A stretch of DNA of 63,092 nucleotides, filler included, from Tortispora ganteri (taxonomy: Eukaryota), in the NCBI GenBank assembly GCA_003707115.1. It is 27 parts of 27 records of this genome, joined end to end, with 100 filler letters (N's around TTAATTAATTAA, not from the genome) between each part and the next. Parts side by side here need not be neighbours in the genome. Positions count along the whole stretch, not along the records: positions 5,419 to 7,967 come from PPNB01000123.1; 26 more parts are not named here. One strand, written 5' to 3'. Under the pieces are notes generated by a model. It did not search any database. It saw only the letters and a program-made list of their open reading frames with translations, and was not told where the DNA came from. The translations under genes were made by a program, and so were the position numbers. Below, in pieces: positions 1-63,092 of this stretch; position 1 is the stretch's first letter, and every line of letters begins with the position of its first letter.

Positions 1-427
1 CCGCAGACAGCGCCACCGTCCAGAAAATGAATCCACGGCGCTGCACGATTGGGCCTGACATCGCCTTCGTTGGTGTTAATACTTTTAGTTGGTAGAGAAT
101 ATTCAGCCCGTCGTGCGTAAAATACAACGCCATGCCTAGCTGGCGCAATAGCACAGAGTAACGCAAAAGTGGGTCGCCTTGTTTGTTGTCGAGCGCCTTT
201 GCCGCAAGCTGCAAATGCGACAATGGTTTACCCAGACGAAATATCTTGCGCGACATAGCGAGCTGACCCATAAGCGTCCGCCATCGCGCTGCCTGCGCAG
301 GATCGAGCGCCAACAGTAATCGCGCCACATACTGCGCAAGACGCACAAGTTTGTCACGGCCTTGCGCCCGATTCAAAAATCGCACAAGCTGCGTATAAAT
401 AGGATGGTAAACAATAGCTTCTTTCAT
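1..427 (-). CDS. PEX11: Peroxisomal membrane protein Pex11 (3' part runs off the window; absent from the ORF track)
   Basis: Manual translation from ATG at 427: MKEAIVYHPIYTQLVRFLNRAQGRDKLVRLAQYVARLL...MSRKIFRLGKPLSHLQLAAKALDNK..DPLLRY..., open to position 1. Matches the Pex11 N-terminus (VYHP...FL...GRDK.LR..QY.AR; RK..R.GKPL.HL). Confidence 0.9.
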   Translation of the reverse strand, partial: MKEAIVYHPIYTQLVRFLNRAQGRDKLVRLAQYVARLLLALDPAQAARWRTLMGQLAMSRKIFRLGKPLSHLQLAAKALDNKQGDPLLRYSVLLRQLGMALYFTHDGLNILYQLKVLTPTKAMSGPIVQRRGFIFWTVALSA

Positions 428-592
428 GAATTCTGGTCCAAAAGGTGTGCCTCGGTAGAGAAAGAATCAAAAATCTGGGGTTGAGATGTGCGCCCACTCA
501 AGGAGAACCCCTTTTCCACTACTGGTTGTCATGTGATTGGCCGTTGAGCCGCGGGGCTCCCAGTCTGCTTCAGTCTGCTTCAGCCAAAAATA

Positions 593-1291
593 ATGCTTGT
601 CGGCATTAGCGGCGCCACCAGCAGCGGCAAGTCGACTATCGTGAAAATACTCAGTCAGTTGCTGAAAAACGTCACTGTGATCCATCAGGACGACTTCTAC
701 AAATCCGACGATGAGATACCTGTGCACAATGGGATCGCGGATTGGGATTGCAAGGAGGCTATCAAGGTCGATGAGCTCTATGACGTCTTGGCTGAAGCTC
801 GAGCAACAGGGAATGTGAAAGAGCATACGTCATTCGAGGGCAAACTAGATAAGTTTAGTGAACTGTTAAACGACCACGAACTGCAACTCCTTGCTGCAAA
901 GGTCAATGCACAAATAGACAAGAACAATACCAAAATAATTATAGTTGATGGTTTTATGCTCTACTTAGACGACCGATTCCTCAATCTATTTGACAAAAAA
1001 TATCTGGTATATGCACCATACCACGTTTTGAAGGCTCGAAGAGAAAACAGAAAGGGATACTATACTGAACAAGGATTCTGGGAAGACCCCAAAGGATACT
1101 TTGACACGATCGTGTGGCCAGCATATGTTAAAGAAAACGGCAAATATTTCAAAGACCCTTTGAACTGTACAGGTGGACGCAGTGCGTATTCTGAAGAGAA
1201 TGGTGTAGTTCTCTTGTTCAGTGAACAAGATGGTATTAAGGCCATTATCGCGCACATCTTGAAGGACCTGTCGAGTATCTTAGAAATTTGA
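593..1291 (+). CDS. NRK1: Nicotinamide riboside kinase
   Basis: P-loop GISGATSSGKST, IHQDDFYK, DWDC..AI, IIVDGFMLY, RR..R.GY.T..GFWEDP.GYF...VWP.Y are typical of Nrk1. Confidence 0.9.
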   Translation: MLVGISGATSSGKSTIVKILSQLLKNVTVIHQDDFYKSDDEIPVHNGIADWDCKEAIKVDELYDVLAEARATGNVKEHTSFEGKLDKFSELLNDHELQLLAAKVNAQIDKNNTKIIIVDGFMLYLDDRFLNLFDKKYLVYAPYHVLKARRENRKGYYTEQGFWEDPKGYFDTIVWPAYVKENGKYFKDPLNCTGGRSAYSEENGVVLLFSEQDGIKAIIAHILKDLSSILEI

Positions 1292-1353
1292 ATTAAGTGT
1301 GCCACCAAACGTACCGGTATGTCAATTTGAATATCATACTTCCCTCTATAACT

Positions 1354-2319
1354 CTATACCGGAGTGGGTTCAGAAAGATTAACTAAAAGTTGGTTCAAAC
1401 ACCTTTTGGTGTTGGGGTCATCACGCAGCACCGGGGAGAAAAAGCCAGTTCGAAGCTGCTCCGGAAGGCACTGCCTAAGGGCTTCACGCGCGCGTGGATT
1501 GTCGGACAAACGCAAATAGCATCTAACAACATGTTTTAATAAACGAGGAGCTGGTTCTTCGACTAATTGGGTAATCATGTTAGCCAACACTGTACCTACA
1601 GCATAAAATCGCTCGTAGGACTGGCAAACGTATGCGAGCCCCATATCGCTTAATAGTATTTTTTGAACAACGAAAATCGCAACAGTCTTGGACAGTTCGG
1701 AACCGAATTCCATTATTCGCAAAGCTAGCGGAATGACTTCGGTAGAAAGTAAAAAGTCTATAACAGCAGGGGAATCGTTCTTGACGAGCGCGCCAATTAC
1801 CCCTAAAGAGGTTAATCTAAGGTATTCAAACTGTTTCGATTTAGAGGTGGTATTGAGAAATGGATAGAGATATAGCGGTAAATGAGCCTCAAGGAATGGC
1901 ACTTTTGTTTCGGGGTGTGATGCCACACATTGTAGAAGACTAAGACAATTACATACTCTATTCGCAGCTTGTACTGACAAGTTCTGCGTAGCTAGTGCTG
2001 GGTATATCGAGAGCATTTCGTCAAGTAAGATAGTCATTATGCCGAATCCATTCCATAAAAATAACGCTAAATCTTCGTATTGTTCCCGCCTCTTTCCAAG
2101 TTCCAATAGTGCATGATCCCTAGTCGATTCATTATAAAGGTCAGCGAGCCATTCATAGACCTGAGGATCGTCTCTGACCAGCATAGTTGCGCCAGGTCCA
2201 GATCCCTGCGCGGGTACCTGTGCCATCCCAGGACCATTACTAGGTTTCCGATTAGCCACTGGTTCGGAAATGTATGATCTATCAGCCCATTCTGCTGCAA
2301 ATCCAGCAGGTTGCGCCAT
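1354..2319 (-). CDS. CAF40: CCR4-NOT subunit Caf40/Rcd1 (CNOT9)
   Basis: [96 protein letters not shown]. First in-frame ATG is at 2319; the track start at 2346 is TTG. Confidence 0.95.
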
Positions 2320-2646
2320 GTTTTGATTGCTATGTGGATATAGCAACGTTTGTCACTTTCTAGGTAGGTTTTGGCTATGATCGTTCCGCCAAAATTGACT
2401 AGACGAAAACTCTAAATGCCCAAAAAGCTCTAGGTGCTAATTCTTTATGTTGATATTATCTTAGCAACTGAGAACCTATCTGGCTAGGTTCCCTAACCCC
2501 AATTCATATCATATAAAAGGAAGCACCCAACCTACCTTGAACCTTAGACAATTGCAAGCGGTAAGCTTACAAGTGTTGGATCACTCTAGTATAGCATACG
2601 TGAGGTGGATCCTAGGTTACGTGAAACTACCGGGGTTCCCTCATTA

Positions 2647-2746
2647 NNNNNNNNNNNNNNNNNNNNNNNNNNNNNNNNNNNNNNNNNNNNTTAATTAATT
2701 AANNNNNNNNNNNNNNNNNNNNNNNNNNNNNNNNNNNNNNNNNNNN
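2647..2746. other. Artificial 100-bp contig linker (first of 26)
   Basis: 44 N + TTAATTAATTAA (stops in all six frames) + 44 N. The others begin at 5319, 7968, 10616, 13203, 15722, 18235, 20746, 23219, 25682, 28119, 30547, 32958, 35267, 37553, 39838, 42098, 44304, 46504, 48698, 50884, 53038, 55151, 57145, 59131 and 61114. Contig sizes decrease monotonically. Confidence 0.99.
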
Positions 2747-4724
2747 TAAGCCTAGCAGCTTCTTTCTTTTGCGCTTTTTCTGCTTCAACCTTAACTTTTT
2801 CTTCGCGTTGTTTAACAAGTTCAGCAATCTCTTCTTCTGAAAGGAATTTGATCAATGCAGCTGCGTCTTTTCTGTCGTCCAAACTAACGCCTATTTTTGG
2901 CAATGTAATGTCTCGCATTTCGTCGCATAATTTAAGAATATCTTTGGTGGAACCGTTATTCATAGCAATATTGCGTATATTGTCGCGGAACGAGGATAGT
3001 GCTTTCACGTAAGGTAGAACAACTTCTTCCTTATTATTAAGGCCAACCTCGCCCGAACTAGTCGTAGGCCAGCCTATGCGATCGTCATTTGAATTGAGCC
3101 CAAATATGTCAAGCATACGCGTGATATATCTAGCAATTTCTGTAACGGCTGAAAGACCAGGTTTGGTGGAGGATTTGAGGTATACGTTGACATTCTGAAT
3201 TAGCTCGAGCAAGACTGTGATAGCAGAAGGAGTAGACAGGTTGTCGCACAGAGCATCATGTACTGCCACACGTGCTTCATCAAGTTTCTTGAACAGTTCT
3301 AGCTCGTCATTTTCCACCCTTGTAGGGCTATCAGCCTTATCAGCGCGCTCGCGTAGTAGCGCGTGAACATTTGTGAAGAACTTAGTGAAAGTAGAGTCGA
3401 CAGCGCGCACTTCGGAGAGCAAGCTTTCCTTGAAGTCCAGCGGTTTGTTCCATTGTTGCATTATAAAGACAAGTCGTATTTGACGAGCAGAGTACTTCTT
3501 GAGACCGTCTTTAATGGTGATGAAGTTCTTAAGACTCTTACTCATTTTCTGACCTTCTATATGTAGATGACCAGTGTGCAAAAAATAGTTGATCCATTGA
3601 GGACAATCGAAACAGGCTTCAGACTGGGCGAGTTCGTTATCATGATGTGGAAACGCAAGATCTATACCGCCTGAATGAATATCTATATTGGGCCCAAGTA
3701 TTTTAGAGGCCATAGCCGAGCACTCTATGTGCCAGCCAGGACGACCTTTACCCCAGGGAGAGTCCCAAAAGGGCTCGCCCGGTTTGGAACTTTTCCATAG
3801 CGCAAAGTCATTAGGATGGCGTTTTGGTCCTTTAGCGGAAAGACTTCCTTCACCTTCTTCTATAAGCGCCTGTTGGCCTTTACTCTCCGGTTGGAGCTTG
3901 ACGTATGTGTGGCCTTCGGCTTCATCAAAAGCAACGGTGTCAAAATACACTGTTCCGTCGACCTCATAACCGTAGCCCTTTTTGACAATCTCCTCAACAA
4001 AGGTAACAATCTCAGGCATGTACTCTGAGACTCGAGTGACTGCCGATGGCGGAAGTACATTGAGTGCGGCCATATCCTTATTGAAGTCGTTCTCCCAGTA
4101 GGCGGCGAGTTTTCTGAAAATCGAAGAATCTGTGATTGTTGCACCCTGTGTCTTGTCAAGATAGAGGACAAGGACGTCATGTGCGAGTTCGTAAAACTTA
4201 TCCTTGTCAGTGTCTGAGAGCTCTAAGGCGCGTTTTGCGTCGTACAGAGCAGCCCGGTGGACCTTTTCAGAGACAGGGGTACTTGTTGAAACAGGTTCAA
4301 TAGTTTCCAAAACGACACCTGGTAGTTTACAATCTGCATATACGGGCCAGGCTTTCTGTAAAGTAATTTTTGCATCAGCTACAGAAGTGGATGAAGAGAA
4401 TTGTTCAAAAAGGTGGTTTTGTCTTGCACGAACGATAATTTTATCGTCGACGTCTGTCACATTCTGTACAAATTCGATATCGTAGCCAAAATAGTCACGC
4501 AAAACGCGTCTTGAAATATCAGTAGAAACGTAATTGCGCGCGTGGCCCATATGTGCTGCATCATAGACAGTAGGTCCGCAGCAGTACCATGTTATCTTGT
4601 TAGACTTGGTTACAAACGGAACTTTTGATTTTGTCAGCGAGTTATATACATTGATACCTTTAGCAGTACCTTCAGGTTTGATCCAGGACATTTTAGAAAA
4701 AAGGCGGATAAAGCCTAGACGCAT
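2747..4724 (-). CDS. CRS1: Cysteinyl-tRNA synthetase, copy/allele A (3' truncated by contig end)
   Basis: WYCCGPTVYDAAHMGHAR (HIGH), DFALWK, GRPGWHIECSAM, FPHHDNELAQSEA, KMSKS. Confidence 0.96.
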
Positions 4725-4906
4725 ACAAAAAAGTTCCTACAAAGAGTCACTGTCGTTTAGAAGAAAATTGAGTATTTTGACAATACCCAAAGTAGGGTTG
4801 TGCCAATTTCAACTAATGATGTGAAATGTTGGCATAGCAACTACATCTCCCAGTTCCTTTTCGATCTTTACTGGATAATCTGTTTTGAGGCTAGGCGTTC
4901 AAAAAA

Positions 4907-5318
4907 ATGAAGGATATGAATATTGTTGTAATAGGCATGGCTGGTAGCGGCAAAACGTCGTTTGTGCGTGCATTTTACAAATACTGCAAGCGCCAGAAGG
5001 AATCGTGCTATACGATCAACCTTGATCCGGCAGTGACTTCGACACCATACAAATGCAACATTGATATTCGTGATTCGGTTAACTATAAGAAAGTCATGGA
5101 AGAATACCGTCTCGGTCCTAACGGTGCTATTATGACGTCGTTAAATTTATTCACTACAAAGATTGATCAAGTTGTTTCAATAGTGGAGAAGAAGAAGGGC
5201 TACGTCATTGTTGACACCCCGGGACAAATCGAGGCATTCATATGGTCAGCAACAGGTCCGATCGTCACAGAAGCGCTTGCAACGGCGCATCCGACAGTTG
5301 TCGTGTACGTTATCGACA
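4907..5318 (+). CDS. NPA3: GPN-loop GTPase Npa3/Gpn1 (3' truncated)
   Basis: GMAGSGKT, NLDPAV, IDIRDSVNYKKVMEEY.LGPNGAIMTSLNLF, DTPGQIE.F.WSA.G. Confidence 0.93.
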
Positions 5319-5947
5319 NNNNNNNNNNNNNNNNNNNNNNNNNNNNNNNNNNNNNNNNNNNNTTAATTAATTAANNNNNNNNNNNNNNNNNNNNNNNNNN
5401 NNNNNNNNNNNNNNNNNNTCAAGACCACTAAACGACGTTAATTCATTGTAAAGCTTTATATGACGATAAACATCAATATTTTATAGTGATTCAGTAGCAC
5501 CCGGAACGAGCTTTTCGAATTTCGCTAAGGTTATAAGTTGACGTGATATTGTTGTCATTCTTGTACTTTTATAGCTCCAGCACTGCGCCTTGTTTTTATA
5601 ATAGCGACCTCAAGAGGCTTCTATATCAAATGCGCCAAGATAGCTAAAATTTGTCACTTGATAGTCAAGAGACACAGACGATATGAATCCATCCATGTTA
5701 TTGTTTAGCGCTATCATGGACTCGATATCTAAGTAAGGGTGGCGGGGGTTTTTATATATATTGAATTACCATTTCGGGACGTCACGTGCTTTCTACATAC
5801 TCCCATTCCGAACTGTCCCAATCGGGAAATTTCTTAAACTCTATCTTACCCATCTAATCTCCGCTATCGCCGAGATTAGTCTCCATTCCCCTTCAATTCT
5901 CTCTCTCTACTCCCGTCCCCACACTCCTTGAAACGATCAATTTATAA

Positions 5948-7967
5948 CTACAAATATATACTATATGGGAGAGTTTCAAACGAAATCCTAAACGGGGCCA
6001 CCCTTTCACCGTAGAACACAAATCGCAATGGCGTCCACCCCTCCGACAATGGCATATCAATAAACCAAGTGTCCCCTGACTTCGATGAGTACACGCCTTT
6101 CCATCCACCGCTTCCGATTGCCTCTATGTCCCCGCACCTCATCCCGCTTTCCCCAACAAACATATACGCTAAGAAGAAAGGGTACCCATAGGCTTCCATT
6201 ATCCGGTTCGGTCCCTGAACATATCCCAGCGCCTCCCACACTGTATTGACCTTATTGTAGTTGATATCTAGAATAGTCCCAGAAAATTGCACCTCAACCT
6301 CACTAGAATTCCCCACCCGATACTTCCCATCGGCTACCTCCGTTTCATTGTACTCCCTAAGGTCCACCGCCCACCCTCTTGCCAGTAGCGTCTGCGACGG
6401 TTTGCACGGGCAAGCATTGGACACCACTCCGCAGCTGCTGCTACTCGAGGCGCTAGAACTCCACTGAGCTGAGCTGGATACGCTCGAACTGACACTCGAA
6501 CTGGGACTTGAACTTGAACTCGAACTCAAACTAGAACTCAAACTAGAACTCAAACTAGAACTCAGACTAGAACTCAAACTAGAACTCAGACTAGAACTCA
6601 AACTAGAACTAGAACTAGAACTAGAACTCAAACTAGAACTAGAACTAGAACTAGAACTAGAACTAGAACTAGAACTAGAACTAGAACTAGAACTAGAACT
6701 AGAACTAGAACTAGAACTAGAACTAGAACTAGAACTAGAACTAGAACTAGAACTAGAACTAGAACTAGAACTCAAACTAGAACTAGAACTCAGACTAGAA
6801 CTCAGACTAGAACTGGAACTCAAACTAGAACTCAGACTAGAACTCAAACTAGAACTCAGACTAGAACTCAAACTAGAACTAGAACTAGAACTAGAACTCA
6901 AACTAGAACTAGAACTAGAACTCAAACTAGAACTCGAACTCAGACTAGAACTAGAACTAGGACTCAGACTAGAACTAGGATTAACTGGCTCTGGTGATCC
7001 ACTTGCAGAACCATATACTGAAATAGTTATTGTCTCGCCGCTGATCGTAGTGAACATCACACTCACAGTCACAATGACTCCGCCCTGACGCTTGAATTGA
7101 CCCGCCAATCCAAAGCCCGCAACAGGAATCACTATACGAATTGGGAACAAATATCCACCGTCAAAGTCCACCGGAAAACTTGCCTTGAACCCATTCGAAC
7201 TGTCCAGAGAGCCAGTCCCAGAAGTCCCAGAAGTGCCAATAAGCTCCATGTTATCGCACCGCATGGCCAATTCACCCTCGTACACGTACGCATAAGTATC
7301 TGCAAAGTTACTAGCATCCTTTGCCTGTACATCTACAAACCCAACGTCGCCTGATGGTTCAACGTAAAACAAGTACTCAAAATAGCCCTGTTCCGATACT
7401 GATGCCAATATAGAGTTTGACGAAACTCTCGCGGTCACATTGTCTCGTTGGTAGTTCCTGTACTCACCGTTCTGGATATCGCTCGACGACAAGTCTACCG
7501 CACCCTCGAATATAGCGGCAAATACTTCGCCTGCCCTGTAGGCAGGTCTGGTTGAGCATGCGTCTGCAGGCACTGTCGTGTGGGCTGTCGTTGGAACAGT
7601 TACTGTAGCTGTGGTGGGTGGCGTAGCGGGGTGCGTAGGCGGACGCCGAGGTACTATAGTCTCCGTGATAATAACTGGAATCTCAATAGAAACGTGCACG
7701 TCAACCGACACGGACATAGACACGGACTCGTAGTATGACCAGACATAGGTACAGTCGTCTTTGACGACCGGCGGACTAGGTACATAGGTCACCGTAGCGG
7801 GTGTGCATTGGTTGCAGTACCAGCCTGAAACTGTAGACACATAAGGCGCGCATTGGTCGTCGTAGACAGTCGCACGTGTAGTACCAGACTCAGAAGTATA
7901 CAAACGTCCGTAGACAGTAGAAGTTTCAACAGGTGGGCTGCAAATGAGCGTGTTCGTTTCCACGATA
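5948..7967 (-). CDS. Putative adhesin/cell-surface protein, subfamily A copy 1 (5' truncated): Cys-rich module, PA14/GLEYA-like domain 1, poly-Ser stalk, variable domain 2
   Basis: CSPP...GWYCNQC...PP..DCTYVWSYYE module; domain 1 ends FPIRIV and domain 2 has WTPLRFV (compare the YYPIRI motif of PA14/GLEYA adhesins); (AGTTCT)n stalk; no GPI-type hydrophobic tail. The domain assignment is by motif only. Confidence 0.75.
6500..6980. repeat. Coding microsatellite (AGTTCT)n with AGTTTG interruptions (poly-Ser/SSSL)
   Basis: Hexamer tandem repeat. Longer or shorter versions are at about 33210-34040 and 38440-38785. Confidence 0.95.
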
Positions 7968-8067
7968 NNNNNNNNNNNNNNNNNNNNNNNNNNNNNNNNN
8001 NNNNNNNNNNNTTAATTAATTAANNNNNNNNNNNNNNNNNNNNNNNNNNNNNNNNNNNNNNNNNNNN

Positions 8068-9734
8068 GATGACACTACAGACGAGGTAGAGCCAGAGGAT
8101 GACGCTGAGTTAGACGACGCTGATCCAGACGATGACACTACAGACGAGGTAGAGCCAGATGACGCAGAGCCAGATGAAGCAGATCCAGATGACGCTGATC
8201 CAGATGACGCTGAGTTAGACGACGCTGAGCCAGAGGATGACGCTGAGTTAGACGACGCTGAGTTAGACGACGCTGAGTTAGACGACGCTGAGTTAGACGA
8301 CGCTGATTCAGACGAGGCAGATCCAGACGAGGAAGAGCCAGAGGATGACGCTGAGTTAGACGAGGCAGATCCAGAGGAGACAGAGCCAGAGGATGACGCT
8401 GAGTTAGACGACGCTGATCCAGACGATGCTGATCCAGACGATGACACTACAGACGAGGTAGAGCCAGACGAGGCAGAGCCAGAGGAAGCTGAACCAGAGG
8501 AGACAGAGCCAGAGGATGCTGAGTCAGACGAGGCAGATCCAGAAGACGCAGAGCCAGAGGATGACGCTGAGTCAGACGAGGCAGAGCCAGACGAGGCAGA
8601 GCCAGACGATGACACTACAGACGAGGTAGAGCCAGACGAGGCAGAGCCAGAGGAAGCTGAGCCAGACGACGCTGAGTTAGACGACGCTGAATTAGACGAC
8701 GCTGAGTTAGACGACGCTGAGTTAGACGACGCTGAATTAGACGACGCTGATTCAGACGACGCAGATCCAGACGACACTGAGCCAGACGACGCTGAGTTAG
8801 ACGACGCTGAGTTAGACGACGCTGATTCAGACGAGGCAGATCCAGACGAGGAAGAGCCAGAGGATGACGCTGAGTTAGACGAGGCAGAGCCAGAGGAAGC
8901 TGAGCCAGACGACGCTGAGTTAGACGACGCTGAATTAGACGACGCTGATTCAGACGACGCAGATCCAGACGACACTGAGCCAGACGACGCTGAGCCAAAA
9001 GCAGAATTGGAACCTGTTCCAGAGCTAAAGCTAAAGCTAGACATAGATTCGTCAGATAAGGAAGAGCTCGGCTCAGTAGGCGTAGGGTTAGCCGAAGCAG
9101 ACGTGACAGTTGTGTCAGCTGAAGTTGTAGTTATTAAAGACGAAGCAGATCTAATCTCTGGTGGTAAGACCGAATGAGGTAGAGAAGTGATCGTACGTGA
9201 TCCGGCTGCCGGAGGCAGCAGTGTTCCGGAAGGAGGAATTGTAGTTGTTATTATCACGGGTACTTCAATAGAGATATCTATATCTATCCTTATTGATATA
9301 GATACTTCCTCATAGTAAGACCAGACATAGGTACAGTCATTAGTGACTAGAGGAGGAGAAGGGATACAGGATATAACAGTAGGAACGCACTGATTGCAAT
9401 ACCAACCTGTCGGGATAGTTTGATAGGGTGAGCATGAGTGATCATAAGCAGTTACCGGTGTAGCTTCAGGGACACCGCCTGCACCACCTGCAGTACCACC
9501 AGAAAAGACATTAGTGTATCCGAAATCATTTGGATTTCCAGAGTCAGAGGCGTGAGAGGTGTATCCACGTCCATAGACTGTCGTGGTAGTGACAACAGGA
9601 GGATCGCAGACCAGGGTCTGCCACTCGGTGACGGTGCTCCATACGACGTTCTGCTCTTCCGGAATAGCTAGGGCTGCGGGATCTGCAGCCGGATGGGCTG
9701 CGCGCGCAGCGAGTGCATTCCACAAGTGAGGCAT
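8068..9734 (-). CDS. Family member with Cys-rich N-terminal module and SSGSA/SSNSA pentapeptide repeats (3' truncated)
   Basis: LVCDPPVVTTTTVYGR...GWYCNQC.P....PSPPLVTNDCTYVWSYYE followed by 15-bp tandem repeats. An in-frame TGA lies upstream of the ATG. Confidence 0.75.
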
Positions 9735-10715
9735 AAGTCGCAGCGTACAGAGATAACGACGGATATGTTTTCAGTATCGATTGAAGTTGTTGCTTTGCCG
9801 AGTAGAAGAGGATGTCAATAGTACTAAAAATGATTAAGTGGCATTATCCGGCGAAAGCTATTCTTATAAGAGAGATAGAAAGTAAAATGACACTAGCAAC
9901 TGAGAGAACGCCATTGCTCCAGTAGCTCGTAGCAGAACGATTAGTACGAAACTATAATCTGTTCGATTAAAGCTTATTATTAAATAACTAGTACTAGTGG
10001 AAAGGTGCTAATGTACAAGCCAAAAATAGTAGTAGCAAAAGCTACATAGCTGGCTGTTCGCCGGGAATATTATTTTAGAATAATTAAATAAGCACGGCCA
10101 TTTGAAAAGTATTTATACTGTAATTGGTGTGCTAAAAGTGGAGTTTAGCTGCGAATTTGTAGAAAAAATAGTCATACACGTCGCCACAATGTCAAAAGGT
10201 GAAGCGAGAAAGCGTGACAGTAGTAGTGCATCCGTGGCATTAAAGCGTCATTGGCCAGCACATAAAATAGAAATAATTTGAACCTTATACGTAATAAGGT
10301 TATTTTTGAAAATAGACAGCCACGAAATAATATATAATTTGAAGCTTATAAGTTAAAAGGTTCCTTAAAAAAGTAGAATAGAGTTTGACTGTGCTAACTA
10401 CGTAAAAGGTTTAGACGGGTGGGCATGGCAACGGTACTAATTTTAGACTGCACAGATGCGACCACCATTAAGTAGAAGCGGGCTGCTTAAATTAAAAATG
10501 CATGAATTCAAAGCCTCTATCGCGTAGAATCGGAAAAAAAAGAAAATCAAGTCCATATGATTCTAGTATAAGGACAATTTATTTTTCTGGTGATATAATC
10601 TAAACAAACTCTTATNNNNNNNNNNNNNNNNNNNNNNNNNNNNNNNNNNNNNNNNNNNNTTAATTAATTAANNNNNNNNNNNNNNNNNNNNNNNNNNNNN
10701 NNNNNNNNNNNNNNN

Positions 10716-10940
10716 CATCTCTCGAGAGAAGATTATTATGCAATCGTGCTCTTGATACGGGCTTCTTCATCGGATATTCGAGGGCGGAACCAACAAACAC
10801 ACCAGACAGAAGATACACCAGCTTTCGATGCCCAGCTGGCTCGCATATGCGAGCTGATCGATATGGAAGACGATGCACAAATGTGGGACAACAATATCCT
10901 GCACACTATGCAACCCAATGAAGCCAATGCTGCAGCCTAA
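10716..10940 (+). CDS. C-terminal fragment of an unknown protein
   Basis: Frame open from the contig start to TAA at 10940 (...PAFDAQLARICELIDMEDDAQMWDNNILHTMQPNEANAAA*); no recognised motif. Confidence 0.4.
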   Translation, partial: HLSREDYYAIVLLIRASSSDIRGRNQQTHQTEDTPAFDAQLARICELIDMEDDAQMWDNNILHTMQPNEANAAA

Positions 10941-11129
10941 TACCAGATTTCTCTACTATGAGAGTCATTCAAGGCCTTTGCGTTCGATTTCAAGGTGCTG
11001 GAACATATATTACAGTAGTATAATAAAATTAAACTTTAGTTAACCCTAACAGCCAAATGGTTGCTAGGGAAACAAGTGATGTGTACGGGTATAGAATGCA
11101 CTGGCATTGGTGTAAATTCCCAAAATAAG

Positions 11130-11330
11130 CTCTTATTGGCTAATATTAGTCATGTGACATACCTTAATATTCTAAATCATTGCCTCTGAATGGTCAGTCT
11201 TTTATCCCCTGAACCCTGACAATAAATTTGTAACACCCTAACCTGATATTTATGTGTTATTATTGGTCAAAACTAATAAGAACCTTAAATTTTGCTTTGC
11301 TACAATTTATTGGCTTATTTTGAACCGTTC
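11130..11330 (-). promoter_or_regulatory. Cluster of CCAAT / CAGGTTAGGG / AGGGTTCAGGG / GTCACATGA motifs, homologous in order and spacing to the array flank at 41515-41660
   Basis: Minus strand: CCAAT-N17-AGGTTAGGGT-N17-AGGGTTCAGGG...GGTATGTCACATGA..ATATTAGCCAATAAGA. Confidence 0.6.
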
Positions 11331-12169
11331 TCATATTTGGTAAGCGGACAGCTTTTATTGGCCAATTGCAATTAAGCGACACTTTAATACAGATGTAGGC
11401 ATATGGTTTGGTTTATTTGTTTAACAAATTGCAATAGGATATTAAGAAAAGTACATTATTAACAATCAGCATATAGACTCTAGTATAGTTTTTTTAAAAA
11501 TCCCTCAGAGCGTAAAACTGGCGGTAAAAACATCATATGTCGTATGTAGAAATAAAGTCATCTATTGCACAGATAGATTAGCATTAATGTAATATTAAAG
11601 GATTCTACTGAATAATAGTAACTGTTATAGTAATATTGCTTGATTTTACAGTCTAGCTTAAGCATAGACGTCTTCAACTGAGCTTCTCGTATTCGGACAA
11701 CAGATCGCTGGGGTATATGATTGCTGCGGTTTAACACGACCAATTCAAAGAAACTAGGTCTGTATTTAGTCTTAAATACAATTAAACGTAGTTATTAACA
11801 GTTTTTATTCTTTTTTATGTAGTGCTTTCTATACATTTTGATCGTATTTGATCATATCGGGCCGGTTTTCCGGTGAATCTTGCTAATCATAGCCGGTCGT
11901 GCAATAGTGGTTTTAGACACTCTAAGTACATATTCTCAGGCTTAGAGCTTTTGACTTAAAGGCTAAGAAAAATCAAAAACTTCCTCTTATTTGTTCTGGA
12001 GGCTGTTATTCTTGAAATTAGCACATTCACTGCATTAGCGTCTACCTCTTCCGAGACAAAGTTGCTTTCCTAGAATTGAGAAGTTAATCCTTATTACTGG
12101 GTACCCGAAGTTGTCTCATTTCCTGGCCATCCAACAGACCGAGAAATCGACAAATACCCTATATATTAT

Positions 12170-13202
12170 ATGCTTCTCAACGCCAGATTACATAGACTAA
12201 GGCCGCTAAATGGTTTTCTGAATATCGCACGACTGCATTCAGGACACAGAAGCCAGGCGATGCCTGTACACCATTTAAGGTCTTTTTCTGCAGACGAAGA
12301 GAATCTGCGGGCACTATTTGACGAGCAGAAATCTCAGCCTAAAATCTTCGAATCGTTCGATGTGAATGCCGGATTTCTTATGGTTCCGGGTCTAAAGGGC
12401 CCTACAGACTTGGTAAATTTCTCAAATAAGTGTCTAGAGAAATCTCATATTCTTTTGAAACGAATACTTACTGACGGCGCCGAAGGAAAAGAACTGAACA
12501 AGATCGTCAAATTGTTAGACGTTTTATCTGACACTTTATGTCAAGCTATTGATCTTTCTGAGTTTATTAGGACTTCTGGGATTTCTCCAGCTTTCTCTAG
12601 AGCGGCTGAACAGGTCTACGAGCGGATGTTCGAGTTTATGAATATTTTAAATACATCCGAAGAGCTGTATCAGTTGTTATTGCATATTAAGAAGAGATCA
12701 GACGTATGGAACTCTCTTGGTCACGAAGAACAAATGGTTGCAGATATTTTGCTTTATGACTTTGAGAAGTCTGGCGTTAATAGAGGTCACCATACAAGGA
12801 AACAATTCATTGAACTGTCAAATCGGATCGACAATGCCGGAAGAGACTTTGTGATGAACGCCTACCCGGAAAAGGACTCTATTGAATTGCCTGTTTCTCA
12901 GCTTTCTGGAGTAGACCCCAGCGTTCAGTCTAAGCTACCAATAAGAAGAGGTTACGCAACAGTGCCTACTACCGGTCCAATCGCTCACCATATCATGACC
13001 ACAGCCGACAGCGCTGACACCCGTCGAGAGCTTTGGCTGGCTGACAGAAAAACTTCAGATAGACAAGTCTCTCGTCTGGAAACGTTATTGAAGACGCGTG
13101 CAGAACTGGCGCAGACTTTGGGGTTTCAATCTTATGGAGAGTACCAGCTTCGCGACAAAATGGCAAAATCACCTCGTGCAGTGAAAAGATTTCTTGAGAA
13201 CA
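12170..13202 (+). CDS. OCT1: Mitochondrial intermediate peptidase (M3 family), 3' truncated
   Basis: Presequence-like N-terminus, LD.LSDTLCQAIDLSEFIR, MFEFMNILNT, DFEKSG, LL..RAELA..LG..SY....L.DKMAKSP..V..FL. Confidence 0.92.
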
Positions 13203-13302
13203 NNNNNNNNNNNNNNNNNNNNNNNNNNNNNNNNNNNNNNNNNNNNTTAATTAATTAANNNNNNNNNNNNNNNNNNNNNNNNNNNNNNNNNNNNNNNNNN
13301 NN

Positions 13303-15721
13303 TAGTGTTACATCCGGCTCAGTTATTTCTACTGCTTCAAGTAATGCACTAAGTTCTAGTATTGGCTGGAGCTCATATGGTAATTCCAGCACTGGTCATA
13401 TTGTTTCTGAATCGAGTTTTGCTCATGGATCAAGCGCCTTTTCTGATTCTAGTGTTTTTCCCTCTTCATCGATTATAGGTTTGTCAAGCGTTCTATCTTC
13501 TGCATCAACTATAGGCAGCTCTAGTGGTTTGACGCCTTTGTCAAGTGCTGGAATATCAAGTGCCGTATCTCTTTCTTCGATGTTGCCTAACTCGAGTGCC
13601 GGTCAAAGTTTGTCACCTAGTCCCTCGAGTGGTTTGGCATCTTCTGCAATAATCAGCAACTCAAGTGTGGTGTCGACCTCTTTCATAAGCTTCTCGAGTG
13701 CTGTCGTGTCAACTTCTGCATTTGGTAATTCAAGCATGTTGCCAAGTGCTTCAGTTGCTAGCTCGAGCGTTCTTGCGTCTTCGACGATCATAAGCAATTC
13801 AAGTGTTGTGCCAGCTTCATCGGTATTAAGCAACTGGAGCATCTTACCGACTTCAGTCTACAGCAATTCAAGTGCTTTACCGGTTAGTTTGTCTGACGTC
13901 TCAAGCATTCTGTTTTCTTCATCGGTGTTTAGCAACTCGAGCGCCTTGCCATCATCGATCTACAACAACTCTAGTGTGTTATCAACATCGATTTTCAGCA
14001 ACTCAAGCGTCTTACCAACATCGATGTACAGCAACTCGAGTGCTTTGCCATTGTCGATTTACAGCAACTCAAGTGTGTTGCCATCGTCGATTTACCGCAA
14101 CTCAAGTGTGTTGCCATCATCGATCTACAGTAATTTGAGCGTCTTGCCGACATCGATCTACAGTAACTCGAGTGTTTTACCATCTTCGATCTACAGCAAC
14201 TCGAGCGTCTTACCATCATCGATTTATAGCAACTTGAGTGCTTTGCCAACATCGATCTACAGCAACTCTAGTGCCTTGCCATCGTCGATTTATAGCAACT
14301 CGAGTGTGTTGCCATCGTCGATTTACAGCAACTCAAGTGTGTTATCAACATCGATCTACAGCAACTCGAGTGCCTTACCATCGTCGATTTATAGCAACTT
14401 GAGTGTGTTGTCATCGTCGATTTACAGCAACTCAAGTGCTTTACCATCATCTACATACAGCAACTCGAGTGTCTTAACAACATCGATCTACAGCAACTCA
14501 AGTGCCTTGCCGACATCGATCTACAGCAACTCTAGTGCCTTGCCAACATCGATCTACAGCAACTCGAGTGCCTTGCCGACATCGATCTACAGCAACTCGA
14601 GCATCTTACCATCTTCGATCTACAGCAACTCTAGTGCCTTGCCAACATCGATCTACAGCAACTCAAGTGCCTTGCCGACATCGATCTACAGCAACTCGAG
14701 CATCTTACCATCTTCGATCTATAGTAACTCAAGTGCCTTACCATCTTCGATCTATAGTAATTCGAGTGCCTTGCCATCTTCGATCTACAGCAACTCAAGT
14801 GTCTTGCCATCTTCGATCTACAGCAACTCTAGTGTCTTATCAGCTTCGATCTACAGCAACTCTAGTGTCTTAACAACATCGATCTACAGCAACTCGAGCA
14901 TCTTACCATCTTCGATCTATAGTAACTCAAGTGCCTTACCATCTTCGATCTACAGCAACTCTAGTGTGTTATCAACATCGATTTACAGCAACTCGAGCAT
15001 CTTACCATCTTCGATCTACAGCAACTCGAGCGTCTTAACAACATCGATTTTCAGCAACTCGAGTGTCTTACCATCATCGATCTATAGCAACTCGAGTGTC
15101 TTAACAACATCGATCTACAGCAACTCGAGTGTCTTACCATCATCAATTTATAGCAACTCGAGTGTCTTACCAACATCGATCTACAGCAACTCGAGCGTCT
15201 TACCATCATCTACATACAGCAACTCGAGTGTCTTACCATCATCGATCTACAGCAACTCGAGTGTCTTACCAACATCGATCTACAGCAACTCGAGTGTCTT
15301 ACCATCATCTACATACAGCAACTTGAGTGCCTTACCAACATCGTCAGGCAACTCGAGGGCCTTGCCAACATCGATCTATAGCAACTCAAGTGCCTTGCCA
15401 ACTTCGTCAGGCAACTCGAGCGCCTTGCCAACATCGATCTATAGCAACTCGAGTGCCTTGCCGACATCGATATACAGCAACTCGAGCGCCTTGCCATCGT
15501 CGATCTATAGCAACTCGAGTGCCTTACCAACTTCGTCAGGCAACTCGAGCGCCTTGCCAACATCGATCTATAGCAACTCGAGTGTCTTACCAACTTCGTC
15601 AGGCAACTCGAGCGCCTTGCCAACATCGATCTATAGCAACTCGAGTGCCTTGCCGACATCGATATACAGCAACTCGAGCGCCTTGCCATCGTCGATCTAT
15701 AGCAACTCGAGTGTCTTACCA
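13303..15721 (+). CDS. Internal segment of a giant Ser-rich glycoprotein with 11-aa SIYSNSS(A/V)LP(S/T) repeats; continues the gene at 23319-25681
   Basis: Frame open across the whole contig; 33-bp tandem repeats, nearly all with an N-S-S sequon; the first ~62 nt are the reverse complement of 23319-23380. Confidence 0.8.
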
Positions 15722-15821
15722 NNNNNNNNNNNNNNNNNNNNNNNNNNNNNNNNNNNNNNNNNNNNTTAATTAATTAANNNNNNNNNNNNNNNNNNNNNNN
15801 NNNNNNNNNNNNNNNNNNNNN

Positions 15822-18015
15822 ATGGCTGAGATAAGCCGGATTGAACAAGTACTGTGCGGGTAGCATCAGTCATAGTTTGGATGGCCCGTTCAGCAGATCC
15901 ATTCTGTTGAGGAGTATAAGGGAGCGAAGTCTGAATTATACCACCTTCGATATTCACAAACTCACGTAGAGTGTGATTTACGATTTCAGTTCCGTTGTCG
16001 GAACGAATTATCTGAAGGGGCTGTCCGGTGAGAGCAATGCACGATTTTAACCAACCAACCAGTTTGTCAGAAAGGTTAGCCTTAGTCGAGGATGGAAATA
16101 CCGATGTAAAATGGGTATAATCATCTCGAATGAGAAGAAAATACCGTTCACCTCCACGTCCGATAGGAGTAATAGGACCACAAGTGTCAACATGGATAAT
16201 ACCAAGAGGTTTGGTCGCTCGATTTTCGGATGGAGTGAAGGAATGTCGAATTCGTTTGCCTTTAGAGCACGAATCACATTCAATATTGGTAACACGAGAA
16301 TCGATCTGATTGTGTTTAAGAGTTCGGTTAACCGCTTCTTTGTTGAAGTGGCCATAGCGAGCATGCCAGTCTTTGCTGGACGCATTGGCTATTACCGCAT
16401 AGGTACCTGGACCAATGGGTGAGCCGGGATTGCTTGATGTCGACAATTTCAGAATGGGAAGTTTTGACTCTGGGTCATAGCTCCCTCCAAATTTGAAACC
16501 ATTACGATAAGTTACTTTCCAAGAGTGTTTATCGAGGTAAACTCTGGCACCATCCTGAGTCAGTCTATTGGCTGAGAGGATGTTTATATTTCCTAATTCA
16601 GGGAATATGCGTACCTTAGAGAGTTTCAGTGTACGATTGCCTTCGAGCGAAAGCGTTGTCGAACCAATCAAGTCTGTGAATGTATTGTATCCTCCAAACT
16701 GCATATTAATGCCATTTGAGCGTTCTACTGTCTCAAAGCATTGTCCACCACTTACATGAGCAGATGCACCACTATCCAGAATCCACACAGTTCCTGTCGA
16801 AATTGATTCGGGTATGGAGAATGCATTTAGCGTGCTAAAGACAATGTGACAGATATCATTTTCAGATTCCACATTTGCAGGCTTTGATTTCTGTTTCGAT
16901 AGGGACTGTTCAAGGGCGTAACATTGTTGAGCAGAGTGTCCTCGTTTGGAGCAAAATTTGCAGATGGTTGGACCAGCAGTGTTACGATTTGAACGACCAC
17001 TTTTAGATCCTTTCTTCTTGGGTTTCTTAGAGATTCCGGGAGACGAATCAGTCTGATTTCCATGGAGTACAAGTGCCTTGGAGATAGTTGTATTTCCGTT
17101 GTTTTGATTGAATCTGGCACATTGAAAATATCTATCAGTGATTGATTGAATAGGAGGTGCAGGTTCATTTCTCCTGAACGCCTCTTCTACTTCTTCAGTC
17201 ATCTTCGTAACTATCCCTGACTCAGAGACATTTGTTGGCAGGATTTGCAACAAGTGGACTAAGACAGCGTAGTTGCAAATTGGCTTAATAATGTCGATTC
17301 TTTGAGCCATTTTGACAAATTTGTCCACTGCCTCTGTTACTCCATTCAAGGTTGGATTAGTGTTGTCAATCTTAAACAGCATGATTTGAGTCATTAAGTC
17401 ATCGGCAGCTTGGCCGCTTGCGGTATACGCATTCTTGTAGGCTCGTTTCATTATTTGACACAAAGTTGGAGCAGTGTGACCACGAACTGTGCCTAGTTGA
17501 TCGACATGTTCTGGGTTGCCAGATAATTGCCGTTCAATGAGACTTAGAGAGGCTGAAGTGACAATTCTAGCGAGAACTAATTTCGCTTCAGTGTGTTCAA
17601 CAAATTGCCAGTTTCTAGGAAGTCTTTGACCATCGAAGGAGATGATTGAATGTTCTTCCAAGTAAGGATCCTCGTTAATCCAACGCGAAAGTTTTAAATT
17701 GCCTTGGCTTGAGTCAGCGAGATTAAGTATTCTTGATAAGAGGTCAAGAACATCGCTATAGGTTTCAGCACTCAAAACAAATGGTTTCTCATTACTTAGA
17801 TAGGCATCTTTAAAGCTTTCCCTTAATGATCTAGTCAAATTTTTGGAATTGATTCTTTCAAGATTTGCTAACTCTTCGGAATTGCTAGATTGGTCAGAAG
17901 GATGTGAGGGTTCCGCAGGAACCTCAGAAGCTTCTAGAATACTAGAGTCATTGTTTGTTCCAGTTGGAACTTCACTCTGAATGTTGCGACGGCCACGTCC
18001 TCGAGTTTCTGACAT
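15822..18015 (-). CDS. Copia Gag-Pol polyprotein (Gag, Zn knuckle, protease, integrase), truncated
   Basis: CKFCSKRGHSAQQC knuckle, WILDSGASAH protease, WHARYGH...CDSC, IIHVD...IRSDNGTE...PQQNGSAER integrase core. Single uninterrupted ORF with PR-IN order. Confidence 0.95.
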
Positions 18016-18234
18016 TGATACTTTCGGCTTTTAACCTGTTGGAGAACTACCCGAATAGGGTAATGTAGCTTAGGGTTTTGAGCGCAATGAGAGAAACTAC
18101 GTGTAGATACGTGAAGTATTAGAAAGAGGTAAACCTTGATCAGTAATAAGATCTGGGCTAAAAACCTCTTGTCGTACAATATTCTTGATAATGTAACTGA
18201 CTTAACAATGCAGATGTATTGCACTGCAGGGAAG
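15822..18234 (-). mobile_element. Ty1/copia LTR retrotransposon, 5' portion (partial 5' LTR 18037-18234, PBS 18023-18036, gag-pol)
   Basis: LTR ends ...TCCAACA and is followed by GGTTAAAAGCCGAA, then ATG at 18015. The LTR resembles the solo LTR at 43693. Confidence 0.93.
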
Positions 18235-19077
18235 NNNNNNNNNNNNNNNNNNNNNNNNNNNNNNNNNNNNNNNNNNNNTTAATTAATTAANNNNNNNNNN
18301 NNNNNNNNNNNNNNNNNNNNNNNNNNNNNNNNNNTCGAATCAACGCTCTTTGTTATTTCTGGGTGGTCGGACTTATTTCTGTTTGTTCGGAGGTCTAAAT
18401 GTTTTTTTGAACGAAGAATATGGGCACAAATCGGGACCAATGCGGGTAAATTCAGACCACTTTGGCAACCATACAATACCAAAAACAGATCTATTTAAAA
18501 TGTTGCCTTTTATTGGCTTGTTTATTTGCGTTTTCTACGGGGTAGATGGTCGCTAAAGTGTTGGTAAAAGAAGGGAATGGTTGTGAGCAGAGATTACAGA
18601 TTGGGCCTGAAGAAAAAAAACTCTAAAAACTTAAATCCCATATCGGGTAATATATCGAAATAGTAAACTGCCTCCGATCATTGCGCATCGGCACGGATTC
18701 GTTGGAAAAAAAATTAGTGGAAAAAATGATAAAAAGAAAAGAGTGAAAAGAACGAAAAGAATGAAGAAAAAAAAAATCAACCATCTAACGAGCATCTGGC
18801 ATTGAAAAATTGCATGCTAACGTTCTTGCTGTTCGCAGAATATTGTACAGTAATATCGAATGACCGCCCGCAAGTCTGCAGGCTTATGGTGAGACAGCGT
18901 GCTTACAAAAGAGAACTCAAGTTGCGCTTGTGCTCTTTCCAGCCATTAAGCTAGAATTGCTTATAATAGATGTCGGGCGATACAAAGAGGTTGCTGAATA
19001 TCGAATAGATGCAACAACGTTTGAGTTCTAAGATGACGATGTTACCAAGATACTAGTATTCCTGTAGACCAAAATAT

Positions 19078-20745
19078 TTAGCTTGACAAGATACTGGAGT
19101 TCTTGTACACTGAGGATAAAGATGTTGGTAAGGAACTAAAATTGCTGAAAATGGATATCGGCGATACACTCGAGTTGCTAAAAATTGAAGTTGGTAAGAT
19201 GCTCGAGTTGCTGTAAAATGAGGTCGGCAAGACGCTCGAGTTGCTGTAAAATGAAGTCGGCAAGACGCTCGAGTTGCTGTAAATTGAAGTAGGCAAGGCA
19301 GTTGAGTTGCTATAGATTGAAGTAGGCAAGGCAGTTGAGTTGCTATAGATTGAAGTAGGCAAGGCGCTTGAGTTGCTGTAGATCGACGTTGGCAAGGCGC
19401 TTGAGTTGCTGTAGATCGACGTTGGCAAGGCGCTTGAGTTGCTGTAGATTGAAGTCGGCAAGCCGCTTGAGTTGCTGTAAAATGAGGTCGGCAAAACGCT
19501 CGAGTTGCTGTAAAATGAAGTAGGCAAGACACTCGAATTACTATAGATCGACGTTGGCAAGGCACTTGAATTGCTGTAGATCGACGTTGGCAAGACGCTT
19601 GAGTTGCTGTAAGCTGATGTTGGCAAGGCGCTTGAGTTGCTGTAAATCGATGTAGGTGAGGCGCTCGAGTTGCTGTAGATCGACGTTGGCAAGACGCTTG
19701 AATTGCTGTAAATCGACGTTGGCAAGGCACTCGAGTTGCTAAAAACTGAAGTAGGCAAGACGCTCGAGTTGCTTAACACCGTTGAAGAAGACAGAATGCT
19801 CGAGACGTCAGACGAAGAAACCGGTAAAGCACTTGAACTGTTATAGCTAGAAGTTGGTACAACGCTCGAGTTGCTTAACACCGATGAAGAAGATAGAATG
19901 GTCGAGACGTCAGACGAAGTAACCGGTAAAGCACTTGAATTGCTATAGCTAGAAGTTGGTACAACGCTCGAGTTGCTTGACACCGATGAAGAAGACAGAA
20001 TGCTCGAGACGTCAGACGAAGTAACCGGTAAAGCACTTGAATTGCTATAGCTAGAAGTTGGTACAACGCTCGAGTTGCTTAACACCGATGAAGAAGATAG
20101 AATGCTCGAGACGTCAGACGAAGTAACCGGTAAAGCACTTGAATTGCTATAGCTAGAAGTTGGTACAACGCTCGAGTTGCTTAACACCGATGAAGAAGAC
20201 AGAATGCTCGAGACGTCAGACGAAGTAACCGGCAAAGCACTTGAATTGCTGTAGATTGAAGTAGGCAAGGCACTTGAATTACTGTAGATTGAAGTAGGCA
20301 GGGCGCTTGAATTGCTGTAAATCGACGTTGGCAAGGCGCTCGAGTTGCTGTAAATCGACGTAGGCAAGGCACTTGAGTTGCTAAAAACTGAAGTAGGCAA
20401 GACGCTTGAGTTGCTGTAAATCGACGTTGGTAAGGCACTTGAGTTGCTATAGATTGAAGTCGGCAAGGCACTCGAGTTGCTGTAGATCGACGTTGGCAAG
20501 ACGCTTGAATTACTGTAAATCGACGTAGGCAAGGCACTTGAATTTCTGTAAATCGACGTAGGCAAGACGCTTGAGTTGCTAAAAACTGAAGTCGGCAAGA
20601 CGCTTGAGTTGCTGTAAATCGACGTTGGTAAGGCACTTGAGTTGCTATAGATTGAAGTCGGCAAGGCACTCGAGTTGCTGTAGATCGACGTTGGCAAGGC
20701 GCTTGAATTACTGTAAATCGACGTAGGCAAGGCACTTGAATTGCT
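19078..20745 (-). CDS. C-terminal segment of a SIYSNSS-repeat glycoprotein (possibly the same gene as 13303-15721)
   Basis: Same 33-bp repeat plus several longer ~40-aa units; ends ...VYKNSSILSS* with no GPI signal. Confidence 0.75.
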   Translation of the reverse strand, partial: SNSSALPTSIYSNSSALPTSIYSNSSALPTSIYSNSSALPTSIYSNSSVLPTSVFSNSSVLPTSIYRNSSALPTSIYSNSSVLPTSIYSNSSALPTSIYSNSSALPTSIYSNSSVLPTSVFSNSSALPTSIYSNSSALPTSIYSNSSALPTSIYSNSSALPTSIYSNSSALPVTSSDVSSILSSSSVLSNSSVVPTSSYSNSSALPVTSSDVSSILSSSSVLSNSSVVPTSSYSNSSALPVTSSDVSSILSSSSVSSNSSVVPTSSYSNSSALPVTSSDVSTILSSSSVLSNSSVVPTSSYNSSSALPVSSSDVSSILSSSTVLSNSSVLPTSVFSNSSALPTSIYSNSSVLPTSIYSNSSASPTSIYSNSSALPTSAYSNSSVLPTSIYSNSSALPTSIYSNSSVLPTSFYSNSSVLPTSFYSNSSGLPTSIYSNSSALPTSIYSNSSALPTSIYSNSSALPTSIYSNSTALPTSIYSNSTALPTSIYSNSSVLPTSFYSNSSVLPTSFYSNSSILPTSIFSNSSVSPISIFSNFSSLPTSLSSVYKNSSILSS

Positions 20746-20845
20746 NNNNNNNNNNNNNNNNNNNNNNNNNNNNNNNNNNNNNNNNNNNNTTAATTAATTA
20801 ANNNNNNNNNNNNNNNNNNNNNNNNNNNNNNNNNNNNNNNNNNNN

Positions 20846-21447
20846 ACCTTCGATCGGATCGATCGTCTCTGATTGGTCGATCTAAAACTTTAACCTTCGA
20901 TCGGATCGATCGTCTCTGATTGGTCGATCTAAAACTTTAACCTTCGATCGGATCGATCGTCTCTGATTGGTCGATTTAAAAGCTTAACCTTCGATCGGAT
21001 CGATTGTCTCTGATTGGTCGATCCAAAAGCTTAACCTTCGATCGGATCGATCGTCTCTGATTGGTCGATTTAAAAGCTTAACCTTCGATCGGATCGATTG
21101 TCTCTGATTGGTCGATCCAAAAGCTTAACCTTCGATCGAATCGATCGTCTCTGATTGGTCGATCCAAAAGCTTAACCTTCGATCGGATCGATCGCCTCTG
21201 ATTGGTCGATCCAAAAGCTTAACCTTCGATCGGATCGATCATTTTTTATTGCTCGATCCAAAAGCTTAACTTTCGATCGGATCGATTATCTCTTATTGGT
21301 CGATCCAAAAGCTTAACTTTCGATCGGATCGATTACCTCTGATTGGTCGATCTAAAAGCTTAACTTTCGATCGGATCGATTACCTCTGATTGGTCGATCT
21401 AAAAGCTTAACTTTCGATCGGATCGATTACCTCTGATTGGTCGATTT
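20846..21447. repeat. 47-bp tandem array (about 13 units)
   Basis: Unit ACCTTCGATCGGATCGATCGTCTCTGATTGGTCGATCTAAAACTTTA, starting at 20846, 20893, 20940 and so on. Confidence 0.97.
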
Positions 21448-23218
21448 ATACCAAACTTTAATTGGAAATTAAAGCTTCTTATTGGCTGCTTTGTTACCCT
21501 AACCTGATTTAGGAATTAGGCCTTCTGATTGGTCAATATTGTTTTAAACTCTAATTTTTTGAATAAACTGTGCAGCTAATTGATTGGCTAATATAAGGTT
21601 TATACTGCCTAATCGGGATATATTGCCTCGGCTCAAAACCTTAATCGCTAAAGATCGTCAACCATTATAGCAATATATCTCTGTAATACTGTATGGTTTC
21701 ACTGCGCACTGAAGATACAGTAGTTATAGCATAAAATTAATGTCTTCGGCTAAAGTATTCGCAATATTCCATTTGCCGTAGCCTGAAGATCTATAATATC
21801 TTCTGCTTTGTCTCACTGCATGCTCTCAACGTACAGTGCTAGGCACCCACTAGGCGAAAAGATGCGCTGCTTTAAAATGCTACAAACCCAAATAATAATG
21901 TGTTTCCAGCACTTTTATTGCCAAAATATTAACTGATCGGTGATACTAGTAGTTTGAAACTATGTTCACGTTCGTGCATGTCGTTTCGCCGGCATTGGAA
22001 CCGAATCAACAAAATCAACGATACATGCCCTCATGGTCGTCGGCAAGCAGTGCAGAAATTGGAATTGCATGTTCATTGCACGTTAAAATGCAACATCACA
22101 AAATAAACTTGATGCAAATAGTAGGAACATAAATGTTCACAGCTTCAATTGCTTTTCGACGGTATATACAACTGATTTGGACTTTATTACAATAATATCA
22201 AACTTATCTAAAACTGCCAAGGTTGGCAAGGGGAATTATAGGGCAGGCTATATATGTTCCTTCAACCTGCCACAGCAGTATATAACCATTAAAACTCCAC
22301 TAAATAATCGATTATTCTTCGACTATCTTTATCACAGTTTTAGGGCATGTTTATACAGCATTTGGCGCGTCTTGTGGCTTCTAATTAGCAGAATCGCGAG
22401 AATCGTGTGCAAATGGTGGAATGGCAAAAAACACCAAGGCTACACCCTTGGTAATTTTTCGGCTTTCGCGAAAATCTTGAATTTTCTAAAGTGGTCATTA
22501 TAGCGGTCCAAACGCCACCAAAACACTCAAATATCGTTCCCTTGTGCATATAATACCTTCAAGGAGTGTTTTCTGCAGCTGGTGACAGTTTACTGTGAAA
22601 ACCGTGAAAATCGTGAAAATCTCGAAAATCGCAAAAAACACCAAGGCTATAGCCTTGGTAAATTTTCAGATTTCACGAAAATCTTGATTTTTTAGAGATT
22701 GCTCTTAAAGCCTCTAAAACGTCAGTAAATACTCAAATAACCGATCATTATGCTTAGAATATCTTCAGAGCCTCTTCTAGGCCTTTCACGCGGCTCATGA
22801 TAGTTCGCCAACAAAATTGAGCAAATCGCAGTACTCGTAAAAACCACCAAAGCCACCTGCTTCTACTTTGAGAAACACGCTATCTATCGATATGCCAGAT
22901 CATTATCTGCTATTTTGTCTCTGACTTAGTATTGGCTGTCTTGCCTTAAACTCAGATACCTTCACTTCGGCTTCCATACTTTACTTTTGGTAGTCTTACT
23001 TTACTTTCGGTGGTCTCAGTTTCTCTTTGTGTGGTTTCTGGTCCTTAGCTTGGTACCTAAGCTGCTTGAGTGCATCTGTGACTATCTTGCAGCAAATCGT
23101 TGTTCGTCAAGCTGTTGCAAAGCAAGCATTAGATCTTCGAGACAACCAGTTTGATTAGGCTCTATTCTGGCGTATCAAGAGTATACCTACGTTCTTGTGT
23201 GTCAGCTAAATTGCGATT
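21448..23218. repeat. Dispersed multi-copy block flanking the array (shared with 40060-40850, 53260-54050 and 62031-63092 in opposite orientation)
   Basis: Colinear reverse-complement similarity read by eye; contains only broken reading frames and ~205-bp direct repeats. Confidence 0.9.
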
Positions 23219-23318
23219 NNNNNNNNNNNNNNNNNNNNNNNNNNNNNNNNNNNNNNNNNNNNTTAATTAATTAANNNNNNNNNNNNNNNNNNNNNNNNNN
23301 NNNNNNNNNNNNNNNNNN

Positions 23319-25681
23319 CAATACTAGAACTTAGTGCATTACTTGAAGCAGTAGAAATAACTGAGCCGGATGTAACACTAGAACTTGCAGTCAAACTCGA
23401 AGATCCGGGGCCTACTGATGAGCCTGGTACAACACTAGAGCCGGGTACAGCCGAAGATCCTGATATAACACTAGAGCTGGATGCAGCTGAAGATCCTGAA
23501 GCAGCCGAAAATCCTGAAGCAGCTGAAGATCCTGAAGCAGCTGAAGATCCCGAAGCAGCTGAAGATCCTGAAGCAGCTGAAGATCCCGAAGCAGCTGAAG
23601 ATCCTGAAGCAGCTGAAGATCCTGAAGCAGCCGAAGATCCTGACGCAGCCGAAGATCCTGATAAAACACTAGAGCCGGGTGCAGCTGAAGATCCTGACGC
23701 AGCCGAAGATCCTGATACAACACCAGAGCTGGGTGCAGCCGAAGATCCTGATAAAACACTAGAGCTGGGTACAGCTGAAGATCCTGATACAACACTGGAG
23801 CTGGGTGCAGCTGAGGATCCTGACGCAGCCGAAGATCCTGATAAAACACGAGAGCCGGGTGCAGCCGAAGATCCTGATACAGTCGAAGATCCTGATAAAA
23901 CACTAGAGCTGGGTGCAGCCGAAGATCCTGATAAAACACTAGAGCTGGGTACAGCTGAGGATCCTGACGCAGCTGAAGATCCTGATACAACACTGGAGCT
24001 GGGTGCAGCTGAGGATCCTGACGCAGCCGAAGATCCTGATACAACACTGGAGCTGGGTGCAGCTGAGGATCCTGACGCAGCCGAAGATCCTGATAAAACA
24101 CTAGAGCCGGGTACAGCCGAAGATCCTGACGCAGCTGAAGATCCTGATACAACACTAGATCTGGGTGCAGCTGAGGATCCTGACGCAACTGAGGAGCTAG
24201 AGGCTGCTGAGGATCCGGCTGCTGCACTTGAGGCAGAAGAAAGTTGACTAGTGCTAGAATTTCCATATGAGCTCCGTCCAAAACTGGATTTCAGTGCAGT
24301 GCTAGAGGCAGATGCAATTGCTGGAGAAGATAATGTGGTTGGAACGGAAGTCACGCTAGAGCTTGAGGCGAGACTCGAGCTCGGTGCGGTAGAAAAACTG
24401 GGAGAAGCTGAAGATCCCGAGCCGATGCTAGAGTCGGAAGCTGCAGACGACTCGAAAGCAATAGAGGATCTAGATGCAATTGAGCTAGCAGCACCTAAAG
24501 AACTGGAAACAATAGTAGATCCTGAGGCACCTGAGCTAGGTGCAGTTGAAGAGCTAGAAACAACAGATGATCCTGAGGCAACTGAGCTAGGTGCAGTTGA
24601 AGAGCTAGAAACAACAGATGATCCTGAGGCAACTGAGCTAGGTGCAATTGAAGAACTGGAAACAGCAGATGATCCTGAGGCTATTGGGCTAGGTGCAATT
24701 GAAGAGCTAAAAACAACTGATGATCCCGAGGCTATTGGGCTAGGTGCAATTGAAGAGCTAAAAACAACTGATGATCCCGAGGCAACTGAGCTGGGTGCAA
24801 TTGAAGAGCTAAAAACACCAGATGAACCTGAGGCAACTGAGCTAGGTGCAATTGAAGAGCTAGAAACAACAGAAGACTCCGGAAAAACACTAGATTCCGA
24901 TATAATCGATAGGGCTGAACTAACTGAAGGAATAGGATTAACCGGCTCAGGTGATCCACTTGTAGAAGCAGACACAGATATGGATATTGTCTCGCCACTA
25001 GTAGTAGTGAACACAATACTCACGGTCACGGAAACCCCAGCTTGACGCTTGAATTGACCCGCCGATCCAAAGCCCGCAACAGGAATGACTATACGGATTG
25101 GGTACAAGAACCCACCGGCAAAGTCGACCGGAAAACTTGCCTTGAACCCATTCGAACTGTCCAGAGGGGCAGTGGCAGAAGAGCCAGAAGAACCAATAAG
25201 ATCCATGTTATCGCACCGCATAGCCAATTCGCCATCAAAGAGGTATGCGTAAGTATCTGCAAAGTTACTAGGATCCTGTCCCTGTACATCTACAAACGCA
25301 ACGTCGGCTGATGGTTCAAGGTAGAAAAGGTACTCGACATAGCCCTGTTCGGATACTGATGCCGATATAGAGTTTGACGAGACTGTAGCGGCCACATTGT
25401 CTCGTTGGTAGTTCCTGTACTCACCGTTCTGGATATCGCTCGACGACAAGTCTACTGCGCTCTCGTATATAGCGGCAAATACTTTGCCTGCGCTGTAAGC
25501 AGCAGTAGTTGAGCATGCGTCTGCAGGCACAGTCGTGGGAGCTGTCGTTGGAACAGTTACTGTAGCTGTAGTGGGTGGCGTAGCGGGGTGAGTAGGCGGA
25601 GGCGTAGGTGCTATAGTCTCCGTGATAATGACTGGAATCTCAATAGAGACGTGCACGTCAACCGACACGGACATGGACACG
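23319..25681 (-). CDS. Family member: PA14/GLEYA-like domain 1 followed by SGSS repeats (both ends truncated; continues into 13303)
   Basis: Domain nearly identical to domain 1 of 5948-7967 (NGEYRNYQRDNV, AMRCDNM, YPIRIVIPVAGFG..GQFKRQ). Confidence 0.8.
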
Positions 25682-25781
25682 NNNNNNNNNNNNNNNNNNN
25701 NNNNNNNNNNNNNNNNNNNNNNNNNTTAATTAATTAANNNNNNNNNNNNNNNNNNNNNNNNNNNNNNNNNNNNNNNNNNNN

Positions 25782-27759
25782 TAAGCCTAGCAGCTTCTTT
25801 CTTTTGCGCTTTTTCTGCTTCAACCTTAACTTTTTCTTCGCGTTGTTTAACAAGTTCAGCAATCTCTTCTTCTGAAAGGAATTTGATCAATGCAGCTGCG
25901 TCTTTTCTGTCGTCCAAACTAACGCCTATTTTTGGCAATGTAATGTCTCGCATTTCGTCGCATAATTTAAGAATATCTTTAGTGGAACCGTTGTTCATAG
26001 CAATATTGCGTATATTGTCGCGGAACGAAGATAGTGCCTTCACATAAGGTAGAACAACTTCTTCCTTATTATTAAGGCCAACCTCGCCCGAACTAGTCGT
26101 AGGCCAGCCTATGCGATCGTCATTTGAATTGAGCCCAAATATGTCAAGCATACGCGTGATATATCTAGCAATTTCTGTAACCGCTGAAAGACCAGGTTTG
26201 GTGGAGGATTTGAGGTATACGTTGACATTCTGAATTAGCTCGAGCAAGACTGTGATAGCAGAAGGAGTAGACAGGTTGTCGCACAGAGCATCATGTACTG
26301 CCACACGTGCTTCATCAAGTTTCTTAAACAGTTCTAGCTCGTCATTTTCCACCCTTGTAGGGCTATCAGCCTTATCGGCGCGCTCGCGTAGTAGCGCGTG
26401 TACATTTGTGAAGAACTTAGTAAAAGTAGAGTCGACAGCGCGCACTTCGGAGAGCAGGCTTTCCTTGAAGTCCAGCGGTTTGTTCCATTGTTGCATTATA
26501 AAGACAAGTCTTATTTGACGAGCAGAGTACTTCTTGAGACCGTCTTTAATGGTGATGAAGTTCTTAAGACTCTTACTCATTTTCTGACCTTCTATGTGTA
26601 GATGACCAGTGTGCAAAAAATAGTTGATCCATTGAGGACAATCGAAACAGGCTTCAGACTGGGCGAGTTCGTTATCATGATGTGGAAACGCAAGATCTAT
26701 ACCGCCTGAATGAATATCTATATTGGGTCCAAGTATTTTAGAGGCCATAGCCGAGCACTCTATGTGCCAGCCAGGACGACCTTTACCCCAGGGAGAGTTC
26801 CAAAAGGGCTCGCCCGGTTTGGAACTTTTCCATAGCGCAAAGTCATTAGGATGGCGTTTTGGTCCTTTAGCGGAAAGACTTCCTTCACCTTCTTCTATAA
26901 GCGCCTGTTGGCCTTTACTCTCCGGTTGGAGCTTGACGTATGTGTGGCCTTCAGCTTCATCAAAAGCAACGGTGTCAAAATACACTGTTCCGTCGACCTC
27001 ATAACCGTAGCCCTTTTTGACAATCTCCTCAACAAAGGTAACAATCTCAGGCATGTACTCTGAGACTCGAGTGACTGCCGATGGCGGAAGTACATTGAGT
27101 GCGGCCATATCCTTATTGAAGTCGTTCTCCCAGTAGGCGGCGAGTTTTCTGAAAATCGAAGAATCTGTGATTGTTGCGCCCTGTGTCTTGTCAAGATAGA
27201 GGACAAGGACGTCATGTGCGAGTTCGTAAAACTTATCCTTGTCAGTGTCTGAGAGCTCTAAGGCGCGTTTTGCGTCGTACAGAGCAGCCCGGTGGACCTT
27301 TTCAGAGACAGGGGTATTTGTTGAAACAGGTTCAATAGTTTCCAGAACGGCACCTGGTAGTTTACAATCTGCATATACGGGCCAGGCTTTCTGTAAAGTA
27401 ATTTTTGCATCAGCTACAGAAGTGGATGAAGAGAATTGTTCAAAAAGGTGGTTTTGTCTTGCACGAACGATAATTTTATCGTCGACGTCTGTCACATTCT
27501 GTACAAATTCGATATCGTAGCCAAAATAGTCACGCAAAACGCGTCTTGAAATATCAGTAGAAACGTAATTGCGCGCGTGGCCCATATGTGCTGCATCATA
27601 GACAGTAGGTCCGCAGCAGTACCATGTTATCTTGTTAGACTTGGTTACAAACGGAACTTTTGATTTTGTCAGCGAGTTATATACATTGATACCTTTAGCA
27701 GTACCTTCAGGTTTGATCCAGGACATTTTAGAAAAAAGGCGGATAAAGCCTAGACGCAT
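25782..27759 (-). CDS. CRS1: Cysteinyl-tRNA synthetase, copy/allele B (3' truncated)
   Basis: Near-identical to 2747-4724, with the same contig start. Amino-acid differences seen: GVV/GAV, STS/STN, WDS/WNS; the other SNPs noticed are synonymous. Confidence 0.95.
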
Positions 27760-27895
27760 ACAAAAAAGTTCCTACAAAGAGTCACTGTCGTTTAGAAGAA
27801 AATTGAGTATTTTGACAATACCCAAAGTAGGGTTGTGCCAATTTAAACTAATGATGTGAAATGTTGGCATAGCAACTACATCTCCCAGTTCCTTT

Positions 27896-28118
27896 GAGGA
27901 TCAATGGGTGAACGCTTGAATCACCAGTACTATATAGGGGATTACTGTGCAGGACTCCTCCCTTAGCAACGTAAATTGTTTTGCTCATAATTCCTTCAGA
28001 AGTGGCTGAAATTTAATGAAAATAAGTGTGTTTTAATTGAAATTGCTAGATCTTTCGAATGGTAGTATTTTGGAGGCTAAATTCGGCGATTTGGGGGGAA
28101 AAGTCACCCACCGCGAGG
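27896..28118 (+). mobile_element. Terminus of unclassified insertion element (GAGGATCAATGGGTG...), site 1, in the CRS1-NPA3 promoter
   Basis: Matches the empty allele up to ...CAGTTCCTTT (4860), then switches to sequence shared with 52207 and 60807. Confidence 0.88.
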
Positions 28119-28218
28119 NNNNNNNNNNNNNNNNNNNNNNNNNNNNNNNNNNNNNNNNNNNNTTAATTAATTAANNNNNNNNNNNNNNNNNNNNNNNNNN
28201 NNNNNNNNNNNNNNNNNN

Positions 28219-28758
28219 CGAAACTGAACTATCTTCAGTAGATATCTGAGTGGATGATACTGTCGATAGTGAATTCGAACTCTCTGAAGATAAACTCTGA
28301 AAAAGAGAAGAAGAAGCCGAGGAAGACGACTGGAATATAGGAGCAATGCTGCCGGTTGCTAAAGATGTAGGTTTATTAGACGAAAGCAAAGTAGACCGAT
28401 ATATTGGAGCAACATTAGCAGTAGTGGAAGCAGCAGGAACGGTAGTAGGAATAGTAACGACGATCGGTACTTGGACACTAACAGTTGCGTCTATAGAAAT
28501 AGAAACATCAATTTGCTCGTAGTAGCCCCAAACATACGTGTGGTCATTGCTGACAAGTGGAGGTTTTAGTACATAAGTGACAACCGTAGGATGACATTCA
28601 TAACAATACCAGCCATCAACGTAAGTGATAGTGCTTGTGCAATCATCACCATAGACGGTAGCTAGTCCCTTAGTCGAGGAGGAAGAACGAGCATATACTG
28701 TGGTAGTATCTACCGGAGGCTCACACAGGTAAGTCTCAATTTCCGTGATTGTTTTCAT
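28219..28758 (-). CDS. Subfamily B adhesin-like gene, 5' part
   Basis: MKTITEIETYLCEPPVDTTTVY...GWYCYEC.P...PPLVSNDHTYVWGYYE module; in-frame TAG shortly upstream. Confidence 0.72.
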
Positions 28759-29499
28759 CCTTGGAGAAGGAAAGAAGATCTAAAAAGGGCGAAAAGCCCC
28801 TGCAGATATAAGTCATCAGTTTAGATCGACTGGGTGAATTAAGGTTGTAAGAATGTTGTACTAAAAATTAAAATAACGTTATAGAACGGTTAGATAATGA
28901 AGCGAGTACGAACGTTATAGTGTTATTAGTGTTGAGTTCGCCACTTTTGTGGGCGCCAACATTGATCGATGCATCTAAATATCACAAAATAAAATATGAG
29001 AAAATTAGCACATTGATCTGTGTATTAAAAAACAAAATGTGACATACAAGTGGCACATATTTTAGCAATTTGCACAAATAGCTTATTTGACTGTTTATCA
29101 AATTATTAGAGTTATATTTTAGACAGACTGGGTAGTCTATGAATTGCTCCCCAATGCTTATGTGTACCGGACATGACTAGTAGGCAACCTTATCTCTTAA
29201 GGCCGGTATAAGGTGTCTTTATATAGATGATAAATTTGCTTATGCTCATTTAGGGGATTTTTTATATAAGACTCTAGTGGTGCTTTGATTATTTGGGGTT
29301 AACCCTGGTGCTTATTCAAGCGGTCTAATCCTCGATCAAGTGATTGGGTTGAATAGTCTTGCCATAAAGAAATCTTAACAACTTGGTATATTTACCATTA
29401 CATGGGGTATAATATATACGTATTATTGTGTATTTGAGAACAAATATATACGACATCACAGTATTCGCCAAGTTCAAAGGGTGAAAGACATATCAGGAA

Positions 29500-30546
29500 C
29501 TAAACGTTTTTGGGTACAGGTGTAATATCAGAAGACCCCTGAACACTAATAGTGGTATCAAATCTCAGCAGAGTTTTAAACTGACCCAGTAAATACATAT
29601 TTTTGTCAGCTTGCTCTACTGATACATAACGCAAAGGATACCATAAATCAGCTTCCACATTAATTTTAAGTTCTGCACTTCCGGAACCACCTAGTGGCAT
29701 AACCACGTAACTCATTTTTGCCGTGGTATTTATACCACCTTCTCCTATTGCTCTCATATCTTTGCACGACATAGCTGAACCACCTAGGTATAAGTAACTA
29801 TCATGGTAATACTCCATAAGAGGATTTATAAGACTAGTTGTTCTGCTATGCACCGTTATGATATTGCATACGCCATTAGTTCTTATATAGAACAAAGTCT
29901 CAGATATTATAACTGCAGGAGACGATATTCTAGTGGAATATGACAGCGAGGTGGAATCAATGTGTAGATTTGACCGAGTGGCATTTAATTTCCTGTATTC
30001 TCCGTTAGCAAAATATGCATCGTCCCATTCCCTAGATGGCGTGGAATAATTCGCAAAGAAAGCCACGCCTTGAGTGTGGTTTAGTGAGCTGCACGTGGTC
30101 TCAGGAAGTAGAGAAGAAGACGGAATGTAGACACTCGAGCTCGAAGCTGCAGAAGATGAACTGACATCACTCGTACTAACGGTGGTCGATGAAGGAGGAG
30201 AAATCGAAATAATACTTGACTGGACAGAAGAGCTAGGTAAAAGTGAGGAACTAGGATCAATAGAGGAACTAGGATCAATAGAGGAACTAGGTTCTAATAT
30301 CGATATAGTGCTAGAGCTAGTAGAAATACTAGAAGTGATGAGAGAACTGTTCGAGTAATGATTAGCAGATGAAGATAACGCCGAAACTGAACTATCTTCA
30401 GTAGATATCTGAGTGGATGATACTGTCGATAGTGAATTCGAACTCTCTGAAGATAAACTCTGAAAAAGAGAAGAAGAAGCCGAGGAAGACGACTGGAATA
30501 TAGGAGCAATGCTGCCGGTTGCTAAAGATGTAGGTTTATTAGACGA
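29500..30546 (-). CDS. Subfamily B adhesin-like gene, 3' part with variable PA14/GLEYA-like domain
   Basis: Frame open from the contig end at 30546 to the stop at 29500; NGEYR, ETLFYI, DSYLYLGGSAMSC..M..IG, LWYPLRYV. Confidence 0.75.
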   Translation of the reverse strand, partial: SSNKPTSLATGSIAPIFQSSSSASSSLFQSLSSESSNSLSTVSSTQISTEDSSVSALSSSANHYSNSSLITSSISTSSSTISILEPSSSIDPSSSIDPSSSLLPSSSVQSSIISISPPSSTTVSTSDVSSSSAASSSSVYIPSSSLLPETTCSSLNHTQGVAFFANYSTPSREWDDAYFANGEYRKLNATRSNLHIDSTSLSYSTRISSPAVIISETLFYIRTNGVCNIITVHSRTTSLINPLMEYYHDSYLYLGGSAMSCKDMRAIGEGGINTTAKMSYVVMPLGGSGSAELKINVEADLWYPLRYVSVEQADKNMYLLGQFKTLLRFDTTISVQGSSDITPVPKNV

Positions 30547-30646
30547 NNNNNNNNNNNNNNNNNNNNNNNNNNNNNNNNNNNNNNNNNNNNTTAATTAATT
30601 AANNNNNNNNNNNNNNNNNNNNNNNNNNNNNNNNNNNNNNNNNNNN

Positions 30647-30690
30647 GGAGGCTCACACAGATAAGTCTCAATTGCCGTGATTGTTTTCAT
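30647..30690 (-). CDS. 5' end of the next tandem subfamily B copy
   Basis: MKTITAIETYLCEPP, paralogous to the start at 28758, with homologous upstream sequence. Confidence 0.65.
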
Positions 30691-31444
30691 CTTTGGAGAA
30701 GGAAAGAAGATCTAAAAGGGCGAAAAGTCCCCGCAGATATAAGCCATCAGTTTAGATCGACTGGATGAATTAAGGTTGTAAGAGTGTGTACTAAAAATCG
30801 AAATAACGTTATAGAACGGTCAGATAATGAAGCGAGTAGGAACGTTTTAGTGTTACTAGTATAGAGTTCGCCACTTTTGTGGGCGCAAACATTGAAAAAA
30901 CACTACGGGATATCATAGTACATAACACGTAGAAATTTAGCATATTGATCTCTGTATGAAATAATCATTAGTAAGATCCAAGTGACAGACTTATCAGTCA
31001 TTTCTGGCAGTAGCTTATTTATTGGCTTGTTTCCTTGAATGTTAGAGTTATAGTTTAGGCATATTGGGTATAGTTTATAAGGTACACCAATGCTTCTGTG
31101 CATTTAATCTGTCTACCATACATACTTATTTCTCAAAGTCAATATGAGGTGTTTTTATAAATGGCACATTTGCTCATGCTCGTATAGGCTTCCTTGCATG
31201 CGACTCTAGTGATGCTTTGATGATACGGGACTCGAAGTTGGTGTTTAGGGAAGCGCTTTAATGCTCAGTTAGGTATCGGGTTGAATTGTTTTGTCATTAA
31301 CAAACTACTTGGACTTAACAAATGTGTATTAGCAAGCACATGCGGTACAATATACACTTAAGAATATTTACTATGTACTTGAAAGCAAATATACAGGAAA
31401 TCGCAGTATTTATCCAGTTCAAAGGGTGACAGACATATCAGCAA

Positions 31445-32957
31445 CTAATCGTTTTTTGGTACAGGATCAATATCAGAAGACCCCTGAACACTAATAGTAG
31501 TATCAAATTCCAGCAGAGTTATATACCGATTCCCTGAATAGATATCACCACTATCGTACTCTACTGATACATAACGCAAAGGATACCATAAACCAGCTTC
31601 CATAGTACTGTCAAGTTGTGCATTTATGGAACTACCAAATATTAGAGAAATCCGTACACTAATTTTTGCCATGCTAGTTGTACCACCTTCTCCTATTGCT
31701 CTCATATCTTTGCACGACATAGCTGAACCACCTAGGTATAAGTAACTATCGTGGGTATACATCACATCAGGATTTGCAGAGCTATTTACTTTGTTCGTCA
31801 CCGTCATAAAATTTATTCCGCCATTAGTTCTTATATAGAACAAAGTCTCAGATATTATAACTGTAGCATGCGGTACCAGATTGGTATATGACAGCGAAGT
31901 GGAATCAATGTCAAGATTCGACCGAGTGGCATTTAATTTCCTGTATTCTCCATTAGCAAAATATGCATCGTCCCAGTCCCTAGATGGTGTGGAATAAGTC
32001 GCAAAGAAAGCCGCGCCTTGAGTGTAGTTTAGTGAGCTACACGTGGTCTCAGGAAGTAGAGAAGAAGACGGAATGTAGACACTCGAGCTCGAAGCTACCG
32101 AAGATGAACTGATATCACTCGTACTAACAGTAGTCGATAAGGGAGGGGCAATCGAACTAGTACTTGATTGGACAGAAGAGCTAGGTAAAATTGAGGAACT
32201 AGGTTCAATAGATGAACTAGGATCAAAAGATGAACTAGATTCAACAGATGAACTAGATTCAACAGATGAACTAGATTCAATAGATGAACTAGATTCAATA
32301 GATGAACCAGGATCAAAAGATGAACTAGGATCAAAAGACGAACTAGATTCAATAGACGAACTAGGTTCAATAGACGAATTAGGTTCAATAGACGAACTAG
32401 GTTCAATAGACGAACTAGGTTCAATAGACGAACTAGGTTCAATATATGAACTAGGTTCCAATATCGATATAGTGCTAGAGCTAGTAGAAATACTAGAAGT
32501 GATGAGAGAACTGTTCAAGTAATGATTAATAGATGAAAATAACGCCGAAACTGAACTATCTTCAGTAGATATCTGAGTGGATGATATTGTCGATAGTGAA
32601 TTCGAACTCTCTGAAGATAAACCCTGAAATAGAGAAGAAGAAGCAAAGAAAGAAGACTGGAATATAGGAGCAATGCTGCCCGTCGCTAAAGATGTAGGTT
32701 TATTAGACAAAAGCAAAGTAGATCGATATATTGGAGCAACATTAGCAGTAGTGGAAGGAGCAGGAACGGTAGTAGGAATAGTAACGACGATCGGTACTTG
32801 GACACTAACAGTTGCGTCTATAGAAATAGAAACATCAATTTGCTCGTAGTAGCCCCAAACATACGTGTGTTCATTGCTGACAAGTGGAGGTTTTAGTACA
32901 TAAGTGACAACCGTAGGATGACACTCATAACAGTACCAGCCATCAACGTAACTGATA
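31445..32957 (-). CDS. Subfamily B adhesin-like gene (5' truncated) with SSSIEP repeats
   Basis: Paralog of 28219-30546; 18-bp SSS(I/F)(E/D)(P/S) repeats expanded; C-terminal domain with WYPLRYV. Confidence 0.75.
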
Positions 32958-33057
32958 NNNNNNNNNNNNNNNNNNNNNNNNNNNNNNNNNNNNNNNNNNN
33001 NTTAATTAATTAANNNNNNNNNNNNNNNNNNNNNNNNNNNNNNNNNNNNNNNNNNNN

Positions 33058-34572
33058 ATTCCTGTTGCGGGCTTTGGATCGGCGGGTCAATTCAAGCGTC
33101 AGTCTGGAGTCTTTGTGACCGTGAGTGTGATGTTCACTAGCATCAGTGGCGAGACAATAGCTATTTCAGTATATGGTTCTGCAAGTGGATCACCTGAGCC
33201 AGTTGAGCCTAGTTCTAGTCTGAGTTCTAGTTTGAGTTCTAGCTTTAGTTCTAGTTTGAGTTCTAGTTCTAGTTTGAGTTCTAGTTCTAGTTTGAGTTCT
33301 AGTTTGAGTTCTAGTTTGAGTTCTAGTTTGAGCTCTAGTTTGAGTTCTAGTTCTAGTTTGAGTTCTAGTTTGAGTTCTAGTTTGAGTTCTAGTTCTAGTT
33401 TGAGTTCTAGTTTGAGTTCTAGTTTGAGTTCTAGTTTGAGTTCTAGTTCTAGTTCTAGTTCTAGTTCTAGTTCTAGTTCTAGTTCTAGTTTGAGTTCTAG
33501 TTCTAGTTTGAGTTCTAGTTTGAGTTCTAGTTTGAGTTCTAGTTCTAGTTCTAGTTCTAGTTCTAGTTTGAGTTCTAGTTCTAGTTTGAGTTCTAGTTTG
33601 AGTTCTAGTTTGAGTTCTAGTTTGAGCTCTAGTTTGAGTTCTAGTTCTAGTTTGAGTTCTAGTTTGAGTTCTAGTTCTAGTTCTAGTTCTAGTTCTAGTT
33701 CTAGTTCTAGTTCTAGTTCTAGTTCTAGTTCTAGTTCTAGTTCTAGTTCTAGTTCTAGTTTGAGTTCTAGTTTGAGTTCTAGTTTGAGTTCTAGTTTGAG
33801 CTCTAGTTTGAGTTCTAGTTCTAGTTTGAGTTCTAGTTTGAGTTCTAGTTCTAGTTTGAGTTCTAGTTCTAGTTTGAGTTCTAGTTTGAGTTCTAGTTTG
33901 AGTTCTAGTTTGAGCTCTAGTTTGAGTTCTAGTTCTAGTTTGAGTTCTAGTTTGAGTTCTAGTTCTAGTTCTAGTTCTAGTTCTAGTTCTAGTTCTAGTT
34001 CTAGTTTGAGCTCTAGTTTGAGTTCTAGTTTGAGTTCCAGTCCCAGTTCGAGCGTATCCAGCTCAGCTCAGTGGAGTTCTAGCGCCTCGAGTAGCAGCAG
34101 CTGTGGAGTAGTGTCAAACGCTTGCCTGTGCGCACCGTCGCAAACGCTGCTGGCGCGAGAGTGGGCGGTGGATCTTACACAGTACAATGGAACGGAGGTA
34201 GCCGATGGGAAGTACCGGGTGGGGAATTCCAGAGAGGTTATGGTGAGAATTTCTGGGCCTTATATAAATATCCGCTACAATAATCCGAATGAAGTGACAG
34301 AGGTGCTGGTATATGTTCAGGGACCGAACCGGATAATCTATGTCTTGGGGCTCCCTAACTACTTGGCGTATATGTTTGTTGGGGAAAGTGGGATGAAGTG
34401 CGGGGACATAGAGGCAATCGGAAGTGGTGGATGGAATCTCGTGCACCCATTGAACTCAGGGTCCGTTTGGTTTATTGATCAGCCATTGTCGGAGGGGTGG
34501 ACGCCGATGCGATTTGTGTTCTACAGTGGATCCCAGGGCGGGATTGACATTTATTTCAACTCTAATGTCTAG
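33058..34572 (+). CDS. Subfamily A copy 2 (5' truncated)
   Basis: End of domain 1 (GQFKRQ), long (AGTTCT)n stalk and variable domain 2; the 3' flank is homologous to 5419-5947. Confidence 0.78.
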   Translation: MPVAGFGSAGQFKRQSGVFVTVSVMFTSISGETIAISVYGSASGSPEPVEPSSSLSSSLSSSFSSSLSSSSSLSSSSSLSSSLSSSLSSSLSSSLSSSSSLSSSLSSSLSSSSSLSSSLSSSLSSSLSSSSSSSSSSSSSSSSSLSSSSSLSSSLSSSLSSSSSSSSSSSLSSSSSLSSSLSSSLSSSLSSSLSSSSSLSSSLSSSSSSSSSSSSSSSSSSSSSSSSSSSSSSSLSSSLSSSLSSSLSSSLSSSSSLSSSLSSSSSLSSSSSLSSSLSSSLSSSLSSSLSSSSSLSSSLSSSSSSSSSSSSSSSSSLSSSLSSSLSSSPSSSVSSSAQWSSSASSSSSCGVVSNACLCAPSQTLLAREWAVDLTQYNGTEVADGKYRVGNSREVMVRISGPYINIRYNNPNEVTEVLVYVQGPNRIIYVLGLPNYLAYMFVGESGMKCGDIEAIGSGGWNLVHPLNSGSVWFIDQPLSEGWTPMRFVFYSGSQGGIDIYFNSNV

Positions 34573-34749
34573 TTTATATTTGTAGTTATAAATTGATCGT
34601 TTCAAGGAGTGTGGGGACGAGAGTAGAGAGAGAGAAAAAAAATTGAAGGGGAAAGGAGACTAATCTCGGCGATAGCGGAGATTAGATGAGTAAGATAGAG
34701 TTTAAGGAATTTCCTGATTGGGACAGTCCGAAATGGGAATAATCATAAG

Positions 34750-34822
34750 CACGTGACTCCCCAAAAGGGAAATAAGCACTAGTCACGTGACGCCCCGAAA
34801 TGCAAATTCAATATATATAAAA
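34750..34822 (+). promoter_or_regulatory. Paired E-boxes (GCACGTGAC, GTCACGTGAC) and TATA box
   Basis: CACGTG sites at about 34751 and 34784, TATATAAAA at about 34814. Equivalent motifs lie at 5750-5790 (one E-box) and 37660-37735. GTCACGTGA is the known Cbf1-type site. Confidence 0.5.
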
Positions 34823-35366
34823 CCCCCGCCACCCTTACTTAGATATCGAGTCCATGATAGCGCTAAACAATAACATGGATGGATTCATCTCGTCTGTGTC
34901 TCTTGACTATCAAGTGACAAATTTTAGCCATCTTGGGGCATTTGACATGGAAACCTCTTGATGTCGCTATTATTAAAACAAGGCGCAGCGCTGGAGCTAT
35001 AAAAGTACAGGAATGACAACAAAATCACGTCAACTTATAACCTTAGCGAAATTCGAAAAGCTCGTTTCGGGTGCTACTGAATCACTATAAAATATTGATG
35101 TTTATCGTCATATAAAGCTTTACAATGAATTAACGTCGTTTAGTGGTCTTGAAGGTAGTAATAAACCGAATAAGCATAGTAGCCATGCACAGTTTTTGAG
35201 GCTCTATAGTCATGCATGGTTTTTATGCAATTCGGATATTTACCCTTTTGTGGAAACAACGGCCGANNNNNNNNNNNNNNNNNNNNNNNNNNNNNNNNNN
35301 NNNNNNNNNNTTAATTAATTAANNNNNNNNNNNNNNNNNNNNNNNNNNNNNNNNNNNNNNNNNNNN

Positions 35367-35700
35367 AGACTTTAAGCGATTTCAAGTTTCCGAGATTCGA
35401 CGGTAATGTTTTGATGCGATTAAAACTGATATCAAGAATTTGAAGCTTTAACTCACAAAGAACTGGCGGAAAATTTGAGAATTTGTTACCTCTTAAGTCG
35501 AGACGTGAGAGCGGCAATGTAGACAGAAATTGGGGCAAGCGTTCAAGCAGGTTTCCTTGTAATTCTAGACGCGTTATTTGCGGTATTTGTGCAAGTTCTA
35601 CAGGCAGATCTTTTAAATCAAGACCCGAAAGACGCATTTCTGAAAGTTTATATCGTTTTTGCAATTCAGAAAGCGTTAAACGCTCATCATTTTGCGTCAT
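35367..35700 (-). CDS. Leucine-rich-repeat protein N-terminus (Sog2-like), truncated
   Basis: Tandem LxxLxLxxNxL/F..LP repeats (LELQGNLLERLP, LDLRGNKFSNFP, LDISFNRIKTLP). Confidence 0.75.
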
Positions 35701-35789
35701 TGTTATCGGAAGTGATGATTTTCTTTAAACCGCCCCCACCCGTTTAGGTGTTACTACCTCTATTTCTCTACCTACCACTACAATCCATA

Positions 35790-37552
35790 ATGTCGACTGT
35801 TATCGAGATTAATTCAGATGACGATTATTCGACGTCTACAAGTATTGATATTATTGAAATTAATGATTCTTCCGTTGAGAAGGCAGAACCGTTGACTAGT
35901 AAACAATCAAAACTGCCGATCATTGATAGCTCGCATTTCTATGGGCCCTATAAACGTCGCTTCAGTTTCAGTGCCAGCGAAAATATTAGTATAGACGATT
36001 TGGAGAACTCTTCTTTTAAATTGCGTCGTTCAATTACAGATCGCAACTCTATAGTGCCAAACACGCCTTCTTCTTCGCGATCAAACCAATCAACACCATT
36101 ACAAAGAACCACAAGTTCTCCGCTACCCTCTACAACTCAAAAATCACGTCCATTTCTTGAAGATTCACTATCCAGTCTATTCTCTTCACCTTCGTCTGTA
36201 GAAAATGATAGGTTCACACACAACGCGATACGCTCTTTCCCTGATTTGACTACCGCGCCGCCTATCATGGACTATAGGTCTCTGTCAGTACGCACACCAC
36301 CATCCAAAAAAATTGATTCAATGGTTGATCAGCTTCTCAGGGAAGCACATAAATCTGCTAAAAAGAAAGCAAAAGTAGCAAAATTGGCTTCTAAATCAAC
36401 TGAACCCTCTGTTCGTCCAACACGTTCTTCTGTTGATCTCAACAAAATCAGTTCAACGCCTACTCGTAATGGCAAGAAATCTATTGTATCAGCAAACTCT
36501 TCTCTTAATGCATGTCAAATGCCTCAAATTCAAAACATATCGATGGCTCAGCCTGCAGAACCCAATACCGCTCCTATCGCTCCGCGGATCATCAAAAAGT
36601 CAAAAACCAAAGATTCTTCTTCTACTGATCGAGAATATACTGCACGTATGTCTGAACTCAATAAAGCTAACCCTACAAAGAAAGATTTTGCCAAAGAGAT
36701 GATTGTAGAGTTTGAAGCATCGTTTCAAAACTCAGAATTGTTTCGCAACTTGTCAGAGATTCTCACACCGCTCGGCGCCGAAGTCAGAATCGGTTCCTGG
36801 ACACAACCCACTTCCTGTATAAAATGGTTCAGAGCTTTTGAAGGGGAATATAACCCTGATAAGGACCTTTATGTTCCCGGTCCAAAGAAAATCATCCAAG
36901 AGCCGCTCATCTTGCGCATAATTTCTGGCGAAGACTTCATCGATCTAGTGAAATCCAACCAGATCGCTGCTTACCTTCGCAAGTTTTCAGAAGAATTTAA
37001 AGGCTATACAATTACAATTCTGACAGTCGCGTTGAATAAAGCATGCAGAGCTGAACGCGCAGCTGTAGAGCGTGCTATCAGGAACCAGGTTAACAGAACA
37101 ATTAATGGCAACACCTCTACAGACACTCTTAGCACTCAAGTGCACTTCGATGAACGGTCGATCACAGATAGCATAATTGAAAGTATTATCAGTTATGATA
37201 CACATTTCATACAAGTCAATAATCAGGACGAAGCTGCCGAAACTCTCTCGAGTTTCACGCAAGACATAGGGTACTTGCGTTACGTCAGAAATTTAACAGA
37301 TCTAAAAGCAGATTTTGAAAGCTCTTCTTTGCAGATCCGATCTGCTCAAACAAGCGAAGAAAGTTTGTCGACTATGCTAAAAGAAATTCGCCGTATGACT
37401 CCGAATATTGCAGCTTCTTTATCGGAATCTTTCTCGCATTCTGTGATTTCTTTGCATTCTGAATGCATTAAAAAAGGTGCAGATTTATTGACAAACATGA
37501 TGGGACCAAATGATAGAAGGATTGGCACTAGCCTGTCAGCGTCTGTCCACAA
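35790..37552 (+). CDS. EME1: Crossover junction endonuclease subunit Eme1/Mms4 (3' truncated)
   Basis: Disordered Ser-rich N-terminus, then KEMIV, IKW.R....YN...D.YVP.P..I..E..IL..I..EDF.DLV, ML.EI.RMT..IA and RRIG.SLS, typical of the Eme1 ERCC4/HhH region. ATG at 35790. Confidence 0.75.
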
Positions 37553-37899
37553 NNNNNNNNNNNNNNNNNNNNNNNNNNNNNNNNNNNNNNNNNNNNTTAA
37601 TTAATTAANNNNNNNNNNNNNNNNNNNNNNNNNNNNNNNNNNNNNNNNNNNNGCGGGGGTTTTATATATACTGTATTACCATTTCGGGACATCACGTGAC
37701 TTGTGCTTACTTCCCTTTCGGGAAGTCACGTGCTTGTGTATATTCCCGTCTTGTTTTGTCCCAATCGGGAAATTTCTTAAACTCTATCTTGCCCATCTAA
37801 TCTCCGCTATCGCCGAGATTAGTCTCCATTCCCCTTCAATTCTCTCTACTCCCGTCCCCGCACTCCTTGAAACAATCAATTTATAACTACAAATATAAA

Positions 37900-39795
37900 C
37901 TAGAGAGGAAACTCGAAATGAATGTCAATCAAGCTCCGGGATCCACTGTAGAACACAAATCGCAATGGCGTCCACCCCTCCGACAATAACTCATTAATAC
38001 GCCACTCGGATAGTGCACCGTGAGGGCGCACCACTTTCCATCCACCGCTTCCGATTGCCTCTATGTCCCCGCATCTCATCCCGCTTTCCCCAGCAAACAT
38101 ATACCCCCAGTAGAAGGAACGGTACTTCACATAGACATAGCTAATCACGTTCGGTCCTTGAACATATACCAGCACCTCTGCCCCTGCATTCGGATTATTG
38201 TAGGCGATATGTACACTAGCCGTACTAAAACCGACGATAACCTCTCTGGAATTCCCCACCCGGTACTTCCCATCGGCTACCTCCGTTTCATTGTACTGCC
38301 AAAGATCCACCGCCCACCTTCTTGCCAGCAGCCTCTGTGAAGGTTCGCACTTGCAAGCGTTTGACACCACTCCACAGCTGCTGCTACTCGAGGCGCTAGA
38401 GCTCCACTGAGCTGAGCTGGATACGCTCGAACTGACACTCGAACTGGGACTTGAACTTGAACTCAAACTAGAACTCAAACTAGAACTAGAACTAGAACTC
38501 AAACTAGAACTCAAACTAGAGCTCAAACTAGAGCTCAAACTAGAACTCAAACTAGAACTAGAACTAGAACTCAAACTAGAACTCAGACTAGAACTGGAAC
38601 TCAAACTCGAACTCAGACTAGAACTGGAAATCAAACTAGACCTAGACCTAGAACTCAAACTCAAACTAGGACTAGAACTCAAACTAGAACTCAAACTAGA
38701 ACTCAAACTAGAACTCAAACTCAAACTAGGACTAGAACTAGAACTCAAACTAGGACTAGAACTAGAACTCAAACTAGAACTAGGATCAACTGGCTCAGGT
38801 GATCCACTTGCAGAACCATATACCGAAATAGTTATTGTCTCGCCACTGATGCTAGTGAACATCACACTCACCGTCACAAAGACTCCAGACTGACGCTTGA
38901 ATTGACCCGCCGATCCAAAGCCCGCAACAGGAATCACTATACGGATTGGGAACAAATATCCACCGTCAAAGTCCACCGGAAAACTTGCTTTGAACCCATT
39001 CGAACTGTCCAGAGTGGCAGTCCCAGAAGTCCCAGAAGTACCAATAAGCTCCATGTTATCGCACCGCATGGCCATTTCACCCTCGTACACGTACGCATAA
39101 GTATCTGCAAAGTTACTAGCATCCTTTGCCTGTATATCTACAAACCCAACGTCGCCTGATGGTTCAACGTAAAACAAGTACTCAAAATAGCCCTGTTCCG
39201 ATACTGATGCCAATATAGAGTTTGACGAAACTCTCCCAGTCACATTGTCTCGTTGGTAGTTCCTGTACTCACCGTTCTGGATATCGCTCGACAACAAGTC
39301 TACCGCACCCTCGAATATAGCGGCAAATACTTCACCTGCCCTGTAGGCAGGTCTGGTTGAGCATGCGTCTGCAGGCACTGTCGTGTGGGCTGTCGTTGGA
39401 ACAGTTACTGTAGCTGTGGTGGGTGGCGTAGCGGGGTGCGTAGGCGGACGCGGAGGTACTATAGTCTCCGTGATAATAACTGGAATCTCAATAGAAACGT
39501 GCTCGTCAACCGACACCGACATGGACACGGACTCGTAGTATGACCAGACGTAGGTGCAGTCGTCTTTGACGAGCGGCGGACTAGGTACATAGGTCACCGT
39601 AGCGGGTGTGCACTGGTTGCAGTACCAGCCTGAAACTGTAGACACATGAGGCGCGCATTGATCATCGTAGACGATCGCACGTGTAGCACCAGACTCAGAA
39701 GTGTACAACCGCCCATAGACAGTGGAAGTTTCAATAGGTGGGCTGCAAATGAGCGTGTTCGTTTCTACAATAGTACTGTATATTGTCTGCACCAT
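37900..39795 (-). CDS. Subfamily A copy 3 (apparently complete ORF)
   Basis: ATG at 39795 (MVQTIYSTIVETNTLICSPP) preceded by an in-frame TGA; two PA14/GLEYA-like domains separated by a Ser stalk. Confidence 0.8.
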   Translation of the reverse strand: MVQTIYSTIVETNTLICSPPIETSTVYGRLYTSESGATRAIVYDDQCAPHVSTVSGWYCNQCTPATVTYVPSPPLVKDDCTYVWSYYESVSMSVSVDEHVSIEIPVIITETIVPPRPPTHPATPPTTATVTVPTTAHTTVPADACSTRPAYRAGEVFAAIFEGAVDLLSSDIQNGEYRNYQRDNVTGRVSSNSILASVSEQGYFEYLFYVEPSGDVGFVDIQAKDASNFADTYAYVYEGEMAMRCDNMELIGTSGTSGTATLDSSNGFKASFPVDFDGGYLFPIRIVIPVAGFGSAGQFKRQSGVFVTVSVMFTSISGETITISVYGSASGSPEPVDPSSSLSSSSSPSLSSSSSPSLSLSSSLSSSLSSSLSSSPSLSLSSRSRSSLISSSSLSSSLSSSSSLSSSLSSSSSSSLSSSLSSSLSSSLSSSLSSSSSSSLSSSLSSSSSPSSSVSSSVSSSAQWSSSASSSSSCGVVSNACKCEPSQRLLARRWAVDLWQYNETEVADGKYRVGNSREVIVGFSTASVHIAYNNPNAGAEVLVYVQGPNVISYVYVKYRSFYWGYMFAGESGMRCGDIEAIGSGGWKVVRPHGALSEWRINELLSEGWTPLRFVFYSGSRSLIDIHFEFPL

Positions 39796-40850
39796 CGCGA
39801 GCAACTGGCGTCAAAAATCTGCGCCTCGCCCTTATTANNNNNNNNNNNNNNNNNNNNNNNNNNNNNNNNNNNNNNNNNNNNTTAATTAATTAANNNNNNN
39901 NNNNNNNNNNNNNNNNNNNNNNNNNNNNNNNNNNNNNAAAAGTAATTCTCCGTGTAAATCGCTCTATCCGAGATGCATTACGGTTTCTTACAGCACCTCA
40001 CTGATTTCTATGACAGCCGTACCACAAAGTCGATGCCCAGGAGGTCTAGTCTGGTATTCATTCCCCTTGCCAACAACCATGGCACTTTTGGATAAGTTTG
40101 ATATTCTTGTAATACTGTCCAAAACAGTCGTGAATACCGTCGAAAAGCAATCGAAGCTGTGAGTATTTATGTTCCTACTATTTGAATAAAGCTTATTTTG
40201 TGATGTTGCACGTTAACCTGCAATGAAGATGCAATTCTAATTTCTGCACTGCTTGCCGATCCTGAAGGCATACATCGTTGATTTTGTTGATTCGGTTCCA
40301 ATGCCGGCGAAACGGCATTCACCAACGTGAAAATAGTTTCAAACTACTAGTATCACTGATCGGTTTTATTTGGTGGCAATAAAATTACTTGAAACACATT
40401 ATTATTTGTGTTTATAGCACTTTAAAGCTGCGCATCTTTTCGCCTACTGAGCACCTAGCACTTTACGTTGAGAGCATGCAGTGAGACAAAGCAGAAGATA
40501 TTATAGATCTTCAGGCTACGCCAAATGGAGTATTGCGAATACTTTAGCCGAAGACATTAATTTTATGCTATAACTACTGTATCTTCAGTGCGCAGTGAAA
40601 CCATACAGTATTACAGAGATATATTGCTATAATGGTTGACGATCGTTAGCGATTAAGGTTTTGAGCCGAGGCAATATATCCCGATTAGGCAGTATAAACC
40701 TTATATTAGCCAATCAATTAGCTGCACAGTTTATTCAAAAAATTAGAGTTTGAAACAATATGGACCAATCAGAAGGCCTAATTCTATATCCAGGTTAGGG
40801 TAACGAATCAGCCAATAAGAAGCTTTCTTTCACAATTAAGGTTTGGTTTG

Positions 40851-41440
40851 GATCGACCAATAAGAGACAATCGATCCGATCGAAGGTTAAGCTTTTAGAT
40901 CGACCAATAAGAGGCAATCGATCCGATCGAAGGTTAAGCTTTTAGATCGACCAATAAGAGGCAATCAATCCGATCGAAGGTTAAGCTTTTAGATCGACCA
41001 ATAAGAGGCAATCAATCCGATCGAAAGTTAAGCTTTTGGATCGACCAATAAGAGGTGATCGATCCGATCGAAGGTTAAGCTTTTAAATCGACCAATCAGA
41101 AGCGATCGATCCGATCGAAGGTTAAAGTTTTAGATCGAAGGTTAAGCTTTTAAATCGACCAATAAGAGGCGATCGATCCGATCGAAGGTTAAAGTTTTAG
41201 ATCGAAGGTTAAGCTTTTAAATCGACCAATCAGAAGCGATCGATCCGATCGAAGGTTAAAGTTTTAGATCGAAGGTTAAGCTTTTAAATCGACCAATAAG
41301 AGGCGATCGCTCCGATCGAAGGTTAAAGTTTTAGATCGAAGGTTAAGCTTTTAAATCGACCAATAAGAGGCGATCGATCCGATCGAAGGTTAAAGTTTTA
41401 GATCGAAGGTTAAGCTTTTAGATCGACCAATCAGAAGCCA
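40851..41440. repeat. Tandem array: 47-bp units followed by 67-bp units (47 + 20-bp duplication)
   Basis: Reverse complement of the 20846 unit; GATCGAAGGTTAAAG recurs at 41113, 41180 and onward with period 67. Confidence 0.95.
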
Positions 41441-42197
41441 CGGTACAAAATAAGGTTAAAGTTTGAAACTGACCAATCAGAAGCCATAATTCACAAATAA
41501 GGTTAAAGTTTACGGGTAACCAATCAGAAGCCTCGAAAATCAGGTTAGGGTTTCCCGTTTTCTCGGGAAGGGTTCAGGGTTATTTTGGCCTTTCAGTGAT
41601 TTTGTGCAACTTTAAATCAGGGTATAGGGTATATCACCTGATATATAGCCAATAGGATGCATGGCTCGACATCTTTCTTCAGTCCTAAAAAACTTTATTC
41701 AAGGGTATAGGTGTTTGCACGTGATATTTATAGCCAATAGGGGGCGCTGTTTGCTCTCCTTCACTAGGCTTACTCCACCTCTCGTCGACGACCGTATACA
41801 TTGAGCAACGCACGCGAACAACTTACACAGGATGCGCTCAATCGAAGGTTAACAGCGTCCAGGAATAATAAAATTAGCCATTGGGCTCCTGAGACAACAG
41901 CCTGTGGTGTCAAGCCATCGATCGCGTGTACATGCATGCCAGTGCTATCATAGTGCAACCGGCCAGAATCTCAGAGATTCATCAGAAGCCAACCGACAAG
42001 ACCATCGACGGTCAAATAGTACAGGAATTGCTACAAGGCCCGCTAGGAAGTGCATTTCCCTATCCTCAAGACTAGAAAGCAATGTAGTTTCTTTGCCNNN
42101 NNNNNNNNNNNNNNNNNNNNNNNNNNNNNNNNNNNNNNNNNTTAATTAATTAANNNNNNNNNNNNNNNNNNNNNNNNNNNNNNNNNNNNNNNNNNNN

Positions 42198-43393
42198 ACA
42201 ATTGTCAACCGGCAGTAGTAACTTATGTGCCTAAACCGCCTCTTGTAAGTGACTCGCATACTTACATCTGGAGTTATTACGAAGAGATCGGATTCTCCGT
42301 TTCAGTTGATCTAAGCATTAGCGTTGAAGTCCCGGTCGTGACCACAGTTGTCACTACAGTATTTCCTTCTACAGAATCCAGTGGCGATGTCAACCCCATA
42401 TACCGTTCCACCAATGTATTCTCGTCACAGACAACGAATAGTTTGAAGTCTGGTGAATCGACCACAAACTCTCATCGTACTAACTCTGTGCTTCCGATCT
42501 CAAGAACTACTTCTGACAGTTCTCTGCTACCAGAATTCTCTTCAGAAACTGCTGACGCGTCCTCTGAGTCTCCATCGCCTACTTCATTGTTTTTCTCGAA
42601 TTTTTCGACCGTTTCTGTGCTTCCACTGTCAAGGACATCCGAGAATGTGAACTATAGTACATTTTCACTTATTTTTTCTTCTTCCTCTTCTTCTTCTTCC
42701 TCTTCCTCTTCTTCATCTTCCTCCTCTTCTTCCTCTTCTTCCTTCTCTTCCTCCTCTTCTTCTGAATGTCCTACACAAGTGCCTGCTTCAGCTTGCTGCT
42801 CTATTGATTACCCATCTAATGAAGCGTACCTTGCCGTGTATCCTACAATTGCTGAAGATTGGAATCCTGAATACATCGCTGCCGGCATGTATAGACTGGA
42901 ATCTCGAAGTCAGGAGAATGTTAGTATACATAACACAGAACTTCGGTTTCCCGATTTCGGCATACCGACGAAGTGGGTTTTATATGAACTTTTAGCATAT
43001 ATTCATCCACTTGAATCCGTGGATGCGATCGAAGCTACTGTTGAGTTTACTTCCAACGTCGGTTATGCAGTCCATACGGTAATCAATTCATTCGGCTTTC
43101 TAGGAAATGCAGCTATGAACTGCAATAATATCAGTGAAATAGGAAATAATACAATTGGTCATTATGTTTCAGATTCACTTATAGTTGATCCAGGGGCACT
43201 AGTGAAGTACCCATTCTTGCTGGAGCTTAGTCTACAGCCGAATAGTTGGTATCCCTTTCGTTTTGTTTATCTTAGTAGAGCAACTACATCCGGTCTAGAG
43301 AGTTCTATTAGACTGGATTTTTCGACAACTATCAATGTCAAAGGTGCCAAAAGCATTGATTCACTCTATCCTTTTCCTACCAGTTTACCTTGA
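42198..43393 (+). CDS. Subfamily C adhesin-like gene, allele 1 (5' truncated)
   Basis: PKPPLVSDSHTYIWSYYE module end, Ser tract, C-terminal domain (AGMYR, YELLAYI, GFLGNAAMNC..I..IG, WYPFRFV). Confidence 0.75.
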
Positions 43394-43692
43394 AATACAC
43401 AAAGTTAGTCTACGTCTTTTTTAACTTTCATCTGTACTAACGACGCGAATATCTCTCTTCACTTCAATACGCTTTTTTTTTCATGTCATATAACACTAAT
43501 ATTGTTTAGTGTATGTCATTATATTCAGATGCATGATGCTAATGCTAGCATCTTTTGCGCATTCACAGCAGCAAACCTTGCAGTGTCTAGGTTCGGGGCA
43601 TCTGAACGAGGAGCTCCCCAACTCTGTTTTTGGCTTTCTTAGTAACTACGCAATTGCTCAGACTATATATGATAGAGTTATATTCTTATACC

Positions 43693-44173
43693 TGTTGGAA
43701 TACCTGGATTAGGGTAGAGTAGGTTTAGGGTTTTGAGCGTAATGAGAGAAATTACCTATAAGTACGTGGATTATTAAGAAGAGGGAAACCTTGACTTGCA
43801 GTGAGTCTGGGATAAAAATCTCTTGATCGTACGTTGTTTGGATAACGTAAGATGAGTTAATGAGGCAGATAATATGTCTAAATCTGCTGAGAAGTGATTC
43901 TCGTGTCTCTAGACTTTCTGATGACTATGTCTCAGTGTCTTCGTCTGACCTGATCAGGGACAATTGGACGTTCATTTATAATTTAGTTGACTTGTGGTCT
44001 AGACCATCATAAGTGTTTCGAGTAAACATTATGGGGTCCTTTGTATTTGATATGGGAGAGACAAGACGAATGCTGTTTAGGAGCAGGGTTCTTACTTTAG
44101 AAAGTTGGGTGAAAGAATATTAGTACTAGATTTACGGCTTGAGAACTTGTGCCCTTTACAATCTTCTTCAACA
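43693..44173 (-). mobile_element. Solo LTR (481 bp) of the copia family
   Basis: TGTTG...CAACA termini flanked by 5-bp TSD ATACC (43688-43692 and 44174-44178); similar to the LTR parts at 18037-18234 and 48798-48995. Confidence 0.93.
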
Positions 44174-44403
44174 ATACCTCAAACTCTATGCAGTCTATTT
44201 TACCAGCCTCAAAAGTCTGCACATGGGATTTTTACAGAATAACTTTAATTACCTACCTGGAAGTTGTTCTGGGTAATCTTGGTCAATAATTGGCTTTAGC
44301 GTTNNNNNNNNNNNNNNNNNNNNNNNNNNNNNNNNNNNNNNNNNNNNTTAATTAATTAANNNNNNNNNNNNNNNNNNNNNNNNNNNNNNNNNNNNNNNNN
44401 NNN

Positions 44404-46503
44404 TCTGGCTCAGCGTCATCTGGCTCAGCGTCATCTGGCTCAGCGTCATCTGGCTCAGCGTCATCTGGCTCAGCGTCATCTGGCTCTGCGTCATCTGGCT
44501 CTCCGTCATCTGGCTCTGCGTCATCTGGCTCTGCGTCATCTGGCTCTGCGTCATCTGGCTCTGCGTCATCTGGCTCAGCGTCGTCTGGTTCGTTATCATC
44601 GTCATCTGGCTCAGCGTCGTCTGGTTCGTTATCATCTGGATCGGCATCGTCTGGATCGGCATCGTCTGTAGTGTCATCGTCTGGCTCAGCGTCGTCTGGC
44701 TCAGCGTCATCTGGCTCTGCGTCATCTGGATCGTTATCGTCTGGCTCAGCGTCGTCTGTCTCAGCGTCATCTGGCTCTGCGTCATCTGGATCGTTATCGT
44801 CTGGATCGTTAGCGTCTGGCTCTGCCTCATCTGGCTTAGCTTCGTCTGGCTCAGTGTCGTCTGGCTCAGTGTCTTCTGGTTTTGCCTCGTCTGCAGTCTC
44901 ATCGTCATCTGGATCGTTATTGTCTGGCTCCGCCTCGTCTGCAGTCTCATCGTCATCTGGATCGTTATTGTCTGGCTCCGCCTCGTCTGCAGTCTCATCG
45001 TCTGGCTCAGCATCGTCTGGCTCAGCGTCGTCTGTCTCAGCGTCATCTGGCTCTGTGTCGTCTCTCTCAGCGTCATCTGGCTCTGTCTCTTCTGGCTCAG
45101 CTTCATCTGTCTCAGCTTCATCTGTCTCAGCTTCATCTGGCTCAGTTTCATCTGGCTCAGTTTCATCTGGCTCAGTTTCATCTGGCTCAGCTTCTTCTGG
45201 CTCTGCGTCGTTTAACTCAGCGTCATCTGGCTCTGCCTCGTCTGGATCGGCATCGTCTGGATCGTTAACGTCTGGATCGGCATCGTCTGGATCGTTAACG
45301 TCTGGATCGTTATCGTCTGGATCGTTATCGTCTGGATCGTTATCGTCTGGATCGTTATCGTCTGGATCGTTATCGTCTGGCTCTGCCTCATCTGGCTCAG
45401 TGTCGTCTGGCTCAGTGTCGTCTAATTCAGCGTCGTCTAACTCAGCGTCGTCTAACTCAGCGTCGTCTGGCTCAACATCCTCTGGCTCAGCGTCCTCTGG
45501 CTCAGCGTCCTCTGGCTCAGCGTCCTCTGGCTCAGCGTCCTCTGGCTCAGCGTCCTCTGGCTCAGCGTCCTCTGGCTCAGCGTCCTCTGGATCTTTATTA
45601 TCTGGATCGACGTCCTCTGGATCTTTATTATCTGGATCGACGTCCTCTGGATCTTTATTATCTGGATCGACGTCCTCTGGATCTTTATTATCTGGATCGA
45701 CGTCCTCTGGATCTTTATTATCTGGATCGACGTCCTCTGGATCATCTTCTTCTGAATCAATGTCCTCTGGATCAGTGTCGCCAAATAGCACTGCTTCGTG
45801 GAATAGCTCAGTAACAAGTGCGTCTTCGATCAACTCGACGACTTCTATGTGGCCAAATAGTACCTCTTCGTGGATGAATTTGACGAGTTCGATGTGGCCT
45901 AACAGCACTGCTTCGTGGAATAGCTCAGTAACAAGTGCGTCTTCAATTAACTCGACGACATCTATGTGGCCAAATAGTACCTCATCGTGGATGAATTCGA
46001 CGAGTTCGATGTGGCCTAATAGCACCTCTTCATGGATGAATTCGACGAGTTCGATGTGGCCTAATAGTACCTCATCGTGGATGAATTCGACGAGTTCGAT
46101 GTGGCCTAATAGCACTGCTTCGTGGAATAGCTCAGTAACAAGTGCGTCTTCGATCAACTCGACGACTTCTATGTGGCCTAATAGTACCTCTTCATTGATG
46201 AATTCGACGAGTTCGATGTGGCCTAATAGCACATCTTCGTGGATGAATTCGACAAGTTCGATGTGGCCTAATAGCACATCTTCGTGGATGAATTCGACAA
46301 GTTCGATGTGGCCTAATAGCACTGCTTCGTGGAATAGCTCAGTAACAAGTGCGTCTTCGATCAACTCTACGACATCTATGTGGCCTAATAGTACCTCTTC
46401 GTGGATGAATTCGACGAGTTCGATGTGGCCTAATAGTACCTCTTCGTGGATGAATTCGACGAGTTCGATGTGGCCTAATAGTACCTCTTCGTGGATGAAT
46501 TCG
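44404..46503 (+). CDS. Internal segment of a Ser-rich glycoprotein: SSGSA repeats, then [15 protein letters not shown] repeats
   Basis: Frame open across the contig; 15-bp repeats like those in 8068-9000; dense N-S-T sequons after 45780. Confidence 0.75.
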
Positions 46504-46733
46504 NNNNNNNNNNNNNNNNNNNNNNNNNNNNNNNNNNNNNNNNNNNNTTAATTAATTAANNNNNNNNNNNNNNNNNNNNNNNNNNNNNNNNNNNNNNNNN
46601 NNNAACGCTAAAGCCAATTATTGACCAAGATTACCCAGAACAACTTCCAGGTAGGTAATTAAAGTTATTCTGTAAAAATCCCATGTGCAGACTTTTGAGG
46701 CTGGTAAAATAGACTGCATAGAGTTTGAGGTAT

Positions 46734-47214
46734 TGTTGAAGAAGATTGTAAAGGGCACAAGTTCTCAAGCCGTAAATCTAGTACTAATATTCTTTCACCC
46801 AAGTTTCTAAAGTAAGAACCCTGCTCCTAAACAGCATTCGTCTTGTCTCTCCCATATCAAATACAAAGGACCCCATAATGTTTACTCGAAACACTTATGA
46901 TGGTTTAGACCACAAGTCAACTAAATTATAAATAAACGTCCAATTGTCCCTGATCAGGTCAGACGAAGACACTGAGACATAGTCATCAGAAAGTCTAGAG
47001 ACACGAGAATCACTTCTCAGCAGATTTAGACATATTATCTGCCTCATTAACTCATCTTACGTTATCCAAACAACGTACGATCAAGAGATTTTTATCCCAG
47101 ACTCACTGCAAGTCAAGGTTTCCCTCTTCTTAATAATCCACGTACTTATAGGTAATTTCTCTCATTACGCTCAAAACCCTAAACCTACTCTACCCTAATC
47201 CAGGTATTCCAACA
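46734..47214 (+). mobile_element. Same solo LTR on the allelic contig
   Basis: TGTTG...CAACA with TSD GGTAT (46729-46733 and 47215-47219). Confidence 0.93.
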
Positions 47215-47465
47215 GGTATAAGAATATAACTCTATCATATATAGTCTGAGCAATTGCGTAGTTACTAAGAAAGCCAAAAACAGAGTTGGGGAGCTCCTCG
47301 TTCAGATGCCCCGAACCTAGACACTGCAAGGTTTGCTGCTGTGAATGCGCAAAAGATGCTAGCATTAGCATCATGCATCTGAATATAATGACATACACTA
47401 AACAATATTAGTGTTATATGACATGAAAAAAAAGCGTATTGAAGTGAAGAGAGATATTCGCGTCG

Positions 47466-48697
47466 TTAGTACAGATGAAAGTTAAAAAAGACGTAGACTA
47501 ACTTTGTGTATTTCCAAGGTAAACTGGTAGGAAAAGGATAGAGTGAATCAATGCTTTTGGCACCTTTGACATTGATAGTTGTCGAAAAATCCAGTCTAAT
47601 AGAACTCTCTAGACCGGATGTAGTTGCTCTACTAAGATAAACAAAACGAAAGGGATACCAACTATTCGGCTGTAGACTAAGCTCCAGCAAGAATGGGTAC
47701 TTAACTAGTGCCCCTGGATCAACTATAAGTGAATCTGAAACATAATGACCAATTGTATTATTTCCTATTTCACTGATATTATTGCAGTTCATAGCTGCAT
47801 TTCCTAGAAAGCCGAATGAATTGATTACCGTATGGACTGCATAACCGACGTTGGAAGTAAACTCAACAGTAGCTTCGATCGCATCCACGGATTCAAGTGG
47901 TTGAATATATGCTAAAAGTTCATATAAAACCCACTTCGTCGGTATGCCGAAATCGGGAAACCGAAGTTCTGTGTTATGTATACTAACATTCTCCTGACTT
48001 CGAGATTCCAGTCTATACATGCCGGCAGCGATGTATTCAGGATTCCAATCTTCAGCAATTGTAGGATACACGGCAAGGTACGCTTCATTAGATGGGTAAT
48101 CAATAGAGCAGCAAGCTGAAGCAGGCACTTGTGTAGGACATTCAGAAGAAGAGGAGGAAGAGAAGGAAGAAGAGGAAGAAGAGGAGGAAGATGAAGAAGA
48201 GGAAGAGGAAGATGAAGAAGAGGAAGAGGAAGAAGAAGAAGAGGAAGAAGAAAAAATAAGTGAAAATGTACTATAGTTCACATTCTCGGATGTCCTTGAC
48301 AGTGGAAGCACAGAAACGGTCGAAAAATTCGAGAAAAACAATGAAGTAGGCGATGGAGACTCAGAGGACGCGTCAGCAGTTTCTGAAGAGAATTCTGGTA
48401 GCAGAGAACTGTCAGAAGTAGTTCTTGAGATCGGAAGCACAGAGTTAGTACGATGAGAGTTTGTGGTCGATTCACCAGACTTCAAACTATTCGTTGTCTG
48501 TGACGAGAATACATTGGTGGAACGGAAGATCGGGTTGACATCGCCACTGGATTCTGTAGAAGGAAATACTGTAGTGACAACTGTGGTCACGACCGGGACT
48601 TCAACGCTAATGCTTAGATCAACTGAAACGGAGAATCCGATCTCTTCGTAATAACTCCAGATGTAAGTATGCGAGTCACTTACAAGAGGCGGTTTAG
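47466..48697 (-). CDS. Subfamily C adhesin-like gene, allele 2 (5' truncated, C-terminally extended)
   Basis: Reverse complement of most of 42198-43393, with a longer Ser tract and a 1-nt insertion at the stop codon. Confidence 0.75.
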
Positions 48698-48797
48698 NNN
48701 NNNNNNNNNNNNNNNNNNNNNNNNNNNNNNNNNNNNNNNNNTTAATTAATTAANNNNNNNNNNNNNNNNNNNNNNNNNNNNNNNNNNNNNNNNNNNN

Positions 48798-50883
48798 ACG
48801 AGGTGCGTATGTTAATCACCTCGTTATACGAGGTGCACAAGCCCAATTGGGGTCTTTTATGTGTGATATGGAAGAGCCCAGAAGTACGCTGATAAGGTTC
48901 AGCAGGCTTCAACTTTATTTGGAGGCTGGGTAAAAAGGACTAGTACTAGATTTACGGTGTTGGGAACTTGTGCCCTTGACAACCGTCTTCCAACACTCCC
49001 TCTCAAGACAACATTATTGCTTTGAAAAACAACAGAATAATTTTGTATTGAATGTACTTGAGAATTGTATAATAAAGGATCCTTTTTCCGTTCCTGGATT
49101 GCTCGATTCCATTACCACGGGAATCACTTATTTGATCGAGTAAGAAGTTTGCGCAATTGACCAAAGTGTTCATGTCGTGGCAGTGCTTTAGTCAATACGT
49201 CGGCGAGTTGGAGCTCCGATTCAATGTAGTGTAACGAGACGTCTGTTCGTTTCACGAATTCTCTAACCGCGTAGACTTTCACATCAATGTGCTTCATCTT
49301 CGAACGAGTGAAGTCACCTTTAATAGCTGCAATGCAGGCCTGATTATCTTCGTAAAGGGCAACGCCTTCAGGATGATGTATCCCTACTTCTGATAGCTTT
49401 CGTTTGAGATAAACGGCTTCAACGGCGGCAGAAGATATAGCAATGTATTCTGCATGCGCGGTGGCAAGTGCAGTAACTTTTTGCTTGACTGAGGCCCAAG
49501 CTATGGGGCCGTCAGCTTGAAGTAAGACCCACCCTGTGGTAGATTTGCAATCCGTGCGATTTTGATAACTGGCATCAGCATATCCATGTATGTGCTCATT
49601 GGCTCCATACTTGTAGAGTATACCTTGGTCTTTTGTATGTTTAAGATATTGAAAGATTCGTTTGACGGCGTTCCAGTGTGCTTTGGTAGGACAAGTAGAG
49701 AAGGATGCAAGAGCATTTACAGAAAATGCTATGTCAGGACGAGTGAGATTTGCAAGAAACATCAGTGTCCCTATTGCACTTCTGAACTCATTGAAGTCCT
49801 CATTTGGTTGAGGTTTTGTAATGATATCCAGTCCAACAGCCATAGGAGAAAATTTTTCAGCAGCGTCAGTTAATTCGAATCTGGCCAGTGCTCGTTCTAT
49901 GAAGAAACTTTGAGATATATGAATACCGTCTTCGGTGTGTTTGACATTCAGGCTTAAGAACGAGGAGATTGGTTGTTGAATAGATGCCGTATACTTGGAA
50001 TTTAGTTGTTGATAGAAGTCAAGGATTAAATCCTCAGATTCTGCAATGACAGCAATGTCGTCAACATAGATCACAAGCATAATATTCTTTTTATAAAAGA
50101 AGCAATCATCATAGGTGTTCTGAGTAAAACCCAGTTCTTTAATGGTTTCAACCAATGTTTCATTCCAGCGTCTTGGTGCCTGTTTGAGACCGTACAGGGT
50201 TTTCTTGAGTTTGCAGACTCTGTCTGTTCCGTCTTCGAACCCTTGAGGTTGTTTCATATAAACATTTTCTTCCAGTTTAGCATTGAGAAAGGCTGTCTCG
50301 ACGTCAATTTGTGCTGTGTATCAATTTCTGGAGGCAGCAATTGCAAGGAGCATCCGTACCATAGTATAGGAGGCCACGCTTGCATAAACTTCGTCGAAGT
50401 TCAGTCCTTTTATTTGCTGAAAACCTTTTGCAACGAGTCTAGCTTTGAATTTGTCAAAGACGCCTTCAGCTGTCTCTTTGACTCTGAAGACCCACATGTT
50501 ATCAATTGGTTTGATGCCTGGAGGACATTTGACCAGTTCCCATGTTTCTTTTGCGATCAGGGAAGTTAATTCGCGGTTGCATGCATCGTTCCATTTTTCT
50601 CTGAGTAAAGATTTCTGAGCTTGGAAGATGGACTTAGGGGGGTCTGTTACTTCAGGTAATAAGAGGTACTCATCGACTGCGACCTTGTTTGAGGCTGGAT
50701 TTGAATTAATTTCTCCTTTCTGAGTGAAGCCAAGATTTATTGATTCGGTCGATATTTTGCCGATTTTGGGCAGTTTGGACTCGCAAATCATCAAAGCTCC
50801 TTTTTCATTGATTCTCCCTCGCTTTGGTGATGCGGGAGGAGATAAACCGGTGGTGGTGGGTGCAGGCAGAATTCGTATATGCT
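48798..50883 (-). mobile_element. Ty1/copia retrotransposon 3' portion (pol, PPT 48996-49006, partial 3' LTR 48798-48995)
   Basis: Minus strand TTGAGAGGGAG is immediately followed by the LTR start TGTTGG. Confidence 0.92.
49124..50883 (-). pseudogene. Copia reverse transcriptase/RNase H with one in-frame TGA
   Basis: KARLVAKGF.Q, (stop)YTAQIDVETAFL, LYGLKQAPRRW, YVDD, YADAS, EDNQ, KHID, ADVLTKAL. The two track ORFs are in the same frame, separated by TGA at 50321-50323. Confidence 0.9.
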
Positions 50884-50983
50884 NNNNNNNNNNNNNNNNN
50901 NNNNNNNNNNNNNNNNNNNNNNNNNNNTTAATTAATTAANNNNNNNNNNNNNNNNNNNNNNNNNNNNNNNNNNNNNNNNNNNN

Positions 50984-51872
50984 GCCCCTTTATTGAAATG
51001 AGCTTGTCTATATCGCTAGGATTCAGCTCACGTATACCTTGCTTAGTGTCGAGGCCGTACGGACGGACCTTGTAAATTATACTGCCGATACGGTCTTTTT
51101 CTTGTTCCTTGTGTTCTAAAGGAATTTCAATTAGATCGTCCACTAGGTCCGCCATCATTGTTCTAATGGCTTGATCCATAATTGGAATGACTTCTTGCGG
51201 GTAGTTTATAGACTGATAGAAGAGTCTTTTTGCGGGGGTATAGCTCTTTATGTCATTTAGGTCTAGATTGAGACACGTCAGTTCCTTTTGGTACATATTC
51301 CTCAGTGCATCCATGTATATGAGATCTTCTCCTTCACCAGGGGCGTAATCAATTTCATCCATTTCGAGCCTGTACCGTCGCTTGAATTGGCGCAGGAATT
51401 CGAGGAACATGTCAGTGCAGTCTTGGACATTGATATTAGTTCCCCATATAACTTGTGTCGGCTCATCTGAGTTGACGGACATTGGGCTACTGGCCGAATC
51501 TAAACCGTGGCTTACACCTAGCGAACCAGCGTCGACCATTCGGCGGTCAGAAGGCGACAGCAGCGTGGTATTTCTAATATCGCCGCGATAGGTGCGACTA
51601 GACCCTTCAGACCTCAAATCTGCTCGCAGAGTAGAAGATGGAGTACCAGAACTCGAGTATCCGAGTGGCGTACTAGAACGCGTACCGCGGGAATTCAAAG
51701 ATATAGGAGTGCGTATGTTTGCTGGAGTCTCCCCGAGCGAACTGCTAGGATACTCCATGCGGCTTCCAGAAGACGGAGTGTTCTCATCTACAAACAGGCG
51801 TCCGTTATTGCGGTCAGTCCCTCTTTCTGGCGTTTCGCCGATACTCGAAGAGATATCCAGAGGTGACGACAT
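50984..51872 (-). CDS. MCM4: DNA replication licensing factor Mcm4 (3' truncated)
   Basis: S/T-P-rich N-terminal extension, VIWGTNI, F..FL..F, YPQEVIPIMD, YKVRPY, RELNPSDIDKLISIKG. Confidence 0.94.
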
Positions 51873-51945
51873 TGTGCAGCTATTGATGCAAGTGAACGGT
51901 TAGTAAAGATTGCAGAAAAGAAAGTAAGGGGGTGTGTACGTCTTT

Positions 51946-51957
51946 ACGCGTTCGCGT
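51946..51957. promoter_or_regulatory. MCB cell-cycle boxes upstream of MCM4
   Basis: ACGCGT followed by TCGCGT about 75 bp upstream of the ATG; MCB is the established MBF site of G1/S genes. Confidence 0.65.
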
Positions 51958-52206
51958 CTAGAACTTTAATTCACATATATCCCGAATAGGCAATAAGTCT
52001 GCATTGAGCTGCAGTGCTGCATGCCTAAACCCATACCTCTTAACGCTGGTAATAATGTTTACGTTTCTGCTCTATTCTTCACAAATATAAAAATATTTCA
52101 TACCTTGGCGAAGTAGCGTTTTGTACAACTCTAGAGCGTTTCAGTTACTCGACCACTAACCAAGGCTCCTAGCTTGGGCTATAAGTCTTCATCTTGAGCA
52201 TTGGTG

Positions 52207-53037
52207 GAGGATCAGTGGGTGTGCGGTTAAGTCACGAGTATATACAAGGGATTACAGTACAGGACTCCTCCCTTAGCAACGTAAATTTGTTTTGGTCGTA
52301 ATTCCTTCAGAAGTAGTTGAAATTTAATGATAATAAGTGTGTTTTAGTTGAAATTGCTAGATCTTTCGAATGGTAGTATTTTGGAGGCTAAATTCGGCGA
52401 TTTGGGGGAAAAGTCACACACCGCGAGGCAAGGCCTTAATTGGAAATTGGGACTTCCTCCTGGCGCTGCGATGTTTCCAGAGGGGTCGCCGGATCGCCTT
52501 GAAATTGCGATATTTTATGCGCCAGAGCGTTCTGCACGCTTTAAAATATCTAAAAATGAAATTGACCTATTTTTGGTGAAGTTACAGAGGTTTAAAGAAG
52601 GGGTATAAATAGAGGAAACGCGGTGGGAGGCATGTTTACATTCCCCATCACACCGTGTACGAGTAAACAATGGACGAAAAACTACTCGAAGAGTCGCTTT
52701 ACAACGCTATTTCCTCTAGGTAACGTACATGATTAGTCCAAAAAAGGTTCCAAAACATATCTAACGATTAGAAAAAAGCTCCGGGACTGTATCGCTTCGT
52801 TACAGTCCACATTCCAATCCCCCCTTCCTGAACCCGACCACACAAACATAGTGAACAACACTGTTGTAAACATGAAAAAGGTTATCGATGCTAATTTCGT
52901 GAAACTGAGGAGTTCAAGGAATGGCGAAGATAGCCCAGAAAGTCTTGCGGAAGATTATCAAGAGTCGCTGGGCATGACTCTTCGACAAATAGCAGAGCGT
53001 GTTTACTCACTGCACTATTTTCACGAAGCCACCAAGA
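52207..53037 (+). mobile_element. Unclassified insertion element, site 2 (upstream of MCM4); longest view into the element
   Basis: Starts GAGGATCAGTGGGTG; homologous to 27896-28118 and 60807-61113 with unrelated left flanks. Confidence 0.85.
52670..53037 (+). CDS. Intron-containing orphan gene inside the element (exon 1 52670-52719, exon 2 from 52772; truncated)
   Basis: TATAAATA at 52604. The 52-nt intron GTAACG...CTAAC GATTAG joins exon 1 in frame to the 52851 ORF: MDEKLLEESLYNAISSRKKLRDCIASLQSTFQSPLPEPDHTNIVNNTVVNMKKVIDANF... Confidence 0.65.
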
Positions 53038-54049
53038 NNNNNNNNNNNNNNNNNNNNNNNNNNNNNNNNNNNNNNNNNNNNTTAATTAATTAANNNNNNN
53101 NNNNNNNNNNNNNNNNNNNNNNNNNNNNNNNNNNNNNAAAAGTAATTCTCCGTGTAAATCGCTCTATCCGAGATGCATTACGGTTTCTTACAGCACCTCA
53201 CTGATTTCTATGACAGCCGTACCACAAAGTCGATGCCCAGGAGGTCTAGTCTGGTATTCATTCCCCTTGCCAACAACCATGGCACTTTTGGATAAGTTTG
53301 ATATTCTTGTAATACTGTCCAAAACAGTCGTGAATATCGTCGAAAAGCAATCGAAGCTGTGAGTATTTATGTTCCTACTATTTGAATGAAGCTTATTTTG
53401 TGATGTTGCATGTTAACCTACAATGAAGATGCAATTCTAATTTCTGCACTGCTTGCCGATCCTGAAGGCATACATCGTTGATTTTGTTGATTCGGTTCCA
53501 ATGCCGGCGAAACGGCATTCACCAACGTGAAAATAGTTTCAAACTACTAGTATCACTGATCGGTTTTATTTATTGGCATTAAAATTGCTGGAAACACATT
53601 ATTACTTGGGTTTGTAGCATTTTAAAGCTGCGCATCTTTTCGCCTACTGAGCACCTAGCACTTTACGTTGAGAGCATGCAGTGAGACAAAGCAGAAGATA
53701 TTATAGATCTTCAGGCTACGGCAAATGGAGTATTGCGAATACTTTAGCCGAAGACATTAATTTTATGCTATAACTACTGTATCTTCAGTGCGCAGTGAAA
53801 CCATACAGTATTACAGAGATATATTACTATAATGGTTGACGATCTTTAGCGATTAAGGTTTCGAGCCGAGGCAATATATCCCGATTAGGCAGTATAAACC
53901 TTATATTAGCCAATCAATTAGCTGCACAGTTTATTCAAAAAATTAGAGTTTGAAACAATATTGACCAATCAGAAGGCCTAATTGCATAATCAGGTTAGGG
54001 TAAGAAATCAGCCAATAAGAAGCTTTATTTTACAATTAAAGTTTGGTCT

Positions 54050-54792
54050 GGATGAACCAATCAGAGACGCTCGATTCGATCGAAAGTTAAGCTTTTGGAT
54101 CGACCAATCAGAGGTAATCGATCCGATCGAAGGTTAAGCTTTTAAATCGGCCAATCAGAGGTGATCGAGCCGATCGAAGGTTAAGCTTTTAGATCGACCA
54201 ATCAGAGGTGATCGATCCGATCGAAAGTTAAGCTTTTAGATCGACCAATAAGAGGCGATCGATCCGATCGAAGGTTAAAGTTTTAGATCGAAGGTTAAGC
54301 TTTTAGATCGACCAATCAGAAGCGATCAATCCGATCGAAGGTTAAAGTTTTAGATCGAAGGTTAAGCTTTTAAATCGACCAATAAGAGGCGATCGATCCG
54401 ATCGAAGGTTAAAGTTTTAGATCGAAGGTTAAGCTTTTAAATCGACCAATAAGAGGCGATCGATCCGATCGAAGGTTAAAGTTTTAGATCGAAGGTTAAG
54501 CTTTTAGATCGACCAATCAGAGGCGATCGATCCGATCGAAGGTTAAAGTTTTAGATCGAAGGTTAAGCTTTTAGATCGACCAATCAGAGGCGATCGATCC
54601 GATCGAAGGTTAAAGTTTTAGATCGAAGGTTAAGCTTTTAAATTGACCAATAAGAGGCGATCGATCCGATCGAAGGTTAAAGTTTTAGATCGAAGGTTAA
54701 GCTTTTAGATCGACCAATCAGAAGCGATCGATCCGATCGAAGGTTAAAGTTTTAGATCGAAGGTTAAGCTTTTAGATCGACCAATCAGAAGC
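54050..54792. repeat. Third 47/67-bp tandem array, with more 67-bp units
   Basis: Contig 53138-55150 is a variant copy of 39938-41795. Confidence 0.95.
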
Positions 54793-55341
54793 CACGGTAC
54801 AAAATAAGGTTAAAGTTTGAAACTGACCAATCAGAAGCTCTGATGCACAAATAAGGTTAAAGTTTACGGGTAGCCAATCAGAAGCTTCGAAAATCAGGTT
54901 AGGGTTTCCCGTTTTCTCGGGAAGGGTTCAGGGTTATTTTGGCCTTTCAGCGATTTTCTGCAACTTTAATTCAGGGTATAGGGTATATCACCTGATATAT
55001 AGCCAATAGGATGCATTGCTCGACATCTTTCTTCAGTTCTAAAAAAACTTTATTCAAGGGTATAGGTGTTTGCACGTGATATTTATAGCCAATAGGGGGC
55101 GCTGTTTGCTCTCCTTCACTAGGCTTACTCCACCTCTCGTCGACGACCGTNNNNNNNNNNNNNNNNNNNNNNNNNNNNNNNNNNNNNNNNNNNNTTAATT
55201 AATTAANNNNNNNNNNNNNNNNNNNNNNNNNNNNNNNNNNNNNNNNNNNNAGCTCTGATCAATAAGTATGTATGGTTTTATGCACGTTCAAGGTTTAGAT
55301 CATTCAATTAGCCTGGAAATGACTTGCTTGAGGATTAGTAA

Positions 55342-55731
55342 CTAAGTAATTTGAAAAATACTGCCTAATTCGCTCTTATCTGAGACCTTATTTATATTAA
55401 AGTAAGTCGTTAATAGTTCTAAGAACCACGTCCTGTATTGCTGTAAAATCTCCAAGTGGCTCCAAATCGCACATTCACATAATTGTTCATTAGTGAAATT
55501 AATGAAATCAATCAATTTTTCAGGGGGAAACTCTTTCCTCTGATCACACACAGATACACTTACTTCCCCCACCCCACCCTTACTCCACAGACACTCCAAA
55601 TTCTCGGTCTCTTCGGCTTCTTTGGACTTGGAGACCAGCTCTGCCACAATAGGTTGCAATCTAATCGCGGAAAAATGTCTGATTGTTGGCCGGCTGTTGT
55701 GACACTCAAGGACATCTATCACTGCCCGCAT
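55342..55731 (-). CDS. Hypothetical protein or gene remnant
   Basis: 129-aa ORF with weak motif similarity to a broken frame at about 41890-42075. Confidence 0.35.
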   Translation of the reverse strand: MRAVIDVLECHNSRPTIRHFSAIRLQPIVAELVSKSKEAEETENLECLWSKGGVGEVSVSVCDQRKEFPPEKLIDFINFTNEQLCECAIWSHLEILQQYRTWFLELLTTYFNINKVSDKSELGSIFQIT

Positions 55732-57244
55732 TTCTTGACCAATCAGTAAACTTGGCTCATAACTTTATTAAGAGAATATATTCTAAAAAGATAATCGGTT
55801 GCACTCGCTTGTTCTTGCTTGTTCTTCATGTAACGCTGTCACATTGCTTTGCTATATTCTGCTTTCCATAATCCATTGTACCCCTCTTTAGTCCTAAGCA
55901 TACTATCCTGCATAGTTCCGCGTCTTATATTTGCACCGTACAGTAAGACTATAAACCAGTTAACTAAATCCTCAACCTTTTTTTAGTCGGATACGCCAAT
56001 AACAAGGTTCATAGATTTCGTTGCGCGCTAGAATCTACCGAAAATAAAAAATAAAAAACCTTATCTACCGTTAAACCAACTGCAATGGTATTTGTCATGT
56101 GCCATTAACTGCCTAATATTATGATACACCCTGCATTCCGTTCAGCAACAAAGTATACAACCTTCTAGGCTCTGCTTCAATGATTTACTGGTCCGCGAGC
56201 ATTGTTGCCATGGTGCAATTTGCAGTTTGCAGTTTGCACTACAGCTGCGGTTATCGCACTAGTCTCCTCTCGCTCATTTAATTAGATTTTGAGTTCACCT
56301 AGCATTAGTTTAGTAGGTTTCCAAATACCGCACTTTTAGTATCGATAGTTTTGGCAATTCACGTAGACAATGCCTGCTCATTTACATTCAGTCAAACATG
56401 CATCTATAAATATGTCTATAAGTGTAAATCTAAACGCCCGGATGGATATCATATCCTGAAAATGAACCCTTTACGCTGAGTACAGTAAAGCCGAAAACGT
56501 ACTCCACGCGGCCAGCCGATGGTACTGTTCAATAACAAAAACAATCTAAAATGAGTACCAGCGCAGAGCTGAGCCAAATATGATCTTGAAGAACGCCGTA
56601 CTCGCATTGTCCAGTTACAGCCTGGTGTTGTACGAACTACGACCATCACTGCCAATCGCCGACTATGGCTACGACAGGTCCAGCCATGAACATAATACCA
56701 GTCTCAACTATTTTAGCAATATTATTCAGTGTAAATAATACATACATCGAATCAGTATTTGACTTGAAATAGCTAACAACTAACGAAGGTCAGGTATTTT
56801 GCTCTGCACTTAGTAGTTTCCTACATATACATCGCCGCAAATATTTCAGATAAATCGGCACTAGAATCGGTAGCAACATAGTGGAATGCCTTTATAGGTG
56901 CCAGACTAGATCGGGAATCTGTCAGAATCTTATCCTTATTTCTAACCTGATCCAATCTTAAGTGACCTCGTCTAATCTCCGCTATCACCGAGTATATCAT
57001 TCACTTCCATCTCCATCTCTTTTTAATCCACATTATCTCATATATACTCTACATATATCCCCTATTTATTGGTAGACACCCTCTTGACCTTCCTCTGTCT
57101 TTATTTTCTCTCTTTCATCATTACTGAAAGGGGAAACCACTTCANNNNNNNNNNNNNNNNNNNNNNNNNNNNNNNNNNNNNNNNNNNNTTAATTAATTAA
57201 NNNNNNNNNNNNNNNNNNNNNNNNNNNNNNNNNNNNNNNNNNNN

Positions 57245-57349
57245 CTTTAATAATTCTTCAGATAATTCATCTTGAAGGCTTTGGTGTAATAGTATTTTCT
57301 TCTCGGGATCCTCAACAGAACGAAAAAGTTCGTCTTTTTGACCGTTCAT
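57245..57349 (-). CDS. Possible 5' end of an unknown gene
   Basis: MNGQKDELFRSVEDPEKKILLHQSLQDELSEELLK, open to the contig edge. Confidence 0.35.
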
Positions 57350-57632
57350 GGTAATCACAAGAAGGTTCCCAAATTGTAAAGATCCTAACTATTAACTAAT
57401 AAAACACCAAAAGATTGCAATTTATCTAGTTCATTACGCGGAAGAGCGATAAAAGCTGTACAAGAAATACACTAATTATATATGATTGGCCGTATGGTAC
57501 AATTTGACGAGCTACGCAAAAGTCCGATTTTACTGAATCAATACTATATAATATAACTATAATATACTTCTTAACGTACTATGGGGACATATTCCGACAC
57601 AATAATCCACCAACTACTAAAATACCTTTGCT

Positions 57633-59130
57633 CTAGACAGGAATAATCATCGCATAGATTTTCGAGTCAAACTTCACAGAGAACGCTACATTACCGAGAG
57701 TAGAAATCTGCGGAGAGGCTACAACACGTATCGGATACCACCCATCCGCTTGAACAAGAGCGAGGTTAAGAGACCAGGTATCGCTACCGCCAGGATTAGA
57801 CGCATTGTACCCTTCAGTGCCAATACTTTGCATGTTTGTACATGTCATAGCATTAGTTCCGACAAAGAGGTAGTACGAATCAGGCAGCATATAGCCAGAA
57901 TCTTCAGTTATATGCGACAACACGTTCTGGCCTTTCACGTAAACTGTCAACTCTATCAAACTTGGAGCGTCGTACGTTACCTCTAATTCATCGGACATGA
58001 CCAGCGAAGTCCTTCGTATAGTTCTCTTGTTCTCTCTGTAGATTCCGTTTGCAATCTCTTCTGCTGAATATGAGCTGATCTGCACGTCTGTATATATATC
58101 AGCACGATAACTCTCGAGAATTCCTGATGGTTGTGAAGTGCAATAGACATCAACAGTTTCAAAAGAGCTAAAAACACTAGTGATGCTAGATGAGCTTTCA
58201 GAACTAGAGACAGCAGAACTTTCAGAGCTAGAGACAGCAGAGCTTTCAGAGCTAGCAGTACTAGAAACATCTGAACTTTCAGAGCTAGATGAGATCTCAG
58301 AATAAGAAGAACTCAATACCTCTGAGCTAACAGAACTTGTAAGACTAAGCGAAGTAGTATGAGTAACCAAGCTGCTTGATTTAGCCGAGTTCACATAGAT
58401 AGATGAGTCCGTTGAACTTGATATAGAATGAGAACTAACATGACTAAAGGAGCTAAATGAAGGTTTAGGATTCACTGAGCTAACTGAGCCTGTAGAACTC
58501 TGTGCTAATTCACCAACGATATCATATTGGCCAGTCATGTCAACAAACATTTGTCCAGCTTGCCGTTTTCTACCAGCCTCAATAGGATGTACAACAACTA
58601 TTCTTATCGGATACCATTGACCGGTGAAATTCAGGGTAATATTCCAACCGCCGTTCAAGTTTCCTTGATATACTTGCCCTCCAGAACCAATCTCTTTTAT
58701 ATCATTGCATGACATTGCAGATTGGCCAATAAATATATATCCATATGAGGTTTCAACAGTGGAAAGAAGCTGTGAAATCTCAAATGTACCACTCGCATAA
58801 AACATTACTTCGATTAAAGGTTGATAAAGCATTTGTTCGACAAGTATTCCAAAACTTTCGATTGATGTATCAATAGGGGTAGATTCAACTGCTCGATACT
58901 CACCATTAGCGATATATTCAAAATCTCTATAATCGGTATAATATGCAGCAGCATATACCACACCAGCAGTGTATGGTGGAATAGAAACACACAGGTCTGA
59001 ATCAAATGATTGTGTTGTAGTTGTAGTACTTGTTGTAGTACTAGTGGGTACACTAGTTGTAGTACTAGTTGTAGTACTAGGGGGCACAATTGTATCAGTT
59101 GAACCAATTGTAGAAGTGACGACGGTCACT
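57633..59130 (-). CDS. Divergent family member (subfamily D) with two PA14/GLEYA-like domains (5' truncated)
   Basis: IANGEYR...FIGQSAMSCNDIKEIG...WYPIRIVV..GRKRQ, Ser stalk, then IANGIYR...FVGTNAMTCTNMQSIG...WYPIRVV. Confidence 0.75.
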
Positions 59131-59230
59131 NNNNNNNNNNNNNNNNNNNNNNNNNNNNNNNNNNNNNNNNNNNNTTAATTAATTAANNNNNNNNNNNNNN
59201 NNNNNNNNNNNNNNNNNNNNNNNNNNNNNN

Positions 59231-59426
59231 CGCTCTGAGAGAGACTAGATGCGGACGATGCAATCGAGGACACTGACGATGCAATTGAGCCAAGTGCAAC
59301 TTCTTCTTTTGTGAATCTTGCCTGCATGCTATCGATTCGCGATATTTGCCGCGAAACTTGTGCTTTCTTGAGTTCTAACGAGTCCATCGTTTGCGGATAT
59401 GTCGAAGCTTGGGAGGTGTCAGTCAA
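59231..59426 (-). CDS. Possible N-terminal part of a coiled-coil/Ser-rich protein
   Basis: Frame open to the contig edge (MDSLELKKAQVSRQISRIDSMQARF...); start uncertain. Confidence 0.35.
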
Positions 59427-59589
59427 CTACAGGAAGGGGTGATATCGGAACTGTCGAAATAAACTAGCAAAGAACAAAAAATAATAAATAATGAGTAACA
59501 TAAATATAGTGCACCTAAATAAAACAGTAAAAATAATAACACATAGCTTCTTTGTTTGTTTGTTTGCTGACTTTTGGAAAATTCCGAAC

Positions 59590-60276
59590 CTATTCGTAAA
59601 TGTCAGGACCGAGTTCAAACTTCAAGTTTGAGGTGCGACGCACCATTACGCGACCAGCGCTGCTTCTTCGTCGAGACAAATCCATTAAACTGACATTTGA
59701 AGTTGACCTTTCAGCATAAATCGCATCTTGTGAATCAAAAAGCGGAGAACTTAGTCCGTTCCATTTCTCGCCAAATTGAAGCTTCCTATCGGTATGCGAC
59801 AAGTCACTGCCCAAAGACGAAAAGCTCGATTTCCGACTACCAGTAGTAGTAAATCGCGTATTATAGTCCAAATTTTCTCGTGGTAATCCCATTCCCGTTC
59901 TACTATATCTTCTATTCCTTTTTAAAAGTGTGAATAACCTTCTAAGCGCTGCAGATCTGTTTCCGGGATCATTCAGCCGACGGTATGATTCGGAATGAGC
60001 ATCAGCAAATCTTTCGCGCGCTGCATTCACGGCATTTCGCGCAACAGACACTGGCGGGGAGTTTACATCTGCAATGGGCGAAATTATTGGTGCGTCTCGT
60101 ACAATATCATAGGCATCCATCAGAGCCGCATCTTCTTCAGCAGACCAAAGGATACTGGAAGCATTACTGGCATCGGAATCAATAGAGGAATCAGAATAAT
60201 ATCCATCATTAATACGAAAATAAGAATCATCTGATATATTATCGTAAACTTGTAATTGAGGCGTCGTGACAGCCAT
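59590..60276 (-). CDS. Hypothetical protein with a Myb/SANT-like W-S-x-E-E-D-x-x-L motif
   Basis: 228-aa ORF from ATG 60276; WSAEEDAALMDAY...SPP.SVAR.A...RRLF.LLK; Ser/Arg-rich C-terminus. Confidence 0.65.
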   Translation of the reverse strand: MAVTTPQLQVYDNISDDSYFRINDGYYSDSSIDSDASNASSILWSAEEDAALMDAYDIVRDAPIISPIADVNSPPVSVARNAVNAARERFADAHSESYRRLNDPGNRSAALRRLFTLLKRNRRYSRTGMGLPRENLDYNTRFTTTGSRKSSFSSLGSDLSHTDRKLQFGEKWNGLSSPLFDSQDAIYAERSTSNVSLMDLSRRRSSAGRVMVRRTSNLKFELGPDIYE

Positions 60277-60806
60277 CACGTTCTTTGAGTCTTTTGACAG
60301 ATGATTAATCGGTTTCTTTGAATATTAATCTAAATAAAGAGGCCGAGAACTTGAATGAACGGTTTATTCTTGTTAAGGTTTGCGCGTTTCTGTTAGCCTT
60401 TTCTAGGAGTGCAAATGTTGATAATGTTGATAATCGCTATATATACTGCTGCATATTTCAAGATAATTATACTTGATTCATCTTAAATTAATTTTAGAAG
60501 CACTTTATAACAAATTGATAGTCTACATCATTGTCCAAAAGTGTTTTGTGGCATTTGATCTGTAGATGAGTGTAAAAACCCCCCATATACAGCGATGCTC
60601 TTTTCCTCAATTATTTATCTAATTAGATCACCAAAGCTTGCGCTCTTAAAATTACACGTTAATTAAATAAATGACATAAGAACCTTTTCCTAGTACGATA
60701 GCATAATGAATTAAAACAAATATGATGTTTTAGCAGTTATGACGATCTGAAACTTATCTAACGATCAGATCTTGTTGTCATGTCAACAGTTATTTGGCAA
60801 AAAAAA

Positions 60807-61113
60807 GAGGATCAGTGGGTGAACACTTATATCACCAGTACTATACAGGGGATTACTGTGCAGGACTCCTCCCTTAGCAACGTAAATTGTTTTGCTCATA
60901 ATTCCTTCAGAAGAGGCTGAAATTTAATGAAAATAAGTGTGTTTTAATTGAAATTGCTAGATCTTTCGAATGGTAGTATTTTGGAGGCTAAATTCGGCGA
61001 TTTGGGGGGAAAAGTCACCCACCGCGAGGCAAGGCCTTAATTGGAAATTGGGACTTCCTCCTGGCGCTGCGATGTTTCCAGAGGGGTCGCCGGATCGCCT
61101 TGAAATTGCCATA
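60807..61113 (+). mobile_element. Unclassified insertion element, site 3
   Basis: Starts GAGGATCAGTGGGTG after an unrelated A-rich flank; near-identical to 27896-28118. Confidence 0.87.
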
Positions 61114-61794
61114 NNNNNNNNNNNNNNNNNNNNNNNNNNNNNNNNNNNNNNNNNNNNTTAATTAATTAANNNNNNNNNNNNNNNNNNNNNNNNNNNNNNN
61201 NNNNNNNNNNNNNTTCGCTGTCTCAAAAATGGCCTTTAACGTACAGAATATATCATTTGGTCTCGAGATCCACGACACGCACTCTACCATCGATGAAGCT
61301 AGACAGATGATTGCTATAGGGTAGGCTATATATGTGCCCTCGACCTGCCCACGGCAGTAGATGATCTGCTTTGATGCAATCTATAACACACATACTATTG
61401 AAACAATTGCCAGAACACCTCTTCTAGACCAATACTCTTATTAAAATGTAGTTGATTCAGACGGCAACAATACAATCTCTGACAGCTCGACCGAATCATT
61501 GTATTTTCAAACCGATCTGATACAATGCCGTGAGTTCAGAGCTAACCATCTAGCGTAATTTGGGACATTGGGATATCTTTACTTTGACTTCTTCAAAAGG
61601 TCAACGGATCGCCATAAAACAGTAATATATTGTACCTACACTTGTCTACATATTCATGTTTTATATATATGAAGCAATTATAACTCGACGATATTTCAAA
61701 AGTTTCATGGAGATTGAAAAGGTGATATAGATTGGTGGAAACGCGGTGGCAAGTGTCCTTATATTCCCGCCGCTTACCGCACCACTGGTAAATA

Positions 61795-62019
61795 ATGGAC
61801 GATCTTTTGCAAGAACAGTTTATATACAGCGCTATCTCCTCTAAATAGCTTATAACGGGCTCTGCAACATTAACAATAGAGAAAGAAAAGCGCCTGGACT
61901 ATATTGCTTCACTTCAGTCTGCTGACGAAAGAACCTGGAAGCGATTCAGTCGGACAGCTGAGAGCTATGTAATGTACTTACTAAGTGGCCTTGATATATC
62001 AAAGAGTCTTGTCGCCTGA
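61795..62019 (+). pseudogene. Degenerate paralog of the element-borne gene at 52670
   Basis: Shared upstream GGAAACGCGGTGG; MDDLLQEQFIYSAISS vs MDEKLLEESLYNAISS; DYIASLQS vs DCIASLQS; no GT donor at the equivalent position and an in-frame TAG. Confidence 0.65.
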
Positions 62020-62030
62020 ATACGACGTTA

Positions 62031-63092
62031 AATCACAATTTAGCTGAAACACAAGAACGTAGGTATATTCTTGATACGCCAGAATAGAGCCTAATCAAAC
62101 TGGTTTTCGAAGATCTAGTGCTTGCTTTGAAACAGCTTAACGAACAACAATATGCTACAAGATAATCACAGATGCACTCAAGCAGTTTAGGTACCAAGCG
62201 AAGGACCAGAAACCGCACAAAGAGAAATTGAGACTACCGAAAGTAAAGTAAGACTACCAAAAGTAAAGTATGGAAGCCGAAGTGAAGGTATCTGAGGTTA
62301 AGGCAAGACAGCCAATACTAAGTCAGAGACAAAATAGCAAATAATGATCTAGCATATCGATAGATAGCATATTTCTCAAAGTCGAAGCAGGTAGCTTTGG
62401 TGGTTTTTACGAGTACTGCGATTTGCTCAATTTCAAGGGCAAACTGTCATGAGCCGCGTGAGAGGCCTAGAAGAGGCTCTGAAGGTATTCTAAGCATAAT
62501 GTTCGGTTATTTGAGTATTTACTGACGTTTTAGAGGCTTTAAGAGCAATTTCTAAGAAATCAAGATTTTCGTGAAATCTGAAATTTTACCAAGGCTATAG
62601 CCTTAGTGTTTTTTGCGATTTTCAAGATTTTCACGATTTTCACGGTTTTCACAGTAAACTGTCACCAGCTGCAGAAACACTCCTTAAAGGTATTATATGC
62701 ACAAGGGAACGATATTTGAGTGTTTTGGTGGCGTTTGGGCCGCTATAATGACCACTTTAGAAAATTCAAGATTTTCGCGAAAGCCGAAAAATTACCAAGG
62801 GTGTAGCCTTGGTGTTTTTTGCCATTCCACCATTTGCACACGATTCTCGCGATTCTGCTAATTAGAAGCCACAAGACGCGCCAAATGCTGTATAAACATG
62901 CCCTAAAACTGTGATAAAGATAGTCGAAGAATAATCGATTATTTAGTGGAGTTTTAATGGTTATATACTGCTGTGGCAGGTTGAAGGAACATATATAGCC
63001 TGCCCTATAATTCCCCTTGCCAACCTTGGCAGTTTTGGATAAGTTTGATATTCTTGTAATACTGTCCAAAACAGTCGTGAATATCGTCGAAA
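62031..63092. repeat. Fourth copy of the dispersed block (reverse complement of about 22156-23218)
   Basis: The same 108-aa shadow ORF is present in both copies (22177-22503 and 62743-63069). Confidence 0.92.

What the first reader, a model, noticed from the sequence alone, without database searches (positions are those of the whole stretch)
5948..6435. Framework-plus-hypervariable C-terminal domain in adhesin subfamily A: candidate diversifying recognition system
Seen: three copies (5948-6435, 34102-34572, 37900-38380) share near-identical 3' flanks and, where visible, a near-identical domain 1. Within domain 2 they have invariant blocks (CGVVSNAC, WAVDL, TEVADGKYRVGNS, YVQGPN, GESGM.CGDIEAIGSGGW, LSEGWTP.RFVFY) that are almost unchanged even at synonymous sites. 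The segments between differ radically: EVQFSGTILDINYNKVNTVW / MVRISGPYINIRYNNPNEVT / IVGFSTASVHIAYNNPNAGA; KGVYSSKSGDTWFIDMP / NLVHPLNSGSVWFIDQP / KVVRPHGALSEWRINEL; GERVAPFRISF / SGSQGGIDIYF / SGSRSLIDIHF. All frames stay open. Established: in Flo/Epa PA14 adhesins, specificity sits in the loops near DcisD and after YPIRI. Inference: a stalk-displayed binding domain is under strong diversifying selection or segmental gene conversion (ligand repertoire, kin recognition or evasion).
Basis: partly seen in the sequence, partly recalled or inferred. Interest (0 to 1): 0.85.

Follow-up and report, generated by a model that had tools for sequence, protein, structure and literature searches.

The report
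Fast-evolving lectin-like domain in Tortispora yeast
A Tortispora yeast carries a private gene family whose tail domain, shaped like the sugar-binding heads of known yeast adhesins, keeps a fixed scaffold while about a third of its positions are driven to differ between copies.

Summary
The window is 27 small contigs joined by N spacers, and the three copies lie on three of them. The conserved blocks are not all silent-site invariant: 8-13 of about 53 synonymous sites differ.

The organism is a Tortispora yeast; its CysRS is 92% identical to T. caseinolytica. Each protein has an N-terminal Cys-containing module, a PA14/Flo5-like domain, a poly-Ser stalk and a second PA14/Flo5-like domain at the C-terminus. 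AF2 gave pLDDT 90 for that last domain, with VIA Z 10.9 to KpFlo2 and 9-10 to Flo1, Flo5 and Epa.

The family has no Pfam match, no DcisD calcium motif, no signal peptide and no GPI tail. In 1.84 billion representatives only 15 proteins match; the 11 whose source was seen are T. caseinolytica.

My own codon-model test gives whole-domain omega 1.1, with about a third of codons at omega 6-8 (LRT 43.9). The signal survives a free local synonymous rate (LRT 20.9) and removal of the doubtful indel region. Domain 1 shows none.

Relatedness among copies switches along the domain. Read-derived contigs indicate many more copies. Verdict: a new, unusually strongly diversifying variant of the yeast PA14 adhesin-domain theme. 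Surface display is inferred, not shown.

The parts
5948..7967 (-). Copy A gene, 5' end cut by the contig end. N-terminal Cys module about 7562-7966; PA14-like domain 1 6983-7576; poly-Ser(Leu) stalk about 6470-6982; PA14-like domain 2 5951-6433; stop 5948-5950.
5951..6433 (-). Domain 2 of copy A (161 aa). Framework blocks: 6302-6433, 6200-6235, 6101-6169, 6011-6043. Variable segments: V1 6236-6301, V2 6170-6199 (CBL1 equivalent), V3 6044-6100, V4 5972-6010 (CBL2 equivalent).
5419..5947 (-). Conserved 3' flank of copy A (5.4% different from B), with a CACGTGAC box and a TATA-like run.
33058..34572 (+). Copy B gene, 5' end cut by the contig end. Tail of domain 1 33058-33204; stalk to about 34065; domain 2 34102-34569; stop 34570-34572.
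34573..35266 (+). Conserved 3' flank of copy B.
37900..39795 (-). Copy C gene, apparently complete, with in-frame stops upstream. ATG at 39793-39795; N-terminal module to about 39367; domain 1 38788-39381; stalk; domain 2 37903-38376; stop 37900-37902.
37653..37899 (-). Conserved 3' flank of copy C.
23319..25681 (-). A further family member. Its domain 1 is 80% identical to that of copy A and is followed by a different Ser/Ala/Gly stalk. Used as the third sequence in the domain-1 control.
29500..30546 (-). Subfamily B member (contig 12): stalk plus a single C-terminal PA14-like domain. The N-terminus of another member starts 720 bp downstream (28219-28758), so the two are in tandem.
31445..32957 (-). 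Subfamily B member (contig 13). Its C-terminal domain compared with contig 12 gives dN 0.221 and dS 0.142.
57633..59130 (-). Another two-domain family member (contig 25).

Best explanation
The three copies are diverged members of a multigene family that is so far seen only in Tortispora. They are most likely paralogues, though two of them could be alleles.

Each protein is built from four parts:
- an N-terminal module of about 110 aa with conserved cysteines;
- a PA14/Flo5-like beta-sandwich (domain 1);
- a long poly-Ser(Leu) stalk;
- a second PA14/Flo5-like beta-sandwich (domain 2) at the very C-terminus.

Domain 2 keeps its hydrophobic core, its cysteines and a conserved loop block (G-E-S-G-M-x-C ... 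I-G-S-G-G-W and W-T-P-x-R-F-V). About one third of its codons are under strong positive, diversifying selection. These are alternate, presumably outward-facing residues of several strands, plus the two loops that in Flo/Epa/Cea1 hold the calcium and the sugar.

Variant segments also appear to be reshuffled between family members by short-tract recombination or gene conversion.

The likely outcome is a repertoire of binding heads with different specificities held on a common scaffold. Because the DcisD motif is absent, these heads probably bind without the Flo/Epa-type calcium site.

Shown here: the fold, the family limits, the mosaic, dN much greater than dS, and the absence of the motifs. Inferred: ligand binding, cell-surface location, and the biological purpose (ligand repertoire, kin or mate recognition, or escape from something that uses the domain as a receptor).
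For: Fold
- AF2 model of domain 2: pLDDT 90.1, pTM 0.86.
- VIA Z 10.9 to KpFlo2 (rmsd 3.2 over 149 of 161 residues), then Flo1, Flo5, Epa and Cea1. 24 of the top 26 rows are fungal adhesin A domains.
- Domain 1 gives the same matches: Z 11.4 to KpFlo2.
- The family profile's only PDB sequence hits are Cea1, Epa1 and Epa6: 10 of 10 at E<=10, best E 0.12.

Selection (my own implementation of the codon models)
- M0 omega is 1.10 over 163 codons. M2a against M1a gives LRT 43.9 (p 3e-10), with 37% of codons at omega 6.5.
- With a free synonymous rate for the fast class, LRT is 20.9 (p 5e-6), omega 8.5 and relative rate 0.78.
- In 16 simulations under that null the largest LRT was 4.5.
- Without the indel-bearing segment V2, the two LRTs are 23.9 and 40.0.
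- In the variable segments, differences at codon positions 1 and 2 (0.33-0.59) exceed those at position 3 (0.22-0.39) in 3 of 3 pairs. The framework blocks show the reverse.
- Control: domain 1 of the same genes has omega 0.36 and LRT 0.
- Upstream A-C comparison: dN 0.025, dS 0.114.
- Independent replicate in subfamily B: domain dN/dS 1.55 against 0.45 in the stalk.

Exposure
- The 43 of 163 sites with P>0.95 lie at alternate strand positions (47/49/51, 62/64/66, 115/117/119, 149/151/153).

Mosaic
- The odd-one-out labels are clustered along the domain: 0 of 10,000 permutations reached the observed value.
- V3 is closest between A and B, while V4 is closest between B and C.

Repertoire
- 107 and 93 read-derived contigs were laid on 1,062 bases, with up to 14 contigs carrying an alternative letter at one place.
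- Summed depth is highest on the framework blocks and lowest on the variable segments.

Conservation across species
- T. caseinolytica P0004 shares 59 of the 90 framework columns, but matches any of the three copies at only 24 of the 73 variable columns.
Against: - Only three sequences entered the site models. The naive posteriors for single sites are over-confident.
- The codon models are my own code, not codeml or HyPhy. I checked them only against one real control and 16 simulations.
- Nei-Gojobori dS in the variable segments is raised in two of three pairs: 0.54 for A-C and 0.35 for B-C, against 0.17-0.19 in the framework.
- The contigs are tiny pieces of a repeat-rich assembly, and no read-derived contig spans the stretch. 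The particular combination of segments in each copy, and hence the mosaic signal, could be partly an assembly chimera.
- No signal peptide: the maximum 9-aa Kyte-Doolittle mean is <=1.58 in the first 40 residues of 12 of 12 members.
- No C-terminal hydrophobic GPI signal.
- No DcisD motif in 0 of 21 aligned domains.
- No Pfam PA14 or GLEYA hit even at E<=1.
- Adhesin function, secretion and sugar binding are therefore unproven.
- Foldseek alone gave only E 4e-4 and TM 0.5-0.58, with unrelated beta-sandwiches (CBM11, tailspikes, Bd1399) at similar E-values.
Confidence: 0.7

Rival explanations
1. There is no positive selection. The variable segments are simply unconstrained and older. The framework and flanks have been homogenised by gene conversion, so the contrast is between young converted blocks and old neutral blocks.
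For: - Nei-Gojobori dS in the variable segments is 0.54 (A-C) and 0.35 (B-C), against 0.17-0.19 in the framework.
- Blocks F3 and F4 are as alike as the flanks: 0-9% nt difference against 5-11%.
- Relatedness switches along the domain.
Against: - A model that gives the fast class omega=1 and its own rate fits much worse than one with free omega: LRT 20.9, or 23.9 without V2. The fitted synonymous rate of the fast class is not raised (0.78 and 0.32).
- Simulations under exactly this rival gave a maximum LRT of 4.5 in 16 runs.
- Codon positions 1 and 2 differ more than position 3 in the variable segments, the opposite of neutral decay.
- For A-B the variable-segment dS (0.16) is lower than the framework dS (0.30), while dN is 0.47.
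Confidence: 0.1
2. This is an assembly artefact. The contigs are chimeric paths through a collapsed multi-copy family, so the copies as printed, and the mosaic between them, do not exist on single chromosomes.
For: - The window consists of the 1.9-2.6 kb tail contigs of a fragmented assembly.
- Framework blocks of 33-69 nt are nearly identical between copies.
- Many family contigs pile up on them in two runs, and no listed piece spans the 1,062 bases.
Against: - All three frames are open across every junction, and every segment aligns in register.
- Read-derived contigs at 99% likeness or more exist: 27 in X1 and 25 in X2.
- The dN/dS signal compares homologous segments column by column, so it does not depend on which segments are linked.
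- At most, chimerism would undercut the recombination evidence.
Confidence: 0.15
3. Two or all of the copies are alleles of one locus kept by balancing selection in a heterozygous diploid, rather than paralogues.
For: - The assembly holds haplotype-like duplicates: the CysRS contigs are 99.0% identical over 2,114 bp, and contigs 18 and 20 are 98.5% identical over 2,095 bp.
- The three copies share their 3' flank.
Against: - Three forms are one too many for a diploid locus.
- Their flanks differ by 5-11%, against 1-1.5% for the haplotype-like pairs.
- Up to 14 variant contigs cover one framework position in the reads.
- Family members lie in tandem on contig 12.
Confidence: 0.15
4. The family is not a cell-surface adhesin at all. 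It is an intracellular, or unconventionally exported, recognition protein that merely re-uses the PA14 fold.
For: - 12 of 12 members examined start a few residues before the conserved N-terminal module and have no hydrophobic leader.
- An in-frame stop lies 7 codons upstream of the start on contig 12, and stops lie upstream in copy C.
- There is no GPI signal and no DcisD motif.
Against: - Long poly-Ser stalks, conserved cysteines at the domain edges, and the closest folds all being wall adhesin heads point to the secretory pathway.
- A short 5' exon with a signal peptide cannot be excluded from DNA alone.
Confidence: 0.25

Closest known systems
PA14/Flo5-like fungal adhesin A domains: KpFlo2 (6HOS) and Cea1 (5A3L) of Komagataella, Flo1/Flo5/Lg-Flo1 of Saccharomyces, Epa1/6/9 of Candida glabrata
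   Same: - Same beta-sandwich fold: Z 8.2-10.9 over about 150 of 161 residues for domain 2, and Z 8.5-11.4 for domain 1.
- Shared sequence landmarks: G..A..C after the CBL1 strand, and (W/Y)YP.R.V before CBL2.
- A Ser-rich stalk.
- Variability is concentrated where those adhesins have CBL1 and CBL2. The review PMC8621652 (passages read) calls the CBL2 motif site a hypervariable region.
   Different: - No Pfam PA14 or GLEYA match.
- The DcisD motif is replaced by FF, NY and FY in copies A, B and C, and is absent in 0 of 21 family domains.
- The CBL2 Asn is replaced by G or S.
- The domain is internal and C-terminal instead of N-terminal, and there are two per protein.
- No signal peptide and no GPI signal. 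PMC6218569 and PMC8621652 (passages read) list these as standard features.
- The variable residues also cover the faces of beta-strands, not only loops.
GLEYA-domain adhesins without a GPI anchor (fission-yeast type; Linder and Gustafsson 2008, known to me only through the citing passage in PMC8621652, and from recall)
   Same: - A lectin-like PA14-type head, a repeat region and no GPI attachment signal.
- From recall, the head is C-terminal.
   Different: [quoted passage not shown] This family does neither.
- The G(M/L)(E/A/N/Q)YA motif occurs in only 1 of 20 family proteins.
Hil (Hyr/Iff-like) adhesin family of Candida auris (bioRxiv 10.1101/2022.02.09.479577; passages read)
   Same: A yeast adhesin family that expanded by duplication, with gene conversion between members and signs of positive selection in the effector domain.
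   Different: - A different fold (beta-helix).
- There, M2a against M1a was not significant and domain-wide dN/dS was not above 1.
- Here, M2a against M1a gives LRT 43.9 and the domain-wide omega is about 1.1.
Tortispora caseinolytica NRRL Y-17796 hypothetical proteins (CANCADRAFT_3135, _3403, _1284, _31982, _67677 and others)
   Same: - The only sequence relatives found: 15 of 1.84 billion representatives at E<=0.001. The 10 looked up, plus P0004, are from this species.
- Same N-terminal module, same domain type and same stalks.
   Different: - Unannotated and not studied. A search for Tortispora plus adhesin found 0 papers.
- The nearest one, P0004, is only 47% identical in domain 2, while a housekeeping enzyme is 92% identical.

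Membership tests
PA14/Flo5-like fungal adhesin A domain (Flo/Epa/Cea) | PA14-type beta-sandwich fold | tested here: met
   - Domain 2 model: pLDDT 90.1; VIA Z 10.9 (KpFlo2), 10.1 (Flo1), 9.8 (Flo5), 9.4 (Epa9), covering residues 4-161.
- Domain 1: Z 11.4 (KpFlo2) and 10.2 (Flo1).
PA14/Flo5-like fungal adhesin A domain (Flo/Epa/Cea) | Match to Pfam PA14 (PF07691) or GLEYA (PF10528) | tested here: not met
   0 families at E<=1 for the three copies.
PA14/Flo5-like fungal adhesin A domain (Flo/Epa/Cea) | DcisD motif in calcium-binding loop 1 | tested here: not met
   - The DD of Cea1 aligns to FF, NY and FY in copies A, B and C.
- 0 of 21 aligned family domains have DD there; at most a single D is present.
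- The profile-to-Cea1 alignment itself is weak (E 0.12).
PA14/Flo5-like fungal adhesin A domain (Flo/Epa/Cea) | Asn in calcium-binding loop 2 after the YP.R.V strand | tested here: not met
   The aligned residue is G, S and S in copies A, B and C. The anchor motif P.R.V is invariant, so the register is fairly safe.
GPI-anchored yeast wall adhesin architecture | N-terminal signal peptide followed by an N-terminal ligand domain | tested here: not met
   - Maximum 9-aa hydropathy is <=1.58 in the first 40 residues of 12 of 12 members.
- In-frame stops lie upstream.
- The ligand-type domains are internal and C-terminal.
- An unseen 5' exon is not excluded.
GPI-anchored yeast wall adhesin architecture | C-terminal hydrophobic GPI attachment signal | tested here: not met
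   The proteins end 7-13 residues after the last strand of domain 2, with no hydrophobic tail.
GPI-anchored yeast wall adhesin architecture | Ser/Thr-rich low-complexity stalk of variable length | tested here: met
   Poly-Ser(Leu) tracts differ in length among A, B and C.
GLEYA adhesins without GPI anchor (fission-yeast type) | G(M/L)(E/A/N/Q)YA motif and a signal peptide | tested here: not met
   The motif occurs in 1 of 20 family proteins. There is no signal peptide.
Gene family under diversifying selection (site class with dN/dS>1) | Significant site class with omega>1, robust to variation in the synonymous rate | tested here: met
   LRT 43.9, 20.9, 23.9 and 40.0, null simulations and a negative control. 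Three sequences only, with my own code.
Gene family under diversifying selection (site class with dN/dS>1) | Selected residues clustered on one exposed face of the fold | not testable with these tools
Only the alternation of selected sites within strands could be read.

The most novel reading that the evidence does not exclude
Tortispora yeasts have evolved a private, recombining repertoire of calcium-independent PA14-fold recognition heads. These sit on proteins that lack both a classical signal peptide and a GPI anchor. The repertoire would work like an immune-type or self/non-self (kin, mating or anti-parasite) recognition system: a fixed scaffold, a third of the codons under strong diversifying selection, and segment shuffling among dozens of copies. 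Export or anchoring would be through the unexplained N-terminal Cys module.
Probability: 0.2. Interest if true: 0.8.

Novelty: new variant of a known kind. Interest (0 to 1): 0.6.

Why it matters
Yeast adhesin families are the textbook case of fast-evolving surface genes. Clear site-level evidence for positive selection in their binding heads is nevertheless scarce: in the Hil family the conservative M2a test was not significant.

Here a lineage-restricted family with the PA14/Flo5 fold has a whole-domain omega near 1, with a third of codons at omega 6-8. The sister domain in the same protein is under ordinary purifying selection.

The family also breaks three rules of the class: it has no DcisD calcium site, no signal peptide and no GPI anchor.

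If the heads bind different ligands, the family offers a natural library on one scaffold for studying how PA14 lectin specificity is re-written. It also offers a test case for how non-pathogenic yeasts use variable surface repertoires.

Tried and rejected
- Pfam scan of five family proteins: no relevant hit. The only one was a Hexapep hit at E 0.025 in a Ser-rich tract, which I take as chance.
- ESM Atlas search with the N-terminal module: no usable hit.
- AF2 on the N-terminal module plus domain 1: the module came out below pLDDT 50-58, so its fold stays unknown.
- Earlier findings of this scan: nothing for this genome, nothing by sequence, and only unrelated notes by words.
- No whole genome is held for the window, so copy number and chromosomal position could not be examined.
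- Search for a signal-peptide exon upstream of two family genes. On contig 4 there is a 16-codon leader-like ORF (MAFSQLL...) in frame with the gene, but it is separated from it by four stops and has no GT..AG pair that would join them. I rejected it as evidence. Contig 12 has nothing comparable.
- Runs X3-X6 hold next to none of the sampled words, and Logan contigs leave 6247-6282 uncovered. Neither is evidence of anything.
- The summed depths were not used as copy numbers.
- I considered a targeted-mutagenesis mechanism (a DGR-like template). tblastn of domain 2 of copy A against the window found only the three subfamily-A copies plus seven weak (23-30% identity) matches to other family domains, with no template-like close copy. 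With 63 kb of fragments this cannot be tested.
- The literature search for Tortispora plus adhesin found 0 papers.
- Supplementary alignments of PMC6218569 (Figure S1) were not consulted.
Full report
**What the window is.**
The 63,092 bases are not one locus. They are 27 contigs of 2,646 down to 1,879 bp, sorted by size and joined by N44 + TTAATTAATTAA + N44. No whole genome is held for the window.

A cysteinyl-tRNA synthetase on contig 2 is 92% identical to that of Tortispora caseinolytica NRRL Y-17796. The next best hit is 54%. The organism is therefore a Tortispora yeast close to, but distinct from, that strain.

The same synthetase gene occurs twice, on contigs 2 and 11, at 99.0% identity over 2,114 bp. 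Contigs 18 and 20 are 98.5% identical over 2,095 bp. The assembly thus contains haplotype-like duplicates, and its short contigs are enriched in repeated gene families.

**Checking the observation.**
The three reported copies are real open frames on three separate contigs:
- Copy A: 5948-7967 on the minus strand, with its 5' end cut by the contig end.
- Copy B: 33058-34572 on the plus strand, also cut at its 5' end.
- Copy C: 37900-39795 on the minus strand, with stops upstream of its ATG.

Domain 1 and the N-terminal part of A and C are 95% identical in protein. The C-terminal domains are only 63-68% identical.

Of 163 columns, 90 are invariant, and these fall in four blocks that alternate with four segments, V1 to V4, that differ radically.

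The 3' flanks begin to match directly after the stop codons. They differ at 29 of 539 bases (A-B), 18 of 212 (A-C) and 27 of 245 (B-C).

One sub-claim needs correction. Only two blocks are nearly unchanged at the DNA level:
- GESGM.CGDIEAIGSGGW has 3-6 differences in 69 nt.
- EGWTP.RFVFY has 0-2 differences in 33 nt.

Over all invariant-residue blocks, 8-13 of about 53 synonymous sites differ.

**What the gene encodes.**
The architecture has four parts:
- an N-terminal module of about 110 aa with four conserved cysteines;
- domain 1;
- a poly-Ser(Leu) stalk of variable length;
- domain 2, followed by the stop codon.

Domains 1 and 2 are distant homologues of each other. They are also related to single or double domains on at least seven other contigs of the window.

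Pfam finds nothing at E<=1. A profile of the domain, searched against 1.84 billion representative proteins, finds only 15 proteins at E<=0.001. The 10 that I looked up, and the first hit P0004, are all 'hypothetical protein' records of T. caseinolytica. A literature search for Tortispora plus adhesin gave 0 papers.

**Fold.**
With a 21-sequence alignment, AlphaFold2 gives domain 2 of copy A a mean pLDDT of 90.1 and pTM 0.86.

Foldseek alone is modest. Its best hits are Epa1, Epa9 and Cea1 at E 4e-4 to 3e-3 and TM 0.5-0.58, with unrelated beta-sandwiches (CBM11, phage tailspikes, Bd1399) at similar E-values.

Re-alignment with VIA-align separates them clearly:

| Match | Z |
|---|---|
| KpFlo2 (rmsd 3.2, 149 residues aligned) | 10.9 |
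| Flo1 | 10.1 |
| Lg-Flo1 | 10.0 |
| Flo5 | 9.8 |
| Epa9 | 9.4 |
| Cea1 | 8.6 |

Of the top 26 rows, 24 are fungal adhesin A domains. The other two are the RetS sensor domain. Generic PA14 inserts of glycosidases follow at Z below 8.

Domain 1 gives the same list, with KpFlo2 at Z 11.4. That second model is only moderately confident (pLDDT 77-88 in domain 1), and its N-terminal module is unresolved at pLDDT below 58.

The family profile's only PDB sequence matches are Cea1, Epa1 and Epa6: 10 of 10 at E<=10, best E 0.12. These are individually insignificant but agree with the fold.

**How it differs from Flo/Epa adhesins.**
The profile-to-Cea1 alignment puts Cea1's DcisD pair opposite FF, NY and FY in copies A, B and C. 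None of the 21 aligned family domains has DD there. The loop-2 asparagine is G or S.

The papers I read in passages name the hallmarks of the class (PMC6218569; PMC8621652):
- DcisD plus the CBL2 Asn;
- an N-terminal position behind a signal peptide;
- a GPI anchor.

Here the domains are internal and C-terminal. The first 40 residues of 12 of 12 members have no hydrophobic leader; the maximum 9-residue hydropathy is 1.58. The proteins also end a few residues after the last strand, without a hydrophobic tail.

The fold and some landmarks are therefore shared, but membership in the calcium-lectin, GPI-anchored class fails on every sequence criterion. How, or whether, the proteins reach the surface is open.

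**Is the variability selected?**
Pairwise Nei-Gojobori values for the whole of domain 2:

| Pair | dN | dS |
|---|---|---|
| A-B | 0.219 | 0.222 |
| A-C | 0.290 | 0.358 |
| B-C | 0.209 | 0.259 |

Upstream of the stalk, the A-C comparison gives dN 0.025 and dS 0.114.

I wrote Goldman-Yang-type site models for the three-taxon star tree. The results:
- M0 gives omega 1.10 over 163 codons.
- M2a beats M1a by LRT 43.9 (p 3e-10), with 37% of codons at omega 6.5 and the rest at 0.17.
- A mosaic of old and young segments could mimic this. I therefore compared a model whose fast class is neutral with its own rate against one with free omega. The result was LRT 20.9 (p 5e-6), omega 8.5 and synonymous rate 0.78 of the slow class.
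- Sixteen data sets simulated under that null gave LRTs up to 4.5, with 1 of 16 above 3.84.
- The two-codon indel in V2 is placed differently by two alignments. I repeated both tests without V2 and obtained LRT 23.9 and 40.0.

A model-free check agrees. In the variable segments, codon positions 1 and 2 differ more (0.33-0.59) than position 3 (0.22-0.39) in all three pairs. The framework shows the usual excess at position 3.

The same code applied to domain 1 (copies A and C plus contig 10; 247 codons) gives omega 0.36 and LRT 0.

A second subfamily repeats the pattern. Between contigs 12 and 13, the C-terminal domain has dN 0.221 and dS 0.142, while the stalk has 0.058 and 0.127.

Caveats: there are only three sequences, the code is my own, and the single-site posteriors are naive.

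**Where the selected sites lie.**
43 of 163 codons have posterior above 0.95: 23 in predicted strands, 19 in coil and 1 in a helix.

Inside strands they alternate with conserved hydrophobic residues, for example at 47/49/51, 62/64/66, 115/117/119 and 149/151/153. This is what outward-facing side chains of a sheet would do.

V2 and V4 coincide with the CBL1 and CBL2 positions of Flo/Epa/Cea1. The review calls the CBL2 motif site hypervariable.

The framework is also kept across species. T. caseinolytica P0004 shares 59 of the 90 invariant columns. It matches any of the three copies at only 24 of the 73 variable ones.

**Mosaic and repertoire.**
Which copy is the odd one out changes in runs along the domain. 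There are 128 informative sites, and 0 of 10,000 permutations reached the observed clustering. V3 is closest between A and B (13 of 57 nt differ, against 23-28 for the other pairs). V4 is closest between B and C (8 of 39, against 20-22).

This fits short-tract exchange among family members. Chimeric assembly across the near-identical framework blocks could produce the same picture.

Two public runs of the same coded organism hold the stretch as read-derived contigs:
- 107 and 93 contigs were laid on the 1,062 bases at 80% likeness or more.
- Up to 14 contigs carry an alternative letter at one framework position.
- Summed depth peaks on the framework blocks (for example 4,233-5,596 at 6103-6138) and is lowest on the variable segments (0-5 at 6247-6282 and about 150 at 5959-5994).

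These figures are not copy numbers. They do show that many more than three variants share the scaffold.

On contig 12, the end of one family gene is followed 720 bp later by the start of another, so at least some members lie in tandem.

**Verdict.**

What is new relative to known systems:
- the family itself, which is Tortispora-restricted, unannotated and has no Pfam match;
- the loss of the calcium site, signal peptide and GPI anchor;
- the two-head architecture, with only the distal head diversifying;
- the strength of the selection signal. In the Hil family of Candida auris the conservative M2a test was not significant.

Function, ligand and location remain inferred. I rate this a new variant of a known kind, with interest 0.6.

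Noticed in passing
whole window; spacers e.g. 2647-2746, 5319-5418: The window is 27 small contigs (2,646 down to 1,879 bp) sorted by size and joined by N44+TTAATTAATTAA+N44. Neighbouring features across spacers are not linked.
   Followed up: yes
2747-5318 and 25782-28118: The cysteinyl-tRNA synthetase gene is present twice at 99.0% identity over 2,114 bp, after which the two contigs diverge. These look like two haplotypes of a heterozygous genome, or a very recent duplication.
   Followed up: partly
42198-44303 and 46604-48697: Contigs 18 and 20 are 98.5% identical and carry a single-domain family member. In contig 20 the frame runs 16 codons past the position of the stop in contig 18.
   Followed up: no
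28219-30546: Contig 12 holds the 3' end of one subfamily-B gene, 720 bp of spacer, and the 5' end of another. This is evidence that family members lie head-to-tail in tandem.
   Followed up: partly
5781-5788, 34750-34791, 37693-37732: All 6 CACGTGAC matches in the window lie in the conserved 3' flanks of the three copies (1.2 expected by chance). They sit upstream of a TATATATAAAA run, so this may be a promoter for a downstream gene.
   Followed up: partly
9864-9914 (- strand): A 16-codon signal-peptide-like ORF (MAFSQLLVSFYFLSLL) lies 180 bp upstream of, and in frame with, the family gene on contig 4. It is separated from the gene by four stops, and I could not see a usable splice-site pair.
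   Followed up: partly
39367-39795 (- strand) and equivalents (7562-7966, 28219-28758, 9156-9734): A conserved N-terminal module (T.T..LC.PPV.TTTVY ... GWYC..C.P..VTYV ... YVW.YYE ... IEVPV) starts every family protein. It has no signal peptide, no Pfam or Atlas match, and a low-confidence AF2 model.
   Followed up: partly
20846-21445: A 47-bp tandem repeat with 12.8 copies at 94% match. Contigs 9, 17, 23 and 27 share this repeat family.
   Followed up: no
44352-46551, 8615-8998, 23267-25045: Long ORFs on both strands and in several frames across the Ser/Gly/Ala-rich repeat arrays. These are by-products of the repeats, not genes.
   Followed up: no

Follow-up and report, generated by a model that had tools for sequence, protein, structure and literature searches.

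A sharp terminus interrupts a divergent promoter in T. ganteri

What kind of sequence begins abruptly at position 27896, within the promoter shared by CRS1 and its divergent neighbor in Tortispora ganteri, and does it still move? The window analyzed (63,092 nucleotides) is a string of 27 short, unplaced contigs separated by spacers, leftovers of a heterozygous assembly, and adjacent pieces are therefore not genomic neighbors. In an exact-match search of the window, GAGGATCARTGGGTG was found at 27896, 52207, and 60807 with 0 mismatches, against a chance expectation of 0.10 matches, and three matches were reached in 0 of 100 shuffles. As the preliminary description had proposed, the same terminus stands at three positions with unrelated flanks, the similarity beginning sharply at the G. 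The left ends lie on the plus strand at 27896-28118 (site 1, cut by the contig end), 52207-53037 (site 2, a distinct subtype including the promoter region and the start of the transposase gene), and 60807-61113 (site 3, cut by the contig end). Genome-wide, the left end was matched exactly six times, in five young copies (contigs C637, C649, C653, C907, and C953) and in an isolated 23-bp piece in contig C1. Matches to the end motif with one to three mismatches, other than those in C335 and C1, did not extend into further similarity in the cases inspected, and their number was at the level of the reversed-pattern control. The C1 piece (G000, C1:10,385-10,407, minus strand; L015) is a perfect, intergenic left end of the site-2 type that stands alone, neither a duplication nor further element sequence lying beside it, and is possibly an excision or deletion scar.

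The contig segment at 25782-27895 is 99.0% identical to 2747-4860; the former enters the element, whereas the latter continues into the next gene without it, which bears out the empty site previously placed at 4860/4861 in the CRS1-NPA3 promoter. The identity of CRS1 (cysteinyl-tRNA synthetase; filled haplotype at 25782-27759, minus strand, ATG 137 bp from the left end) was confirmed by homology, the protein being 92% identical to that of Tortispora caseinolytica and about 53% identical to all else, which by itself marks the host as a Tortispora-like yeast. The 5' part of the divergent gene occupies 4907-5318 (plus strand), with its ATG 46 bp from site 1; the name NPA3 given to it earlier is putative, and its start fits a GPN-loop GTPase. 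The distances of 137, 335, 531, and 46 bp reported earlier were all correct.

Five young copies carry perfect 9-bp target duplications

The right ends were found by searching the genome with the 3' part of an older copy in contig C335. The right terminus, ...AATGCACTG, ends five contigs and had five exact matches in the genome; that of the site-2 copy (10716-11103, plus strand) comprises the last 74 transposase codons and the terminus. At five of five young sites, the nine bases before the left end recur after one right end (AGTTCCTTT, GCATTGGTG, CAAAAAAAA, GGTGAGCAT, and CGCACTTCA), so that each perfect 9-bp target duplication pairs one left end with one right end. At site 1, the predicted duplication AGTTCCTTT was found exactly, with its left copy at 27887-27895 (plus strand) and its right copy after the right end in G000:C775 (L044). 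Both copies of GCATTGGTG at site 2 are in the window (52198-52206 and 11104-11112, plus strand), and CAAAAAAAA at site 3 has its left copy at 60798-60806 (plus strand) and its right copy in G000:C794 (L042). For all five young sites, a separate contig holds an empty allele in which the 9-mer is present as a single copy; at site 1 it lies at 4852-4860 (plus strand) in the 182-bp divergent promoter, and at site 3 the empty allele differs by one A in the run. The coexistence of filled and empty alleles noted before is thus real at every young site.

The sequence subtypes of the left and right ends agree with the pairing based on duplications (site 1 with site 4, site 3 with site 5, and site 2 apart). 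The ends of the site-1 and site-4 copies are 99.5-99.7% identical. Among all young copies, the left ends differ by 0.5-9%, indicating that the copies did not arise in one burst. The flanks of filled and empty alleles differ by 0-1.8%. In read-derived contigs, depth at site 1 was 55 for the filled junction, 33 for the empty junction, 83 for the locus, and 189 for the element, the last corresponding to about 4-5 haploid copies; the junction contigs hold 29-30 letters per side, compared with a 31-letter bridging rule. Two public read runs gave identical figures and hence represent a single data set, which may be the source of the assembly itself. The best explanation is a heterozygous diploid strain with five hemizygous young copies and one older copy. 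As another sign of a heterozygous diploid, 42231-44303 and 46604-48697 form an allelic contig pair with 98.5% identity in opposite orientation. Elsewhere in the window, long tandem-repeat ORF fragments with 12-207-bp units (5419-9734, 13303-20745, 23319-25681, 33058-39837, and 44404-46503) resemble adhesins or mucins in appearance only.

The element encodes a MULE-type transposase

The young copy was read as 4,477 bp along one path through overlapping contigs, which may mix copies in a collapsed graph; no contig spans any young copy end to end, and the intact ORF rests on this path. A predicted spliced ORF of 1,265 amino acids ends 162 bp before the right end, and this single long ORF occupies all of the element except 465 bp and 162 bp. 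In the long contigs, the interior variants keep open frames, and their identity is 99.2-99.7%. From the sequence, we predict an exon 1 (MDEKLLEESLYNAISS; 52670-52719, plus strand) followed by a 52-nt intron with the pattern GT...CTAAC...AG (52720-52771, plus strand), the removal of which brings exon 1 into frame with the long ORF.

The encoded protein contains VVIDST at 663, HIDKD at 732, CAWH at 755, and MGIEGHW at 909, which make up a D-D-E signature with CxxH, together with a CxxC...CxxC motif, a SWIM finger, and an N-terminal region that is acidic. Its match to the Pfam MULE profile (27.0 bits, E 6e-6) falls slightly short of the cut-off of 27.6, which 18 of 21 relatives passed; a weak SWIM match was obtained in 2 of the 21 relatives and a weak FAR1 match in one. 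All 27 aligned sequences have both D residues, the E, and the SWIM C/C/C/H (CxC...CxH) without exception. In the AlphaFold model (pLDDT 84.6), the only PDB fold match below E 0.001 was the Mutator-family transposase of ISCth4, an IS256 member (E 2e-4, with a low TM of 0.27-0.36). A predicted beta-rich C/C/H/H region resembles, by eye, the WRKY-GCM1 DNA-binding domains of transposases (PMC1702500). The earlier suggestion of a Mutator-like element was right, and the alternative of an unclassified or new class is not supported, since the transposase is a DDE enzyme of the MULE type belonging to a clade widespread in fungi. The 9-bp duplication and the MULE transposase likewise rule out the LTR, Tc1/mariner, PIF, piggyBac, and Helitron readings.

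A full HMMER scan returned 852 related proteins at E 0.001 or better, compared with one from a word-indexed protein search; the named relatives among the 852 come from Basidiomycota and Penicillium. The closest is a split copy in T. caseinolytica (ODV90746/ODV90747, 82-88% identical), followed by proteins of Tilletia, Penicillium, Steccherinum, Mycena, Flagelloscypha, and Cryptococcus (26-32%). In long alignments, the transposase is 21-33% identical to anything outside Tortispora. By sequence likeness, the closest sequences appear to form a pan-fungal MULE/SWIM transposase clade with the motif TTMIVESHW. A separate, single intact ORF of 723 amino acids (L201) in G000:C846 (L063:1306-3339, minus strand) is 21% identical to the transposase core; it keeps the C/C/H/H DNA-binding pattern, is without the first D, CxxH, E, and SWIM, and had no Pfam match, which makes it a candidate for a domesticated MULE-derived DNA-binding protein.

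The two ends are unlike, and many related elements keep inverted repeats

The preliminary description had predicted an inverted right end, ...TGATCCTC, which is absent at all five sites, where the right end reads ...AATGCACTG instead. In the four young copies tested, 2 of the 10 terminal bases agree between the element ends, as do 3-6 of the first 30, and the best local alignment of left and right ends was at shuffle level (p 0.25-0.76). The inverted-end score of the element was 21, compared with a shuffle maximum of 28. In the copies at sites 3 and 5, left 18-30 and right 17-29 agree in 12 of 13 bases, a post hoc finding with p < 0.001, so that "highly degenerate TIR" is as fair a term as "no TIR"; the corresponding subterminal match gave p 0.16-0.57 in the copies at sites 1, 2, and 4 and in the old copy. 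The old copy's ends read GAG...CTC, with 14 of 30 bases matching. Short motifs recur at both ends, namely TCAC in all five young copies (left 26-29, right 25-28) and CCCT(T)AGCAAC in young copies (left 65-75, right 34-43), and a GGTGA-N9-TCACC palindrome was read by eye in most left ends. Differences between copies cluster within the outermost 45 bp at each end, the reverse of the pattern expected for a bound TIR.

The older full-length copy (G000:C335:147,859-152,340, minus strand; 4,482 bp on a 314-kb contig) has a left end with one mismatch. Its ORF halts at 1,139 amino acids at a stop about 126 codons early, and its tail is decayed. Between the young and old copies, dS was 0.123 and dN 0.042 (dN/dS 0.34) over 1,134 codons. 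At this one older copy (1/1), no target duplication was recognizable, and none of 15 matches was a second contig with its right flank. The old copy thus combines 1,139 open codons at about 7% DNA divergence with several stops in the last 130 or so codons; a truncated active sublineage and an early domestication are candidate readings. Orthology with the T. caseinolytica copy was considered and rejected: RSM18, the neighbor of the old copy, corresponds to ODV90600, about 146 accessions from the transposase pieces ODV90746/7 on one scaffold, so the sites are probably different, assuming that accession order follows gene order.

A decayed sister element at 61314-63010 (plus strand) has 48-bp inverted ends with 40 of 48 bases matching. 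It encloses a degenerate transposase promoter and the first ~160 codons, with the start at a similar distance from the left end; no target duplication was seen around 61314-63010. In two contigs, the decayed sister adjoins a noncoding repeat family (20846-23218, 39938-42097, 53138-55150, and 61214-63092) made of 47- and 67-bp tandem arrays with ACCCTAACC motifs, which is possibly subtelomeric or centromeric.

Among 79 metagenome loci of relatives (from a 13-sequence alignment), the 40 with the longest flanks were tested for inverted ends, and 39 were usable. Inverted ends scored above the shuffle maximum of 28 at 15 of 39 loci and were clear (34-144 bp, score at least 42) at 12 of 39, two of which are the same element; the flanks in the shuffles were shorter than those of some loci, and a locus with no match may be incomplete. 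Duplications accompanied the relatives' inverted ends at four of eight loci, one in a microsatellite and two at large offsets that may be due to chance. CACGTG lies within 60 bp of the repeat start in 10 of 14 of the relatives' inverted ends (L122, L124-L129, L146, L156, L160, and L189), often near position 28-31, and the tips are often mismatched. Because many fungal relatives and the decayed sister keep inverted ends, TIR loss looks derived in this element, a reading that comes from comparison.

Insertion sites lie near start codons

The distances from the left and right ends to the nearest predicted start codons were 137 and 46 bp at site 1, 335 and 1,058 bp at site 2, 531 and 346 bp at site 3, 11 or 170 bp and none within 1.5 kb at site 4, 175 and 138 bp at site 5, and 104 and 45 bp at the old copy. 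All six sites are noncoding and less than 350 bp from a start codon; a gene points away at the left end in six of six, and five of six are divergent promoters. The control was an ORF-based 200-kb sample, of which 72% is coding and 12% divergent intergenic DNA. With a coding fraction of 0.72, the probability of six of six noncoding sites is about 5e-4. Given intergenic placement, the probability of at least five divergent sites is 0.04-0.05 for six sites, which is marginal, and 0.09-0.10 for the five young sites; that of six of six within 350 bp of an ATG is 0.005-0.008, with the 350-bp limit chosen post hoc. The promoter preference claimed earlier is thus supported on six sites only, and its divergent-promoter excess among intergenic DNA is marginal. 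These results suggest that promoter targeting is likely, although part of the pattern could stem from selective loss of insertions into coding sequence.

Comparison with known MULEs

DNA transposons are described as very rare in budding yeasts (PMC4316626), and the transposition of autonomous MULEs without TIRs as unusual and unresolved (PMC6446971). VANDAL elements, the non-TIR MULEs of Arabidopsis (e.g., VANDAL21/Hiun), are autonomous, with absent or short degenerate TIRs, a 9-bp duplication, and SWIM (PMC6446971), and VANDAL21 inserts into promoters and 5'UTRs of active genes (PMC8616336). The present element shares autonomy, absent or degenerate TIRs, the 9-bp duplication, and SWIM with them, a likeness in working rather than in clade membership; unlike the plant VANDALs with their extra ORFs (vanB and the anti-silencing vanC), it has one ORF, and the relatives found are fungal. 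Curupira of Platyhelminthes has one ORF, SWIM, a 9-bp duplication, and no TIR (PMC6446971), and by description resembles the element in all four respects, differing in its flatworm host.

Two budding-yeast MULEs were also compared by description. Mutyl of Yarrowia lipolytica has a 9-10-bp duplication, similar to that found here, and is variably present among strains (PMC5014426, PMC9865632); in contrast to its 7,413 bp, imperfect 22-bp TIRs, and two ORFs including mutB, the present element is without TIRs and a second ORF. Phantom-Ca of Candida albicans is similar in size and ORF number (4,390 bp, one ORF, 9-10-bp duplication; PMC6446971) but has 34-bp TIRs and is listed without a zinc finger, whereas the element has a SWIM finger and no TIRs, the latter setting it apart from all the TIR-bearing MULEs Mu, Hop, Mutyl, and Phantom-Ca. 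MuDRF (Repbase, Basidiomycota), a distant fungal MuDR branch defined by a GCM domain (PMC3164196), likewise has one protein and a 9-bp duplication; a Pfam scan gave no GCM match in this protein or in 22 others. TIR-less MULEs are thus already known in plants and a flatworm and TIR-bearing ones in two yeasts, and the element is not a new class. Title and abstract searches of the literature outside subscription journals and Repbase found neither a TIR-less MULE in a yeast nor a Tortispora transposon.

Does the element still move?

Taken together, the element is very probably an autonomous MULE DNA transposon of ~4,480 bp that lost its TIRs and is still transposing with fixed, precise ends, 5'-GAGGAT...GCACTG-3'. 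The perfect duplications fit the recent activity proposed at the outset, and present-day mobility we only infer. By analogy with the family, the transposase, with its predicted WRKY/GCM1-like zinc DNA-binding region and RNase H-like core, would excise the element and join it to the target through a 9-bp staggered cut. More tentatively, it might recognize the short subterminal motifs (TCAC and CCCT(T)AGCAAC) at both ends, cut at a set distance from them, and, like Mutator and VANDAL21, favor open chromatin at promoters. A fuller version, which we put forward tentatively, is a currently active, single-gene, TIR-less yeast Mutator element that lost its TIRs independently of the plant VANDALs, whose ends are set by subterminal motifs with left and right versions exchanged or coevolving, and which actively targets divergent promoters.

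Against this stands the possibility, which we consider rather unlikely, that the same element no longer moves, its hemizygous copies having entered on a single parental haplotype when diverged lineages crossed, and its promoter pattern reflecting the selective loss of coding insertions and not targeting. The 0-1.8% difference between filled and empty flanks and the 0.5-9% differences among left ends would fit such a history, but all five duplications are perfect, the interiors are 99.2-99.7% identical with open frames, the site-1 and site-4 ends are 99.5-99.7% identical, and the sites lie nearer start codons than intergenic DNA does in general (p 0.005-0.008, post hoc limit). Bacterial IS256 relatives are reported to move via a circular or copy-out intermediate, and if only one end needed full recognition, TIRs would be dispensable. 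This route is improbable here: the asymmetric ends and ISCth4 as the closest solved fold point toward it, but among the five exact right-end and six exact left-end matches in the assembly, no joined right-end/left-end junction was found, and eukaryotic MULEs are described as cut-and-paste (PMC6446971).

The remaining explanations carry very little weight. A mobile-element class unrelated to known superfamilies, suggested by the missing TIR and by the 21-33% identity outside Tortispora, is already largely refuted and very improbable in view of the 9-bp duplication, the D-D-E residues with CxxH, SWIM, the Pfam MULE matches in relatives, the Mutator-family fold, and related fungal elements with ordinary TIRs. 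Chimeric contigs at a repeat might be expected in a window that is a pile of short unplaced contigs, but five independent sites have matched duplications and empty alleles, and separately built read contigs show both site-1 alleles, making an assembly artifact extremely improbable.

A TIR-less MULE with one ORF and known ends thus very probably exists in a budding yeast. Compared with the multigene TIR-less MULEs of plants, it offers, at 4.5 kb, a compact model for TIR-less movement. Five filled/empty pairs in one diploid, together with a TIR-bearing sister and relatives, make end recognition, TIR loss, and promoter targeting testable in yeast, and the hemizygous insertion 46 bp and 137 bp before two housekeeping genes is a natural test of allele-specific expression. 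If the element is indeed active, with independent TIR loss and targeting, it would offer the smallest tractable system in which to study a DDE transposase that pairs unlike ends, and active targeting of divergent promoters may make it a promoter-tagging tool for yeasts.
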